Below are positions 1-38,786 of a stretch of 38,786 nucleotides of DNA, in pieces. Positions within the stretch are counted from its first letter, which is position 1, and each line of letters begins with the position of its first letter. Where the stretch lies: assembly GCA_964514855.1 (NCBI GenBank), contig CAZESZ010000001.1, positions 1 to 38,786 of the forward strand, given 5' to 3'. The stretch comes from an uncultured Candidatus Peribacteria bacterium. GTDB lineage: Bacteria; Patescibacteriota; Gracilibacteria; Peribacterales; Peribacteraceae. Made by a program: the position numbers and the translations under genes. The notes beneath the pieces are model-generated. The model was not told where the DNA came from. It saw nothing but the letters and a program-made list of their open reading frames with translations, and made no database searches.

Positions 1-125
1 TGAGCTTCACTCGCGTGTCTGTACCACCATCTCTCCTGTTACATGTTTTGCGTACGAATGAATCTCGCCGTGGACAGCCTATGTCATCGTGCATATAAAA
101 AGATTCTATGCCTTACAATATTTAT

Positions 126-154
126 TTGTCAATACCTTCGTTGAGGTATAAACT
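126..154 (+). promoter_or_regulatory. Sigma70-like promoter TTGTCA-17-TAAACT for the ABC exporter
   Basis: The hexamers were read directly from the sequence. The -10 ends 8 nt before ATG 163. Confidence 0.5.
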
Positions 155-162
155 ATGTGCTC

Positions 163-1923
163 ATGCGCGGTTTCATCGCTCTCGCATCGGCTCTATGGCG
201 TTACGCAGGAAAACGCCGTCCGCTCGTCGTTGTCTACACGCTCATGTTCATCGCGGCCAACGTGATCTGGCTCTTCGAGCCGTACTTCATCGGTCAACTT
301 CTCAATGAGCTCCAGGCCGCGGCTGTCTCCGGTGCTTCATTTTCGTCGATTGCGATGTACCTCGGACTCATCGTGCTGCTCTCGTGCTGTTTCTGGATGC
401 TCCACGGACCGGCGAGATACCTTGAGCGGATCACCGCGTTTCACATCCGCGTTGCGTTTAAAGATCATCTCTTTAGTACTGTGACGAGCTTGCCGCTCCA
501 GTGGCAGAAGACCCATCACTCGGGCCAGACTATCAGTCGCATCTCGAAAGCGACGAAGTCTCTCTACGATTTCACTGAAAACGGCTTCCAGCTGATCGAA
601 ATGGCTGTCCGACCGCTTGGGGCTCTCGTCGCACTCACACTCATTGTGCCGATGGCGACCATCCTCACCGTCGGAGCCATGGTTCTCGCATGCGTCCTCG
701 TGTTCTTCTTCGATCGGATTCTCTTTCCGCTCTACGCTCAGATCAATGAGGAAGAGCACACAGTCGCCTCCGCTCTTCACGACTACATTTCCAACATTGC
801 GACGGTCATCACCTTGCGTTTGGAAAGATTGACCCAGTCGGAACTGTTGCGTCGCATGACACAGTACATGCCGGTCTACCGTCGCGAAGTTCGGCTCAAT
901 GAGATCAAGTGGTTTCTCGCGACCATGGCGATCTCCATCACGACCGCGCTCGTCATGGGTTGGTATGCCCTCACGACGCTCAGTGCCGGTGGCATCCTCT
1001 TCGCAGGAACCTTCTTCATGCTCTACGACTACCTGCAGAAGATCGGTGGAGCGTTCTACACCTTTGCATGGAAGTACGGGCAAATGGTGGAGCAGTACGC
1101 AGATCTCCGGACCGTGCAGCCGATCCTGGAAGCGGACAAGCCCGAATTTCACGATTGTGCATTGCCTAGCCTCTGGCAAACGATTGAGATCAAGAATCTC
1201 AACTTCACGTATAAGGACGAGGAGCGTCGCACGCACCATCTCAACGATGTCTCGCTGACGCTTCAGAAAGGCAGGAAGATCGCCTTCGTCGGCGAGAGCG
1301 GCAGTGGCAAGTCCACGCTCATGGTGCTCATCCGCGGTCTCCAGACCGTCGATTCCGGCACCGTGCTCTGTGACGGCACGCCACTCACGCATGGTCTGAA
1401 GGATGTCGGTTGCATGACGACGCTCATTCCCCAGGAGCCGGAAATTTTCGAGAACACGATCGAGTACAACATCACCCTCGGTACGGAACATACCGAACAG
1501 GAGATCATCGACGATGTGAAACTTGCGAGATTCGATAGCGTTCTCCAAAAACTGCCGAAAGGATTCCAGACCAACACTGCAGAGAAAGGCGTCAACCTCA
1601 GTGGCGGTGAGAAACAGCGACTCGCGCTCGCACGGGGATTCTTCGCTGCGAAAGAGAGTGGAATCATTTTGCTCGATGAGCCAACAAGTTCCGTAGATCC
1701 AGGCAACGAGCGTGCGATCTATGAAAATTTATTCACGAAGTTTGCTGATCGTTGCATCGTGTCATCGCTCCACAAACTGTACTTACTTCCGATGTTCGAC
1801 GAAGCATACGTGTTTCGGGAGGGAAAGGTGATCGCTCACGGTACGCCGCAGGAACTCTTGAACGAAGGGGGTATTCTCCATCCGCTCTGGAAACGCGAGC
1901 GGGAGATCTCGGTGCGTTCGTAA
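163..1923 (+). CDS. ABC exporter, fused permease + ATPase (MsbA/ABCB-like)
   Basis: Track ORF 157..1923 (GTG start). Multi-TM N-terminal half, then an NBD with Walker A GESGSGKST, signature LSGGEKQR and Walker B IILLDEPTS. Start moved to ATG 163 because a TTGTCA-17-TAAACT promoter ends 8 nt upstream. Confidence 0.9.
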   Translation: MRGFIALASALWRYAGKRRPLVVVYTLMFIAANVIWLFEPYFIGQLLNELQAAAVSGASFSSIAMYLGLIVLLSCCFWMLHGPARYLERITAFHIRVAFKDHLFSTVTSLPLQWQKTHHSGQTISRISKATKSLYDFTENGFQLIEMAVRPLGALVALTLIVPMATILTVGAMVLACVLVFFFDRILFPLYAQINEEEHTVASALHDYISNIATVITLRLERLTQSELLRRMTQYMPVYRREVRLNEIKWFLATMAISITTALVMGWYALTTLSAGGILFAGTFFMLYDYLQKIGGAFYTFAWKYGQMVEQYADLRTVQPILEADKPEFHDCALPSLWQTIEIKNLNFTYKDEERRTHHLNDVSLTLQKGRKIAFVGESGSGKSTLMVLIRGLQTVDSGTVLCDGTPLTHGLKDVGCMTTLIPQEPEIFENTIEYNITLGTEHTEQEIIDDVKLARFDSVLQKLPKGFQTNTAEKGVNLSGGEKQRLALARGFFAAKESGIILLDEPTSSVDPGNERAIYENLFTKFADRCIVSSLHKLYLLPMFDEAYVFREGKVIAHGTPQELLNEGGILHPLWKREREISVRS

Positions 1924-3234
1924 CTACCGTGCACCGATAATCTCTTCAGAAGCTCTCTCGGCACTTTCGAGTGCGCCGAGTACCGTCGCAGGATTATCCT
2001 TACTAGTGGCTTCCCCAAGCCAAAAAAGCGTTCCATCAATCGGTCGTTGGAGCGTTGTTCTCACATCTGGGTCCGCACCAACTGCCAGCGAGGAATATCC
2101 GGTCTTCATGTATTCTTTTCTGTGCCAGGCAGTGACCGTGCCATTCACAAAATTCCCACCCGGATGTGTGACCGCGTGCATTCGCATGATCTCTTCTGCT
2201 ACAACTCGTGCTGCGCGTCCTGCGCCAAGATCGGCAAGCCTATCGGCTTCTTCTCCTCCGATGAGTGCGGCCAAGAATGCAGCGTCTTTGTCGTGGTGCA
2301 CCGCAGAGGGCCAGCTCAGTTGTTGCTTTCCTCCGCGCAGAAACATCATGTCACTCCTCCAAAACTTTTCGCGAAATTTCATGATGACCTTCACGATTCT
2401 GCCCCGCAACAACTGGCTGATCGCATCAGATTTCCATGTCGGAAGCTCGGGATCGAATGCAGGAACACCATCCTGCAGCATGCCGATGGGCGAGGAAATG
2501 GCGCACTGTTTGGCAGTCAGCACAGAACCCTGCTCCGTCTTTACCATCACACGTCCGATTTTCCATCGAATCGACACGACGGCGGTATTCAGCCGGATAT
2601 CACTACCTTCCCTGAGGGCTCGTACCAACGTACCAAATCCTTCACGAATCCTGAAATTCTTCATAGAGTATGAATCAGGTTCTAACAACGTTCGCAGCGA
2701 CAGACGGCTGATGTCCTCTCCGTATTCGTTTGCGAGAACTCCTCGTAGCAGGTTTGTGTAATCTACCGTCGGTATTGTCGCGAGTGGATGGCGGTCGATG
2801 AAGGAAGCGATGTCCATATCCTTCCCCCCTGCGTCGAAGTGTTGCTCGATCTTTTCTTTCAATTCACGGATCATGCCGGAGCTTTTCGGCGGACGATCAT
2901 GACTGTCGTGAAAGCACTCGCTACCGATGATCGTCTGTCCATTACTCGCGATCTCATCGATGGGGGAATCGTGATTCTCGAGGATGCGGTGCCACTGGCT
3001 CTGATTTTCAGGGCTCTGGTGCACAAATTCCGCACCGAGTGGAATCTGCAGCGTCTTGTTTCCCCACCGGTATCCGCGTGATTGTATCCTGCCGCCGATG
3101 CGGTTACGTGCCTCGAGGACGATGGTACGAATCTCAGCTTCCTTCAGACGTTGCGCTAGTCTGAGTCCGGCGGCACCGGCACCGACGATGATGACATCGG
3201 TGGCGAATGCCGAGGTATTGTGACGTCGAGTCAT
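1924..3234 (-). CDS. FAD-dependent amine oxidase family protein
   Basis: Track ORF 1924..3252 (GTG start). Dinucleotide-binding motif VIIVGAGAAGLRLAQRL...VLEARNRIGGR is typical of flavin amine oxidases. ATG 3234 is preferred because an extended -10 TGtTAGCGT (3243-3251) lies 8 nt upstream. Confidence 0.8.
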   Translation of the reverse strand: MTRRHNTSAFATDVIIVGAGAAGLRLAQRLKEAEIRTIVLEARNRIGGRIQSRGYRWGNKTLQIPLGAEFVHQSPENQSQWHRILENHDSPIDEIASNGQTIIGSECFHDSHDRPPKSSGMIRELKEKIEQHFDAGGKDMDIASFIDRHPLATIPTVDYTNLLRGVLANEYGEDISRLSLRTLLEPDSYSMKNFRIREGFGTLVRALREGSDIRLNTAVVSIRWKIGRVMVKTEQGSVLTAKQCAISSPIGMLQDGVPAFDPELPTWKSDAISQLLRGRIVKVIMKFREKFWRSDMMFLRGGKQQLSWPSAVHHDKDAAFLAALIGGEEADRLADLGAGRAARVVAEEIMRMHAVTHPGGNFVNGTVTAWHRKEYMKTGYSSLAVGADPDVRTTLQRPIDGTLFWLGEATSKDNPATVLGALESAERASEEIIGAR

Positions 3235-3242
3235 GATTTCTG

Positions 3243-3251
3243 ACGCTAACA
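3243..3251 (-). promoter_or_regulatory. Extended -10 (TGtTAGCGT) for the amine oxidase gene
   Basis: Reverse complement of ACGCTAACA. Lies 8 nt upstream of ATG 3234. Confidence 0.4.
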
Positions 3252-3272
3252 CCGTTTTCGTTCGATGTCATC

Positions 3273-6158
3273 CTATTCGGCTCTGAACCGGAAGGTCGTC
3301 GATGCGGTCGCGGTATTGAAGTACTTGTCCGTCACGGTAACGGTGAGTGTGTGCGTTCCGTCTCTATCGATAGTCCTCGGGACGCGGATCGTGCGGCTAT
3401 TCCAGGGCGGTTCCGTGAATGGGAGCGACGCTTTGCCGTCGATGTTGAATCGTACTTCACTGAACGCAGAACCGCGGCTGAGCTCCAGCTCGGTTGTAAA
3501 CGCTGGGTACGAGACCGTATCACCGGGCCGAGGCGAAACGATGGTCACTTCCGGCTTCACATTGCGGCCGGGTGTGAGCGACGGATCACACTCCTTCGTC
3601 GGAGCGAGGGGGAGGGGAAGCTGAGAGCCAGAGTGTGTTTCGTTGGCGTTCCATGCTTCCATCTGTTTCGTTGCCCATTCTTGCACGCCCTTCTCCCAGA
3701 GCGGCCATCGGGCCGGGAGTTCGCTCTTCGGCAGGAAGAACGCACGTTCTTCCACGGCATCCTCGGGGCAACTCGGCGAGGACAGCAGCCCAGTGACTTT
3801 ATCGACACGGAGCAGTACGCAGGCGGGATCGTCTTCTGCCGGCACATTTTCGTCCAGGAAGACATCCGTGCTTCTGAGATTCACTGGCGTGCACGCCGAT
3901 GCGAGCTTGCCAGACAGCCTGGAGATGAGCGGATACGAGAGGCGCGAAGGAAGTACGAACGCGGTCTTTTTGTCCTCCAATTTCTTGTGGGCGTCGACCA
4001 TGAAGTCGTGCCAGATCGGCGCGGCTGTCGTCAGGCCATCTGCTTTTTCGAAGAGTGATTGGCTCGTGGCGTTTCCTACCCACACGCCGGTGATGATATT
4101 CGGCGTAAAGCCGATGGTCCACGTACTCTCGGGTCTGCGGAGGGTGCAGGTATTCTTCGTGTCGCGCTCCAGACACTTGTTGCTGGTGCCTGTTTTGGCT
4201 GCGGCATCGTAGCCCGGGACGGACAGAATGCTCTTCCAGTATTCGTTTGGCCGTGCCGAGACGTCACTGAGGATAGACGTCACTTGTCCAGCGTACCGTT
4301 CATCGATGACCTGTTGTTGCACTTCGTCTTTCGGTAAATATCGAACCGCACCGTCCTTGTCGGTGATTTTGAGGATATTTTTCATCGGTAAAAAATTTCC
4401 ACCATCGGCGATGGTCGCGTAACCCTGGACCATCTGCAACAGCGGAACTTCTGCAGCACCGATAGCCAGAGGCCAACCGTACTCAAAATCCGGCTGCGTT
4501 TTCCTCATCTCAGCCTTCTGCTGTGCCGCCGCGGGCACGCCCATTCGTTCGGCGAGCGTCAACAATGAATGTTCACCGCCGCCCAGGAAAAAGGCTTTGA
4601 TGGCCGGAATATTTCTGGACCCTCCGAGTGCATAGCGCATGGTCGAGACGCCCCAGAACGTTCCGTCGTAATTCGCGGGCTGATCCGCCCCGAATTTTGT
4701 GGGCACATCGTAGACCACCGATCCCGGGCCGTAACCAGCTTCGAACGCGGTGAGGTACGTGAACGGCTTGAAGCTTGAGCCCGGTTGTCTCGGCGCACGC
4801 GCCATATCGATCTTGCCCTGATGTTCGTCATCGTTGAAGTCGGCATTGCCCACGTAGGCCAAAATTTCGCGTGTCTGTGGCGCGAGGGAAACCAGTGCGA
4901 TGTTTGCGGCACCGAAACGTTTCCGCACGTCGTCCCGGTGCTTCTTCACGGATTTCTCGGCGGCCTGTTGCACGTTCCAGTCCAACGTCGTCGTGATCCG
5001 ATATCCTCCCTGTTCCAAAATAGCCTCGTCGATTCCGAGGATTTCCTGCACATCTTTCTGTATCTGGAGAACGAAGTGCGGGGCACGAATATTCTGTCGC
5101 TCCGGCGCAAACGTCATCTTCTGGAGTTCGGCGAGCGCTGTGGCCTGCTCCTCGGCCGTGATCTTCTGTTGATTCACGAGATTTCTGATGACCTGATCTG
5201 TCCGTCCTCCGATGTAGATCGTCGTCGTGCCGGAACCGATGGTCGCTCCGATGAGTCCGATGCGCACTGCGCTATCCGGGATCTGCGATGCTGACGTAAT
5301 CTTTCCCTTTTCTATATCGAGCTTCGTCTGATCTGACACTGTTGTGTGCACATGTGATCCATAGGGATTGAAGTACGAGGGACGCTGGGGGATGGATGCG
5401 AGTATCGCGGACTGAGCAAGCGACAAGTCTTTTGCGCTGATTCCGAAATAGTTCTTTGCAGCCTGCTCGATGCCGTAGGCATTGTGACCATACGGAATCC
5501 AGTTCAAATAGAGCTCCAGGAGCTCGTCTTTATTATATTTCTGTTCCAGTTCGCATGCGAGCATCAGCTCACGTACTTTACGAATAATGCTTCTTTCTCG
5601 CCCTACAAGTGCATTCTTAGCAAATTGCTGTGTCAGGGTTGATCCTCCGGAACGAACGAAGATACTGGGCGCGATCTGGCTTAGGGCCGCACGGACGAAA
5701 CCGATGACATCGAAGCACGTACTGCGCGAAAGGAAGCGCTCATCTTCGATGGCGATGGTCGCCTTTTTTATGTTCGGACTGATGTCTTTGCTGAGAACAT
5801 ACGTTCTATCTTGCTCGGAGAATAGGCGATACAGCTCGATGCCATGACGGTCCAGGATCACGGTGCTTTGCGATGGGAACATCGTCATCGGATCATCGAT
5901 ATTCGGCAGCGTGAACCAGAGAATCATGAGTGCCATGAATCCAAATCCTGCGATTCCTCCTACTATTTTCAGTCCGAGAATTCGCCAGTCTCGTCGGCTG
6001 CGCTCTCTACCGGCATATCCGACCATCATTCGCAGTATGCTGCGCAGTCGTCCAACCGTGCGTGCTTGATTTTTCGTTTGCTTCGCGCGGATCACGTTCG
6101 TCTGATCTCTGCGGGATGCTTCATCGATCATGCGCCGCTGAAATCCGTAGTCGCTCAT
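3273..6158 (-). CDS. Class A penicillin-binding protein (transglycosylase/transpeptidase) with C-terminal Ig-like extension
   Basis: 961 aa with an N-terminal TM anchor. GT51 motifs IAIEDERF and GGSTLTQQ. Transpeptidase motifs SSFKP (SxxK), GSRN (SxN) and KTGTS (KTG). Beta-rich C-terminal tail. Confidence 0.92.
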   Translation of the reverse strand: MSDYGFQRRMIDEASRRDQTNVIRAKQTKNQARTVGRLRSILRMMVGYAGRERSRRDWRILGLKIVGGIAGFGFMALMILWFTLPNIDDPMTMFPSQSTVILDRHGIELYRLFSEQDRTYVLSKDISPNIKKATIAIEDERFLSRSTCFDVIGFVRAALSQIAPSIFVRSGGSTLTQQFAKNALVGRERSIIRKVRELMLACELEQKYNKDELLELYLNWIPYGHNAYGIEQAAKNYFGISAKDLSLAQSAILASIPQRPSYFNPYGSHVHTTVSDQTKLDIEKGKITSASQIPDSAVRIGLIGATIGSGTTTIYIGGRTDQVIRNLVNQQKITAEEQATALAELQKMTFAPERQNIRAPHFVLQIQKDVQEILGIDEAILEQGGYRITTTLDWNVQQAAEKSVKKHRDDVRKRFGAANIALVSLAPQTREILAYVGNADFNDDEHQGKIDMARAPRQPGSSFKPFTYLTAFEAGYGPGSVVYDVPTKFGADQPANYDGTFWGVSTMRYALGGSRNIPAIKAFFLGGGEHSLLTLAERMGVPAAAQQKAEMRKTQPDFEYGWPLAIGAAEVPLLQMVQGYATIADGGNFLPMKNILKITDKDGAVRYLPKDEVQQQVIDERYAGQVTSILSDVSARPNEYWKSILSVPGYDAAAKTGTSNKCLERDTKNTCTLRRPESTWTIGFTPNIITGVWVGNATSQSLFEKADGLTTAAPIWHDFMVDAHKKLEDKKTAFVLPSRLSYPLISRLSGKLASACTPVNLRSTDVFLDENVPAEDDPACVLLRVDKVTGLLSSPSCPEDAVEERAFFLPKSELPARWPLWEKGVQEWATKQMEAWNANETHSGSQLPLPLAPTKECDPSLTPGRNVKPEVTIVSPRPGDTVSYPAFTTELELSRGSAFSEVRFNIDGKASLPFTEPPWNSRTIRVPRTIDRDGTHTLTVTVTDKYFNTATASTTFRFRAE

Positions 6159-6167
6159 GGGCCTGAC

Positions 6168-6196
6168 AGTGTAGAGCGGACTCGGTGGAGACTCAA
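6168..6196 (-). promoter_or_regulatory. Promoter TTGAGT-17-TACACT for the PBP gene
   Basis: Read on the minus strand. The -10 ends 9 nt before ATG 6158. Confidence 0.55.
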
Positions 6197-6218
6197 TGCA
6201 CCTCTCGGAGGAACGCTC

Positions 6219-6247
6219 TTCAATTCTTGCTGCAGTTATGGTAGAAT
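6219..6247 (+). promoter_or_regulatory. Promoter TTCAAT-17-(TGg)TAGAAT for the pilin-like gene
   Basis: Extended -10 TGGTAGAAT at 6239-6247, 6 nt before ATG 6254. Confidence 0.55.
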
Positions 6248-6253
6248 GGTCTG

Positions 6254-6583
6254 ATGAAGTCCTCTCGACGTTTCACCGTCGCTATCGCCCTCAATGCATC
6301 GTTCATGGAGTTTGCGCATGCAGCCCCTCTCGTGATCTCAACCGGGGTGACGAGTACAGTCCCAAGTATCTTCAATGGCATCGTGAATACGCTTCTTCTG
6401 TGGAGCGGACTCGTCGCCACGGCCCTCTTTCTCTATGGGTGTCTCCTCGTGGTGGGTTCCGGTGGCAATGACGCAACACTCAGTAGCGGCAAGAAGATCA
6501 TGCAATCATCGCTCATCGGACTTGCCATCATTCTCTCGTCCTGGCTGATCCTCGCCACCGCAGTCTCTTTCATCGCTCCGTGA
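6254..6583 (+). CDS. Small secreted two-helix membrane protein, T4SS (TrbC/VirB2-like) pilin candidate
   Basis: 109 aa. Signal peptide, then two hydrophobic helices flanking GSGGNDATLSSGKK. Resembles short T4SS-pilin-family proteins common in CPR and Gram-positive genomes (recognised from memory, no HMM run). Confidence 0.6.
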   Translation: MKSSRRFTVAIALNASFMEFAHAAPLVISTGVTSTVPSIFNGIVNTLLLWSGLVATALFLYGCLLVVGSGGNDATLSSGKKIMQSSLIGLAIILSSWLILATAVSFIAP

Positions 6584-6589
6584 TGTCGG

Positions 6590-6598
6590 TGGTATACT
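6590..6598 (+). promoter_or_regulatory. Extended -10 TGGTATACT for the TPR gene
   Basis: Lies 10 nt upstream of ATG 6609. The same 9-mer occurs upstream of the LAGLIDADG-like gene. Confidence 0.5.
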
Positions 6599-6608
6599 GG
6601 GTATCCCC

Positions 6609-7196
6609 ATGCCGACCCCCCACGACGATATCATCGAGCATCTTCTTGATCAGGCCGAGCAACTGAAGCTCGAGGCCAGGCACGAGGAAGCACTCGTGAT
6701 CTTGGAAAAGGTTCTGGCGAAAGATCCGGAGAATATCGATGCGCTCGAGGAGATCGCCGATAACGAACTCAGTGTGGAACGGTACGATCGTGCTGAGATC
6801 GCGGCTAAGCGCGTTCTCACACTGGATGACGAGAGTTTCGATGCGTACTACGTTCTCGGATTCATCGCATCGGTACGCGAACAGTGGGACGCATCCGTGG
6901 AGTCGCTGAAGATGGCAAATAAACTCGAGCCGAATAATCCCGAAATCCTGCGCTGTCTCGGCTGGTCGCTGTTTTCCGCAGGAAAAACTTTGGAGGGAGT
7001 GGTGACACTAGAACGTGCGCTCAATCTGGAAGACTGCAATCCGCTCATTCTCTGTGATCTCGGAGTCGTGTATCTGAAGATGAAAGAATTTTCGAAGGCA
7101 CGTGCGCTCTTGGAGCGTGCACTCGAGATCGATCCTGAGAACCTCCGCGTGAAGGAATGCCTGGACATGGCAACGCGGATTGAAAGAAAGAAATAG
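6609..7196 (+). CDS. TPR repeat protein
   Basis: 195 aa of tandem ~34-aa helical repeats (e.g. AYYVLGFIAS.., LRCLGWSLFSAGK.., LCDLGVVYLKMKEFSKA..). Confidence 0.75.
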   Translation: MPTPHDDIIEHLLDQAEQLKLEARHEEALVILEKVLAKDPENIDALEEIADNELSVERYDRAEIAAKRVLTLDDESFDAYYVLGFIASVREQWDASVESLKMANKLEPNNPEILRCLGWSLFSAGKTLEGVVTLERALNLEDCNPLILCDLGVVYLKMKEFSKARALLERALEIDPENLRVKECLDMATRIERKK

Positions 7197-7198
7197 TG

Positions 7199-7251
7199 AA
7201 AGGATTGAAAAGACTCAAAGGGTATTTTCTTGCATTTTCCCTCAATCCTTT
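7199..7251 (+). terminator. Stem-loop after the TPR gene
   Basis: Perfect 10-bp inverted repeat AAAGGATTGA / TCAATCCTTT around a ~33-nt loop. A T7 run follows at 7266-7272. Confidence 0.35.
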
Positions 7252-7287
7252 GCACCTTCTCTCTCTTTTTTTGATACACTGATATCC

Positions 7288-8265
7288 ATGCTGCGTGAAA
7301 CGCTCATGGCAACGGTGTTCCTCCGACGAGCGGCGAAGCGTGGTATCGTGAACGTGTTTCGAGAGGAAGGATTCGGCACGGCAGTGGGGTCCATCTTCGG
7401 CGTTGTCCTCTTGGCGCAGATCATCATGCTTCTGGCAGTTGGGATGCAGGGAGGATTGGTCCTTCTGCGGGAGCGAACGGACCTACGTTTACAGATTCGC
7501 GATACGGCGACAGATCCGCAGATTCAGGATCTGTACCAGAGTGTCCGCCAACTTCCGTACGTCGAAGATGCGGTGTATGTCACGCGTGAACAGGCCTACG
7601 AACGGCAGAAAAAACGCGATCCGACACTCATCGATTTTCTCGTGAAATTTGGCATCGATAATCCTTTCCCCGACACTCTGGGCGTCCGGCTACGCACGCT
7701 GGAGGATTATCCGGCGTTCCTGCAATTTCTCAAGCAGCCGGTGTACGCTGCGGTCATCGATCCTACGTTTCTCAGCACCACGACAGATCAGGAGGCGCAA
7801 GTACAGCAACTGACGAGCGTTGTGGCGAGCGCGCAGATCATTCTCATGTTCATCGTCGGCCTTGTCGTCGTCGTCCTCCTCTTCGTCGTCGTGGAGCTCA
7901 TTCGTCGTCGCGCGCTCTCGAAACGTCAGGAGCTCTTCATCGAGCAGCTCGTCGGCGCTAGTCGCGCCGAAATCCTCATGCCATTCATGGTCGAAATGGC
8001 ATGTATGCTTCTTGCAGCTCTTTTAGCATCACTCGTACTTTCCGGCGTTCTCGTCATCCTGCTTCCACACTTTTTACCAGCGCTCGGTGCGGACGGAACG
8101 TTCGGTCAGTGGAGTGTGGCTGCGGCATCAGTCTTACGCCGATGGGCGCCGTGGACGATTGTCATCGAATTGATGCTCGTCGGTCTACTTTCTGCGGTCG
8201 GAACGCTCATTGCGCTCCGGTCCCAAATGTCTCTCTCGCTGCTGCCCTCTCCTTCTTCCCGCTGA
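7288..8265 (+). CDS. ftsX: FtsX-like cell-division/ABC permease
   Basis: Start at ATG 7288 (M37 of track ORF 7180..8265). N-terminal TM, an extracytoplasmic domain, then three C-terminal TM helices. No ftsE is adjacent. Confidence 0.7.
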   Translation: MLRETLMATVFLRRAAKRGIVNVFREEGFGTAVGSIFGVVLLAQIIMLLAVGMQGGLVLLRERTDLRLQIRDTATDPQIQDLYQSVRQLPYVEDAVYVTREQAYERQKKRDPTLIDFLVKFGIDNPFPDTLGVRLRTLEDYPAFLQFLKQPVYAAVIDPTFLSTTTDQEAQVQQLTSVVASAQIILMFIVGLVVVVLLFVVVELIRRRALSKRQELFIEQLVGASRAEILMPFMVEMACMLLAALLASLVLSGVLVILLPHFLPALGADGTFGQWSVAAASVLRRWAPWTIVIELMLVGLLSAVGTLIALRSQMSLSLLPSPSSR

Positions 8266-8268
8266 CGC

Positions 8269-8934
8269 GTGCCACGCTCGTTTACCGATGAAGCCATCGT
8301 GCTCAGGAGTTACAACGTCGGCGAGGCGGATCGGTTTTGCGTGCTTCTGACGCGTGGCAGCGGACGCGTACTGGTGCGTGCGACCGGAGCTCGTAAGGTG
8401 CAGAGTCGGCGTGGGCGCGGACTGCTTGCGCTCCATCGCATCAGTGTGACGTGGCAGCAACATTCGTTCGGCAATGCCGTCACCGCGGCAGAATGCCTCG
8501 ACGCTCACAGCGCTGCGTGGCGAGACGCCGCACGATTTTCGTGCGCTGCGCAGGGGATCGAACTCTTGCTGACACTCACCGAGGACGGCTTCGATATGCC
8601 GGATGTGTACGACCTCACGGCCGAATTTCTGCGTGCGTGCGGCTCGACTGTTCCTACCGTTGCGCTTCGGCTGTATACCCTGAAACTTCTGAAGCTTCTC
8701 GGATATCTGCCATCTGCGGACTCCTCGCCCATACCTCTCTCATCGGCCTTCACCGAACTCCTCGACTCTTTGGATTCGATTTGCCTTACCGATGTCCTTC
8801 TCCCCACAGATGGGCTCTCCGTCGAAATTGGTCGTTTCCTTCAGGGTTTGCTCGGCAGCCAGCTCGGGGTTTCGCTCAAGTCTCCAGACGTTCGGCTGCG
8901 CATCTCCTCGGCCGTCACGCCGATCTGCCAGTAG
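8269..8934 (+). CDS. recO: DNA repair protein RecO
   Basis: GTG start 3 nt after the ftsX stop. N-terminal OB-fold signature EAIVLRSYNVGEADRFCVLLTRGSGRV..RATGARK. Confidence 0.75.
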   Translation: MPRSFTDEAIVLRSYNVGEADRFCVLLTRGSGRVLVRATGARKVQSRRGRGLLALHRISVTWQQHSFGNAVTAAECLDAHSAAWRDAARFSCAAQGIELLLTLTEDGFDMPDVYDLTAEFLRACGSTVPTVALRLYTLKLLKLLGYLPSADSSPIPLSSAFTELLDSLDSICLTDVLLPTDGLSVEIGRFLQGLLGSQLGVSLKSPDVRLRISSAVTPICQ

Positions 8935-10154
8935 AGAGGACGTGCCTCGTAGGCAGAATAAAATCTCTCGAGGACGCTGCCACTTCCCGGCATCGTAACC
9001 TCGCGATACCAGATCGCCTTCATGCCATCGTGACGCTCGCCAGCCTTCCTCTTTTCACCGACAGGGATGTCTGTCGTGTAGGAAATTTTCTCTTCTCTTG
9101 GCGCGGACACGCGATCGAAAATGTATGGCCCGAAGACGTCCGATGTTCTGTCATCATGTGTTCCATAGTAGATGAAGTACGCGCGATCGTGATCATCCAT
9201 CGCAGTTTGGATCAGCAGTGCGCCCGGTGTGTCGTTGCGGAATCTCATATTCACGTTCGGCGGATAGATGGTCGCATCCGTGCCCTGAGGGCTGTAGTAG
9301 CTGACAGCGTAGCTGTGATTTTTCCGTTGCAGGATGGGCATGCCGTATTCCCATGGTCCGCGGTACGCGGTGGAGCTTACTTGGCAGAGTCCTCCGCCGT
9401 AGTCGGGGAGTGTCGTATCGCCGTTGATGACCAACTCCTTGCGATAACCGGTTGCAGCGTTCACTGGCCCCAGTGTGTGATTGAATGAAAAAATACTTCC
9501 CTGAGGGATGATGTGCCCATTGAACTTCGAGAGGCCGACCTTGATATTGTGCCGCCTATTCACCGGTGATTGTGCAAAGACAGATTCACCGATTGTGACG
9601 ACTTCTTTGATACCGAGGCTTCGCAGCTCATCGTCGGCGACGTCGAGAGTCGGTTGCGTTTCCACGACTGGCATCGCGACTATCGAAATGCCTCGTTCCA
9701 GCGCTTGGACTGTCAGTGCTGCCGCCAACGCACTCTGGACCTTGCGACCAGTCAGTCCCAGGCCCTCAAAGATAACACTTCCGGATGCATTTTTCTTGAT
9801 GACGACACTCCCAGGATCGCGGTCGAGCTTCGATGAAATCTCGGTTTCGATGGTCTGACGGATGGAGTCTTCGTTCCATCCGGCCCTGGCTTCCCACGTC
9901 CACCCTGGTTCCTCGACATCGTCACCGCAGGTTTTCAAGCGTGCTGGCGGAATGGCTTCTACTCCGCGGTAGAGCCACACTCGTTTCGCTTCCCGCCACT
10001 CCGGATGCGCAGAGACTGAGATCGAGAGAATGTGATGCTGGTACGTGTACACAATGCTCGGCACGGTTGCGGACGCTGGCACCGCGTACAGCAGTAGACC
10101 GAGGCCGATGCCGAAGGACGCAGGTTGCAGACGCATGAACGGACTATAGATCAT
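8841..10154 (-). CDS. VanW domain protein (secreted/anchored)
   Basis: 437 aa with an N-terminal signal/anchor. VanW block FSFNHTLGPVNAATGYRKELVINGD...GGGLCQVSSTAYR. Its ATG overlaps the upstream RNase H stop (ATGA). Its 3' end overlaps the recO 3' end by 94 nt. Confidence 0.8.
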   Translation of the reverse strand: MIYSPFMRLQPASFGIGLGLLLYAVPASATVPSIVYTYQHHILSISVSAHPEWREAKRVWLYRGVEAIPPARLKTCGDDVEEPGWTWEARAGWNEDSIRQTIETEISSKLDRDPGSVVIKKNASGSVIFEGLGLTGRKVQSALAAALTVQALERGISIVAMPVVETQPTLDVADDELRSLGIKEVVTIGESVFAQSPVNRRHNIKVGLSKFNGHIIPQGSIFSFNHTLGPVNAATGYRKELVINGDTTLPDYGGGLCQVSSTAYRGPWEYGMPILQRKNHSYAVSYYSPQGTDATIYPPNVNMRFRNDTPGALLIQTAMDDHDRAYFIYYGTHDDRTSDVFGPYIFDRVSAPREEKISYTTDIPVGEKRKAGERHDGMKAIWYREVTMPGSGSVLERFYSAYEARPLYWQIGVTAEEMRSRTSGDLSETPSWLPSKP

Positions 10155-10708
10155 CTCGTGCTCATTTCATCAAGCGCACGATTGACGAGCGCATCGGCGC
10201 GTTTATTCTGTTCGCGCGGCACGTACACGAAACTGATGTGCGGGAACTTCGTCTTCAGTTCGGTAATCTCTTCGATGAGTGGCTGGAACGTCACCATTTT
10301 CACGCGATATTCGCCGCTCAGCTGTTTCACGACGAGCTCGGAATCCAGGTGACATAGGAGATGATTTGGACAGTATTCTGCCGCGATCTTGAGTCCGGTG
10401 ATGAGCGCCCGATACTCGGCGATGTTATTCGTCTCGGTGCCGATAGCTTCTCCATATTCGCGGAGTGTTTCGCCTTTCAGTGGATCGATGAGCACGCATC
10501 CGATGGCCGCCTGGCCAGGATTTCCTCGCGAGCCGCCATCCGTGAAGAGGTGCAGTGTGCCGCCAATGGCGAGTGGCTGGTCGGCTTCTACAGCTGTGCG
10601 CGTTTCGAGCGCTTTGCTGAGGACTTCGGCGACGAATTGGTCTCGCTCTCTCGCTTTCGGAAATACGGTGTGCAGTTTTCTCTCGAGTGTGATGGGAAGC
10701 TTGACCAT
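10151..10708 (-). CDS. rnhA: Ribonuclease HI with ~45-aa N-terminal extension
   Basis: RNase H catalytic blocks FTDGGSRGNPG, NNIAEYRAL, HLDSELVV and KRADALVN. N-terminal VKLPITLERKLHTVF..RDQFVAEVLSKAL looks ribbon-helix-helix-like. TATACT -10 lies 6 nt upstream of the ATG. Confidence 0.8.
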   Translation of the reverse strand: MVKLPITLERKLHTVFPKARERDQFVAEVLSKALETRTAVEADQPLAIGGTLHLFTDGGSRGNPGQAAIGCVLIDPLKGETLREYGEAIGTETNNIAEYRALITGLKIAAEYCPNHLLCHLDSELVVKQLSGEYRVKMVTFQPLIEEITELKTKFPHISFVYVPREQNKRADALVNRALDEMSTR

Positions 10709-10714
10709 GGAGAG

Positions 10715-10720
10715 AGTATA
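10715..10720 (-). promoter_or_regulatory. -10 TATACT for rnhA-vanW
   Basis: Reverse complement of AGTATA. Lies 6 nt upstream of ATG 10708 and immediately downstream of hairpin 10757-10808. Confidence 0.45.
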
Positions 10721-10756
10721 GCGAACATCGACGTGCGTTTACGACTGATCGAAGGG

Positions 10757-10808
10757 CTAGTAGCGAGTAGCAGATAGCAGGTAGTTGACTACTCGCTACT
10801 CGCTAGCC
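10757..10808. repeat. Inverted arrays of 7-nt-phased TAG / CTA units
   Basis: TAG at 10761, 10768, 10775 and 10782. CTA at 10789, 10796 and 10803. The arms can pair (GTAGCGAGTAG / CTACTCGCTAC). Overlaps the last codons (LASSE*) of gene 10789-11418. Confidence 0.8.
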
Positions 10809-11418
10809 GCTTTCCGCTTGTACACGCACAATCTTTACCCTCACATCCGCATGTGGCATGAATTTTCGGAAGATCAAGCTTGAAGCGTCCGTCTCGAAAA
10901 TCCACGATGGCGCCGCCGATTCTATGGAGCGCCTGGGGCGAGACGATGAGCGCGACATTCTTCACTGCCGGATGCGAAAATTCCAAGTCATCTGCGAATT
11001 TTATCTCCGCAAATTCCATGCAAAATCCACCCGTGTCGTCACTCCCGACTCGGAGGAGACAGCTGGTTTTTCCTTCGGTCTCCGCGATCGTGAGGAGTGC
11101 GTTCGCTCCGCTTTCTGTCAGCGTCAGCTCCTGCGGCGGGATGGGTGAGGATCGCAACAAATCTTCGATATCGGTTACCATATTCTGCACATCCGTATCT
11201 GTGAGTCCGTGCGACTTCGCGCCGATTTCCAACGAGTCGTGCGCATTGAACGCGCACTGAAAACAGTGGAGTCCGTACGCCGCCAGGATGTCCGCTGCGC
11301 CTGGGTGTAGTGCGATGATTTCCATGACATTCATCGTGGCGTCGACATCTGGTATCGCAGCCTTTTTCGCCACTTTTCCTCGTCGTCCGGCCTTTGTTGA
11401 TTGTCGTGTCTTCGGCAC
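10789..11418 (-). CDS. DUF1858-like redox-disulfide domain fused to a HesB/IscA-like Fe-S assembly domain
   Basis: ALHPGAADILAAYGLHCFQCAF..LEIGAKSHG (DUF1858-like), then LTLTESGANALL..LRVGSDDTGG (HesB-like) and a C-terminal Cys cluster CGCEGKDCAC. GTG 11418 is supported by a TAGAGT -10 6 nt upstream. ATG 11334 is the alternative start. Confidence 0.6.
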   Translation of the reverse strand: MPKTRQSTKAGRRGKVAKKAAIPDVDATMNVMEIIALHPGAADILAAYGLHCFQCAFNAHDSLEIGAKSHGLTDTDVQNMVTDIEDLLRSSPIPPQELTLTESGANALLTIAETEGKTSCLLRVGSDDTGGFCMEFAEIKFADDLEFSHPAVKNVALIVSPQALHRIGGAIVDFRDGRFKLDLPKIHATCGCEGKDCACTSGKRLASSE

Positions 11419-11461
11419 GGACTTACTCTATACTTTTCACCGTCCGTCCCGCGAGTTTTTC

Positions 11462-12745
11462 ATGAAGATTTTCCGCGTTGTCATCCTCGGCTTACTGCCG
11501 CTCATTGCGCTCGCGCTTGGTTTTCAGATTGGTGTCAGTTACGAATCTCACCAACTTGCGTCCGAGCGTGCGCATCTGGCCGAACTCTTCACGATGTCCG
11601 GAAGTGGACAGACCGTGACGTCAGATCCGGAGCAGGAAGTGGACCTCTCCCTTCTGTGGGGTGTGTGGCGACTCCTCGACCGTTACTACGTCAGCCCTGG
11701 CGACCTCAAGATCGATGCGATGGTCTACGGTGCCGTCTCTGGTCTCACTGCATCGCTCGGTGATCCGTACACCGTCTTCATGACACCGCCGGATACGAAG
11801 AGCTTTGAGAATGCGCTCTCGGGGACACTGGAAGGCATCGGTGCGCAGCTTGATCTCATCGAGAATGAGGTTGTGGTCGTGGCGCCACTGAAGGGTTCTC
11901 CGGCCGAGAAAGCCGGCCTCGAGCCGCAGGACATCATCGTGAAAGTCGATGGCAAACCGCTCGACGGTCTTTCGTTGGAACAAGTCGTGACCATGATCCG
12001 TGGCCCCAAGGGATCGGTGGTGACGCTGGGAGTTGAGCGCAAGGGTAAGCCCGACCTCCTTCTCCTGACCGTGACCCGAGAGTCGATCCACATTCCGAGC
12101 GTCGAGTCGAAGACAGAGCAAACACCCCAGGGCACGATCGGCATTGTGACGCTCAATCAATTTGGCGATGAATCGATTGCAGAAGTGACGAAGGCACTCC
12201 AGACATTTCCGAAGAACGTGAAGGGCATCGTGCTCGATCTTCGGTTTAACGGTGGCGGATACCTGGAGGGTGCGGTTGACTTAGTCTCGATGTTTCTCGC
12301 GACCGGCGACGTCGTCACCGTGCATCGGCGCGACACTCCACCGGAAGCACACCGCGTCAGCGGACAGACGTTGTTTCCGGAGACGCCACTCGTGGTCCTC
12401 ATCAACGGCGGATCCGCGAGTGCCTCCGAGATCACGGCTGGAGCTTTGCAAGATGCGAAGCGTGCCACGATTATCGGGACGAAGAGCTTTGGAAAGGGGA
12501 CGGTGCAGGAAATCTTGGATCTTCCCGGCGGCTCGACACTGCGTGTAACCATCGCGAAATGGCTCACGCCCGCTGGTCACGACATCGGCAAAAAAGGCAT
12601 CACCCCGGATATCGTGATTGATCGCACGGCTGACGAGTACAGGGCAGGCAAGGATCCGCAGCTTGATGCGGCGATTGGATGGATAACGACCGGCAAGGCG
12701 CCTGCTGGCGCTCTTACTGCAAGTGGAAAGGCTCTTGTTGACTAA
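11462..12745 (+). CDS. C-terminal processing peptidase (S41, Ctp/Prc-like) with PDZ domain
   Basis: Start at ATG 11462 (M59 of track ORF 11288..12745). N-terminal TM and a PDZ region. Catalytic Ser in NGGSASASEI and Lys in TKSFGKGTVQ. Confidence 0.88.
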   Translation: MKIFRVVILGLLPLIALALGFQIGVSYESHQLASERAHLAELFTMSGSGQTVTSDPEQEVDLSLLWGVWRLLDRYYVSPGDLKIDAMVYGAVSGLTASLGDPYTVFMTPPDTKSFENALSGTLEGIGAQLDLIENEVVVVAPLKGSPAEKAGLEPQDIIVKVDGKPLDGLSLEQVVTMIRGPKGSVVTLGVERKGKPDLLLLTVTRESIHIPSVESKTEQTPQGTIGIVTLNQFGDESIAEVTKALQTFPKNVKGIVLDLRFNGGGYLEGAVDLVSMFLATGDVVTVHRRDTPPEAHRVSGQTLFPETPLVVLINGGSASASEITAGALQDAKRATIIGTKSFGKGTVQEILDLPGGSTLRVTIAKWLTPAGHDIGKKGITPDIVIDRTADEYRAGKDPQLDAAIGWITTGKAPAGALTASGKALVD

Positions 12746-12765
12746 GAGGAATACACAATTATAAT
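12738..12765 (+). promoter_or_regulatory. Near-consensus promoter TTGACT-16-TATAAT
   Basis: The -35 overlaps the ctp stop codon. The predicted TSS lies about 18 nt upstream of ATG 12790. Confidence 0.6.
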
Positions 12766-12789
12766 ACTGATTACTTTCCTCACGTCATC

Positions 12790-12975
12790 ATGACTCCTAA
12801 TGAAATACCAGGTGAAAGAAAACTTCCTGAAGCAGAGAACGCTTCTCCGGATCCAGCGGACACTCTGGCAACTACAGAACAATCACGGTTGGACGATATT
12901 CATGAAGCGATGGCTGCACGATACCGAGATGCTCTTCCCTACACGACGGACCAATGGAATGTCTGTAAATCCTAG
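12790..12975 (+). CDS. Hypothetical small acidic protein (or non-coding transcript)
   Basis: 61-aa ORF with no recognisable family. The only support is the near-consensus promoter 12738-12765 directly upstream. Confidence 0.3.
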   Translation: MTPNEIPGERKLPEAENASPDPADTLATTEQSRLDDIHEAMAARYRDALPYTTDQWNVCKS

Positions 12976-12992
12976 GCGAGAGTTACTAACCG

Positions 12993-13412
12993 TCAGTACG
13001 TGAATAGTTCTTCTGGCTTGAAGAATCTCTTCACTTCTTTTTCCGCAGTTTCCAGGCTATCGGACGCATGTGCTACGTTGATCATGACGTCTTTGCCGAA
13101 CGTTGCGCGGAGTGTTCCTGGTGCAGCTTTGCGGCTATCCGTTACACCCAGCATGTCGCGCATCTTTGCGATGATGTCCTCGCCTTCCAGCACGAGCGCG
13201 ATGACTGGGACTGATGACATAAACGTTTCGATCTCTGGATAGAATGGCTTATCCGCAACGTGCGCGTAGTGTTCTTTCAGGATCGCCGGGCTGAGACTGA
13301 TCATCTTGCAGCCGCGGATCGTGAACCCAGCGGATTCGAATCTATCGATCACTTTGCCGCAGAATTTGCCTTTGACGGCGTCTGGCTTGAGGAGGATGAG
13401 TGTGCGTTGCAT
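12993..13412 (-). CDS. ndk: Nucleoside diphosphate kinase
   Basis: 139 aa. MQRTLILLKPDAV.. with the catalytic His in NVAHASDS. Confidence 0.9.
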   Translation of the reverse strand: MQRTLILLKPDAVKGKFCGKVIDRFESAGFTIRGCKMISLSPAILKEHYAHVADKPFYPEIETFMSSVPVIALVLEGEDIIAKMRDMLGVTDSRKAAPGTLRATFGKDVMINVAHASDSLETAEKEVKRFFKPEELFTY

Positions 13413-13490
13413 AGAAGAAGGGGAAGCTTCGAGGGCAGGGAAGTTTGGTATGGTCTACCTGAGTGAAGCATTTTTGACAACTCTGTTGTC

Positions 13491-14753
13491 TCACACCCCG
13501 ATCAATTCCTGGAGCTTTTTCGTATCGCTTTCCTTGCCGATCACGACCAGGCGGAGTCGGTCCGTCTGCAGCAATGTTGCGGCGAGCGCATTGATCTGTC
13601 CGGCGGTCACTTTCTCGATCTCCTCGAAGTATGCGGGAAGATCGCGGACGGACGGATACAGGAGCTGTTGCTTCCCGAAGAAGTGCGCTCGTTCTTCGGA
13701 ATCTTCCATCGAGAGCGTGATCTTTCCCTTCAGAAAATCCTTGGCGCGACGCAGCTCCTCTTCCGTGATGCCGTCGTTTGCACACTCTTCGTACTCGTGG
13801 CGTATGGCGGAGATCGCTTCATAGAGCCTGCTCTGGTCTACCCCCGCGCGCGTGGAGAGGAGACCGGTGTCCATGTAGTTGTCCGTGGATGTGGAGATGT
13901 AGTAACACAGACCGCGTTTCTCGCGGATCCGCAGAAACATGCGCGAACTCATAGATCCACCGAGGATCACGGCCAGCAGTTTCTGCGCAAAGTGGTCCGC
14001 GTCCACGGCCGACACGGCCTCGACCCCCAGGACAAGGTGAGCCTGTTCGGTCTGCTTCGTCGTGAGCGAGATGCGCTCGCCGTCGTGCTTCTTTACCCCA
14101 CTAAACGCGCCGACTTTCTTTCCGCCGATGCCGCCGAAGAAATCATCACCCAGTTTCACTGCCTTCTTCTCGTCGATCTTTCCTGCGAAGGTGAGAACCA
14201 AATTATCCGGTGTATAGAGTTCGCTTTTGTGATTCTGAAAATCTTTCTGCGTTACACTGCGGATCACTTCCTCGGTGCCGATCGTATCCCAGCCGAGTGG
14301 CTGGTCGCCGAACACGAGCGTCTCGAAGTCCCACCCAGCTTGGTACATCGGCGTGTCTTGGTACATGCGATATTCTTCGATGATGACGCCGCGCTCCTTC
14401 TCGATTTCCTCTGGCGGGAACACGGCGTTCTCCAGCATGTCACTCAGCACATCGCATGCCATCTCCACTTTCTCTGCTGCGACTTTCACGTAGTAGCCGG
14501 CGTACTCCTTTCCGGTGAACGCGTTGAAGTCGCCGCCCACCGAGTCGATGGCCATGCTCACGGCTGCGGCGTTCTGGTACCGCTTTCCCCCCTTGAAGAA
14601 CATGTGTTCCAGGAAGTGGCTGATGCCGCGATTCTTCTGCACTTCGTACCTCGAACCCGCACCCGCAAAGACGAGGACGGTTACCGCCGACGTTCCGTCC
14701 GTCGGTGCAGTGAGGACAGGAAGACCGGAGCCCAGTCTCTGGAGTGAGTACAT
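13491..14753 (-). CDS. M16 (pitrilysin-family) zinc peptidase
   Basis: Start at ATG 14753 (M65 of track ORF 13491..14945; the longer version would overlap rpmH). Inverted zinc motif HFLEH. TAGACT -10 lies 8 nt upstream. Confidence 0.88.
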
Positions 14754-14824
14754 CGCAGGGCAGTCTAGAGGTGCCCCACAGGAAATTCCATACGATCGTG
14801 CGATACCCCCCTCCGCAGTTCCCC

Positions 14825-14854
14825 TTGACGCTTGTTTCGCTCCTTCTGTACCCT
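14825..14854 (+). promoter_or_regulatory. Promoter TTGACG-18-TACCCT for rpmH
   Basis: The -10 ends 11 nt before ATG 14866. Same -35 hexamer as the rpmB promoter. Confidence 0.45.
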
Positions 14855-14865
14855 CTCCTGGCCCC

Positions 14866-15009
14866 ATGTTAGGTAAATTACGTTGGCGTCGGCGTCTACG
14901 CGTGCACGGCTTCCTGTCGCGTTCAGCAACACGCAATGGCCGCAAGGTCCTGAAGCGTCGTCGTGCCCAAGGCAGAAAGCGCCTGACGGTGCAGAAGAAA
15001 ACAAAATAA
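14866..15009 (+). CDS. rpmH: 50S ribosomal protein L34
   Basis: These are the last 47 codons of track ORF 14515..15009: [47 protein letters not shown]. They carry the L34 signature HGF..R..T..GRKVL..RR..GRKRLTV. Confidence 0.8.
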
Positions 15010-15016
15010 AGAATAC

Positions 15017-15104
15017 GTATTTTGTATGTAGTATGTGGTATTCAGTATTTCGTGTGTTCTTCGGTCTAGAATATACTGCATACTAGATACTCAATACTCG
15101 ATAC
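15017..15104. repeat. Inverted arrays of 7-nt-phased GTAT (x5-6) and ATAC (x5) units
   Basis: GTAT at 15017, 15024, 15031, 15038 and 15045 (GTGT at 15052). ATAC at 15073, 15080, 15087, 15094 and 15101. Lies between the rpmH stop and ATG 15113. Confidence 0.85.
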
Positions 15105-15112
15105 GAACTATT

Positions 15113-15406
15113 ATGGATTCCCTCCGCAGAGCATCGGCTTTTCTGTTCTACATCGGCGGCATCGTGCTGCTCGTTATGATCATTCTGGTGCGGCGCGGTT
15201 TCTTTCCTGCGGGGGCGCCGTATCTTCATGTTCTCGATCTTCCGATATTGCTCATCACGATGCTGTACGGCGGAAGTAGTCTCTACGTTTCTCTGTCACG
15301 CGGAAAAAAATCACTGCCGCTGCTTCTTGGCATCTTCGTTCCGCTCGGCGTTCTCTTCGTTTTGTTCTGCTGGTTCAATTTTGCGATGCCGTTTGCGGTT
15401 CTCTAA
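15113..15406 (+). CDS. Hypothetical small integral membrane protein
   Basis: Start at ATG 15113 (M27 of track ORF 15035..15406). 97 aa, mostly hydrophobic helices, no family recognised. Confidence 0.5.
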   Translation: MDSLRRASAFLFYIGGIVLLVMIILVRRGFFPAGAPYLHVLDLPILLITMLYGGSSLYVSLSRGKKSLPLLLGIFVPLGVLFVLFCWFNFAMPFAVL

Positions 15407-15672
15407 TACAATTTTGATCGGTGGAGCACTCGGAGGAGGTGAATTTCTTTGGATTCTTCGACCTTAGTGAACAGTACCCGATAACTCCCAATACGAAGCC
15501 TGTAGTCTGCCAAGGCATAGTTTTTCAGCTGCTTCACGTGCACATTGCCATCCCAGGGATCTTTTTCCAACTTTCTGATCGCTCCAAATATTTTCTGCAG
15601 TTGCGTACGATCGATTGCATCACAATCTTTGCGCCACAGCTTTTCATCGACGATCAGCAGCTTATGCGCCAT
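15403..15672 (-). CDS. Type II toxin, RelE/ParE family
   Basis: 89 aa. YRLRIGSYRVLF..IHLLRVLHRSKLY is the RelE/ParE C-terminal signature. Overlaps the upstream antitoxin gene by 11 nt. Confidence 0.8.
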   Translation of the reverse strand: MAHKLLIVDEKLWRKDCDAIDRTQLQKIFGAIRKLEKDPWDGNVHVKQLKNYALADYRLRIGSYRVLFTKVEESKEIHLLRVLHRSKLY

Positions 15673-15946
15673 ATCTCTTCACGAAATCATGGAACGAGGT
15701 TCCCTTCTTCTTTCCCTCTCGCGAAGTCTTTACGACATTTCTCGTCTCTCTATCATTCAGTTCCCACAGTTCTTCTCGCAGTTGTTCTATCAATCCAGAC
15801 TCGAGGAGCATCGTTGCAGCTTCTTTGGAAAAGATGAGGCCACTGACCTGATTCTTGCTCAGGACCACTCGAAGAGGTTGCTCTGATGCAAAGACACTTT
15901 TCAGGTTTCTCTGAAGATTGGTGATCGAGATGAAATCAGAAAGCAT
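15662..15946 (-). CDS. Type II antitoxin, Phd/YefM-like
   Basis: Start at ATG 15946 (M14 of track ORF 15662..15985), just downstream of a TTGCTT-17-TATAAT promoter. N-terminus ISITNLQRNLKSVF. Sits directly upstream of the toxin. Confidence 0.65.
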   Translation of the reverse strand: MLSDFISITNLQRNLKSVFASEQPLRVVLSKNQVSGLIFSKEAATMLLESGLIEQLREELWELNDRETRNVVKTSREGKKKGTSFHDFVKRYGA

Positions 15947-15971
15947 AGAAAAAGCATGGAAAACTATGATT

Positions 15972-16000
15972 ATTATAGATGTCATGATTCATGAAAGCAA
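15972..16000 (-). promoter_or_regulatory. Promoter TTGCTT-17-TATAAT for the antitoxin-toxin operon
   Basis: Read on the minus strand. Implies that ATG 15946, not 15985, is the antitoxin start. Confidence 0.6.
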
Positions 16001-16017
16001 TACATGTTTCTTCTTGA

Positions 16018-16085
16018 GGGAGCGGGCATTCTGCTTGGGGTTACCTAGTGCTGTGATCAGCAAACGCAGGTTGAAAACCTGCTCC
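16018..16085. repeat. Copy 1 of a duplicated element with shared ends (GGGAGCGGGCATTCTGC ... AACCTGCTCC)
   Basis: The 17-nt left end and the 10-nt right end are identical to copy 2. The two ends are mutually complementary (8 bp, with one G-T on the plus strand). Confidence 0.7.
16066..16082 (-). terminator. Hairpin GCAGGTT-loop-AACCTGC followed (minus strand) by GTTTGCTG
   Basis: 7-bp perfect stem about 100 nt downstream of the adenosyltransferase stop and upstream of the TA promoter. Confidence 0.4.
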
Positions 16086-16127
16086 GGTCTATAAATCTAT
16101 TTCTGTTTATAAAGCACACTCTTCCAG

Positions 16128-16175
16128 GGGAGCGGGCATTCTGCCCGCGGTTGGCCGCAAGTAGCAACCTGCTCC
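16128..16175. repeat. Copy 2 of the duplicated element; contains the perfect hairpin GCGGGC-ATTCT-GCCCGC
   Basis: Same termini as copy 1 with a shorter interior (48 vs 68 nt). Confidence 0.7.
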
Positions 16176-16185
16176 TGTATCTTCC

Positions 16186-16743
16186 CTACTGTCTCGGGAT
16201 GATCACATTATCCTCGCTACTCTGCGCATGTTTATTCGCATACCTCGCAGCGGTGAAGAGATAGTCGCTCAAACGATTCACAACGATCAGTACGTTCTCA
16301 GTGATCTGTTCAGATTCTTTGAGCTTGACGATCCACCGTTCGGCCCTGCGGCACACCGTGCGCGCCTGATGTAACAGTGCTCCCGCCCGGCTGCCTCCGG
16401 GCACGATAAATCGTACAAGCGGCTGAAGCTCGAGGTCCATCGCATCGATCCATCGTTCCAGTTTCTCGGGGTATCCAGCATCGGTCCGCAGAATGTTCGC
16501 TGTGCTATCCAAAGGCGTTGCGAGATCCGCGCCGAGAGAGAAGAGAAGTGATTGGATCTCGATGAGTTGTCCTCTGAGGAATCTCGGTACGGACACTTCC
16601 GTGATGACGAGCCCCAGGATGGCATTTAGCTCATCCAGTGTGCCGTACGCGTGCAGACGAGTTGCCGATTTCGATACGCGCTTTCCTCCAAAGAGGCTGG
16701 TACTGCCCTTGTCGCCGCTGCGCGTATAAATCTTCATGCTCAT
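16186..16743 (-). CDS. PduO-type ATP:cob(I)alamin adenosyltransferase
   Basis: 185 aa. MKIYTRSGDKGSTSLFGGKRVSK..RLHAYGTLDELNA signature. TGTATACT -10 lies 10 nt upstream, inside the pheT 3' end. Confidence 0.88.
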   Translation of the reverse strand: MSMKIYTRSGDKGSTSLFGGKRVSKSATRLHAYGTLDELNAILGLVITEVSVPRFLRGQLIEIQSLLFSLGADLATPLDSTANILRTDAGYPEKLERWIDAMDLELQPLVRFIVPGGSRAGALLHQARTVCRRAERWIVKLKESEQITENVLIVVNRLSDYLFTAARYANKHAQSSEDNVIIPRQ

Positions 16744-16753
16744 GAGGAAGCAC

Positions 16754-16761
16754 AGTATACA
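16754..16761 (-). promoter_or_regulatory. -10 TGTATACT for the PduO-type adenosyltransferase gene
   Basis: Lies between the pheT stop (16768) and ATG 16743, with a 10-nt gap to the ATG. The same 8-mer occurs upstream of sufS. Confidence 0.45.
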
Positions 16762-16767
16762 CTTCTC

Positions 16768-19131
16768 TCACGCTTTCTTCAGCTCCGTCAGCACACGAGT
16801 GTGGATCTTCTCCACTTCTTCCTGTGTCAATGTCCTATCCTCTGCGCGGTACGTGAACCGTAGTGTCAGCGTTTTTCCGTTCGCACCTTCGTACAGGTCG
16901 GCGACGGTTATGTTCGTGAGGAGTGGACTGAGTGCACGAAGTTTTTTCGTGATCGTCTCGTACGCAGTCTTAGGAATAACGAGGGTTTCGTCGAATTCCA
17001 CTGCCGGGAATACCGGTAGCGCCGTGGGTATCAACACGTTGGGTTTGAGGCCAAGTAACGCGTGAGCATCCAGGATCGCGACTGCGACTCGACCTGGAAG
17101 ACCGAACGCTTTCCTGATATGCGGGGCCACTTCCGCCAGGAGGCCGATCTTCTTTCCCTGGCATGAGACCGTAGCGCTCCGGCCTGCGTGTGCGAGTGGC
17201 GGGAGATTCTTCATTGTTTGTGCGTAGGAGATGTCGTATCCCACGCGTTTCATCGCCTGCGTCAGATCCGCTTTCGTAATGAGGACTGGATCATCTTTCA
17301 GTGTCGTCTTGCTTTTGGCCGCTGTGAGTAGTGCCAATTCTGCGCGCTCCTGGCCGGGAGAAAAGACTTGTCCATACTCGAAGACTTTCAACGTTGCCGA
17401 GGTGGACATCGTCAGTTCTCGCGCTACGGTCTCCAGGAGTCCTGGCACCAGGCTTTGGCGCATCCGTGACAGTTCTTCGCCGATCGGATTTTCTATCGAG
17501 ACGACCTTCGTTGTATCGTTTCCAGCTTTCTGCATGACGCTTGGACTCGTGAACGCGAGGTGCAAGAGTTCCGTGAAGCCCTGTTCTTTCAGTGCATCGC
17601 GAATACCATTCGTCCGCTCGTCCCGCTGAGGAGGCATGATGCTCGCCTCCGGCATGACCGCTGTGACGTTTGCGTAGCCATACACTCGCGCTACTTCTTC
17701 AGCGATATCCTGGACGTGTGTGATGTCACGTCTCCAGGCCGGTGGCGTCACGGTGAGCGCGGCACCGGTTCCTTTCACGGAACAGCCGAGATCAGTCAAG
17801 ATTTTCTTCGCCCTCTTGGCCTCTATGGATGAACCGATGTATCCGAGGACTTTTCCGAGATCTGCTTTCACCGGTTTCTGCGCAGATATTTTCCCCCAGG
17901 TGACGAGCTTCGAAACTACGCGGCAGTCTGCGGCGTTTTCGGTCAGCAGTTCAATGGCGCGCCTGAGGCCAATCGACGCTGAGATCGGCGGCACACCTTT
18001 TTCGTAGACCGTTGCGGCGTCGGTCCGGTGGCTCATCGCGATGGTCGTGCGGCGAACGGACACAGGATCCGGGATACCGGCCTGCAGAAACACACTTCTC
18101 GTTGTCGGCTTCTGAGATGTTCGGAGGCCTCCCATGACGCCGAAGAGATCGAAAATTCCCATATCGTCGCTGATCACCAGGGCACCTGCGGGAAGTTCTC
18201 GTGCGGCATTGTCCAGCGTCGTGATCTTCTCACCTGTCTTCGCGGTGCGGATCCGGATATCGCTGGCGAAATCATCGGCATCGAACGCGTGCAGCGGCAT
18301 GCCGGTTTCCATCAGCACATAGTTCGTCACGTCGACCATCAGATTGATAGGTCGCCAGCCGGTGGCCGAAAGCCTTCGTTGCATCCAGTCGGGCGATGGC
18401 CCGGATGCATCGACGTGCAGAAGCACACCTTCGTAATACGGCACGAGCTCTTTCGCATCATTGATCACTGTGAATGGTGGGGGAGTCGAGGGGAATTTCA
18501 CGGCAGGGACCTTTGGTTCTTTCTTCCAGGTCGCAAGACCCATGGCCACCAGTTCACGCGCGACGCCGATCTGCGAGAAGAGGTCGGGACGATTTGTAAT
18601 CGCGTGATTATCGATGTGGAAGATGACGTCCGTGAGGCCGAGCGCCGTGCGGAGCGGTGTGCCGGGCTTGAAGCCGCACGCCGTGAGATCGACGATTGGT
18701 CTGCTGCCATGGTCAGGCATTCGTACAAATAGTGTCTCGATGCCCAATTCCTCCGATGCGCAGATCATGCCATGACTCTCGATGCCACGAATCTTGATGG
18801 GCGCGAGTGTCATTGTTTCTCCTCCATGCCATTTCACCGTGGCACCCACATGTGCAAACGCGACCAGCATGTCCGGCTTCACATTCGTTCCCCCACAGAC
18901 CACAGTTTTCGTTCCCTGATCGGTCTGCACCCTGCATACCGAAAGCGTGTCGGCGTTCGGGTGCTTGTCGACCGTGATGACCTTGCCGACGACGACATTC
19001 TCCAAGAACGCACCTTGCATCTCCACTGCATCTACTTCTCCCGTCCCCCGCGTGATGCGGTCTGCGATAACCTCCGGATCGGTTTCGATCCAGTCGATGA
19101 AATCCGAAAGCCAGTCTCGTGAGATCTTCAT
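16768..19131 (-). CDS. pheT: Phenylalanine--tRNA ligase beta subunit
   Basis: 787 aa. N-terminal tRNA-binding OB domain (VVGKVITVDKHPNADTLSVCRV), then B3/4, B5 and C-terminal FDX-ACB-like regions. pheS is not adjacent. Confidence 0.92.
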   Translation of the reverse strand: MKISRDWLSDFIDWIETDPEVIADRITRGTGEVDAVEMQGAFLENVVVGKVITVDKHPNADTLSVCRVQTDQGTKTVVCGGTNVKPDMLVAFAHVGATVKWHGGETMTLAPIKIRGIESHGMICASEELGIETLFVRMPDHGSRPIVDLTACGFKPGTPLRTALGLTDVIFHIDNHAITNRPDLFSQIGVARELVAMGLATWKKEPKVPAVKFPSTPPPFTVINDAKELVPYYEGVLLHVDASGPSPDWMQRRLSATGWRPINLMVDVTNYVLMETGMPLHAFDADDFASDIRIRTAKTGEKITTLDNAARELPAGALVISDDMGIFDLFGVMGGLRTSQKPTTRSVFLQAGIPDPVSVRRTTIAMSHRTDAATVYEKGVPPISASIGLRRAIELLTENAADCRVVSKLVTWGKISAQKPVKADLGKVLGYIGSSIEAKRAKKILTDLGCSVKGTGAALTVTPPAWRRDITHVQDIAEEVARVYGYANVTAVMPEASIMPPQRDERTNGIRDALKEQGFTELLHLAFTSPSVMQKAGNDTTKVVSIENPIGEELSRMRQSLVPGLLETVARELTMSTSATLKVFEYGQVFSPGQERAELALLTAAKSKTTLKDDPVLITKADLTQAMKRVGYDISYAQTMKNLPPLAHAGRSATVSCQGKKIGLLAEVAPHIRKAFGLPGRVAVAILDAHALLGLKPNVLIPTALPVFPAVEFDETLVIPKTAYETITKKLRALSPLLTNITVADLYEGANGKTLTLRFTYRAEDRTLTQEEVEKIHTRVLTELKKA

Positions 19132-19202
19132 GGCGGATACGATACGGCAGAGCAGGAAAGGTGTACACTGTCGACCACTTACCTCATTCTTCCCTCTTCA
19201 TT

Positions 19203-19475
19203 ATGGCTCTCATGGGTAAAAAGAAGGATTCCTGTTCCACCAGTTGCCTCGTGACCAAGTGGGCGCTCTGCCTCCTACTTCTCCTTGTCACAGCGGCATC
19301 GATCGTCGGCGTGTACGAGACGCACATCATCATCGGTACCGATCCGGCTCGCTTTGCGCTGCAATTCGGTTCTACGTCTGGTTCACTCGCAATCATCGCA
19401 TTCGTCATGTCGTCCGTTGCGTTCATGAAGCACATGGTCTGCTGCATGTCGCCCTGCGAAGTCTGTTCCAAGTAG
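19203..19475 (+). CDS. Hypothetical small membrane protein with Cys-rich tail
   Basis: Start at ATG 19203 (M29 of track ORF 19119..19475). Lys-rich N-terminus with CSTSC, two hydrophobic helices and tail MVCCMSPCEVCSK. No family recognised. Confidence 0.4.
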   Translation: MALMGKKKDSCSTSCLVTKWALCLLLLLVTAASIVGVYETHIIIGTDPARFALQFGSTSGSLAIIAFVMSSVAFMKHMVCCMSPCEVCSK

Positions 19476-19484
19476 TGAAATACG

Positions 19485-19516
19485 AAAGCGGGCGTGGTAT
19501 AGTCCACGTCCGCTTT
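19485..19516 (+). terminator. 13-bp stem hairpin after the Cys-rich small ORF
   Basis: AAAGCGGGCGTGG-tatagt-CCACGTCCGCTTT (one G-T pair). No clear U-tract beyond the stem. Confidence 0.35.
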
Positions 19517-19530
19517 GGCGAGGTCGCACA

Positions 19531-19548
19531 GATGGCGCCTGCGCCATC
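19531..19548. other. GC-rich palindrome GATGGCGC-CT-GCGCCATC upstream of tRNA-Ser
   Basis: Perfect 8-bp arms, read directly from the sequence. Function unknown. Confidence 0.3.
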
Positions 19549-19588
19549 GCAAAAAGTCCCCGATAGTTATTTGTCATCATTCAACCGT

Positions 19589-19678
19589 GGAGAGGTCGCA
19601 TAGTGGCCTAGTGCGCTCGCTTGGAAAGCGAGTAGACGTGAAAACGTCTCGGGAGTTCGAATCTCCCCCTCTCCGCCA
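19589..19678 (+). tRNA. tRNA-Ser (anticodon GGA), CCA encoded
   Basis: Acceptor GGAGAGG/CCTCTCC. Anticodon stem CTCGC/GCGAG with loop TTGGAAA. Long variable arm (GACG..CGTC). T-arm GGGAG-TTCGAAT-CTCCC. Terminal GCCA. Confidence 0.93.
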
Positions 19679-19687
19679 ACCTACGCT

Positions 19688-19710
19688 CCTGCGGAGCTTC
19701 GGTTGGCAGG
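19688..19710. terminator. UUCG-loop hairpin between tRNA-Ser and the convergent ALG10-like gene
   Basis: CCTGCGGAGC-TTCG-GTTGGCAGG, with 5+3 bp and an internal mismatch. Placed between two convergent 3' ends. Confidence 0.35.
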
Positions 19711-19755
19711 CCACCCACCTACTTCTTAAAACTCTGATCTGCAGGACACCCACAT

Positions 19756-21081
19756 TTAGAAAAACATCCACCGAGATGCCATGATCCAGTACAGAACGAC
19801 GCTGAGAGAAATGTTGTAGATGGCCTGCATCCATTCCGCGGACGTGCTCTGTTCTTTTCTCAGGATCAGGAAGAAGGTCATCGGAACGAAGTAATAGCGC
19901 TGTTCGATGAGCCATGAGGGAAGTAGATAGAGGATGGTCATCGGGTACAGCAGATAATGAATCGGCTTACGGAATCGCGTGACGAGTAAGGATAGGAGCG
20001 CGAGCGTTGTGGGAATGAAGAAAAGCGTTTTCAGCAGCGGTGTCAGCGTGAAGTACGAAAGAATCCGATTTCGCAGAAAGACCGAATCTAGGCCCTGGTT
20101 GTAGCCGTGTGTGTTCACGAACGTCATCATCCCAAGGACGAAGAAGAGAACGACGATCGTCGGAGCGAATCGGTCTGTTCGCAGATACCGAAAAATTTTC
20201 TTGAGATTGAACAGGTGCATCGGCAGAAAAAGAATGCCCAAAAGAAACAGCAGAAAATACACGTTGCCCAGATGGAACGATGGAAACGGATGCGACTCTT
20301 TATCGCCGATCGCGATGCCGCCATTGAGCTTTATGAAAATGGTGAAGAGAAAAAATCCCAGGTAAAAAACAATGACACTGACGAGCAGATGTGCATTGTG
20401 GACCGTCGGTTCTTCTGCGCTCTGCCATCTACGTGCGAGGCGTCGAGTGCACCGCAGCGGTATCAGCGAGACGATGCGATGCAGGATGCCAGTTTCGTGA
20501 ATACAGGCGATGAAGAAGTATCCGAACCACACGATGTTATTTTGGCGCACGAGAATTGCGATCGCCGAAGCGATGCTCGCCCATGCGTAGCTTTTTCGCT
20601 CATGTGCATGCAGTGCAAAAAGAAGTAGCAACAGTGACAGAACGTCTGTGTAGAGCAGGAAAAAAAACGGAAGGATGATCGGTAGGAATGCGTATTGCAC
20701 GGTTTTTGCTACTGTGCTTGTCTTGTTCACTGTTTGTGCTGTTCGAAGAAAAACGAAGACAGATGTCAACGATAGAAGCAGGTTCACGAGTCGGTAAAAA
20801 GTGATCGACCGTTCTCCCATGATCGTCGATGCCACAGTCATGAAGGCGTGATATCCTGGGATCGTCGTCAGAGAGCCAGTGACCGTAAAGTTGCCATTCT
20901 GAAAACTTTCGATTTGCTCCATGTGAAATCCTTCATCGCCGAAGAACGTCGCATCCTTCACCCCGAGAAATGCGAGACAGAGAATGACGATAATCCCAAA
21001 CAGAACGATGGTCTGAAAATCTCGTTGCGTTGGAAGATATTTCCCTATCCATGCGGGAAGCGAGCGATGCATGGATTTCAT
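19756..21081 (-). CDS. DIE2/ALG10-like (GT59-like) GT-C integral membrane glycosyltransferase
   Basis: 441 aa, multi-TM. The blocks FGDEGFHMEQ..LTTIPGYH, LYTD, VRQNNIVW, NGGIAIGDKESH and EQRYYFVP match, from memory, the conserved blocks of eukaryotic ALG10. ATG 21072 is an alternative start (TGtGATACG 9 nt upstream). Confidence 0.72.
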   Translation of the reverse strand: MKSMHRSLPAWIGKYLPTQRDFQTIVLFGIIVILCLAFLGVKDATFFGDEGFHMEQIESFQNGNFTVTGSLTTIPGYHAFMTVASTIMGERSITFYRLVNLLLSLTSVFVFLRTAQTVNKTSTVAKTVQYAFLPIILPFFFLLYTDVLSLLLLLFALHAHERKSYAWASIASAIAILVRQNNIVWFGYFFIACIHETGILHRIVSLIPLRCTRRLARRWQSAEEPTVHNAHLLVSVIVFYLGFFLFTIFIKLNGGIAIGDKESHPFPSFHLGNVYFLLFLLGILFLPMHLFNLKKIFRYLRTDRFAPTIVVLFFVLGMMTFVNTHGYNQGLDSVFLRNRILSYFTLTPLLKTLFFIPTTLALLSLLVTRFRKPIHYLLYPMTILYLLPSWLIEQRYYFVPMTFFLILRKEQSTSAEWMQAIYNISLSVVLYWIMASRWMFF

Positions 21082-21106
21082 CGTATCACAATGCTGCTCT
21101 TTGGCT

Positions 21107-21112
21107 TATACT
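21107..21112 (+). promoter_or_regulatory. -10 TATACT for the PMT-like GT-C gene
   Basis: Lies 10 nt upstream of ATG 21123, in a divergent region shared with the ALG10-like gene (TGtGATACG at 21082-21090 on the minus strand). Confidence 0.45.
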
Positions 21113-21122
21113 ATCCGCCGTT

Positions 21123-22949
21123 ATGCCCGGAGAGGGTACATCCCATGCGGCACAGCGGACATGGTTCTCACTCGAGAAGGATTTGATCGTGCTATGCGCG
21201 TCGGTGGTGCTCCTCCTGTGGTTTGTTTTTTTGATATCCATTGCTCGTCAGTCAGTCCCACATTTCACGAACGGAACCTACAGCATCGATTCCGGCCCCG
21301 CACGCACGTTCGTTTTTCCATTGTCCTTTCCTTCCGCGGGACAGAATGTCGTCATCGATGTCGATCTGACGAGTTTGTGGGGGTACCGCCCTTTGCTGTA
21401 CATCGCAGTGGATGACTGCATACTCTCGATGACGATCAACGGTCACAGCGTTGCATCGCCAGTCATCAATCTTCCGTACTGCAACAGTGAACCGAAAGAG
21501 TTTCGTCTCCACGATTTTCTGGGTCAGTCCGTCAATCATTTTTCCCTGACGCTCCGCGATCATGGCGGCCTCACGAAACTGACGATCGACATTGGAAAAG
21601 CCGACCCATTGAAACTTTTATTCTGGATACTCGGTATCGCTTCTGTGCTTGTGTACGTAGCGTTCTGTGCACGCGTGCTCCGGTGGCATGTATCGGACAT
21701 GAGCGTCGCTGCCATCACATGTATCGGCATACTCCTGCGGTACCTGTACATGGCTTCTACATCGTACGATGTCCGTTCGCACGAGTGGGACAAACATGTG
21801 GAATACATTCTGCATATGGCGCGGCATTTCTCCGTACCTCCGGCTGCTGCAGGATGGGAATTCCACCAGCCCCCATTCTATTATCTGCTCACGGGACTCT
21901 GGATGCGAATCGGCGGAGCTTTGAGCAGAACCATGGCGATGCTGCTGCACGACCTGCAGATGATATCGCTTCTCATGAGCATCCTGACACTACTCGTCGG
22001 TGTTGGCATCGCATATACCCTTTTTCATGGGCCGATGCAGAGACTGCAACGTATGCTCATGGTCGCGCTCGTGGCAACGTTTCCGACCCTCGTGATGTTT
22101 TCGTCACGCATCAATAACGATACACTGCTCCAATTCCTCGCATTCCTCTTCGTCTTTTTTCTTGTGCGCTTCTGGCAGGGTCAGCGGCTCCAAGATTTCT
22201 GGGGCCAAACATTCGTCATCGCCGTCGCGCTTCTCACGAAATTGAGCGGTCTCATCTTCATGCCAGTGTCCATTCTGTGCATCGCCTGCATGCGCGGCAT
22301 GATGTGGGGCAAAAAAATACTCTTGGTCAGTCTGCTGATTGCATTCTGCTTGGTGACCACCGGCTGGCTCCCGATTCTTCGATATACCGTAGAGCATGAC
22401 ACATCACGTTCCCTCTACTTTGCCAGTAAAGGCATAGACCCGATGGTGAAGCTCACGAATATACCAAAAAATTTCCTCGTCTTTCACCCGCTCGAAATAC
22501 TACGGCATCCGTTCAATGATCCGTACTCAGATCAGGAGCGTCGCCAATTTTTCCCGGAATATTTCTTCAAGTCCGCTTTCTTCGGTGAGTTCTCTTTCCC
22601 GGACACGTTTCGGACGCTCAGCTTCCTCATACTTGGCCTCGGATTGGTCTCTCTTGTATTGGCATGCGCGGGGGTCATCCAGGCGGTCCGAACGAGGCAG
22701 CCTGCGATCTTTCCCCTCGTACTCATCACTGTCTTTCATCTCGCCGCAGCTCTTATCTATCGCTATCTAGCTCCTTTTTCACCGGCGCAGGATTTCCGAT
22801 ACGTGACGATCCTGACCATTCCATGGTTCTATTTTGCCATTCTTGGATCCTCAAATCTTCCCGCGCCGCTTCGCAGGTTCTGTACGAGTATTCTCTTCGC
22901 ATGGGCGCTGGTGTGCGCGATCTTCTTCCTGAAGATCTTCTTTGATTAG
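21123..22949 (+). CDS. PMT_2/ArnT-like GT-C glycosyltransferase with N-terminal extracytoplasmic domain
   Basis: Start at ATG 21123 (M32 of track ORF 21030..22949), with TATACT 10 nt upstream. TM1, a soluble domain, then a multi-TM core with YDVRSHEWDKHVEY..EFHQPPFYYLL. Confidence 0.7.
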   Translation: MPGEGTSHAAQRTWFSLEKDLIVLCASVVLLLWFVFLISIARQSVPHFTNGTYSIDSGPARTFVFPLSFPSAGQNVVIDVDLTSLWGYRPLLYIAVDDCILSMTINGHSVASPVINLPYCNSEPKEFRLHDFLGQSVNHFSLTLRDHGGLTKLTIDIGKADPLKLLFWILGIASVLVYVAFCARVLRWHVSDMSVAAITCIGILLRYLYMASTSYDVRSHEWDKHVEYILHMARHFSVPPAAAGWEFHQPPFYYLLTGLWMRIGGALSRTMAMLLHDLQMISLLMSILTLLVGVGIAYTLFHGPMQRLQRMLMVALVATFPTLVMFSSRINNDTLLQFLAFLFVFFLVRFWQGQRLQDFWGQTFVIAVALLTKLSGLIFMPVSILCIACMRGMMWGKKILLVSLLIAFCLVTTGWLPILRYTVEHDTSRSLYFASKGIDPMVKLTNIPKNFLVFHPLEILRHPFNDPYSDQERRQFFPEYFFKSAFFGEFSFPDTFRTLSFLILGLGLVSLVLACAGVIQAVRTRQPAIFPLVLITVFHLAAALIYRYLAPFSPAQDFRYVTILTIPWFYFAILGSSNLPAPLRRFCTSILFAWALVCAIFFLKIFFD

Positions 22950-23149
22950 TGGCCCCTCTGCAGTCTCTTTGCGAGCGTGCGCAGGTACGACGTCGCGACT
23001 TTCATGCGTACGTACGTTCCGGTCTTCGGGTCGAAGACGCGCTTCTTCACGATATTCGCCTTGAACGTGCGCCTCGTTGCACGCAGCGAGTGGCTCCGGA
23101 GATTCCCGGTTGAGCCTTTTTTGCCGGTCATTTGGCAGATACGCGCCAT
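22946..23149 (-). CDS. rpmB: 50S ribosomal protein L28
   Basis: Start at ATG 23149 (M17 of track ORF): MARICQMTGKKGSTGNLRSHSLRATRRTFKANI. Promoter TTGACG-17-TACAGT ends 10 nt upstream. Confidence 0.9.
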   Translation of the reverse strand: MARICQMTGKKGSTGNLRSHSLRATRRTFKANIVKKRVFDPKTGTYVRMKVATSYLRTLAKRLQRGH

Positions 23150-23159
23150 GAGCTTGCAG

Positions 23160-23188
23160 ACTGTAGTGAAGTGAAGCGGCTTCGTCAA
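23160..23188 (-). promoter_or_regulatory. Promoter TTGACG-17-TACAGT for rpmB
   Basis: Read on the minus strand. The -10 ends 10 nt before ATG 23149. Confidence 0.6.
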
Positions 23189-23242
23189 TGCCCTCACAGG
23201 TATTTTTCCGAGTCCCCATGCCGCTCCTGCTACGATGTCATC

Positions 23243-25165
23243 ATGTTTCAGGACGTACGCCGCCGGTTTTTCGGTTCGGGTTCGCGAGAGCCAGTTGCGT
23301 CCGGTCCTGGCGACTGTGACGTGCTGATTCCGGTCTTCAATCGTCCGGATATGCTTCGAACATTGCTTGCGCGTCTCGCCGTGAACACCGACCGATCGTT
23401 ACTGAGGCGCATCTGGATCGGTGATGATGGCAGTGACAGCTTCTCGACCGCGGCTATTTCTCGCCTTGCGAAAGAGTCAGGGCTTCCGATCACGATCATC
23501 CGTCACGAGACGTCGCTCGGATTTGGCGGCAACTGCAACGCACTCTTCGCACAGTCTGATGCTCGGCTGTGCATCATTCTCAATACGGATATCGATCTTC
23601 CGCCACAGTGGCTTCCGAGGATGCTCGCGCCGTTTTCCTCGGATGCACGCATCGCGCTTGCGACACCGCTGTCCACGAATGCCGCGAATCACACACTTCG
23701 CCTCAGGCCAGGTCAGCATTGGATGGAAGCGGACAGACTCCTCGCGAACGTGGTTCCAGCATTCCCGGATGACTGTACAGCGATAGGATTTTGTATGGCG
23801 GTGCATGCGGCCCTTCTGCGAGAGAATGCAATACCGCTCTTCGATCCTATATTCGGGCGAGGCTACGGTGAAGATACGGATCTTCATTACCGCGTTCTCG
23901 CGCACGGACTTCGGTCCGTCATCATCGATGATCTCCTCGTGCATCACAAAGGTGCAGCGTCATTTTCCGTTCTCCCGGATGCCGCCGCTATTCGCATGAA
24001 GGGCGAATCTCGCTTGCAGTCGCGGTGGGGGAAGGAGCATGCGCTTCGGTTTGCAGAGTTCCAGGCTCGCGATGCGCTCGGTGCGATTCGCGATCGTTCA
24101 ACGTCAGTTCTTTCACTGCAGAGCACACAAAAAAAATTCGATATTCTCTTCGTCCTTCCGAACAACAATCTGCGGTACGGTGGCATCTGGCTTATCGTTG
24201 AGATCGTGCAAGCGCTCATCGCGCACGGACTCGACGTCGGTGTGTTCGTCGTTGATCCTGGGGGAATCGTTTCTGATACCGCGGTGTATGGATTTTCTGC
24301 TTTCAATGAACTCGGCGACCTTTTTGAGCATGCCACTGCAGTGTCCTGCATCGTTTCGACATCGGATCGGACCATCGAACACGCGCAACGGCTGTGCGAA
24401 CGCTACGGCTCAACCGAGGTGCTCCTTCTCCAGAACATGGAAGCGGTGTTCCGCAGCGGATGCAATGTGGAGACATTTTTCCAGTATCGTCGCATCCGGA
24501 ATGTTCTCACGGTTTCGGAGTGCCTCACACAGTACATCCAGCTCATCAATCCGGACGTCAATGTGAAGCAGTTGAGGGTGGGCCCAGATCCGCTCGTATT
24601 TTATCCGCGGGACGTCGCCAGGCGTCCGTTCACGGTGGCACTTGCTGCGAATCTGATTCCTGAAAAAGGCACAACGCAAGCACTCGAGCTCGCTCTCATG
24701 CTCCGCGAACGCGGTTTTCACTTCACGATCTTCGGTTGGGACACGAAGGATTTTCCACTCGATGCCTCCATTGGTGATGTGTGTCATGACACCAGTAGGC
24801 AGGGACTCGCCCACCTCTTTAGCCATACCGAATTCATTATCGATCAGTCGTACCTGGAAGGTCTGGGCTTGCCGCCCATCGAAGCTGCTTTCTGCGGATG
24901 CATTCCGATCATCGGCTCCAGAGGCGCTGGGGAATATATTTTCCGTGACAGCGTCAATGCTGTTGTCATCGACGGATACAAGGATCTCGAGTCGTCTCTT
25001 CGTCGCGTGCAGCGTCTGACGCCTCAGGAAAAAAATCGTTTGCAGAAAAACGCGATGAAACTTCGGTCGGCGTTCAATCTTGAGATTGGCCTGCAGGATG
25101 CAGTGAAAGAGTTATCATCGCTTGCGACGTCCGGGCCCACATCGTACCCTCTGCATCATGAGTGA
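23243..25165 (+). CDS. Two-domain glycosyltransferase (N-terminal GT2 / C-terminal GT4-like)
   Basis: Start at ATG 23243 (TACGAT 6 nt upstream). GT-A part: VLIPVFNRPDML..IGDDGSD..LNTDIDL. GT-B part: EGLGLPPIEAAFCGCIPI. Confidence 0.8.
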   Translation: MFQDVRRRFFGSGSREPVASGPGDCDVLIPVFNRPDMLRTLLARLAVNTDRSLLRRIWIGDDGSDSFSTAAISRLAKESGLPITIIRHETSLGFGGNCNALFAQSDARLCIILNTDIDLPPQWLPRMLAPFSSDARIALATPLSTNAANHTLRLRPGQHWMEADRLLANVVPAFPDDCTAIGFCMAVHAALLRENAIPLFDPIFGRGYGEDTDLHYRVLAHGLRSVIIDDLLVHHKGAASFSVLPDAAAIRMKGESRLQSRWGKEHALRFAEFQARDALGAIRDRSTSVLSLQSTQKKFDILFVLPNNNLRYGGIWLIVEIVQALIAHGLDVGVFVVDPGGIVSDTAVYGFSAFNELGDLFEHATAVSCIVSTSDRTIEHAQRLCERYGSTEVLLLQNMEAVFRSGCNVETFFQYRRIRNVLTVSECLTQYIQLINPDVNVKQLRVGPDPLVFYPRDVARRPFTVALAANLIPEKGTTQALELALMLRERGFHFTIFGWDTKDFPLDASIGDVCHDTSRQGLAHLFSHTEFIIDQSYLEGLGLPPIEAAFCGCIPIIGSRGAGEYIFRDSVNAVVIDGYKDLESSLRRVQRLTPQEKNRLQKNAMKLRSAFNLEIGLQDAVKELSSLATSGPTSYPLHHE

Positions 25166-25829
25166 TCTCATCAGTCCACCGTTTCTCATCGCGATTCTGA
25201 CCGCGCTCACGGTGCACGAATGGGCGCATGCGGTCGTGGCCGATTATTTCGGTGATCCTACACCGCGTAGCGAAGGACGACTGACGCTCAATCCCATCGC
25301 ACATCTTGACCCGATCGGAACCGTTCTATTTTTCCTCGTTCACTTCGGCTGGGGCAAACCGGTGCCTATCGATCCGCGGTACTTCAAAAATATTCGACGA
25401 GACTCCGCTCTTGTATCGATCGCAGGTCCGTTCAGCAATCTCGTGCTCGCATTCGCATCGTTTCTTCTCCTTCTGGCTTTTGCGCCGCAGGTCCTTCACG
25501 TCAGTTCGTCCGAAGAACTCATGATGACGATTGGTTTCGGTGCGCGGCTCCAGGCTTTCGTCTCGCAAATTCTCGCAAATTCGCTGTTCATCAACCTCGG
25601 CCTCATGGCGTTCAATTTGCTTCCGATCGCTCCGCTCGACGGCTCGAAGATCGTGCAAGCCTTCATCCCGGCGCGACACGAATATGCTTATGAGCAATTC
25701 ATGCAGCGAGGTCCGTTCATCCTCATTGCCATTCTCTTGGCCGAGCGACTCCTGAATATTCCGATTCTCCTCACGTGGATCACGGTCATCGTCGATGCGG
25801 TGCTGAGGGTGATGACGATGTTTGTGTGA
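25158..25829 (+). CDS. M50 (site-2 protease family) membrane metalloprotease
   Basis: The ATG overlaps the end of the upstream gene. HEWAHAVVA (HExxH) and NLLPIAPLDGSKI motifs; multi-TM. Confidence 0.8.
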   Translation: MSDLISPPFLIAILTALTVHEWAHAVVADYFGDPTPRSEGRLTLNPIAHLDPIGTVLFFLVHFGWGKPVPIDPRYFKNIRRDSALVSIAGPFSNLVLAFASFLLLLAFAPQVLHVSSSEELMMTIGFGARLQAFVSQILANSLFINLGLMAFNLLPIAPLDGSKIVQAFIPARHEYAYEQFMQRGPFILIAILLAERLLNIPILLTWITVIVDAVLRVMTMFV

Positions 25830-25840
25830 GACAGAGATGG

Positions 25841-25857
25841 AGCTCCCTATGGGAGCT
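25841..25857. terminator. Hairpin AGCTCCC-TAT-GGGAGCT between the convergent M50 and GNAT genes
   Basis: Perfect 7-bp stem in a 60-nt convergent intergenic region. Confidence 0.4.
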
Positions 25858-25889
25858 TATCAGGAACCAACCCAAAATTTCATAGTGAA

Positions 25890-26345
25890 TCAAAGCCGCT
25901 TTTCCATAAGATATTCATTTCCTTTTTGACGATTCTTTTTCAGGGCAATGACTTTATAGCCGAGTTTTTCATAAAACTCCTTTGCCGTGATAGAGGATCG
26001 GAGAGAGAAGCGACGTACCCCCATTTTTCGGACAGTATTTTCAATTTTCTTCATGAGCTTCGTGCCAACACCCTGACGAACAAAGTTCTTATGGACATAC
26101 AAGGCTCCCATTTCCTCAGGCGTATCTTTCATAATGTCTCCGAAACCAATGATCTTTTCTTCTTCTATCGCCACATAGCGAAGAACCTGATCATGAATTT
26201 TTACAAAGTCATCGGTATTTCCCCTTTTGCTCCAGCGCGCAATTTGCGATGGAGTGTAATCATTTTTATTGATCGTCCGAATCGTCGCCTTCCGGAGTGC
26301 GGAAAGCTCCTTTGCATCTTCGAGAGCAGCTCTTCGAATTCGCAT
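25890..26345 (-). CDS. GNAT family N-acetyltransferase
   Basis: 151 aa. Acetyl-CoA-binding motif VRQGVGTKLMKKIE. Extended -10 TGGTAAAAT lies 6 nt upstream. Visibly AT-richer than the flanks. Confidence 0.8.
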   Translation of the reverse strand: MRIRRAALEDAKELSALRKATIRTINKNDYTPSQIARWSKRGNTDDFVKIHDQVLRYVAIEEEKIIGFGDIMKDTPEEMGALYVHKNFVRQGVGTKLMKKIENTVRKMGVRRFSLRSSITAKEFYEKLGYKVIALKKNRQKGNEYLMEKRL

Positions 26346-26351
26346 GACTGT

Positions 26352-26360
26352 ATTTTACCA
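26352..26360 (-). promoter_or_regulatory. Extended -10 TGGTAAAAT for the GNAT gene
   Basis: Lies 6 nt upstream of ATG 26345, directly downstream of the tRNA-Thr 3' end. Confidence 0.5.
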
Positions 26361-26416
26361 GTTCGAACCGAGAATTAGGTGTATCTATAAACGGCTATCT
26401 GAAGCGATGAAAATTC

Positions 26417-26491
26417 TGGAGCCGCTGACCGGGATTGAACCGGTGACCTACACATTACCATTGTGTTGCTCTACCACTGAGCTACAGCGGC
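26417..26491 (-). tRNA. tRNA-Thr (anticodon GGT), CCA encoded
   Basis: The reverse complement reads GCCGCTG TA GCTC AGTGGTA GAGC A ACACA ATGGTAA TGTGT AGGTC ACCGG TTCAATC CCGGT CAGCGGC T CCA. This is a canonical 75-nt cloverleaf. Confidence 0.93.
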
Positions 26492-27120
26492 TTAGTGCCT
26501 AATTTCAAAAACTCTTTTCGCACGTCGCGCAGATTTCGATGATGTAGTAAATGAACAAGAATATCCCGCAGTTTCCTATTTTGGTAGTAGATCGTCACAA
26601 CACCATACTGACTCTTGCGACGATAGGTACCAAGGGAACCTGAGCGCGTAACTGTCACTGTATAAAATTGACGCTTGTGAATTCTAAGTTTTTTTGACCA
26701 AAAGTCCAGCGCTTCCTCCGCACTGATATCCGTGAAGATTTGCAGTCCGAATCGGCAATCTGAAACACGAATACCGAAAAAAAGTACCAAGAATTTCAGA
26801 AAGGTTTTCAGCAGTTCCGGATCCGTATTTCCTAGTCGGATTGCCGATAGGTTAGCCTTGGTTCCTTCGCCCCAATAGAGACCGATGCCCATCCCAAACA
26901 AGAGATATTCTTCCGGCGTTTTCGGAGAACGTAGTGTGAATGGGTCTCCATGCGGATGGTGCATGTGGTAGATGGCTTCGCTGATCGAGCGCCGAGGAAT
27001 TTCATACTTTTTGAGCCAATATTCGACCCTATGCACAGAGCACCCGAGTTCGGTCGCAATGTGTTTCATGGAATGTTTTTTCTTTCCATACAAACGTTCG
27101 AGAGCGCTCTTTTGTATCAT
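26482..27120 (-). CDS. LAGLIDADG-like homing endonuclease candidate with N-terminal HTH
   Basis: 212 aa. HTH-like SMKHIATELGCSVHRVEYWLKKY and a single LAGLIDADG-like motif LLFGMGIGLYWGEGTK. AT-rich. The stop codon TAG lies inside tRNA-Thr (positions 8-10 of the tRNA). Confidence 0.6.
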   Translation of the reverse strand: MIQKSALERLYGKKKHSMKHIATELGCSVHRVEYWLKKYEIPRRSISEAIYHMHHPHGDPFTLRSPKTPEEYLLFGMGIGLYWGEGTKANLSAIRLGNTDPELLKTFLKFLVLFFGIRVSDCRFGLQIFTDISAEEALDFWSKKLRIHKRQFYTVTVTRSGSLGTYRRKSQYGVVTIYYQNRKLRDILVHLLHHRNLRDVRKEFLKLGTKPL

Positions 27121-27127
27121 GTTGATC

Positions 27128-27150
27128 AGTATACCATAGTACTACTATGG
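27128..27150 (-). promoter_or_regulatory. Extended -10 TGGTATACT plus a 17-bp perfect palindrome (candidate operator) for the LAGLIDADG-like gene
   Basis: The -10 lies 7 nt upstream of ATG 27120. The palindrome CCATAGTA-C-TACTATGG (27134-27150) fills the spacer position. Confidence 0.45.
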
Positions 27151-27155
27151 ACGTG

Positions 27156-27560
27156 CTATACCACATTCACCGTCTCAAGCCACGACTGTGGCGGCTGACT
27201 ACGAGCCGTGCGTAGCGCATTGAGCAGCGTGTGCAGACACAGAAGCGCGCACTTGAATCTCCGTGGGCCGACCGGAACCCCAAGGAGTGAATAGATCTCG
27301 TCCGGTTTCAACGCTTCGGCGTCAGCGACCGACATACCGATCAAATCTTCGGACAGAAGCGACATCGCTGCCTGGCTAATGGCGCAGCCTTCCCCACGCC
27401 ATTTCAGATCTGCGATGATACCATCGTCGATTTTGAGATCGATCGTCAGGTCGTCGCCGCACGAAATATTTTCTTCGCGGTGCGTCACTGCGCGCGACAG
27501 ATGTCCGGTATTTCGCGGATTCTTGTAGTGGTCGAGGATGTTCTCGGCGTAGAGGTCCAT
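27156..27560 (-). CDS. sufU: SufU/IscU-type Fe-S cluster scaffold
   Basis: 134 aa. Three conserved Cys contexts: ISCGDDL, GEGCAIS and FKCALL. Confidence 0.85.
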   Translation of the reverse strand: MDLYAENILDHYKNPRNTGHLSRAVTHREENISCGDDLTIDLKIDDGIIADLKWRGEGCAISQAAMSLLSEDLIGMSVADAEALKPDEIYSLLGVPVGPRRFKCALLCLHTLLNALRTARSQPPQSWLETVNVV

Positions 27561-27566
27561 AGACGT

Positions 27567-27604
27567 GAGAAGTCACAAGCTAGAAGTCAGAAGTCACAAG
27601 TTTT
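27567..27604. repeat. 7-nt-phased AAGT/AAGC array (x5) in the sufS-sufU spacer
   Basis: AAG at 27570, 27577, 27584, 27591 and 27598: AAGTCAC AAGCTAG AAGTCAG AAGTCAC AAGTTTT. Confidence 0.8.
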
Positions 27605-27624
27605 AGAGTCCACAGTATTTTTCT

Positions 27625-28854
27625 TTATCGTTGCAGTAATTTTTGGGCGGAGCGAAGAGCGGCGATGCATGTATCGATCTCGTCTACCGTGTTGTACGCT
27701 GCGACGGAGAGGCGAGTGGAGGATGAGATGCCGAGCAGCGTATGCAGTGGCTGTGTGCAGTGATGTCCGGCACGAAGACATATGCCTTCTTTGCCGAGTA
27801 CGTCTGTGAGATCGTGTGGGTGGACGCCTTGCACCGTAAAACTAATACATCCGGTTCGTTTCGTGGGATCGGTCGGACCAAGAATAGTGAGTCCACTGAT
27901 CTCCTGTAGCCCTGAGAGCGCATGTGTCAGTAACGAAGATTCATGCGCACTGATCGCGTCGATACCGGTGTTCGTCACCCACTCGAGTGCTGCCGCCAGT
28001 CCGACTGCGTCGGCTGCAGCCAGTGTCCCGGCTTCGAAAGTGCGTGGAAGTTCGGCGGTCGTGAAACCGTGCATCGTCACCGTCTGGATCATGTCTCCTC
28101 CGCCGAGAAACGGTGGCATCGTCGTCAGATGTTCTCTCTTTCCATAGAGCACGCCTATTCCGGTAGGTCCATATGTTTTATGTCCAGAGAAAGCCAAAAA
28201 ATCACAATTAAGTTTCTGTACATTGATATATTCATGCGCGGAAAGTTGCGCAGCATCGATCAATATCACAGCGCTGTTTTCATGTGCAAGTGAGACCAAT
28301 TCTACAAGCGGCTGCAGTGTACCGAGGACATTACTCAGACCTGACACGGCCATGATTTTCGTTTTTCCTTTTTTCAAAATCTTCTTGGTTGCTACGAGAT
28401 CGATGTATCCGTCGGCTGTCATCGGAATCCAGTCGAGACCTACACCCTGACGTTTCGCCAGCTGCATCCAGGGAACGATATTACTGTGATGTTCCAGTAT
28501 CGAGACTGCGATGCGGTCTCCGGGTTTCAGTGTTTCACCGTAACTGCGCGCAACGAGGTTGATCGCCTCTGTGGTATTCTTCGTGAAGATGATTTCGTGA
28601 GCATGGCGTGCATGCAGAAATTTTCTCACTGTTTCTCTCGCCGCATCGAGAGCGATTGTCGCTTCTTCCGCGAGTGGATGCACCCCTCGGTTCACATTGG
28701 CGTTCTTCGCCATATAGAACTCCGCGAGAGCGTCCAGGACGCTCTGCGGCTTTTGGCTTGTCGCTGCACTATCCAGATAGCATAGCGTCTTGCCATGCGC
28801 TTTCTTTGCGAGGATTGGGAAGAACCGACGAATGTTGGCAACATCAAATGTCAT
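27625..28854 (-). CDS. sufS: Cysteine desulfurase, SufS type
   Basis: 409 aa. PLP-binding Lys in FSGHKTYGPTGIG and catalytic Cys in RAGHHCTQPL. TGTATACT -10 lies 10 nt upstream. Confidence 0.92.
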   Translation of the reverse strand: MTFDVANIRRFFPILAKKAHGKTLCYLDSAATSQKPQSVLDALAEFYMAKNANVNRGVHPLAEEATIALDAARETVRKFLHARHAHEIIFTKNTTEAINLVARSYGETLKPGDRIAVSILEHHSNIVPWMQLAKRQGVGLDWIPMTADGYIDLVATKKILKKGKTKIMAVSGLSNVLGTLQPLVELVSLAHENSAVILIDAAQLSAHEYINVQKLNCDFLAFSGHKTYGPTGIGVLYGKREHLTTMPPFLGGGDMIQTVTMHGFTTAELPRTFEAGTLAAADAVGLAAALEWVTNTGIDAISAHESSLLTHALSGLQEISGLTILGPTDPTKRTGCISFTVQGVHPHDLTDVLGKEGICLRAGHHCTQPLHTLLGISSSTRLSVAAYNTVDEIDTCIAALRSAQKLLQR

Positions 28855-28864
28855 GCAGACGATG

Positions 28865-28872
28865 AGTATACA
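28865..28872 (-). promoter_or_regulatory. -10 TGTATACT for sufS-sufU
   Basis: Lies 10 nt upstream of ATG 28854. Confidence 0.45.
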
Positions 28873-28942
28873 GCAGGCGTCAGAATTTGATGGCGTGAAT
28901 TTTGGATCGTTTCGACGCCTCTTTTACTGTACCATTTCAGGC

Positions 28943-31939
28943 ATGACACAACGCACCATCGTGATCCTCAGCTTTGTTTTATTCGTCTGTGCGCTCCTCT
29001 GGGGCGGCTACACCCTCCTCGTGTATCTCGGCGTGCCGGTGCATCAGTTCGTGTACTCTTCTCCGGAAGAAATCGGTCTGTGGGATCTCGCCTGCGGAAC
29101 TCAGCAGAGCAACATGGTGTATCTCTGTCGTGGAGCATCGGCGTTCTTTCCGTTTCTCATTGCGACGCTGAAGATGGCAAGTCCGTTCTTTGGGTACATT
29201 GTTCTCTCAGCTCTCGCGTTTGGCGGAGTCCTTCTCTATGCCGGATTTCAGACCGGGCGCTTCGAACGTGTCATCAAGACCAATGCGTTCATCATACTGC
29301 TTCTGAGCATCGGCGCTGTGTGGTTGCTTGGGACGACGTTCGCCATCGGAACAACGTACAATCTCCGCACGCCAGAGAACGCGATGCTCACCGATCTCAA
29401 CGGACAGAAAGTCCTGCCGTCGTTTCGACGTTTCTTCGAGCCTACGGCCCAGATTTACCCCAGTGGCGGTCAGGCGCTCGCCGAACTGCGGGCCAATTAC
29501 GAATTTCTCCTCGGACGCGGATGCTTGTCTGACACCGGTGTGCAGACCCAAAATGGTGCGAAGTTGTACAACCTCCGTCTGTGGTGCATGCAGACAAGTC
29601 TCTTCAACCGCGCGGGTGTCCAGATCTTCATGGTGCTCTTCTTCCTCTTCAATCTTCTCATTCTCGGGCGTTTCCTGATCACCAAGGTCATTGGCCTCAA
29701 AACTGAGAATACGCTGCTTTTGGCATGTCTTAGTTTTGGCATCGGTGCGCTCGGTTGGGTCGCTATCCTCTGGAGTCTCGGACTCTTCGCGTTGCTGGAT
29801 ACGACGCTCATCCGCGTACTCTTCTTCGGCATGCCGTTCGTGCTCTATCCACAGAGCGCATGGTGGATCCGGACGATGCGCGACAAAAAGATCACACTTT
29901 CAGTCTCGATGCGCAGCTGGCATCTGCTCCTCGCGTGGCTCCTCGTATCGTACCTTGCACTCAATTTCTTCAATGTCGTGCGACCGTTTCCGATCGGTTG
30001 GGATGACCTCGGTAGTTACCTGAATCGTCCGAGACTGCTCGCGAGTTACGGATACTTCATTCCGTCGATGTCGCAGTTTCAGTGGGAATACCTCACGTCA
30101 CTCGGGTTCCTGCTCTTCGGGTACGACAGTTGGATCGGTTCCACGTTCGCCATGGAGATCAACTGGGCGGCAGGCATGCTGTCCGTACTTGCGGTGTACG
30201 CCTTCGGTCGGCGTGTTTTCGGCCGCGGCCGCGGCGTGCTTGCGGCTATGCTGTACTACTTCCTGCCGATGACCGGTCATTTCTCATTCGCGGACATGAA
30301 GATCGATAACTCGTCGTTCTTCACCACCGCGCTCGGCGTCATGGCTGTCTTCGCGTTTCTCTTCCCCGCCAAAGATTTCGATGAATCCGCGGAACCGAGG
30401 GACCCGAAGCTCCTCGTCATCGCAGGATTGATCCTAGGCTTCAGTTTCGGCATCAAGCCGACTGCGATCCTCGGCATTCTCATGACTCTCGGTATTCTCG
30501 TCGGTAGCATCGTGGGTCCAATCGGCTTCACCGGTGCCATTATCGCGGGATTTGGACTCTTGCAGAAATTTGGCGTATTCAACGTCAGCGATATTTTTAA
30601 ACGCGCGAGCATTTCCGCCAGCGTTCCCTCAACGACCTTCGCGATCAGCGTCCTTCTCCTCGGCATCGGTCTTATCGCTACTGCAGTGCATCAACATCGT
30701 TCGGAAGTTCGTCGTCTTCTGGTGTCCGTGAGCTGTCTTGTGCTTGGCATGGGTATCGCCGTCGCGCCCTGGATTCTCCATAACGCCGCACTCATTCGGG
30801 GATACAATCTTACCGGATACTTGACTGCCAACGATAAGGCTGCGTTCAGTGCTGCTGCAAAGGCCAGTCCTCCGGGAAATGTCAGTGTGGGCAGTATGCT
30901 CTCCGCAGTAGATCTCATCGCTCCGCAAGTTTTCAACTATCAGAAAGAAGATGTTGAGGCCATGAATCTTCCAAAGACTATTCCCGTTCGATATTTGCCG
31001 CCGGAACTGAAGCTCGATCCAAATCATGCGGCATGCAAATCATCCGCTCGCACCGAAGAGCTGGATCGGTACTGGGGATTCGGTAGCGGCATCGGACACT
31101 ACCTCGGCCTTGCCTGGCGCCAAGTCATGAACCTGGATTCCTTCGGTTACTACGTCACGCAGGCGCCGATGCTCCTGCTGTTTCCGCTTCTGCTCCTGCT
31201 CCCGTTCTTCTGGTCAAAAGAGGGGCGATGGCTGCGATTACTGTTCGTCGGGACGATCATCTTCTTCGTGCAATGGTCCTTCGCTGCGAATGGTGTGCCG
31301 TGGTACGGGATTGGTATGTTCCTCGGATTCGCCATCGGCCTTGAAGCCTTCATTGCGCATGCACCGGATACACCGAATCGTTCGCTCTTCGGATTCTTCA
31401 TCGCGATGAGCATCCTCATCTGTCTCGCGAATCGTTTGTGGCAGTTCGATGCGCAGAAAAATCTGTTTGAGTATCCGCTCGGCAAGATCAGTGCCTCGGC
31501 GCTCAGGGAGGTGACGATTCCGGATTACGATGATATTCGTGAGAGCGTCGTGAGCCGTCATGAAACACTTCCCGAGGCGCCGTACACATACCGTATCGGT
31601 ACGTTCATTTCGTACTTCATCCCCAGAAACCGCGAGATCTTTCCGATGGCGGATCATCAACTCAATTTCTTCAACTGCGTGAACCAAGAACGTAATCACA
31701 TGCTCACACTTCGTCGCCTGCAGGCGCTTGGGTTCAATAGCATCATCTTCGATACGAATACGCAAACGATCGAAAAAGATCCCAATGGTTCCCTGCATCA
31801 GAAAGTGGCCAGGTTCCTGGACTTCGCCAACGATCCTGCGGTGAAGGTCACGATCGCGGTGAATGATCCGAATAACGGTATTGCATACATTCTCTTGCCG
31901 ACGGCTACCGGCAGTTTCCTGAAGGCTCCGCGTCCATGA
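28943..31939 (+). CDS. Very large polytopic membrane protein, GT-C-type glycosyltransferase candidate
   Basis: Track ORF 28790..31939. ATG 28943 is preferred (TACCAT 7 nt upstream; earlier starts overlap sufS). Many hydrophobic segments. The loop motif PIGWDDLGSY resembles the acidic first-loop motif of GT-C enzymes. Family not recognised. Confidence 0.6.
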   Translation: MTQRTIVILSFVLFVCALLWGGYTLLVYLGVPVHQFVYSSPEEIGLWDLACGTQQSNMVYLCRGASAFFPFLIATLKMASPFFGYIVLSALAFGGVLLYAGFQTGRFERVIKTNAFIILLLSIGAVWLLGTTFAIGTTYNLRTPENAMLTDLNGQKVLPSFRRFFEPTAQIYPSGGQALAELRANYEFLLGRGCLSDTGVQTQNGAKLYNLRLWCMQTSLFNRAGVQIFMVLFFLFNLLILGRFLITKVIGLKTENTLLLACLSFGIGALGWVAILWSLGLFALLDTTLIRVLFFGMPFVLYPQSAWWIRTMRDKKITLSVSMRSWHLLLAWLLVSYLALNFFNVVRPFPIGWDDLGSYLNRPRLLASYGYFIPSMSQFQWEYLTSLGFLLFGYDSWIGSTFAMEINWAAGMLSVLAVYAFGRRVFGRGRGVLAAMLYYFLPMTGHFSFADMKIDNSSFFTTALGVMAVFAFLFPAKDFDESAEPRDPKLLVIAGLILGFSFGIKPTAILGILMTLGILVGSIVGPIGFTGAIIAGFGLLQKFGVFNVSDIFKRASISASVPSTTFAISVLLLGIGLIATAVHQHRSEVRRLLVSVSCLVLGMGIAVAPWILHNAALIRGYNLTGYLTANDKAAFSAAAKASPPGNVSVGSMLSAVDLIAPQVFNYQKEDVEAMNLPKTIPVRYLPPELKLDPNHAACKSSARTEELDRYWGFGSGIGHYLGLAWRQVMNLDSFGYYVTQAPMLLLFPLLLLLPFFWSKEGRWLRLLFVGTIIFFVQWSFAANGVPWYGIGMFLGFAIGLEAFIAHAPDTPNRSLFGFFIAMSILICLANRLWQFDAQKNLFEYPLGKISASALREVTIPDYDDIRESVVSRHETLPEAPYTYRIGTFISYFIPRNREIFPMADHQLNFFNCVNQERNHMLTLRRLQALGFNSIIFDTNTQTIEKDPNGSLHQKVARFLDFANDPAVKVTIAVNDPNNGIAYILLPTATGSFLKAPRP

Positions 31940-32604
31940 GAGTCGTTGCGGTCATACCGGCATACAACGAGGCTACGCGCATCGCAGCGGTGGTCCATGC
32001 GGCGAAGCAATCGACTGATCGTGTCATCGTCGTCATCGACGGATCCACTGATGCGACCGAAGCAGTCGCGCGCGACGCCGGAGCGACGATCATCCGCCAT
32101 GCCGAAAACTGTGGAGCTGGAGCTGCCACGATGACCGGACTGGAAGCTGCGCGCATGCTGGGGTTCGATATCGCCGTGACACTGGATGCCGACGGCCAGC
32201 ATGCAGCCGAGGATATTCCGCGGCTCATCGAGATACTGCAGACTCAGCATGCGGACTTGGTCATTGCCAACCGTTTTGGACGCAAGAACGCCATTCCCTT
32301 CGTCCGAAGGATAGCCAACACGATCGGGAATCTCATCACGTTCTTCGTGACCGGTTTGTATCTTCCAGATACTCAGTGCGGGTTCAAGGCGTTTGGACCG
32401 CGCGCGCTTGCGGAGATCGAACTGAAGATGTCGGGATTCGAGTTCTGTACGGAAGTTATCCGCGAAGCCGCCAAACATCGTTGGAAAATCGTCTCGATTC
32501 CTTCAAAAGTGGTATATTCCGAATACACGCTGGCCAAAGGTCAGTCGTTCGCGAGCGGTCTGCGCACTGCTGCCAAAATTTTGCTTCGTACCTTCCTCCG
32601 ATGA
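31936..32604 (+). CDS. GT2 polyprenyl/dolichyl-phosphate sugar synthase-like glycosyltransferase
   Basis: 222 aa. AVIPAYNE..VIDGSTD..TLDADGQH..CGFKAF. ATGA overlap with the upstream stop. Confidence 0.85.
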   Translation: MRVVAVIPAYNEATRIAAVVHAAKQSTDRVIVVIDGSTDATEAVARDAGATIIRHAENCGAGAATMTGLEAARMLGFDIAVTLDADGQHAAEDIPRLIEILQTQHADLVIANRFGRKNAIPFVRRIANTIGNLITFFVTGLYLPDTQCGFKAFGPRALAEIELKMSGFEFCTEVIREAAKHRWKIVSIPSKVVYSEYTLAKGQSFASGLRTAAKILLRTFLR

Positions 32605-32966
32605 TTACCTTCGAATACACGCCGTACCAAGTCGTCGTTCCACTCTTCAGCTTTCTGATGGTCGTGTATGCGTGGAATTTGGTCATGCGCCACAAGAAGA
32701 CGATTTGGGAAGGCGTCCTCTGGACGGTATTTTGGTCTGCGATCGCATACATTTCCTTCTTTCCCAGCAGTCTCCAGTATCTGAGTTCTATTACGGGCAT
32801 CAAGAAGAATGAAAATGCCGCGACGATCACGGCTATCGGCGTGCTGTTCTTCATCGTCTTCTACATGATCATTCGTTTGGAAGCACTGGAACAGCGACTG
32901 ACGAAGATGGTGCGAGAGAGAGCGCTGGCAGACGCTGGAGTAGAGGATAACAAGGTGAGGAAGTGA
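32601..32966 (+). CDS. DUF2304-like small membrane protein
   Basis: Start at ATG 32601 (ATGA overlap with the GT2 stop). Hydrophobic helices and a C-terminal amphipathic LEALEQRLTKMVRERAL. This family typically follows such GT2 genes (from memory). Confidence 0.55.
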   Translation: MITFEYTPYQVVVPLFSFLMVVYAWNLVMRHKKTIWEGVLWTVFWSAIAYISFFPSSLQYLSSITGIKKNENAATITAIGVLFFIVFYMIIRLEALEQRLTKMVRERALADAGVEDNKVRK

Positions 32967-32997
32967 GGAAGGTGAGGTGAGGTAAGGGAGGTAGGTG
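32952..32997 (+). repeat. Purine-rich GTGAGG/GGAGG-like array spanning the DUF2304 stop to the GT4 start
   Basis: AAGGTGAGGAAGTGAGGAAGGTGAGGTGAGGTAAGGGAGGTAGGTG. Irregular 5-9-nt spacing. Contains the only strong SD-like strings seen in the window. Confidence 0.6.
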
Positions 32998-33012
32998 TGT
33001 ACAATCCGTCCA

Positions 33013-34191
33013 ATGAAAACAATCCTCCTCATCAGCCCTTACTGGCAGGAAGAGCACCGATGGATGGTGAGTTCTGTGAAAATGGCGGAGTTGTGGCAAC
33101 GGCTTGGGTACAAAGTTGTGGTTCTGTGTATGGGAAGAACAGAAAAAAAGTCACAAGTCACAAGTCACAAGTTTTTTTCTGAAAAAATATCGGAGACACT
33201 TGAGATCCATCGAGTTCCCGATATTTTTCTTCCCGATCCGTGGAACTACGGCATTGCATGCGGGTTTTCCGGCATTGCACTTCGGCTCGCACGAGAACTG
33301 CGGCCGGACATTATCGTCGTCAACAAAGTCTTGTTCTGGAGCTCCATCGCGCTGCTTCGACTTCGGCTCGCTGGTTTCAAAGTTCTTCTGTTGACCGATG
33401 CGCTCGTCGGAATCACGTGGTGGCCGCGAGGAACGCTTGCGAAAGTCTGTGCTGCGATCTATGCGCATACACTCGGCTGGCTGATCCTCACAGCTGCGAC
33501 GAAGATCGTCTTTTTTCATCCGCAACCCGAAAAAATTCTCCGACGCCTCGGCATCGAAAAAAAATCCATCGTTCTTCCCACAGGTATCGATCCAGCTCGG
33601 TTTCCGTCTCTTCGTCCGGAGCATGCAGGTATTACGGCTACCTACGTCGGCCGTTTGGAGTCCGTGAAAGGTGCCGATGATTTCGTTGCCGCTGGGCTCA
33701 TGGTAAAAAAAGACAAACCAGAGCTCGAGATTCAGGTTGTCGGTTGGTACCCTTCGACCCATTCGACGAGCTCAGGGCAGGCAAGCTCAGGGCAGGCTCA
33801 TCATCCACTTGTTGCTGCGCATGACAGAGACGTGCGGTTCACAGGACTTCGAAAAGATATCGAGGATATTCTGTCTCGGTCCGATATCTTCGTGCTCCCA
33901 AGCTATGCCGAAGGCCTCAGCAATGCCCTCATGGAAGCCATGTCTGCGGGCTGTGCATGCATCGCGTCTGACGTCGGTGGTAACCGCTATCTCATTGAGA
34001 ACGGTGTCTCCGGGTTCCTCTTCCCGGCCGGCGATAGGGAGGCGCTCGCGGCGCATATTCGCCGCTTAGTCGAGGATCCGACGAAGCGCATGCAGCTTGG
34101 ACGAAACGCGCGTGCGAGAATCGAGCAGATGTTCAGTTGGGAAAAAATCGGCAAGCGATACGATGAACTCTTCTCGACCTGGAACGCATGA
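33013..34191 (+). CDS. GT4 (GT-B) glycosyltransferase carrying in-frame repeat inserts
   Basis: Start at ATG 33013 (GTG 32995 is the alternative). Signature EGLSNALMEAMSAGCACIASDVGG. In-frame inserts at 33140-33181 and 33769-33798. Several A/T homopolymers. Confidence 0.8.
   Translation: MKTILLISPYWQEEHRWMVSSVKMAELWQRLGYKVVVLCMGRTEKKSQVTSHKFFSEKISETLEIHRVPDIFLPDPWNYGIACGFSGIALRLARELRPDIIVVNKVLFWSSIALLRLRLAGFKVLLLTDALVGITWWPRGTLAKVCAAIYAHTLGWLILTAATKIVFFHPQPEKILRRLGIEKKSIVLPTGIDPARFPSLRPEHAGITATYVGRLESVKGADDFVAAGLMVKKDKPELEIQVVGWYPSTHSTSSGQASSGQAHHPLVAAHDRDVRFTGLRKDIEDILSRSDIFVLPSYAEGLSNALMEAMSAGCACIASDVGGNRYLIENGVSGFLFPAGDREALAAHIRRLVEDPTKRMQLGRNARARIEQMFSWEKIGKRYDELFSTWNA
33140..33181 (+). 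repeat. 42-nt module inside the GT4 CDS: 10-nt inverted termini flanking (GTCACAA)x3
   Basis: CAGAAAAAAA-(GTCACAA)3-G-TTTTTTTCTG. In frame, translated as EKKSQVTSHKFFSE. AAGT phased at 33148, 33155, 33162 and 33169. Confidence 0.85.
33769..33798 (+). repeat. Tandem 15-nt duplication in the GT4 CDS
   Basis: AGCTCAGGGCAGGCA AGCTCAGGGCAGGCT, translated as SSGQA SSGQA. Confidence 0.85.
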
Positions 34192-35294
34192 AGAAGCTCG
34201 TCATCCTCTCGGCTTTCCTCTCGCCGTATCGTTCGGGTGCTGAGGCGATGGTGGAAGAAGTATCTGTGCGGCTTGCAGACGAATTCGATATCACGATTAT
34301 AACGGCGCGGCTGCGGCGTGATCTTCCAGTGCATGATCGCCTCACCCCTGCCTGTCCGGCAGGCAGGCCCAGCCCCTCTCCCGACAGGAGAGGGGAGAAA
34401 TCACAGGTAAAAATCATTCGCGTCGGTGTCGGGCTGCCGTTCGATAAATGGCTCTATCCTTTCCTTGCGCCACTCACCGTACGTTCGCTGCGGCCAGATA
34501 TCGTTCACGCTGTGCTCGAGACATTCGCCGGACTCGCGCTCTTACTGTGTCGGAGTTCTGCGCGCACCATTCTCACGTTGCAGACGACCAACCGAACGTT
34601 TCTCAAAGGCATGATTGTGCGCTCTCCGCACGTCGTGACTGCCATCAGTGAGGATCTCGCGCGCATCGCGCGAAGTCTTGGGCGAACTGACGTCACGCTG
34701 ATACGGAATGGCATCGACCTCACCGGTATCAACGCTGCGTGCGAGAAAATACCGAAAGATTCCGGATGTGTACTCTTCGTCGGACGATTAGAACCGATGA
34801 AGGGGATCGATACACTTCTCCGGGCATTCGCGCAGGCGATCAAGGGCTTGGATCCTGCAGTACATTTGCGGATCGTCGGTCGTGGATCACAACTTCCAGC
34901 ACTCTCAGCACTGGCTCGTGATTTGGAAATAGATCACCGCGTCCGTTTCGTGGGATACGTTGCTGGTTCCAAGCTCTTTGACGAGTACGCAAAGGCCGAG
35001 ATCTTCGTCGGACTGTCTCGTTCGGAAGCACTTGGCAACGTTTTCCTGGAGGCGCAGTCAGCGGGCTGTGCAGTGCTTACGACTAGGGTCGGAGGTATTC
35101 CGGAAATCGTCCTCGATACCGAAACCGGACTCCTCGTTCCTCCGGACGATATCGACAGTGCAGCGACAGAACTGAGGCGGCTCCTGACGGACACATCTCT
35201 TCGCGCCTTGCTCGCAAACGCAGCGAAGAAGCATGCGCAGCAGTACGGTTGGGACGATATCGCAAGCCGCTACCGAAAAATCTACGCGTCATAA
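34188..35294 (+). CDS. GT4 (GT-B) glycosyltransferase carrying an in-frame twin-hairpin insert
   Basis: 368 aa. Signature EALGNVFLEAQSAGCAVLTTRVGGIPE. ATGA overlap with the upstream stop. GC-rich palindromes 34347-34395 are translated as TPACPAGRPSPSPDRRGE. Confidence 0.85.
   Translation: MKKLVILSAFLSPYRSGAEAMVEEVSVRLADEFDITIITARLRRDLPVHDRLTPACPAGRPSPSPDRRGEKSQVKIIRVGVGLPFDKWLYPFLAPLTVRSLRPDIVHAVLETFAGLALLLCRSSARTILTLQTTNRTFLKGMIVRSPHVVTAISEDLARIARSLGRTDVTLIRNGIDLTGINAACEKIPKDSGCVLFVGRLEPMKGIDTLLRAFAQAIKGLDPAVHLRIVGRGSQLPALSALARDLEIDHRVRFVGYVAGSKLFDEYAKAEIFVGLSRSEALGNVFLEAQSAGCAVLTTRVGGIPEIVLDTETGLLVPPDDIDSAATELRRLLTDTSLRALLANAAKKHAQQYGWDDIASRYRKIYAS
34347..34395 (+). repeat. Two adjacent perfect GC-rich hairpins inside the second GT4 CDS
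   Basis: CCTGCCTG-TCCGG-CAGGCAGG (34347-34367) and CCCCTCTCC-CGACA-GGAGAGGGG (34373-34395). The flanking protein sequence stays in frame. Confidence 0.85.
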
Positions 35295-35331
35295 ATTCTT
35301 AGTGTTTTTTTCGAAGATGTGCGCATCGTAC

Positions 35332-35349
35332 GTCTCTACTGTCTCTACT
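35332..35349. repeat. Tandem 9-mer GTCTCTACT x2 at the 3' end of the DUF35-kinase gene
   Basis: Read directly from the sequence. The second copy contains the stop codon (minus-strand TAG). Confidence 0.6.
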
Positions 35350-36256
35350 TCACGGCGACCAGATCGCGGATCGTTTCCACACAGACACCGAGTTCGTCAT
35401 TGATCAGCATGTGATCGAACAAATGTGCGTGATCCGTGAACGCTCGCAGGTCGGCTTCCGCAACTTTCAGCCGCTCGACGATCTGTTCCTCCGTGTCGCG
35501 GCCGCGCGTACGTAGGCGATGAAGTAGTGCCGAGAGCATCAGGCGTTTGCTCTTACCTGGAGGCAAAAGTCCGCAGCTTAAGACTGCGCGGCGGCCGAGG
35601 GAGTCCACGAGTCCTTGTAACAAATTAATCTCTGTCACGACGATCGGCAGCTTTCCCTTTTTCCAGATCGCTTCGATGTCGCGCTTGCGATAGCCGTAAT
35701 AACGCAGTTCTGACGCAGAAGGCATGTGCGTCCAACTGATAATTTCTTTTTTCGTCACCATCTCGTCGAATGCATTTTTACTCACGTGAACGTACGGTTC
35801 GGTATCGGTCTTCTTTGCGGCGCGCGTTGTCACGATCGGTACTTGCTCGGCGTAGGACCGAAAGAGCGTCATGAGCTGGCGTGCGATCGTCGTTTTTCCC
35901 ACGCCGGACGGCCCGGAAACGGCTAAGACATACGATGTCACGGTGAACGCTGGAGCAGTTTTCTTTTCGACGACGTCGTACTTTAGGTCATTGACGAGCA
36001 GGCCGTTGTCCATCGTACGGATGCGGCGCATGTGTGGCACGACGGTCGCACCGATGGCTGGGGCTGCGCTGCCTCGGGTTAGCTGGGCCATCACTTTCGT
36101 TCCATCTTCCAGGCGAATGAGCGCCGCGACGTACGGTTGCGTACCGAAACCTGTGGGTGGATGACGCACAACCGTAAAGCTTTCGATGACACCGGGCTGG
36201 AGACGTACCTGCTCCAGTTTTTTGATGCGCCGGTGGAGTGCGGGGATGCGGTCCAA
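35345..36256 (-). CDS. DUF35 OB-fold domain (no zinc ribbon) fused to a guanylate-kinase-family P-loop domain
   Basis: 303 aa with a TTG start. The N-terminal ~95 aa (GVIESFTVVRHPPTGFGTQPYVAALIRLEDGTKVMAQL..IGATVVPHMRRI) form a DUF35 OB fold with no Cys. The C-terminal part carries VSGPSGVGKTT, TTR, YYGY, LLPPGKS..RLRTRGRDTEEQI and LINDE, which are guanylate kinase blocks. Confidence 0.7.
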   Translation of the reverse strand: MDRIPALHRRIKKLEQVRLQPGVIESFTVVRHPPTGFGTQPYVAALIRLEDGTKVMAQLTRGSAAPAIGATVVPHMRRIRTMDNGLLVNDLKYDVVEKKTAPAFTVTSYVLAVSGPSGVGKTTIARQLMTLFRSYAEQVPIVTTRAAKKTDTEPYVHVSKNAFDEMVTKKEIISWTHMPSASELRYYGYRKRDIEAIWKKGKLPIVVTEINLLQGLVDSLGRRAVLSCGLLPPGKSKRLMLSALLHRLRTRGRDTEEQIVERLKVAEADLRAFTDHAHLFDHMLINDELGVCVETIRDLVAVK

Positions 36257-36298
36257 AGAAGTGAAAAGTGGAAAGTTGAAAGTGAAAAGTAAAAACAG
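36257..36298. repeat. 7-nt-phased AAGT array (x5) in the thiolase / DUF35-kinase spacer
   Basis: AGAAGTG AAAAGTG GAAAGTT GAAAGTG AAAAGTA AAAACAG. AAGT at 36259, 36266, 36273, 36280 and 36287. Abuts the TTG start at 36256. Confidence 0.85.
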
Positions 36299-36303
36299 AT
36301 CGC

Positions 36304-37446
36304 TTATTCGATGTTCTCAAGGAGATGAACCGTACAGGTGGCACCGACGCCGCCAAGGTTGTGGGCGAGCGCGCGTTTCACGTCCGAGACTTGGTTCTGA
36401 GCCGTGCCCGAGAGCTGTTTGAAACAGTCGAGGACTTGCTTGATGCCCGTTGCCCCGATGGGATGTCCGCAGGCCTTCAGTCCGCCGCTCATATTGATAG
36501 GGAGCGAACCGTCCAGCGCCGCGTCGCCCTGACGGAAGATGCGGATAGCGTCGCCTTCTTCGGCATACCCCAGGTCTTCCAGATGGATGAGCGTTGCGAT
36601 GCTGAAACAGTCATGGAGTTCCAGCGTATCGATGGAATTTTTGTCCCAGCCGGATTCGCTGAGTGCGCGAACAAACGCAGTGCGCGTACTGAGAAAAGAC
36701 GTCAGGCTCTCACGTTCGGTGAGGCTCAGGGACTCGCTTGCAAGTTGCGATGCTGCGATGCGGACCGTGGATTCTCGCTTCGTCGAAAGGATGACGGCGG
36801 CAGCTCCGTCCGAAATCGGCGAGCAGTCCAGAAGTCGCAGTGGATCCGCGACGAGCGGGCTCTTGCTGATGGTTGCGGCCGGAATCTCTTTTCGAAATTG
36901 CGCGTAGGGATTTTTCACCGCGGCGCGGTGCGAATTTTCCGAGACGAGGCTCAGGTCCTCACGCCTCAGGCCGTACCGATGCATGTACGCAGCGGCCGTC
37001 AGCGCGAATATCGAGGGGAACGTAAGGCCGGCTGGTGCATCTTTTTCGGCATCGCCAGCGCGCATGAGCGCACTCGTCACGATGTCGCTCGCAACGTCCG
37101 TGAGTTTTTCTGCTCCGATGACGAGGATCGTCTCAGCTTTGCCGCTCTCTAAGAATGCGCACGCGGTGTGCACAGCCAGACCTCCGGATGCGCAGGCCGC
37201 TTCCACCCGTAGTGACGGTGGACGATGCGGAAGCATGCTGCTCGCGAGTGTTCCGAGGTGCGCTTGTTCGGCAGTTTCTCCGCCGACCATGTTGCCGATG
37301 ACGACGTAGTCGATATCGGTTGGGAGAATCCCGGTGGACTGAATGGCGCCATCCACTGCCTCGCGGATCAGATCCGCAAGTGACTTGTTCCAGAGCTCGC
37401 CGAACTTCGTTTGAGCTCCCCCGAGGACGTACACGGTCTCGCGCAT
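36304..37446 (-). CDS. Thiolase (acetyl-CoA acetyltransferase), archaeal/SCP-x-like type
   Basis: 380 aa. Nucleophilic Cys in VEAACASGG and a C-terminal NLGGVGATC. TAGACT lies 12 nt upstream of the ATG. Confidence 0.88.
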   Translation of the reverse strand: MRETVYVLGGAQTKFGELWNKSLADLIREAVDGAIQSTGILPTDIDYVVIGNMVGGETAEQAHLGTLASSMLPHRPPSLRVEAACASGGLAVHTACAFLESGKAETILVIGAEKLTDVASDIVTSALMRAGDAEKDAPAGLTFPSIFALTAAAYMHRYGLRREDLSLVSENSHRAAVKNPYAQFRKEIPAATISKSPLVADPLRLLDCSPISDGAAAVILSTKRESTVRIAASQLASESLSLTERESLTSFLSTRTAFVRALSESGWDKNSIDTLELHDCFSIATLIHLEDLGYAEEGDAIRIFRQGDAALDGSLPINMSGGLKACGHPIGATGIKQVLDCFKQLSGTAQNQVSDVKRALAHNLGGVGATCTVHLLENIE

Positions 37447-37511
37447 AAAGACCGAGGGAGTCTAACGGAATGGGATGATTTTCGATAGCTTTTGAAAAGA
37501 TGTTTCTCAGT

Positions 37512-37748
37512 CTATTGTTCACCTGAAAAAACTTGGTCAGCTATTTTTGAGGCTTGCAAACTGCTAATAGCCAGCTTTCTGATAATGTCATTCACAGTTG
37601 TCGATTCAGCGCTTGCTCTTGCGCGTATCTGCTCCATCTCGGATTCTGAGAAGACACTGGTAACGCTTTCATCATGCTTACGTGGCACATAAGTATTTAC
37701 AGCGCAGCCGAGTACATTTGGGTACGGTGATCGAGGGGAATTTTGCAT
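37512..37748 (-). CDS. Ribbon-helix-helix (CopG/MobC-like) small DNA-binding protein candidate
   Basis: 78 aa. VTSVFSESEMEQIRARASAESTTVNDIIRKLAI fits a strand-helix-helix pattern. Own promoter TTGCAG-18-TAATGT lies 8 nt upstream. AT-richer segment. Confidence 0.5.
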   Translation of the reverse strand: MQNSPRSPYPNVLGCAVNTYVPRKHDESVTSVFSESEMEQIRARASAESTTVNDIIRKLAISSLQASKIADQVFSGEQ

Positions 37749-37756
37749 ATGTCACT

Positions 37757-37786
37757 ACATTACAGCCATTTAGCAATGTCCTGCAA
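37757..37786 (-). promoter_or_regulatory. Promoter TTGCAG-18-TAATGT for the RHH gene
   Basis: The -10 ends 8 nt before ATG 37748. Lies just downstream of the HMG-CoA synthase stop. Confidence 0.45.
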
Positions 37787-37802
37787 GCGAAAATATCACA
37801 TG

Positions 37803-38786
37803 TTACACATGCACCCTGGTCGACTGCAGATACTCGCCGTAATTTAGCTTCTTGGACTCTTTCTTCGTGACCGGTAATTCTGCGCCGTCATGGAGCATCG
37901 TGAGGACGAAGGCGTCTGATCCAGAACCCGAACCGTACGACACCACCAGCAGACGCTCATCTTTCTTCGCTTTCTCCAGGACGAAGCTGAGGCCGAGCGG
38001 TGAACACGCCGAGTACGTATTGCCGATGTGCGGAACGATGAATCCGGTTTCAAGCTGTTTCTCGGTGAAGCCAAGCCGCTTCGCCGCGACGAGCGGGAAC
38101 TTGGCGTTCGGCATGTGGAGCACGACGTGTGCGAAATCTTCCGACTGTAGATGCTCGCGTTGCATCATTTCTTTTGCCGCTATTTCGATGTGGTGAAAGT
38201 ACGCAGGTTCGCCAGTGAACCGTCCCGCGTGCGATGGGTGGCGGTCCTCGGCACCGCGCCAGAAGTCGGGTGTGTCTGTGGTGTAGGAAAGTGTGGCGTC
38301 AATGCGGCAGAGTCCGGGTTTCTTCTTCGTTGGGAGTCCGATGACAAATGCCGCCGCTCCGGCCGCTGCCGAATATTCCAGCGCGTCGCCGGGCTTGCTC
38401 TGTGCGGTGTCTGCGCCGATGGCGAGGCCCATCGTGATCTGCTTGCTTTCGGCCATCGCGGAGACGATCTGCACCGCAGCGGTTCCGGCTTTGCACGCAA
38501 ATTCCAGATCTGCTGCACGGCAGAATGGACTGAGCTGCAGCGCGCTCACGAGCATACCGCTCGTTGGCTTCACGGCATACGGATGACTTTCGGATCCCAC
38601 GTACACGGCATCGATCTTTTGTGGGTCGATTTCACCGGTGTCGATAGCCATCTTTGCGGCTTCCCACGCGATGGTGAACGTATCTTCGTCCGACTCTGGT
38701 ACGGATTTTTCGATGATGCCAAGGCCGTCAGCTTGTTCGGTCCCGCGCCTCCAGTGCGCCGCGATGGTCTTCGCCTCGATGCGGTT
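37803..38786 (-). CDS. HMG-CoA synthase, archaeal type (5' end beyond the window)
   Basis: The frame stays open from ATG 38651 up to 38786 (NRIEAKTIAAHW..EDTFTIAWEAAK-MAIDTG..). Cys in DLEFACKAGT and His in VVLHMPNAKFP. Confidence 0.85.
   Translation of the reverse strand, partial: NRIEAKTIAAHWRRGTEQADGLGIIEKSVPESDEDTFTIAWEAAKMAIDTGEIDPQKIDAVYVGSESHPYAVKPTSGMLVSALQLSPFCRAADLEFACKAGTAAVQIVSAMAESKQITMGLAIGADTAQSKPGDALEYSAAAGAAAFVIGLPTKKKPGLCRIDATLSYTTDTPDFWRGAEDRHPSHAGRFTGEPAYFHHIEIAAKEMMQREHLQSEDFAHVVLHMPNAKFPLVAAKRLGFTEKQLETGFIVPHIGNTYSACSPLGLSFVLEKAKKDERLLVVSYGSGSGSDAFVLTMLHDGAELPVTKKESKKLNYGEYLQSTRVHV

What the first reader, a model, noticed from the sequence alone, without database searches (positions are those of the whole stretch)
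19756..21081. Bacterial homologue of the eukaryotic ER glucosyltransferase ALG10/DIE2 (GT59)
Several collinear blocks match what I recall as the conserved blocks of ALG10:
- FGDEGFHMEQ..(G)NF..LTTIPGYH near the N-terminus
- LYTD
- VRQNNIVW
- NGGIAIGDKESH
- EQRYYFVP near the C-terminus

ALG10 is the Dol-P-Glc-dependent alpha-1,2-glucosyltransferase that finishes the N-glycan precursor. GT59 is regarded as essentially eukaryotic.

Here the gene sits divergently from a PMT/ArnT-like GT-C. It is in the same window as an ALG5/DPM1-like GT2.
Basis: partly seen in the sequence, partly recalled or inferred. Interest (0 to 1): 0.7.

Follow-up and report, generated by a model that had tools for sequence, protein, structure and literature searches.

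The report
Bacterial ALG10-family membrane glycosyltransferase gene
This gene from an uncultured candidate-phyla-radiation bacterium encodes a clear relative of ALG10, the enzyme that adds the last glucose to the eukaryotic N-glycan precursor; the papers I could search call that enzyme a eukaryotic invention, yet it has a broad, unstudied sister branch in bacteria and archaea.

Summary
ORF 19756..21081 (-), 441 aa, carries every quoted motif. Its only Pfam hit is DIE2_ALG10 (PF04922): 131.9 bits, E 4.8e-38, profile positions 5-389 of 391.

A prokaryote profile aligns to a vertebrate ALG10 profile over 345 columns (hhalign probability 99.85%, E 1e-30). D49, E50, Y144, R179, R395 and Y396 are invariant across both groups.

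An AlphaFold model (pLDDT 95) matches only GT-C enzymes in the PDB. It implies 13 membrane helices, with all conserved loop residues on the outer face.

The gene is not unusual in prokaryotes. Relatives occur in Peribacteria, other candidate-phyla-radiation (CPR) lineages, DPANN archaea, Proteobacteria, Myxococcota, Chloroflexota and others. In my sample they form a clan split from eukaryotes with 100/100 bootstrap support, which argues against a recent transfer from eukaryotes.

In Peribacteria and Myxococcota the gene often sits beside a small GT2 that databases name ALG5-like Dol-P-glucose synthase. It also sits beside other GT-C genes.

Best reading: an outward-facing glycosyltransferase that uses a polyprenyl-phosphate sugar, probably glucose, to decorate a surface glycan. 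Donor sugar, linkage and acceptor are inferred only.

Databases already label such proteins automatically. The papers I found still call ALG10 eukaryote-specific.

The parts
19756..21081 (-). ALG10/DIE2-family (PF04922, GT59-like) GT-C glycosyltransferase gene. 441 aa from the first ATG; the NCBI product is 438 aa, starting at 21072.
   Evidence: ORF found. Pfam 131.9 bits, E 4.8e-38. Identical database protein P0001. AlphaFold pLDDT 95.3. Only GT-C enzymes among PDB fold matches.
20914..20943 (-). FGDEGFHMEQ block. D49-E50 (nt 20932-20937) is the predicted catalytic acid pair, at the start of the first helix of the first external loop.
   Evidence: D49 and E50 are invariant in 113 prokaryotic plus 9 vertebrate sequences. 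The model places helix 50-61 directly after TM1. This is the position of the catalytic base in GT-C_A enzymes (PMC13503287).
20848..20871 (-). LTTIPGYH block in external loop 1 (P75 and G76 nearly invariant).
20644..20655 (-). LYTD block at the outer end of TM3/TM4 (Y144 invariant; T145 and D146 at least 90% conserved).
20527..20550 (-). VRQNNIVW block at the outer TM5/TM6 turn. R179 is invariant and is a candidate ligand for the donor phosphate (inference).
20290..20325 (-). NGGIAIGDKESH block in the external loop after TM7 (N253, G255, G259, D260 and H264 at least 90% conserved).
19882..19905 (-). EQRYYFVP block at the outer end of TM12 (R395 and Y396 invariant). It aligns to vertebrate LLEFRYFILP.
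21030..22949 (+). Divergently transcribed PMT_2-type GT-C membrane glycosyltransferase (up to 639 aa; true start uncertain). Probable pathway partner.
   Evidence: Pfam PMT_2 29 bits. The same divergent partner occurs in the two closest genome loci, L001 and L002.
23132..25165 (+). GT2 + GT4 (Glycos_transf_1) fusion glycosyltransferase, 677 aa. A cytoplasmic-face sugar-adding enzyme in the same gene neighbourhood.
   Evidence: Pfam PF00535 63 bits and PF00534 34 bits.
28790..31939 (+). Second GT-C (PMT_2 domain), 1049 aa. Its stop codon overlaps the start of the next gene.
   Evidence: Pfam PMT_2 32 bits; ORF layout.
31936..32604 (+). Small soluble-type GT2 of the polyprenyl-phosphate sugar synthase class (PpgS/AglJ/Dol-P-hexose transferase-like). 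The only candidate lipid-sugar donor synthase in the window.
   Evidence: NCBIfam PpgS 169.8 bits (below the equivalog cutoff of 370), AglJ 102 bits, Dol-P-hexose transferase 66 bits. 30-31% identical to the ALG5-like GT2 that neighbours ALG10-like genes elsewhere.
32601..32966 (+). DUF2304 small membrane protein, 121 aa. From my own knowledge this is the family of mycobacterial Rv3632, which partners PpgS.
   Evidence: Pfam PF10066 66 bits. Rv3631/Rv3632/Rv3779 roles as described in PMC3485146.
32995..35294 (+). Two consecutive GT4 glycosyltransferase genes (32995-34191 and 34188-35294).
   Evidence: Pfam Glycos_transf_1 108 and 132 bits.

Best explanation
Shown or strongly supported:
- The gene encodes a cytoplasmic-membrane glycosyltransferase of the DIE2/ALG10 (GT59) sequence family.
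- It has the GT-C fold and 13 membrane helices, with the N-terminus inside and the active site facing the cell exterior.

Inferred by analogy with solved GT-C_A enzymes and with bacterial three-component glycosylation systems:
- A cytoplasmic GT2 loads a sugar onto a polyprenyl phosphate. The sugar is most likely beta-glucose, made by an ALG5/GtrB-type synthase.
- The lipid-linked sugar is flipped across the membrane.
- This enzyme then transfers the sugar, with inversion, onto a hydroxyl of a cell-surface glycan.
- D49/E50, at the start of the first external-loop helix, acts as catalytic base. Conserved outward-facing basic and polar residues (R179, H264, R395, Y396) hold the departing lipid phosphate.
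- It probably acts in series with the divergently transcribed PMT_2-type GT-C and the other glycosyltransferases of this region.

Not established: the identity of the sugar, the alpha-1,2 linkage and the acceptor (lipid-linked oligosaccharide, glycoprotein glycan or wall polymer).

Evolution: the protein belongs to a prokaryotic sister clan of eukaryotic ALG10. It is not a recent import from a eukaryote.
For: Family membership:
- Pfam DIE2_ALG10 is the only hit: 131.9 bits, near full length.
- hhalign of the prokaryote profile against the vertebrate ALG10 profile: probability 99.85%, E 1.1e-30, 345 columns.
- Invariant residues across 122 sequences: D49, E50, P134, Y144, R179, R395, Y396.

Fold and topology:
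- AlphaFold pLDDT 95.3, pTM 0.93.
- The 28 best Foldseek PDB matches are all GT-C-fold proteins: ArnT, PglB, AglB, Pmt4, ALG12, ALG9, AftD, PimE and others, plus PIGU, which I take to be GT-C-like from my own knowledge. ALG6 appears at rank 50.
- 13 helices. Lys+Arg count is 20 in 77 inner-loop residues against 7 in 111 outer-loop residues. Every conserved loop residue is on the outer side and none is on the inner side.
- D49/E50 sits where GT-C_A enzymes carry their catalytic base (PMC13503287).

Lipid-sugar donor:
- A GT2 lies next to or within about 3 kb of the ALG10-like gene in Peribacteria loci L001, L003, L004, L005, L007 and L039. A more distant copy abuts it in Myxococcota L027, L029 and L033.
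- JGI and NCBI sources name that GT2 family 'dolichyl-phosphate beta-glucosyltransferase'.
- Its nearest solved relatives are Dol-P-Man synthase, ArnC and GtrB, all polyprenyl-phosphate sugar synthases.
- The window holds a PpgS-like synthase plus a DUF2304 protein.

Pathway context:
- Immediate neighbours are enriched for other GT-C families (PMT, PMT_2, GT87, DUF2079) and for sugar-nucleotide enzymes.
- One database protein is a GT87-ALG10 fusion.
- The three-component mechanism is described in PMC11127046.

Bacterial origin and separate clan:
- The neighbours are bacterial housekeeping genes: pheT, a class A PBP, recO, an FtsX-like gene.
- The nearest named relatives are Peribacteria.
- The eukaryote/prokaryote split has 100/100 NJ bootstrap support, and the midpoint root falls on that branch.
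Against: - No biochemical data exist for any prokaryotic member.
- In this window no synthase gene is adjacent. The only candidate lies 10.9 kb away, is translationally coupled to a different GT-C, and best matches a GalNAc-type synthase (PpgS), not a glucose one.
- No GtrA-type flippase was identified.
- The 'ALG5' label on the partner GT2 is automated annotation, not a test.
- In cultured Proteobacteria and in Chloroflexota the neighbours are unrelated housekeeping genes, so there is no universal operon.
- The fold matches have low TM-scores (0.3-0.5), so active-site details rest on the model and on analogy.
- The tree is neighbour-joining on a biased sample: eukaryotes nearest to vertebrates, prokaryotes nearest to this protein.
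Confidence: 0.75

Rival explanations
1. Same fold and mechanism, but the donor is not glucose. The enzyme transfers mannose, GalNAc or another sugar from a polyprenyl phosphate, and the ALG10 resemblance reflects shared ancestry only.
For: - The only lipid-sugar synthase in the window is PpgS-like, a GalNAc-type synthase (169.8 bits).
- Neighbouring GT-C genes in related loci are PMT and GT87 types, which in characterised systems use mannose donors.
- Prokaryote-eukaryote identity is only about 24%.
Against: - The GT2 that actually abuts ALG10-like genes in Peribacteria is auto-assigned to the ALG5 Dol-P-glucose synthase group rather than to DPM1 or PpgS.
- The PpgS-like gene in the window is coupled to a different GT-C.
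Confidence: 0.3
2. The gene is a recent horizontal acquisition from a eukaryote, or the contig is eukaryotic contamination.
For: Every experimentally characterised member of the family is eukaryotic, and the literature calls it eukaryote-specific.
Against: - The contig carries bacterial housekeeping and cell-wall genes around the locus.
- Best identity to any sampled eukaryote is 27%, against 83% to 35% for prokaryotic relatives.
- Prokaryotes and eukaryotes form two clans with 100/100 bootstrap support. No prokaryotic subgroup is notably nearer to eukaryotes.
- Composition shows only a mild GC dip.
Confidence: 0.02
3. It is a generic GT-C (PMT/ArnT-like) that the ALG10 model picks up through transmembrane composition.
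For: The top structural matches are ArnT and PglB rather than an ALG enzyme. No ALG10 structure is in the PDB for comparison.
Against: - No PMT, PMT_2, ArnT or other GT-C Pfam model scores even at E<=1.
- There is no BLAST similarity to the adjacent PMT_2 protein.
- The shared residues are polar loop motifs, not hydrophobic stretches.
Confidence: 0.03
4. It glycosylates proteins directly (pilins, S-layer or lipoproteins), as PMT or PglB-type enzymes do, rather than extending a glycan. This overlaps the best explanation, which leaves the acceptor open: it narrows the acceptor and is not an exclusive alternative, so its confidence is not additive with the best explanation's.
For: - Conserved partners in Peribacteria are PMT and PMT_2 proteins, which resemble protein O-mannosyltransferases.
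- Structural matches include PglB, AglB and Pmt4.
Against: - Eukaryotic ALG10 acts on a lipid-linked glycan (PMC10859629).
- The protein has no large soluble external domain of the kind that PMT, STT3 or PglB use for peptide binding. Its longest external loop is 51 residues.
- Adjacency and fusion with other GT-Cs fit stepwise glycan extension better.
Confidence: 0.15

Closest known systems
Eukaryotic ALG10/DIE2 (CAZy GT59, Pfam PF04922; Dol-P-Glc:Glc2Man9GlcNAc2-PP-Dol alpha-1,2-glucosyltransferase)
   Same: - Same sequence family, with near full-length profile homology.
- Same collinear motif set, with invariant D-E, Y, R and R-Y residues.
- Same predicted 13-helix topology as proposed for ALG10 (PMC6801728).
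- Similar size: 441 aa against about 470 aa.
   Different: - Separate clan, about 24% identity, with 100/100 bootstrap separation.
- It sits in a bacterial cytoplasmic membrane, not the ER.
- The carrier lipid is presumably a bacterial polyprenol, not dolichol.
- The eukaryotic acceptor glycan and the enzymes that precede ALG10 were not seen here.
- In relatives it is encoded next to its presumed donor synthase and next to other GT-C genes.
Bacterial three-component periplasmic glycosylation systems (GtrA/GtrB/GtrC type; PMC11127046, PMC8035078)
   Same: - The logic I propose is the same: a GT2 lipid-phosphate sugar synthase plus an outward-facing GT-C that modifies a surface glycan.
- GT2/GT-C adjacency is seen in Peribacteria and Myxococcota relatives.
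   Different: - The GT-C belongs to the ALG10 family, not to the GtrC, YfhO or ArnT families.
- No GtrA-type flippase was found.
- In this window the synthase is not adjacent.
ArnT (GT83) and PglB/AglB/STT3 (GT66), the nearest solved structures
   Same: - GT-C fold, with a first external loop of two helices carrying the catalytic acid.
- A lipid-linked donor.
- Top Foldseek hits: 5f15 E 8.5e-4; 5ogl E 2.3e-3.
   Different: - No detectable sequence similarity.
- TM-scores are only 0.36-0.40.
- No large periplasmic domain.
Mycobacterial PpgS (Rv3631) / Rv3632 / Rv3779 GalN-modification system
   Same: The window's second module (GT-C at 28790-31939, PpgS-like GT2, DUF2304 protein) has the same three parts.
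   Different: - That module is 7.7 kb from the ALG10-like gene and may serve a different GT-C.
- The PpgS score is below the equivalog cutoff, so the sugar is not established.

Membership tests
DIE2/ALG10 sequence family (Pfam PF04922; CAZy GT59) | Significant, near full-length match to the family profile, above the curated cutoff | tested here: met
   131.9 bits against a cutoff of 27; E 4.8e-38; protein 47-404 on profile 5-389 of 391.
DIE2/ALG10 sequence family (Pfam PF04922; CAZy GT59) | No better match to another GT-C family (GT39 PMT, GT83 ArnT and so on) | tested here: met
   It is the only Pfam family at E<=1. In NCBIfam there is only a 25-bit sub-threshold hit. No similarity to the adjacent PMT_2 protein. 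CAZy/dbCAN models themselves were not available.
DIE2/ALG10 sequence family (Pfam PF04922; CAZy GT59) | Homology to bona fide eukaryotic ALG10 proteins along the whole catalytic core | tested here: met
   BLASTP against bat ALG10: E 2e-9 over 252 aa. hhalign prokaryote against vertebrate profiles: probability 99.85%, E 1.1e-30, 345 columns.
DIE2/ALG10 sequence family (Pfam PF04922; CAZy GT59) | Family motifs conserved: DExxH, TTxPG, YTD/E, RQxNIxW, NGGIxxGDxxSH, ExRY | tested here: met
   D49, E50, P134, Y144, R179, R395 and Y396 are invariant, and about 30 further columns are at least 90% conserved in 113 prokaryotic plus 9 vertebrate sequences.
DIE2/ALG10 sequence family (Pfam PF04922; CAZy GT59) | GT-C_A fold with the catalytic acid in the first helix of external loop 1; 13 membrane helices | tested here: met
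   By prediction only. Model pLDDT 95.3. GT-C-only structural matches. 13 helices, positive-inside pattern, D49/E50 at the start of helix 50-61. Reference definitions from PMC13503287 and PMC6801728.
Functional ALG10 orthologue (EC 2.4.1.256, last step of the N-glycan lipid-linked precursor) | Groups inside the eukaryotic ALG10 clade | tested here: not met
   It falls in the prokaryotic clan, separated from 111 eukaryotic representatives with 100/100 NJ bootstrap support.
Functional ALG10 orthologue (EC 2.4.1.256, last step of the N-glycan lipid-linked precursor) | The upstream pathway that makes the acceptor (ALG6/ALG8, ALG3/9/12) and an oligosaccharyltransferase are present | tested here: inconclusive
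   None of the window proteins I scanned hits those families. Only 38.8 kb of the genome is available.
Functional ALG10 orthologue (EC 2.4.1.256, last step of the N-glycan lipid-linked precursor) | Uses Dol-P-glucose and forms an alpha-1,2-glucosidic bond | not testable with these tools
   Indirect hint only: an auto-named ALG5-like GT2 lies beside the gene in relatives.
Bacterial three-component extracytoplasmic glycosylation system | GT-C-fold transferase | tested here: met
Bacterial three-component extracytoplasmic glycosylation system | Polyprenyl-phosphate sugar synthase (GT2) encoded with the GT-C | tested here: inconclusive
   Met in nine related loci (L001, L003, L004, L005, L007, L039, L027, L029, L033). 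In this window the only candidate is 10.9 kb away and is coupled to another GT-C.
Bacterial three-component extracytoplasmic glycosylation system | Dedicated small flippase (GtrA-like) | tested here: inconclusive
   No GtrA-family hit among the proteins scanned. A DUF2304 small membrane protein follows the PpgS-like GT2. Small ORFs were not scanned exhaustively.

The most novel reading that the evidence does not exclude
ALG10 is not a eukaryotic invention. The prokaryotic clan, often encoded as an ALG10-like/ALG5-like gene pair in Peribacteria (CPR) and Myxococcota, would represent the ancestral polyprenyl-phosphate-glucose branching system. The ER glucosylation step, and possibly ALG5, whose origin is listed as unknown (PMC4973528), would then have been recruited from it at or before the origin of eukaryotes.
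Probability: 0.35. Interest if true: 0.75.

Novelty: new variant of a known kind. Interest (0 to 1): 0.55.

Why it matters
Origin of the ER-lumen enzymes. Reviews and phylogenomic studies state that the lumenal ALG GT-C enzymes have no prokaryotic homologues (PMC4973528), or date them to the origin of eukaryotes (bioRxiv 10.1101/2024.10.30.621208). Models of how the ER lumen arose build on that view. A clear, widespread prokaryotic sister clan of ALG10, in some lineages paired with an ALG5-like synthase, makes the origin of this step directly testable. It also removes ALG10 from the list of eukaryote-only inventions.

A model for structural work. I found no ALG10 structure in the PDB. Compact bacterial members from cultured hosts such as Jeongeupia, Archangium, Corallococcus, Dokdonella and Microbulbifer could serve as models for structure and mechanism.

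CPR biology. The window shows a dense set of outward-facing, lipid-sugar-dependent glycosyltransferases, which suggests an elaborate surface glycan in an organism that probably lives attached to other cells.

Limit on novelty. Databases already assign these proteins to PF04922 automatically, so the gap is in study and interpretation, not in detection.

Tried and rejected
- AlphaFold without an alignment gave an unusable model (pLDDT 47). It was repeated with a 122-sequence alignment.
- Sequence searches of the PDB found nothing, either with the protein or with the family profile. No ALG10-family structure is available, so comparison with 'eukaryotic ALG10 models' was limited to fold class.
An 18-sequence prokaryotic alignment worked, but it searched with a single 9-residue pattern. 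The 51 loci are therefore a lower bound and a biased sample.
The Peribacteria assignment therefore rests on nearest relatives and shared synteny.
- BLAST clustering of neighbours across loci recovered few shared families because the taxa are so distant. I switched to counting Pfam families among the neighbours.
- Neighbourhoods in Jeongeupia, a Pseudomonadales MAG and a Chloroflexia MAG were uninformative (mnmA, pfkB, uvrA, GGDEF).
- I used a human ALG10 sequence recalled from memory only as bait to pull real database proteins. Only the returned sequences were used afterwards.
- Eukaryotic contamination, recent transfer from a eukaryote, and a composition artefact were considered and rejected (see the rival explanations).
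- I did not try to root the tree with other GT-C families, because alignments across GT-C families are unreliable (also noted in PMC4973528).
- The promoter and terminator scan around the gene gave no more sites than shuffled sequence.
Full report
**1. The observation**

An intact ORF lies at 19756..21081 on the minus strand and encodes 441 aa. The identical database protein, P0001, is 438 aa and comes from an NCBI contig of exactly the window's length. Its start corresponds to the second ATG at 21072.

I verified the coordinates by translation.

**2. Is it an ALG10-family protein?**

- Pfam gives one hit only, DIE2_ALG10 (PF04922): E 4.8e-38, 131.9 bits against a curated cutoff of 27. The match covers residues 47-404 on profile positions 5-389 of 391. 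No other family appears even at E<=1.
- NCBIfam has nothing above threshold.
- To compare with real eukaryotic enzymes, I used a recalled human sequence only as bait. It returned named vertebrate ALG10 proteins.
- BLASTP against a bat ALG10, with composition correction, gives E 2e-9 over 252 residues. The DExFH, TTxPG, YT(D/E), RQxNIxW and NGGIxxGDxxSH blocks align residue for residue.
- A profile of 18 diverse prokaryotic members aligns to a vertebrate profile with 99.85% probability and E 1.1e-30 over 345 columns. The alignment includes the C-terminal LIEQRYY/LLEFRYF block.
- In an alignment of 113 prokaryotic and 9 vertebrate sequences, D49, E50, P134, Y144, R179, R395 and Y396 are invariant. 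About 30 more columns are at least 90% conserved.
- The adjacent PMT_2 protein shows no similarity to this one. The match is therefore not generic membrane-protein composition.

**3. Fold and topology**

- A single-sequence AlphaFold run failed (pLDDT 47). With the alignment the model has pLDDT 95.3 and pTM 0.93.
- Foldseek against the PDB returns only GT-C-fold proteins as its 28 best matches: ArnT, PglB, AglB, Pmt4, ALG12, ALG9, AftD, PimE, GPI mannosyltransferase I and STT3, plus PIGU, which I take to be GT-C-like from my own knowledge. ALG6 appears at rank 50. TM-scores are modest, 0.3 to 0.5.
- Neither the protein nor the family profile finds any PDB sequence. So no close homologue has been solved, and none of ALG10 itself.
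- Reading the model's helices as membrane spans gives 13 helices with the N-terminus inside. Lys+Arg count is 20 in 77 inner-loop residues against 7 in 111 outer-loop residues.
- Every conserved loop residue lies in an outer loop and none in an inner loop: D49, E50, H53, Q56, P75, G76, Y144, R179, G255, G259, D260, H264, H325, N328, N338, W390, E393.
- Thirteen helices is the topology proposed for eukaryotic ALG10 (PMC6801728).
- D49/E50 sit at the start of the first of two helices in external loop 1. Solved GT-C_A enzymes carry their catalytic base there (PMC13503287).

**4. How widespread is the family outside eukaryotes?**

- The first search returned 189 hits, all pre-annotated PF04922. 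The nearest named ones are Candidatus Peribacteraceae and Peregrinibacteria MAGs, at 49-51% identity over the aligned region.
- Full-length relatives at 32-37% identity occur in cultured Microbulbifer, Jeongeupia and Archangium. Several carry automatic names such as 'alpha-1,2-glucosyltransferase'.
- A scan of one genome per GTDB species, using a single 9-residue pattern, found 51 loci. They come from:
  - Peribacteria, Microgenomates and Moranbacteria (CPR);
  - Woesearchaeota and Nanoarchaeota (DPANN archaea);
  - Chitinibacteraceae, Xanthomonadales-type Gammaproteobacteria and Myxococcota;
  - Chloroflexota, Acidobacteriota, Verrucomicrobiota, Bacteroidota, Gemmatimonadota and Bdellovibrionota.
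- A vertebrate ALG10 profile finds 4,117 cluster representatives (50% identity clusters) at E<=1e-3 among 1.84 billion. Sampled top hits are diverse eukaryotes: a brachiopod, a zoopagomycete fungus, a green alga, a foraminiferan and, to judge by its MMETSP source, a marine protist.
- I built a neighbour-joining tree of 130 prokaryotic and 111 eukaryotic sequences on 365 columns. It splits the two groups with 100/100 bootstrap support, and the midpoint root falls on that branch.
- Mean identity is 0.41 within eukaryotes, 0.38 within prokaryotes and 0.24 between them. No prokaryotic subgroup is notably nearer to eukaryotes.
- Caveats: this is neighbour-joining only, both samples are biased, and the tree is unrooted. 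It excludes a recent transfer from eukaryotes. It does not decide between an ancient prokaryotic origin and an ancient transfer followed by spread.

**5. What the literature says**

- Lombard 2016 states that the lumenal ALG glycosyltransferases 'appear to be unique to eukaryotes' and that BLASTp found no prokaryotic homologues (PMC4973528).
- A 2024 phylostratigraphy preprint maps ALG10 to the origin of Eukaryota.
- Searches for PF04922, GT59 and ALG10-like terms found no paper on prokaryotic members.
The databases contradict that view.

**6. Genomic context and likely function**

The window is bacterial.
- pheT lies at 16768-19131. tRNA-Ser(GGA) lies at 19589-19678 and abuts the 3' end of the gene. 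A class A PBP, recO, an FtsX-like gene and proteases are also present.

The surrounding region is rich in glycosyltransferases.
- A PMT_2-type GT-C is transcribed divergently from the ALG10-like gene (21030-22949).
- Next comes a GT2+GT4 fusion (23132-25165).
- Further on lies a three-part module: a 1049-aa GT-C (28790-31939), a PpgS/AglJ-like GT2 whose start overlaps the GT-C stop (31936-32604), and a DUF2304 membrane protein (32601-32966).
- Two GT4 genes follow.
- The three-part module resembles mycobacterial Rv3779/Rv3631/Rv3632 (PMC3485146).

Related loci show recurring partners.
- The divergent PMT_2 partner recurs in the two closest genomes, L001 and L002.
- In Peribacteria loci L001, L004, L007, L008 and L039, a 235-aa GT2 follows the ALG10-like gene within 13-70 bp (702 bp in L008) on the same strand.
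- By tblastn, strong copies of that GT2 (53-59% identity) lie within about 3 kb in L003, L004, L005, L007 and L039. A more distant copy (31-33% identity) abuts the gene in Myxococcota L027, L029 and L033.
- JGI and some NCBI records name this GT2 family 'dolichyl-phosphate beta-glucosyltransferase', that is ALG5. This is automated annotation.
- Its nearest solved relatives are Dol-P-Man synthase, ArnC and GtrB, all polyprenyl-phosphate sugar synthases.
- Among 86 immediate neighbours, the recurrent families are sugar-nucleotide epimerases/dehydratases (6), GT2 (5), DUF2079 (4), PMT (3), PMT_2 (3), GT87 (3) and Wzx-like transporters (2).
- One database protein is a GT87-ALG10 fusion.
- In cultured Proteobacteria and in a Chloroflexia MAG the neighbours are unrelated.

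**7. Mechanism I commit to**

The protein is an outward-facing GT-C enzyme. It takes a polyprenyl-phosphate sugar, most likely glucose made by an ALG5/GtrB-type GT2 and then flipped across the membrane. It transfers that sugar with inversion to a surface glycan. D49/E50 acts as the base, and conserved outer-face basic residues hold the lipid phosphate. It probably works in series with the neighbouring GT-C enzymes, following the logic of bacterial three-component systems (PMC11127046).

- Shown: family membership, predicted fold, topology pattern, conservation pattern and gene linkage in relatives.
- Inferred: donor sugar, linkage, acceptor and flippase.
- Weakness: in this window the donor synthase is not adjacent, and the only candidate is PpgS-like.

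**8. Verdict**

The gene is not a functional orthologue of the ER enzyme, and it is not a rarity in sequence space. It belongs to an unstudied prokaryotic clan of a family that the literature treats as eukaryote-only.

I rate it a new variant of a known kind, with moderate interest. The interest lies in the origin of the lumenal N-glycosylation steps, in the ALG10-like/ALG5-like pairing, and in having tractable bacterial models for an enzyme with no solved structure.

Noticed in passing
window 28790-32966 (+): A 1049-aa PMT_2-type GT-C whose stop codon overlaps the start of a PpgS-like GT2, followed by a DUF2304 membrane protein. This is a three-part lipid-sugar glycosylation module resembling mycobacterial Rv3779/Rv3631/Rv3632. 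Two GT4 genes follow at 32995-35294.
   Followed up: partly
window 35345-38651 (-): An OB-fold (ChsH2/DUF35-like) domain fused to a guanylate-kinase-like domain, then a thiolase, then an HMG-CoA-synthase-like protein. From my own knowledge this resembles the archaeal-type thiolase/HMGCS/DUF35 trio of the mevalonate pathway, which could supply the polyprenol carrier.
   Followed up: no
L001 6063-6773; also L003, L004, L005, L007, L039; L027, L029, L033: A small GT2 that public sources name 'dolichyl-phosphate beta-glucosyltransferase' (ALG5) lies next to or near ALG10-like genes in Peribacteria. A more distant copy abuts them in Myxococcota. The origin of eukaryotic ALG5 is listed as unknown in PMC4973528.
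   Followed up: partly
protein P0029 (NCBI, 771 aa, 2544-bp contig); L004 8592-9965, L026 4332-5591, L030 10537-11811: A fusion of a GT87-like GT-C to an ALG10-like domain. Separate GT87-like genes lie adjacent to ALG10-like genes in three phyla. This suggests that the two GT-Cs act on the same glycan.
   Followed up: partly
L051 8443-9864 and 9911-11146; L031 1197-2525 and 2645-3784: Tandem ALG10-like paralogues in a Tahibacter MAG and in an unclassified bacterial MAG. The second copies have Pfam-confirmed N-terminal halves.
   Followed up: partly
L012 7963-9132 versus L017 10001-11095: The ALG10-like protein of a MAG labelled Methanosarcinales is 93% identical to one from a Woesearchaeota MAG. 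This is probably a binning error or a very recent transfer, so archaeal presence may be limited to DPANN lineages.
   Followed up: no
window 19119-19678: tRNA-Ser(GGA) at 19589-19678 (+) abuts the 3' end of the ALG10-like gene. A 118-aa ORF at 19119-19475 (+), with one hydrophobic stretch, several cysteines (seven, three of them in the last 12 residues) and no Pfam match, lies between pheT and the tRNA.
   Followed up: no
window 22946-23197 (-) and 23132-25165 (+): An ORF whose sequence looks like ribosomal protein L28 (my reading; not scanned) sits on the opposite strand between the PMT_2 gene and a 677-aa GT2+GT4 fusion glycosyltransferase.
   Followed up: no
window 10151-10708 (-) and 8841-10154 (-): An RNase H/RVT_3-type protein directly downstream of a VanW-domain protein. 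tRNA-Thr(GGT) at 26417-26491 (-) overlaps the 3' end of a 212-aa helix-turn-helix ORF (26482-27120).
   Followed up: no

Follow-up and report, generated by a model that had tools for sequence, protein, structure and literature searches.

A glycosyltransferase gene of an uncultured Candidatus Peribacteria bacterium contains, near its 5' end, a 42-nt module in which 7-nt repeats are enclosed by perfect inverted termini. Such a sequence raises the question of whether we are looking at a genetic switch, a mobile palindromic element, a functional RNA structure, a selected peptide, or one case of a broader class of repeats. The module lies in contig CAZESZ010000001.1 of assembly GCA_964514855.1, and "the window" below means the whole 38,786-nt stretch that was analysed.

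The module and its place in the GT4 gene

The Pfam families Glycos_transf_1 and Glyco_transf_4 both scored above cut-off in the product of the host gene, the AF2 model of this product had an overall pLDDT of 86, and its best Foldseek matches were GT4 enzymes (TM about 0.75). More than 1300 homologues were found, the nearest of which carry the name Peribacteria. By Pfam, the gene belongs to an envelope-glycan cluster of PMT_2-like, GT2, DUF2304, GT4 and GT4 genes. The features of the gene and its flanks are as follows.

32952..32997, + strand: purine-rich array with a period of about 8 nt (GGTGAGG-like units), directly upstream of the GT4 start codon (sequence, TRF)
33013..34191, + strand: host gene, a GT4 (GT-B fold) glycosyltransferase of 392 aa (P0001), assigned from Pfam, the AF2 model, Foldseek and homologues
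33140..33149, + strand: left arm of the module, CAGAAAAAAA, containing A_AAA_AAG in the 0 frame; the arm is missing from orthologues L001, L006 and L013
33148..33172, + strand: heptanucleotide tandem array (AAGTCAC)x3.6 with 100% matches (TRF); its 25-nt core is identical in L001 and L013, where the flanks diverge
33172..33181, + strand: right arm of the module, TTTTTTTCTG, window-specific
33183..33228, + strand: adjacent strong hairpin with 11-nt perfect arms and an inner stem, in conserved coding sequence for KISETLEIHRVPDIF (-18.9 kcal/mol, z = -6.75)
33748..33801, + strand: a second repeat insert in the host gene, also in frame (PSTHSTSSGQASSGQAHH); it includes a tandem duplication of 15 nt (33769-33797), and residues 249-260 are modelled with pLDDT below 50
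34347..34395, + strand: pair of GC-rich hairpins, in frame in the neighbouring GT4 gene (34188-35294), where they form an insert of 16-18 codons specific to the window (alignment A2; -36.2 kcal/mol, z = -3.9)

The module at 33140-33181 reads CAGAAAAAAA-(GTCACAA)x3-G-TTTTTTTCTG, and its two 10-nt arms are perfectly complementary and 22 nt apart (inverted repeat I20), so that sequence, perfect termini and length were all as the initial annotation had described them. The start, which had been placed about 130 nt into the CDS, was measured at nt 128 (ATG at 33013). This is codon position 2, so the peptide EKKSQVTSHKFFSE is encoded by 33142-33183, a small shift relative to the module.

Comparison of orthologues showed that the span from LWQ to DPWNYG has a basal length of 132 nt in about half of 75 sequences, while it is 162 nt in the window. 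The nearest relatives in the tree (L003, L007 and L014) have the 132-nt span and no insert. Since the closest orthologues are without the module, the module is an indel, which settles the alignment check that had been proposed for it. In the AF2 model, the residues between the strands 34-40 and 55-60 have no secondary structure, and the mean pLDDT is 61 at residues 41-50 versus 86 for the whole model; the model thus places the insert, at low confidence, in the coil that joins beta2 to beta3 in the N-terminal Rossmann domain. The insert-free relatives and the tolerant loop of the model bear out the earlier suggestion of a repeat-derived insertion tolerated in frame. The hairpin insert at 34347-34395 has the equivalent N-terminal position in the neighbouring GT4 gene, where it follows the conserved ITARL segment.

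In other lineages, the same loop of the host gene carries unrelated 7-nt arrays (AAAGTGG, GAATGAA, GGACTTA, CGGATAT, GGGTAGC and others), and the insert of two orthologues (L052 and L054) forms a complete hairpin of inverted heptads and is in frame. These alignments show the beta2-beta3 loop of GT4 to be an insertion hot spot. The arrays at this site are mostly imperfect (27 of 81 are perfect), and their copy number differs, with 3.4 units in the window and 4.3 in L001 and L006. The window, L001 and L013 have the same 25-nt heptad core, letter for letter, although the coding DNA on either side of it has only about 71% column identity. Simple neutral decay does not predict such a pattern, which calls for homogenisation that is still going on, re-expansion (recent or independent), copying from arrays elsewhere, or selection. 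In the orthologue tree, presence and absence of the AAGTCAC insert are patchy inside a shallow clade, which needs repeated loss, repeated gain or recombination.

The conserved core also bears on the idea of a selected peptide, in which a K/S/Q/T/H-rich loop would be kept for enzyme function, localisation or partner binding. The peptide SHKSQV(T/I)SHK was found in at least five orthologues (P0001, P0003, P0007, P0026 and L013), as such selection would have it. However, the closest orthologues do without the loop insert, other lineages have unrelated peptides at the site, the region is modelled with low confidence, and the conservation lies at the level of the nucleotide repeat, with all three frames of the unit being read. 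We regard selection of the peptide as highly improbable.

A lineage-wide class of heptad arrays

The heptad tract exceeds chance: a search for the two-unit 14-mer with at most 2 mismatches gave 4 occurrences in the 38.8-kb window, where 0.22 were expected. The single 7-mer AAGTCAC was not enriched in the window (7 found, 4.6 expected). Perfect 10-nt inverted repeats with loops of 3-40 nt were found at 4 loci of the window (8 hits versus 1.9 expected), and two of these loci adjoin each other in the GT4 gene. Further arrays of the same period occur between genes of the window.

10751..10813, no strand assigned: intergenic heptad hairpin of TAGCNNN units in inverted arrays (inverted repeats I4 and I14; z = -3.0 and -3.7 on the two strands)
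15017..15111, + strand: intergenic heptad hairpin in which GTATNNN units pair with NNNATAC units (TRF; fold z = -3.7)
27565..27604, + strand: intergenic array of AAGTCAC/AAGTCAG units between the stop codon of an IscS-like gene and the start codon of a NifU gene, both on the minus strand (TRF, motif search, Pfam)
36259..36295, + strand: intergenic heptad array (AAGTGAA)x5.3 (TRF)

At 27565-27600 the IscS-NifU spacer array reads GTGAG AAGTCAC AAGCTAG AAGTCAG AAGTCAC AAG, and it is where the AAGTCAC unit had been said to recur between genes (about 27567-27604).

Analysis of 1.31 Mb of Peribacteria DNA by TRF showed that arrays with a 7-nt period predominate among the tandem repeats of these genomes. 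They made up 275 of 887 arrays, versus about 26 in shuffled sequences, and period 7 was the largest class at every score cut-off; 58 further arrays had period 14 and 13 had period 21. The 275 arrays contained 173 distinct units, which rules out a single preferred heptad motif or protein-binding consensus. Pairs of arrays with identical units made up 10.4% within the same locus versus 0.46% between loci. A genome thus tends to reuse its own heptad units at several loci, which slippage acting de novo at each site does not fully explain.

About 47% of the arrays are in spacers or at gene edges, although spacers are only about 6% of the DNA, and about half are inside ORFs; these in-ORF and intergenic counts come from a crude gene call (a greedy longest-ORF heuristic) and are approximate. 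The spacer arrays are mostly inverted pairs, that is heptad hairpins, and such a hairpin can bridge a stop codon and the start codon that follows. Of 126 non-coding arrays, 75 had an inverted partner within 110 nt, versus 1 in the control. One heptad hairpin, in L009, folded at -49 kcal/mol (z = -7.9). Inside genes other than the host gene we counted 65 strong arrays. They lie, among others, in other GT4 paralogues and in a class-V (IscS-like) aminotransferase, undecaprenyl-PP synthase (UppS) and a nucleotidyltransferase, and in the last three they are in frame. Heptad arrays recurrently occupy the same permissive enzyme loops. All sampled loci lie around a single glycosyltransferase gene, which biases the gene list towards envelope synthesis. 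Array density ran from 0 to 10 per 10 kb. At the GT4 site, longer inserts went with a higher density of arrays in the rest of the locus (Spearman 0.51, p = 6e-6; Mann-Whitney p = 5e-5).

In a metagenome scan, (GTCACAA)3 was present on at least 120 contigs, whose GC ranged from 0.30 to 0.72; among the matches listed, none lay in the host gene of the module. The scan shows that this unit is amplified in many unrelated organisms. On contigs with near-identical flanks (L172, L175 and L185), elsewhere than the GT4 site, the AAGTCAC unit ranged from 3 to 9-10 copies. A literature search found no reports of heptads or SSRs for Peribacteria or CPR, and the repeats mentioned in the Peribacteria genome paper are only short origin-proximal repeats and one long direct repeat.

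Switching, RNA structure and mobility

The initial annotation had proposed a possible contingency switch. In such a locus the heptad tract or the A7/T7 runs would slip often and turn the glycosyltransferase reversibly off and on, thereby varying a surface glycan. The 7-nt unit is not a multiple of three and is located inside the ORF near its 5' end, in an envelope-glycan gene cluster, as this proposal would require. Computed products also agreed with the proposal, as altering the tract by one unit, or an A7 or T7 run by one base, cut the GT4 product to 56-126 aa, while a three-unit change kept the frame. The different copy numbers at the GT4 site and on the near-identical contigs, and the heptad tracts at the GT4 position in many lineages, can be read in the same direction. 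But the tract is short, with about 3.4-3.6 units plus the A7 and T7 runs, which is below hypermutable length. SSR mutability climbs steeply and non-linearly with length, and poly-A/T is about 10 times less variable than poly-G/C (PMC3315296). Across species, all 78 orthologues were full-length ORFs and none of the 45 array-bearing ones was out of frame. In species with true contingency genes, some of these genes are commonly found OFF in genome sequences. Perfect arrays are the minority at the GT4 site, similar arrays are in frame in the IscS-like, UppS and nucleotidyltransferase genes (in a sample biased to the envelope cluster), and insert size follows array density elsewhere in the locus. 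Exact-protein look-ups for GT4 and two neighbours returned no other contig on record.

The SSR contingency loci of Haemophilus, Neisseria and Campylobacter resemble the module in that a repeat of non-triplet units lies close to the 5' end of a glycosyltransferase ORF and shifts the frame when it changes by one unit. However, the tracts of those loci are long, perfect, population-polymorphic, often OFF and concentrated in surface or host-interaction genes, whereas the tract here is short, in frame across 45 orthologues and of a class that is also found in housekeeping genes. The 42-base module is most likely not a genetic on/off switch, and a contingency function is very improbable; the short tract, the in-frame orthologues, the arrays in housekeeping enzymes and the correlation of insert size with density all argue against the original proposal.

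A functional nucleic-acid structure was also considered. In this case the hairpins at 33140-33181 and 33183-33228, together with A_AAA_AAG and U7, would act on the translation of the glycosyltransferase or on the stability of its mRNA, by way of pausing, attenuation through frameshifting or RNase targeting, or the heptads would bind a protein. The strength of the second hairpin is in line with this, being the highest of 78 orthologues (median -7.8 kcal/mol) and in the top 1% of synonymous recodings, and so are the two adjoining inverted-repeat loci and the A_AAA_AAG sequence at 33144-33150, which lies in the 0 frame (codons GAA AAA AAG) and is the slippery heptamer of the dnaX type. On the other hand, both hairpins are window-specific and not conserved among orthologues. 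The 42-nt hairpin had -5.9 kcal/mol and z = -1.67 (z-scores from -0.2 to -1.9 overall), and 38% of synonymous recodings of the module peptide folded at least as well; it was rejected as a significant structure. The strong hairpin begins 33 nt after A_AAA_AAG, while the usual spacer to a -1 frameshift stimulator is about 5-9 nt, and a -1 shift would end at the TGA at 33180-33182 and give only a 56-aa fragment. With the stimulator misplaced and such a stub as its product, a dnaX-like -1 frameshift site was rejected as well, even though the slippery heptamer is present. An Rfam search of the window found two tRNAs only, and no known RNA family at the module. We hold a functional structure to be quite improbable.

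Finally, the module had been likened to a mobile palindromic element (RPE, MITE or REPIN-like), that is, a 42-nt unit with terminal inverted repeats tolerated in frame. Its perfect 10-nt inverted termini, its in-frame insertion in a surface loop as for the Rickettsia RPEs, the unit common to the module and an intergenic array of the same genome, the far greater reuse of units within genomes than between them, and the REPIN-like inverted pairs of intergenic arrays are all consistent with mobility. However, the A7/T7 termini are missing in L001, L006 and L013, which carry the array at the same site, and the 38.8-kb window holds no second copy of the whole module, as only the heptad unit recurs. 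The units at the GT4 site also differ between lineages, the stem is a weak A:U helix, and inspection by eye showed no evident target-site duplication at the borders and an alignment of the left end of the array with a short AAGCAT (KH) segment of insert-free orthologues, a possible local seed. A mobile element is improbable, and the missing termini and the lack of a second copy in the window tell against an RPE-like module as originally worded.

Like the RPEs, the module is repeat-derived DNA that is in frame in genes, in surface-exposed segments compatible with the fold. RPEs, in the account credited to Ogata and co-workers (2000), are said to be dispersed elements of roughly 100-150 bp with a conserved family consensus, whereas the module is a 25-nt microsatellite with non-conserved flanks and lineage-specific units at one site. 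The intergenic heptad arrays resemble REP, BIME and REPIN sequences as inverted pairs that form hairpins between operon genes and have genome-specific sequences. REPs differ from them in being defined palindromes of 20-40 nt mobilised by RAYT transposases, whereas the arms of the heptad hairpins are arrays of short heptads.

Origin of the arrays and their meaning

Taken together, the module is probably a heptanucleotide microsatellite fixed in frame, one case of a lineage-wide class of 7-nt arrays that arise by slippage and are filtered to frame-keeping forms, and not a switch. Replication slippage in steps of 7 nt would create the arrays and drive their turnover, and further arrays possibly come from ectopic copying of units that the genome already has. 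In genes, the survivors would be only those whose total length is a multiple of three, and only in loops where an extra disordered hydrophilic peptide is harmless. Quasi-palindrome template-switch correction, or chance, is the simplest explanation of the perfect A7/T7 inverted termini, which would be an elaboration peculiar to the window and not transposable-element ends. The effect of the insert would be about 10 more residues in the loop, with no regulatory switching. What speaks against this reading is the identity of the 25-nt core between diverged flanks, the patchy presence of the insert and the reuse of units within a genome.

A more active process is possible but unlikely: a hitherto undescribed, lineage-wide repeat system in which genome-specific heptads are copied to many loci, spacer hairpins punctuate operons and new disordered loops are a by-product, seeded again and again at the same permissive sites of enzymes. 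The GT4 module would then be a footprint of this process and not of passive slippage. The stop-to-start hairpins would act, for example, in translational coupling, termination or mRNA stabilisation, and the units would travel by REPIN/RAYT-like mobilisation or template switching.

Among known repeats, the heptanucleotide long SSRs (STRR, GGGAATC, TAACTGA) come nearest to the slippage-born microsatellite that we favour. As summarised in PMC4679880 and PMC4692102, the long SSRs of many bacteria are most often heptanucleotides, with polymerase slippage as the proposed cause (Mrazek et al. 2007), and include the cyanobacterial STRR, the GGGAATC or GGGGAYT repeats of Xanthomonas and Nostoc, and TAACTGA of Beggiatoaceae. 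The module likewise has at least three head-to-tail 7-nt units, and the Peribacteria arrays show a genome-wide period-7 excess and favoured units per genome. Both groups consist of tandem 7-nt units in 2 to about 10 copies with a strong excess over other periods, sometimes form inverted pairs, vary in length and sequence among close relatives, and have slippage as their proposed origin. The long SSRs are enriched in spacers and near start codons, as the Peribacteria arrays may be too. The Peribacteria arrays are unlike the long SSRs in having many units instead of one or few, in being to a large share in frame in conserved enzymes at recurrent loop positions, in having as their main intergenic form a paired-array hairpin that spans stop to start codon, and in belonging to a small-genome CPR class, for which we found no such report in the literature. 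That heptad repeats recurrently colonise enzyme loops in frame in a CPR lineage appears to be undescribed so far.

The in-gene unit lengths of Borg tandem repeats are reportedly multiples of three, while the 7-nt unit keeps the frame only through the total insert length. Both kinds of repeats are fast-evolving, arise independently, add disordered segments and also fill intergenic DNA, but the Borg repeats belong to archaeal extrachromosomal elements (PMC9879509) and the Peribacteria arrays to bacterial chromosomes.

In uncultured CPR bacteria, phase variation should not be called just because a glycosyltransferase gene has a non-triplet repeat close to its 5' end; in the present case this signature points to a genome-wide mutational or repeat process filtered to in-frame products. 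Heptad inserts make proteins of CPR genomes appear more variable in length than they otherwise would, and they can lead alignments, annotations and indel-based phylogenetic markers astray. The approximately 100 in-frame heptad arrays, with recurrent sites and units that differ between lineages, form a natural experiment on repeat-born protein loops, and the abundant intergenic hairpin type may organise operon expression in these reduced genomes.

The 42-nt module and its host gene

The module at 33140-33181 reads CAGAAAAAAA-(GTCACAA)x3-G-TTTTTTTCTG, TRF returned (AAGTCAC)x3.6 with 100% matches at 33148-33172, and the two 10-nt arms pair perfectly across a 22-nt spacer, which confirmed the layout and the perfect inverted termini of the initial annotation. 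The module starts 128 nt into an ORF (about 130 nt had been proposed) that most plausibly runs on the forward strand from ATG 33013 to 34191. The 392-aa product matched Glyco_transf_4 and Glycos_transf_1 (Pfam), and its AlphaFold model (pLDDT 86, pTM 0.87) resembled solved GT4/GT-B enzymes (BshA, PglA, MshA and sucrose-phosphate synthase; Foldseek), in agreement with the proposed GT4 identity. Its source-named homologues were from Candidatus Peribacteria or Peribacteraceae, which makes the organism a CPR bacterium, as had been guessed, and its gene cluster encodes a PMT_2-like membrane protein, GT2, DUF2304, GT4 and GT4 (Pfam). The related AAGTCAC intergenic array reported earlier was also real, at 27565-27604. 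The features considered here are listed below.

Features of the window and heptad hairpins of other loci
33183-33228: strong hairpin immediately 3' of the module, in conserved coding sequence (KISETLEIHRVPDIF), -18.9 kcal/mol, z = -6.75
33748-33801: PSTHSTSSGQASSGQAHH insert after VVGWY, including a 15-nt tandem duplication (TRF), pLDDT <50
34347-34395: insert in the neighbouring GT4 (34188-35294), TPACPAGRPSPSPDRR.., in frame, 16-18 codons, window-specific (alignment)
27565-27604: related intergenic array between an IscS-like gene and nifU (neighbours identified by Pfam)
10751-10813 and 15017-15111: intergenic heptad hairpins (a heptad array plus its inverted complement)
L009 6145-6255, L020 6920-7022 and L052 8220-8295: intergenic heptad hairpins in other sampled loci

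By count within the window, the heptad tract exceeds chance expectation, and perfect 10-nt inverted repeats with short loops were found at four loci only, two of them adjacent in the host GT4. The 42-nt stem itself is a weak A:U helix (-5.9 kcal/mol, z = -1.7), and synonymous recoding of the peptide gave a fold at least as good in 38% of cases. The hairpin at 33183-33228 was window-specific; it was exceeded in strength by none of the 78 orthologues and ranked within the top 1% of synonymous recodings. No Rfam family matched at the module or at this hairpin. The hairpin and the A7/T7 arms may be products of quasi-palindrome template-switch correction. A -1 slippery heptamer of the dnaX type, A_AAA_AAG, is in the 0 frame at 33144-33150, and a U7 run within 33172-33182 precedes the strong hairpin by 4-5 nt. 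Programmed -1 frameshifting at A_AAA_AAG was rejected, because no stimulator lies at the right distance and a -1 shift reaches TGA 33180-33182 after 11 codons, giving a peptide of ~56 aa. The heptamer and the U7 run are probably incidental.

The loop was compared among 40 aligned orthologues, and the region was extracted from 75 Peribacteria loci. The distance from LWQ to DPWNYG was the basal 132 nt in about half of the loci and 162 nt in the window, and the nearest relatives in a neighbour-joining tree of conserved columns (L003, L007 and L014) had no insert (HGxKH-EKVS). The module is thus an indel, and the loop that holds it is tolerant. The model shows the insert as a coil, with strand 34-40 before it and strand 55-60 after it (mean pLDDT 61 for residues 41-50), which fits the loop originally suggested. 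At the module site, L001 and L006 carried (AGTCACA)x4.3 and (AGTCATAAGTCACA)x2.2, and the more distant L013 carried (AAGTCAC)x3 plus degenerate units. The A7/T7 termini were missing from all three arrays, and therefore the palindromic ends are specific to the window. The window, L001 and L013 shared an identical 25-nt heptad core, with flanks at ~71% column identity, and the AAGTCAC insert was patchily distributed within a shallow clade (tree). Any one of slippage homogenisation, re-expansion, ectopic copying and recombination could explain this identity and patchiness.

Heptad arrays in Peribacteria DNA

TRF was run on 1.31 Mb of Peribacteria DNA from 83 loci and on shuffled controls, and period 7 was the largest class whatever the score threshold.

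Tandem arrays by period, observed and shuffled
Period 7: 275 observed, 26 shuffled
Period 14: 58 observed, 5 shuffled
Period 21: 13 observed, 0.7 shuffled

Array density ranged from 0 to 10 per 10 kb across loci (median 2.4; window 1.55). The contrast was large between L018, L021, L023, L030, L037, L047, L049 and L077 on one side and L059, L003 and L013 on the other; the cause could be differences in repair genes or in a mobilising enzyme. The 275 period-7 arrays had 173 canonical units, and identical units were shared by 10.4% of same-locus array pairs separated by over 300 nt versus 0.46% of pairs between loci, so genomes reuse their own heptad units. Several loci with clear orthologues of this Peribacteria gene cluster (L031, L044, L052, L057, L063 and L076) were deposited as Kiritimatiellales, Parcubacteria group, Gracilibacteria, Paceibacterota or Patescibacteria group, which are probably coarse or mistaken MAG labels.

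In the 1.31 Mb, an inverted-complement partner array was found within 110 nt for 75 of 126 non-coding arrays (60%), versus 1 in the control. The paired arrays often run from the upstream stop codon to the following start codon, with about 4-5 heptads followed by their inverted complement, and they fold strongly, as in L009 (-49.1 kcal/mol, z = -7.9). It is speculative whether they act in operon punctuation or translational coupling. Single-arm arrays adjoined start codons at 27565-27604, 36259-36295 and 32952-32997; two were pyrimidine-rich on the coding strand with no obvious Shine-Dalgarno, and the third, upstream of the GT4 gene, was purine-rich and GGTGAGG-like.

About half of the arrays were inside ORFs by a crude gene call. 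Among the strong ones, 44 were in host GT4 orthologues and 65 in other genes, which included an IscS-like class-V aminotransferase, undecaprenyl-diphosphate synthase, a nucleotidyltransferase and several GT4 paralogues (Pfam). Arrays in the paralogues lie early in the N-terminal domain (~residues 40-70), which we take to be the same loop as the module's.

Recurrent insertion in GT4 genes and the contingency-switch reading

Unrelated arrays of AAAGTGG, GAATGAA, GGACTTA, CGGATAT, GGGTAGC and GAAAATT, and some with an 8-9 nt period, occupied the module's loop in other lineages, and in L052 (-43.6 kcal/mol) and L054 the insert was a whole in-frame hairpin of inverted heptad arrays. Orthologue alignment revealed two more such hot spots, after PTGIDP and after VVGWY. 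The window's VVGWY insert looks like a frame-shifted GCTCAGGGCAGGC-type repeat, a kind common in environmental genomes; its shorter PSTSSGQA form was scattered patchily across distant orthologues. The insert at 34347-34395 occupies the corresponding N-terminal position of the neighbouring GT4, after the conserved ITARL segment (alignment), and forms two GC-rich hairpins (-36.2 kcal/mol, z = -3.9). Its PSPDGRGE-type peptide was also seen at hot spot 2 in other orthologues of the first GT4.

The module had been proposed as a contingency switch that turns the gene off when the tract changes length. In silico, gain or loss of one unit, or of one base in an A7/T7 run, did cut the product to 56-126 aa, and a three-unit change kept the frame. 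But a switch was not supported by the orthologues, as all 78 were full-length single ORFs, and none of the 45 that carried heptad-type arrays (81 arrays, 27 perfect, mostly 3-5 copies) was out of frame. The detection patterns lay downstream of the module's hot spot, and therefore frameshifted alleles would still have been retrieved. The tract is also short, and A/T homopolymers of A7/T7 size are among the least variable SSRs (PMC3315296). Inserts were longer at loci with denser arrays elsewhere (Spearman 0.51, p = 6e-6; Mann-Whitney p = 5e-5; both without phylogenetic correction), array-free loci mostly had the basal, insert-free GT4 form, and arrays were in frame in housekeeping genes as well. 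The density correlation and the housekeeping hosts point to a mutational or repeat pressure that acts across the genome, with selection retaining products that keep frame and fold, and not to an evolved switch.

Origin of the insert and relation to known repeats

The initial annotation had also compared the module with Rickettsia palindromic elements (RPEs) as a selfish or repeat-derived in-frame insertion. The tolerated repeat insertion stood, as an indel in a loop, but a defined palindromic mobile element was not supported, because the A7/T7 termini are not conserved in array-bearing orthologues, the window holds no second copy, the array's left end aligns with short local sequence of insert-free relatives, and different lineages have different units at the site. 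Some copying mechanism would still be compatible with within-genome unit reuse and with the REPIN-like pairing of arrays. The evidence favours reading the insert as an array of the microsatellite type over a defined palindromic element. The exact 22-mer (GTCACAA)3G was present in at least 120 metagenome contigs with GC of 0.30-0.72 (3-14 copies among the matches listed), and therefore the unit has been amplified in many unrelated organisms; none of the matches listed was in a host GT4. Many unrelated contigs with (GTCACAA)3-7 had a common upstream flank, TGTGGATGACACCGTTACCGCGC... (L093, L097, L099, L119, L126, L164, L181, L183, L203 and L204), and this flank suggests a separate dispersed element that would end in a GTCACAA array. 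Contigs with near-identical flanks differed in copy number (3, 3 and 9 in L172/L175/L185; 6 and 10 in L095/L110), all in arrays adjoining a terminator-like hairpin, which directly shows natural length polymorphism of the unit in non-coding DNA.

Among known repeats, the heptanucleotide long SSRs of free-living bacteria (STRR, GGGAATC or GGGGAYT, TAACTGA) come closest; over-representation, location in spacers, occasional inverted pairs and a slippage hypothesis have been described for them (PMC4692102, PMC4679880). The Peribacteria arrays share over-representation and inverted pairs, but they differ in their CPR host, their many units, the dominance of paired-array hairpins and the large number of copies that lie in frame at enzyme loops used repeatedly as insertion sites. 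In adding a new loop or disordered segment, the module has an outcome like that of RPEs and Borg tandem repeats, but its sequence organisation differs from both. No description of such heptad repeats for Peribacteria or CPR was found in the literature searched, and the interest of the module lies mainly in the lineage-wide heptad pattern that it exposes.

Follow-up and report, generated by a model that had tools for sequence, protein, structure and literature searches.

A DUF35-guanylate kinase-like fusion in the mevalonate operon of Candidatus Peribacteria as a candidate for the pathway's missing second kinase

What does a guanylate kinase-like domain do when it is joined to a DUF35 domain and encoded at the end of a mevalonate (MVA) pathway operon? 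The question is raised by a contig of an uncultured Candidatus Peribacteria bacterium (GCA_964514855.1, contig CAZESZ010000001.1), the whole of which (positions 1-38,786; 38,786 nt) was analyzed and is called the window here. One open reading frame of 303 aa (Table 1) had been described in a first-pass annotation as a DUF35 domain fused in frame to a guanylate kinase (Gmk) fold, and as either a possible non-orthologous mevalonate-pathway kinase mounted on a thiolase/HMG-CoA synthase (HMGCS) scaffold or a Gmk recruited for another reason. The frame proved to be uninterrupted on the minus strand, with neither a stop codon nor a frameshift between the halves, and the two-domain form is conserved. 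In profile searches both Pfam models were matched above their cutoffs, OB_ChsH2_C (PF01796, the DUF35 OB fold) at aa 22-72 (E 2e-11, 44.1 bits; cutoff 27.1) and Guanylate_kin (PF00625) at aa 111-299 (E 1.6e-14, 54.4 bits; cutoff 25.2). Full-length homologues are 55-87% identical to the protein, and fusions within this range of identity were found in more than 100 listed clusters from NCBI, ENA, JGI, and Logan assemblies. A frameshift or assembly artefact was rejected on the grounds of the continuous frame and the recurrence of the fusion in these independent assemblies. Invariant residues are present in both halves across 96 homologues, and we take the fusion to be under selection. Conservation in the homologue alignments is lowest in the linker between the halves, which is also the sole segment of three or more residues to fall under a pLDDT of 50 when the fusion is modeled by AF2.

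Table 1. Coordinates of the fusion gene, its parts and its upstream neighbours in the window.
Feature	Position	Strand	Extent	Basis
Whole fusion ORF	35345..36256	-	303 aa; TTG 36254-36256; stop 35345-35347	ORF listing and sequence
N-terminal DUF35 part	35963..36256	-	aa 1-98; short helix aa 4-16, then OB-fold barrel aa 22-97	
Inter-domain linker	35939..35962	-	aa 99-106	AF2 pLDDT and alignment conservation
Gmk-fold kinase domain	35348..35938	-	aa 107-303	PF00625, TIGR03263, Foldseek, site table (Table 2)
P-loop GPSGVGKTT	35888..35914	-	aa 115-123	Alignment of 96 homologues
Spacer between thiolase stop and TTG	36257..36303	-	47 nt	Read from sequence
Archaeal-type acetoacetyl-CoA thiolase, presumed DUF35 partner	36304..37446	-	380 aa	Thiolase_N and Thiolase_C_1 (Pfam)
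Archaeal-type HMG-CoA synthase	37803..38786	-	N-terminus cut by contig end	NF003274, 356 bits (cutoff 244)

The N-terminal half is the more readily placed within a known system. A profile of the fusion family matches residues 40-125 of 6esq_E (E 2e-8), a chain that its depositors label 'Pfam DUF35', as well as the ChsH2 DUF35 chain 6ok1_B (E 3.5e-4), and the OB part is modeled by AF2 as a five-strand barrel with a pLDDT of 83-91. In archaea, DUF35 is the non-catalytic scaffold of a thiolase/HMG-CoA synthase complex that channels acetoacetyl-CoA. The Peribacteria protein resembles this archaeal subunit (6ESQ/6ET9) in its OB fold and in the position of its gene, immediately downstream of those for an archaeal-type thiolase and HMGCS, but it bears a C-terminal kinase of 200 aa and has no N-terminal Cys4 zinc ribbon. 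The missing ribbon had been deduced from the lack of cysteines and was confirmed in three ways: the zinc-ribbon family DUF35_N (PF12172) is not among the Pfam families listed for the fusion, aa 1-100 of the window protein contain no Cys, and a CxxC motif occurs in the first 100 aa of 0/96 homologues. In the complete genome of Candidatus Peribacter riflensis, the fusion carries the only annotated DUF35. The DUF35 half may bridge thiolase and HMGCS in a physical complex.

The placement of the gene after a thiolase/HMGCS pair also holds, since the fusion directly follows this archaeal-type pair in the window, where the three genes share a strand, and in all loci examined. The thiolase scores 421.8 bits against NF004720, just above the cutoff of 420, and 372.8 bits against NF053570 (AcCoTHIOL_METTL, an acetyl-CoA acetyltransferase model); the HMGCS frame is open to position 38786 with no stop (tblastn). 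Seven loci (L003, L006, L008, L010, L011, L013, and L014) have the order IDI, UPPS, one MVK-like GHMP kinase of ~265 aa, decarboxylase, HMGR, HMGCS, thiolase, and fusion, in which the GHMP protein is the only conventional kinase. Similarly, a single MVK-like GHMP kinase and a single decarboxylase are encoded in the complete Ca. P. riflensis genome, whose annotation table places the fusion (gene 643, 312 aa) directly after the thiolase (gene 642). K00938 (phosphomevalonate kinase, PMK), K06981 (isopentenyl phosphate kinase, IPK), and a further GHMP kinase are absent from this table, and no complete canonical set of mevalonate kinases was found elsewhere in the genome. The 2016 Ca. P. riflensis genome paper described the MVA pathway as 'near-complete' and listed every step except the conversion of mevalonate 5-phosphate (Mev-5P) to Mev-5PP. 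The L001 genome also encodes a bona fide MVK of 329 aa and a different decarboxylase; its ~265-aa GHMP protein could act as a PMK, in which case the pathway could be complete there without the Gmk-like domain.

The fusion was expected to recur in related genomes, and it is present throughout Peribacteria. It occurs in several hundred protein clusters, every named one of which belongs to Candidatus Peribacteria/Peregrinibacteria (CPR). A GTDB scan, whose count of fusion-bearing species is to be read as 'at least', gave among the matches listed 10 loci that aligned from the N-terminus, all assigned to Peribacteria/Peregrinibacteria except one labeled 'Patescibacteria group'. Two Planctomycetota loci (L015 and L059), whose matches had looked long, were considered as instances outside Peribacteria and rejected, as each encodes a canonical Gmk whose N-terminal extension is unrelated (PF00625 135-148 bits, no DUF35). 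Among the papers searched, none was found to describe the Gmk-derived kinase proposed below; existing records carry the names 'guanylate kinase' (JGI and some NCBI records) or 'OB-fold domain-containing protein'. Stand-alone Gmk-like members of ~200 aa occur in a sister lineage, which was placed via the similarity of its GuaA, 65-70% identical to that of named Peribacteria. In seven of the eight contexts examined, the stand-alone gene comes after UPPS, sometimes a trans-polyprenyl synthase, and a His_Phos_1 gene. Stand-alone homologues are also found in the gammaproteobacterium Ca. Kentrum, with no recognisable isoprenoid genes among their neighbours. A DUF35-like gene upstream of a Ca. Kentrum homologue was considered and rejected, the upstream ORF of 128 aa being without a Pfam match.

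Whether the C-terminal half still phosphorylates GMP can be judged from its scores, its residues, and its genomic company. The guanylate kinase blocks initially picked out (GPSGVGKTT, TTR, YYGY, LLPPGKS...RLRTRGRDTEEQI, and LINDE) are all found in the fusion. An ordinary Gmk paralogue, whose fusion to DUF35 came about by chance or served co-regulation, would account for Guanylate_kin and TIGR03263 being the best family matches, for all top structural matches being Gmks (the best in Foldseek is yeast Gmk 1gky, TM 0.90, rmsd 2.1), and for the 'guanylate kinase' label in JGI and some NCBI records. However, the domain lies far under the equivalog cutoffs, with 87.2 bits against TIGR03263 (cutoff 160.45), 52.1 against NF011325 (cutoff 263), and 36.6 against NF011324 (cutoff 318). 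On PF00625 it scores 54 bits vs. 135-148 bits for two canonical Gmks, and in an all-protein search there was a clear gap between representatives of the Gmk-like family (at least 98 bits) and everything else (at most 83 bits). The annotation table of the complete Ca. P. riflensis genome does list a separate canonical gmk in addition to the fusion, as the kinase hypothesis had anticipated (gene 213, 200 aa, 157.7 bits on K00942, vs. fusion gene 643); the ~361 kb of Peribacteria loci contain no canonical gmk near the operon, although they cover only ~10 kb on each side of the gene and are uninformative on this point. The linkage to isoprenoid genes is moreover tight and conserved in two different gene arrangements, and S34, E69, and S80 (yeast numbering) are replaced and E44 is deleted family-wide. 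A housekeeping Gmk was rejected on the low TIGR03263 score, the separate gmk of Ca. P. riflensis, and the loss of guanine contacts, and we regard any reading in which the domain remains a GMP kinase as highly improbable.

The residues in question were compared between 86 canonical Gmks and 117 family members (96 fusions and 21 stand-alone proteins), using yeast Guk1 numbering (Table 2). S34, E69, S80, and D100 are the residues that contact GMP in the yeast enzyme (1GKY and 1EX7 structures). D100 is the only guanine-recognition position retained in the family, as E/D. Among the residues presumed to hold the acceptor phosphate, the equivalents of R38 and Y78 are not strictly invariant in the fusions (87/96 and 79/96, respectively), which we count against the explanation favored below.

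Table 2. Residues of canonical Gmks and of the Gmk-like family at selected sites (yeast Guk1 numbering).
Site	Role	Canonical Gmks	Gmk-like family
K14	P-loop	K	K, 117/117
R131, R135, R146	Lid	R	R: 117/117, 116/117, 105/117
R38	Phosphate contact	R	R, 108/117 (fusions 87/96)
R41	Phosphate contact	R	K/R, 116/117
Y50	Phosphate contact	Y	Y, 102/117
Y78	Phosphate contact	Y	Y, 100/117 (fusions 79/96)
S34	Guanine contact	S/T, 82/86	I/M/V/L
E69	Guanine contact	E, 83/86	S/A
S80	Guanine contact	T/S, 77/86	Y, 117/117
E44	Conserved E	E, 78/86	Deleted, 117/117
G103	Conserved G	G, 83/86	L

In the window protein, the first-pass annotation had seen the RPGE..G stretch of Gmks replaced by AAKKTDTEP. The change itself is real, but it is less complete than that wording implied, for the second Arg is conservatively kept as K/R and it is the Glu (yeast E44) that is deleted, in 117/117 members. 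The lid opens with about six extra residues (PPGKSKRLMLSALLHRLRTRG), and within the P-loop none of the 96 homologues departs from G115, P116, G118, V119, G120, or K121. Set against guanylate kinase (1GKY/1EX7; E. coli 2ANB), the domain shares the fold, the P-loop GPSG.GK(T/S)T, the arginines of the lid, the four acceptor-phosphate-binding residues, and, by prediction, the class of chemistry (ATP and a phosphomonoester giving a diphosphate); it differs in the replaced guanine residues, the E44 deletion, the Leu in place of G103, the longer lid start, the fusion to DUF35, a score of about half the equivalog cutoff, and its coexistence with a true gmk. The P-loop Lys never varies and the lid Arg residues vary little or not at all, which argues for catalysis. 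We propose that the domain may still bind ATP and a phosphomonoester, and that its guanine pocket has become smaller and mostly hydrophobic.

The identity of that phosphomonoester is bound up with the specificity of the operon decarboxylase. The best PDB match of this enzyme is 6n0x (173 bits), a phosphomevalonate decarboxylase (PMD) from Anaerolinea thermophila with MVA5P bound; true diphosphomevalonate decarboxylases (DMDs) reach no more than 132 bits. The motifs KYWGN and (S/T)EGH are present in 7/7 operon decarboxylases, as in wild-type 6n0x (an Asn/His signature), and Lys and Met occupy the two positions in the variant 6n0z and in true DMDs. The specificity of PMD and DMD enzymes has reportedly been the subject of engineering. 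Loss of Lys21 is a hallmark of phosphomevalonate-specific enzymes (Dellas et al., 2013; Table 4), and the difference between 6n0x and 6n0z, that table, and a citing sentence in PMC9254496 together suggest that the two positions (Asn/His vs. Lys/Met) are specificity determinants. The Asn/His signature of the decarboxylase points to isopentenyl phosphate (IP) as the intermediate, and the missing step is therefore more likely to be IP to IPP than phosphomevalonate to diphosphomevalonate.

Curated protein models lead to a different assignment. The decarboxylase scores 190 bits against the diphosphomevalonate decarboxylase equivalog TIGR01240, above the cutoff of 171, and 113 bits against the PMD model NF040704, below the cutoff of 475; such models would call a classical DMD, so that the missing kinase would be a PMK. 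The Gmk-like domain would then convert Mev-5P to Mev-5PP to feed this enzyme, a role that in animals falls to a PMK with an unrelated P-loop fold of the NMP-kinase-like type. In keeping with this, the KEGG-based annotation of Ca. P. riflensis lists the decarboxylase as MVD, the step unlisted in the genome paper is precisely the one that a PMK catalyzes, and the phosphate-acceptor residues are retained in the kinase. However, all seven operon decarboxylases have Asn/His and not Lys/Met, and their closest PDB entry is a PMD. Furthermore, the stand-alone homologues adjoin prenyl-chain synthases rather than a decarboxylase, and a hydrophobic pocket (I/M/L, A/S, Y, L) with an acidic residue at the D100 position would probably fit a carboxylate-bearing substrate poorly. 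We consider it unlikely that the domain is a PMK.

The domain could also serve an isoprenoid or other metabolite without being the missing MVA kinase, for example as a kinase of longer prenyl phosphates, as one half of an IP/IPP kinase-phosphatase pair, as a PhnN-like sugar-bisphosphate kinase, or as a non-catalytic binder of the MAGUK-GK type. Phosphatase genes do recur beside the kinase: a His_Phos_1 gene that overlaps the stand-alone gene, an IMPase-like gene in L001, and a HAD-IIA gene inside the operon in L011, where the ORF in the same slot of L008 is similar by eye and gene 638 occupies that slot in the Ca. P. riflensis table. The Ca. Kentrum homologues lack isoprenoid neighbours, there is a weak match to the PhnN model TIGR02322 in the lid region (24.5 bits, far below the cutoff of 156), and an invariant Pro immediately precedes the position at which an S-to-P change makes yeast Gmk a binding domain (title of 4f4j). 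Under such a reading the second kinase would be supplied by an orphan ProB-like amino-acid-kinase protein of Ca. P. riflensis (gene 735, 265 aa, below the KO threshold), which could be a divergent IPK and hence a rival candidate; proA and proC were not found in the annotation table. This gene is nevertheless ~105 kb away from the operon, and with 174 bits to the proB KO its product resembles real glutamate kinases. Equally, a purely binding role sits poorly with the invariant P-loop Lys and the invariant or nearly invariant lid Arg, and the operon encodes every step if, and only if, the Gmk-like domain is the second kinase. A function outside the MVA kinase steps is accordingly judged improbable.

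Considering all of these readings, we find it moderately probable that the fusion is a bifunctional MVA-pathway protein whose Gmk-like domain is an isoprenoid-monophosphate kinase that fills the second-kinase gap, with IP as the most likely substrate and mevalonate 5-phosphate as a less likely one. The domain is the best candidate for the pathway's otherwise missing second kinase and is probably an isopentenyl phosphate kinase, a substrate assignment drawn from genomic context and pocket-lining residues. The original suggestion of a non-orthologous mevalonate-pathway kinase on a thiolase/HMGCS scaffold is supported, as a predicted activity, by the separate gmk, the lost guanine contacts, and an operon short of one kinase. 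In the proposed route, thiolase/HMGCS/DUF35 would act first, followed by HMGR, the MVK-like GHMP kinase, and the phosphomevalonate decarboxylase; as the fifth step, the Gmk-like kinase would phosphorylate an isoprenoid monophosphate, chiefly IP (giving IPP), with the gamma-phosphate of ATP, ahead of IDI and UPPS as the sixth and seventh.

Because the kinase step does not come directly after the thiolase/HMGCS steps, the fusion is unlikely to channel substrate directly, and the two domains may instead have been joined for co-expression and co-localisation at a fixed ratio. There is no obvious mechanistic need for a kinase acting late in the pathway to be joined to the scaffold of its first two steps, a point that counts against the isoprenoid-monophosphate kinase explanation. 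A broader proposal is offered only tentatively, and with some doubt: the Gmk-like proteins may constitute a new, Gmk-derived enzyme family, the isopentenyl phosphate kinase of Peribacteria, which would complete an MVK-PMD-IP kinase route of the type known from Chloroflexi and haloarchaea. The kinase would be mostly DUF35-tethered, which would bring the last kinase of the pathway into one particle with the first two enzymes, and free-standing in the sister lineage, where it is paired with a histidine-phosphatase-family gene near prenyl-chain synthases.

Such a change of substrate would have parallels among other kinases. Animal PMVK is an NMP-kinase-fold P-loop enzyme and provides a precedent for an NMP-kinase-type P-loop protein taking over the phospho-to-diphospho step of the MVA pathway, although the substrate of the Gmk-like domain is probably another. 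A specific kinship to animal PMK is unsupported, as no PMK was found among PDB sequence matches at E ≤1e-3 or among the top 50 Foldseek matches. PhnN, a Gmk-family ribose 1,5-bisphosphate phosphokinase that yields PRPP, is likewise a Gmk fold retargeted from GMP to a non-nucleotide phosphomonoester; it differs in having a phosphonate context where the Gmk-like gene has an isoprenoid one, and with TIGR02322 so far under its cutoff, specific kinship to PhnN is unsupported as well. The canonical IPK of archaea, Chloroflexi, plants, and some CPR would share with the Gmk-like domain the proposed reaction (IP + ATP to IPP + ADP) and the proposed position after phosphomevalonate decarboxylase, and in CPR it also clusters with IDI/MVA genes. 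In contrast to the P-loop NMP-kinase-like Gmk fold seen here, canonical IPK has an amino-acid-kinase fold with an IPK-specific catalytic His, and it has no sequence similarity to the Gmk-like domain; the two would be analogues only, not members of one family. Within CPR, canonical IPK is mostly limited to Microgenomates and tends to adjoin IDI or other MVA genes (Hoshino and Gaucher).

If the proposed function is correct, it would name the missing kinase of an MVA pathway in Peribacteria that was called near-complete in 2016, and it would add, beside the GHMP and amino-acid-kinase folds, a third unrelated fold to the enzymes known to make a C5 diphosphate, in parallel to the animal P-loop PMK. 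It would also imply a phosphomevalonate decarboxylase route in these CPR bacteria, which is relevant to published scenarios of how the pathway arose in CPR, archaea, and LUCA (Hoshino and Gaucher). The family might then serve as a model for enzyme evolution, with defined substitutions by which a nucleotide kinase came to accept a non-nucleotide phosphomonoester, and a small soluble IP kinase would be of interest for the engineering of isopentenol-utilisation pathways. The present labels 'guanylate kinase' and 'OB-fold domain-containing protein' are both misleading for the fusion proteins.

The start region of the gene has features of its own. As first described, the TTG start codon comes immediately after a heptad array: the spacer that precedes it is 7-nt periodic and pyrimidine-rich (CACTTTT, CACTTTC, AACTTTC, CACTTTT, CACTTC), with no obvious Shine-Dalgarno sequence in its 47 nt. 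The array is absent in L006 and L001, where the thiolase and fusion genes abut; L003 has the same 7-nt array together with a TTG start, and L005 has a related array with ATG. The N-terminus itself (MDRIP...) is conserved among fusion homologues, some of which have ATG at the same position.

The fusion is real and conserved. It occupies one unbroken reading frame with a TTG start, in which Pfam recognizes a DUF35 OB fold followed by a guanylate kinase (Gmk)-like domain; the zinc-ribbon model is absent among the Pfam families listed for it, residues 1-100 contain no cysteine, and a CxxC motif is missing from the N-terminal 100 residues of all 96 homologues. The first-pass annotation had described such a cysteine-free DUF35 domain joined in frame to a guanylate kinase fold, and it was accurate on every point that could be checked against the ORF listing, Pfam, and the sequence. 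Searching 5.8 billion proteins yielded 411 relatives, drawn from NCBI, ENA, JGI, and Logan assemblies. The best 120 of these are nearly all 300-305 aa long, with both Pfam domains and 55-87% identity, and among the matches listed all taxon-bearing source names are Candidatus Peribacteria, Peribacteraceae, or Peregrinibacteria. A GTDB scan sampled one genome per species (species counts are at-least values, from the matches listed); among those matches the full-length fusion occurred only in Peribacteria/Peregrinibacteria and one "Patescibacteria group" MAG, and all others covered the kinase part alone at 23-33% identity. Two long-looking matches in Planctomycetota were rejected, both being plain Gmks. 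Invariant residues are found in the DUF35 and kinase halves alike (96-member alignment). The AlphaFold2 model (mean pLDDT 84) consists of a short helix, an OB barrel, a disordered linker (aa 99-106), and the Gmk-like domain, and its top structural match is yeast Gmk (1gky, TM 0.90). The family profile matches residues 40-125 of 6esq_E, a chain named "Pfam DUF35" by its depositors, in what we take to be the thiolase/HMG-CoA synthase (HMGCS)/DUF35 complex of Methanothermococcus thermolithotrophicus; the aligned region includes the OB part and leaves out the zinc ribbon.

The fusion is not the cell's guanylate kinase. The complete genome of Ca. Peribacter riflensis has a canonical 200-aa gmk, gene 213 (K00942, 157.7 bits; PMC4736985 supplementary table), and a 312-aa "gmk" scoring 103.7 bits, gene 643, directly after thiolase gene 642 (PMC4736985). 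The fusion itself reaches 87 bits against TIGR03263 (cutoff 160) and 54 bits against PF00625, compared with 135-148 bits for two canonical Gmks, and when its kinase part was searched against 1.84 billion representatives, family members scored at least 98 bits and everything else at most 83. Sites were compared by aligning 86 canonical Gmks with the family (96 fusions and 21 stand-alone relatives) in yeast Guk1 numbering, with GMP contacts assigned, as we understand them, from structures 1GKY and 1EX7. The P-loop Lys, the lid arginines R131, R135, and R146, and the acceptor-phosphate binders R38, R41 (as K/R), Y50, and Y78 are kept, although the equivalents of R38 and Y78 vary in some members. 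The predicted guanine contacts, in contrast, are lost across the family: S34 (S/T in 82/86 canonical Gmks) is I/M/V/L, E69 (E in 83/86) is S/A, S80 (T/S in 77/86) is Tyr in all 117 members, E44 is deleted in all 117, and G103 is replaced by Leu. This combination suggests an active phosphotransferase that acts on a phosphomonoester other than GMP. The separate gmk, the low scores, and the lost guanine pocket agree, and a true GMP kinase is highly improbable.

Conversion of mevalonate to IPP takes two phosphorylations on the C5 side plus a decarboxylase step. The mevalonate operon has a conserved order, seen in long contigs and GTDB genomes at homologous loci L003, L006, L008, L010, L011, L013, and L014: type 1 IDI, cis-prenyltransferase (UPPS), one GHMP kinase of about 265 aa, a decarboxylase, HMG-CoA reductase (HMGR), HMGCS, thiolase, and the fusion. 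This GHMP kinase most closely resembles mevalonate kinase (MVK; TIGR00549, 84 bits across the full model length), and its PDB matches are MVKs only. The window's contig stops inside HMGCS, so that genes further upstream lie outside it; the closest relative, L005 (86% identity), has only HMGCS, thiolase, and fusion detected, and the close relatives reaching further upstream, L003 and L006 (77% identical to each other), follow the conserved order. For the complete genome of Ca. P. riflensis, the gene table lists one MVK-like gene (637) and one decarboxylase (639), without K00938 (phosphomevalonate kinase, PMK), K06981 (isopentenyl phosphate kinase, IPK), or a second GHMP kinase; its authors listed all steps but Mev-5P to Mev-5PP and called the pathway "near-complete" (PMC4736985). 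Exactly one kinase is missing from the operon, and the Gmk-like domain, its only unassigned kinase, has the right predicted chemistry (phosphate to diphosphate). In one Peribacteria genome, that of locus L001, the pathway might be complete without this domain: an extra cassette on the opposite strand, standing in place of the usual decarboxylase, encodes a bona fide MVK of 329 aa, a different decarboxylase that has the motif KYMGR and shares about 30% identity with the usual enzyme, and a 321-aa protein that matches no family.

The best PDB match of the operon decarboxylase is 6n0x (173 bits), the Anaerolinea thermophila phosphomevalonate decarboxylase (PMD) with mevalonate 5-phosphate bound, against at most 132 bits for genuine diphosphomevalonate decarboxylases (DMDs). 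Over the aligned region the 6n0z variant differs from 6n0x by two changes, YWGN to YWGK and GHALA to GMALA; the true DMDs 2hk2, 6n10, and 6xr5 have K and M at these positions, and the Peribacteria operon enzymes have N and H at both (7/7). Loss of the YWGK lysine, which is Lys21 in S. epidermidis and contacts the terminal phosphate, is a hallmark of phosphomevalonate-specific enzymes (Dellas et al.), and, according to an excerpt of PMC9254496, PMD specificity was turned into DMD specificity by mutagenesis. We infer that the N/H versus K/M positions may determine decarboxylase specificity. The Peribacteria "diphosphomevalonate decarboxylase" is probably misannotated and may be a PMD. It nonetheless passes the NCBIfam DMD equivalog (190 against a cutoff of 171) and fails PMD model NF040704 (113 against 475), which speaks for the Gmk-like domain as a PMK. 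We regard a PMK as unlikely; the rebuilt pocket, being hydrophobic (I/M/L, A/S, Y, L) with an acidic residue kept at D100, would accommodate an isopentenyl tail more readily than phosphomevalonate's carboxylate. On balance we favour a route in which MVK would be followed by PMD and the resulting isopentenyl phosphate would pass to the kinase, making the Gmk-like domain an analogue of IPK. Judged from sequence, the domain is probably an isoprenoid-pathway phosphomonoester kinase of some kind; whether it is specifically an IPK could go either way. The earlier proposal of a non-orthologous mevalonate-pathway kinase is supported and has been sharpened. The main alternative IPK candidate is the product of Ca. 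P. riflensis gene 735 (PMC4736985 supplementary file 2), a 265-aa orphan ProB-like amino-acid-kinase protein whose 174 bits fall short of the KO threshold. It could represent a divergent IPK; proA and proC were not found in that genome's annotation table, but the gene lies about 105 kb from the mevalonate operon. Canonical IPK in the Candidate Phyla Radiation (CPR) is mostly confined to Microgenomates and tends to adjoin IDI or mevalonate genes (Hoshino and Gaucher); this confinement fits a different protein doing the IPK job in Peregrinibacteria.

Two different gene arrangements link the kinase to isoprenoid genes. The representative search and alignment also contained stand-alone members of about 200 aa with the same pocket substitutions, and in seven of eight contexts the order is UPPS, sometimes a trans-polyprenyl synthase, His_Phos_1 (histidine phosphatase superfamily), and the Gmk-like gene, the last two overlapping in three contexts. 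GuaA on one such contig is 65-70% identical to that of named Peribacteria, so the carriers belong to a sister lineage within the same group. The gene preceding UPPS is a dPGM-like His_Phos_1 on some of these contigs and iPGM on others, suggesting that one has replaced the other non-orthologously at a single locus. A stand-alone copy in Ca. Kentrum sp. (Gammaproteobacteria; L085) lies amid toxin-antitoxin (MazE/PIN) and sulfotransferase genes, with isoprenoid neighbours absent from that context, and is probably a horizontal transfer. Genes for phosphatases are repeatedly found near the kinase gene, which allows for a regulatory IP/IPP cycle or another substrate. His_Phos_1 precedes the stand-alone copies. 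A HAD-IIA (NagD-like) gene separates the MVK-like gene from the decarboxylase in L011, an ORF resembling it by eye fills the same slot in L008, as does gene 638 in the published Ca. P. riflensis table (PMC4736985), and in L001 HMGR and HMGCS flank an IMPase-like gene. Taken as a group, these phosphatases hint that a kinase and a phosphatase may work as a pair on isoprenoid phosphates.

As the annotation of the complete genome of Ca. P. riflensis contains no second DUF35, the N-terminal domain of the fusion presumably continues to partner thiolase and HMGCS. At least three reactions separate the thiolase/HMGCS steps from the kinase step, which makes it implausible that the fusion channels an intermediate. 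The simplest reading is that fusion would secure co-expression and co-localisation in fixed proportion, possibly within a loose pathway assembly.

Databases name the fusion "guanylate kinase," "OB-fold domain-containing protein," or "hypothetical," and in the 2016 Peribacteria paper it appears as gmk, with the gap in the pathway left unfilled (PMC4736985). Full-text literature searches found nothing relevant pairing DUF35 with guanylate kinase, PMK with CPR, or IPK with guanylate kinase. What appears new is an architecture joining DUF35 to a Gmk-fold kinase with a predicted rebuilt acceptor pocket; this kinase is plausibly a non-orthologous replacement of IPK. This kinase hypothesis is specific and cheap to test, and its interest is moderately high.

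The 47-nt spacer preceding the TTG of the fusion is a pyrimidine-rich array of 7-nt periodicity (CACTTTT, CACTTTC, AACTTTC, CACTTTT, CACTTC) that lacks an obvious Shine-Dalgarno sequence. L003 shares this array, likewise with TTG, and L005 has a related one with ATG; in L006 and L001 the thiolase and fusion genes abut and the array is absent. The array may act in translation initiation or coupling. Between HMGCS and thiolase the window has a 78-aa ORF without a Pfam match, L005 a 291-aa Bro-N-domain gene (phage-antirepressor-like family), and L003 a gap of only 68 nt; this slot appears to be an insertion hot spot within the operon. The remaining window holds ordinary bacterial housekeeping and cell-envelope genes, e.g., PBP1, PheT, S41 protease, glycosyltransferases, and cysteine desulfurase. 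One 441-aa ORF matches DIE2/ALG10, a eukaryotic N-glycan glucosyltransferase family and unusual in a bacterium; it adjoins PMT_2-like and GT2/GT4 genes and may be linked to polyprenol-linked glycosylation fed by the mevalonate/UPPS operon.

Coordinates of features in the window and at homologous loci (L numbers) from other genomes or contigs
Locus	Feature	Position	Strand	Remarks
Window	Fusion ORF	35345..36256	-	303 aa
Window	DUF35 OB fold (PF01796)	fusion aa 22-72		Pfam, E 2e-11
Window	Guanylate_kin (PF00625)	fusion aa 111-299		Pfam, E 1.6e-14
Window	7-nt array spacer	36257-36303	-	
Window	Thiolase	36304..37446	-	upstream of fusion
Window	78-aa ORF	37512-37748	-	
Window	Archaeal-type HMGCS	37803..38786	-	upstream of fusion; frame open up to contig end
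Window	DIE2/ALG10-like ORF (PF04922)	19756-21081	-	E 4.8e-38
L001	Extra cassette	2601-5592	-	
L001	IMPase-like gene	6803-7573		
L003	KYWGN + (S/T)EGH decarboxylase	5456-6430		equivalents in L006, L008, L010, L011, L013, L014
L003	7-nt array	about 9956-10000		
L005	Bro-N-domain gene	6317-7192		
L005	Related array	about 8432-8477		
L008	ORF resembling HAD-IIA	3570-4622	-	
L011	HAD-IIA (NagD-like) gene	4530-5390	-	
L085	Ca. Kentrum stand-alone copy	5804-6439		
L086	His_Phos_1 + stand-alone Gmk-like	9490-10642		overlap or abut
L087	His_Phos_1 + stand-alone Gmk-like	9355-10651		overlap or abut
L088	His_Phos_1 + stand-alone Gmk-like	2034-3283		overlap or abut
L090	His_Phos_1 + stand-alone Gmk-like	5073-6187		overlap or abut
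L091	His_Phos_1 + stand-alone Gmk-like	8817-10060		overlap or abut
L092	His_Phos_1 + stand-alone Gmk-like	1778-3015		overlap or abut
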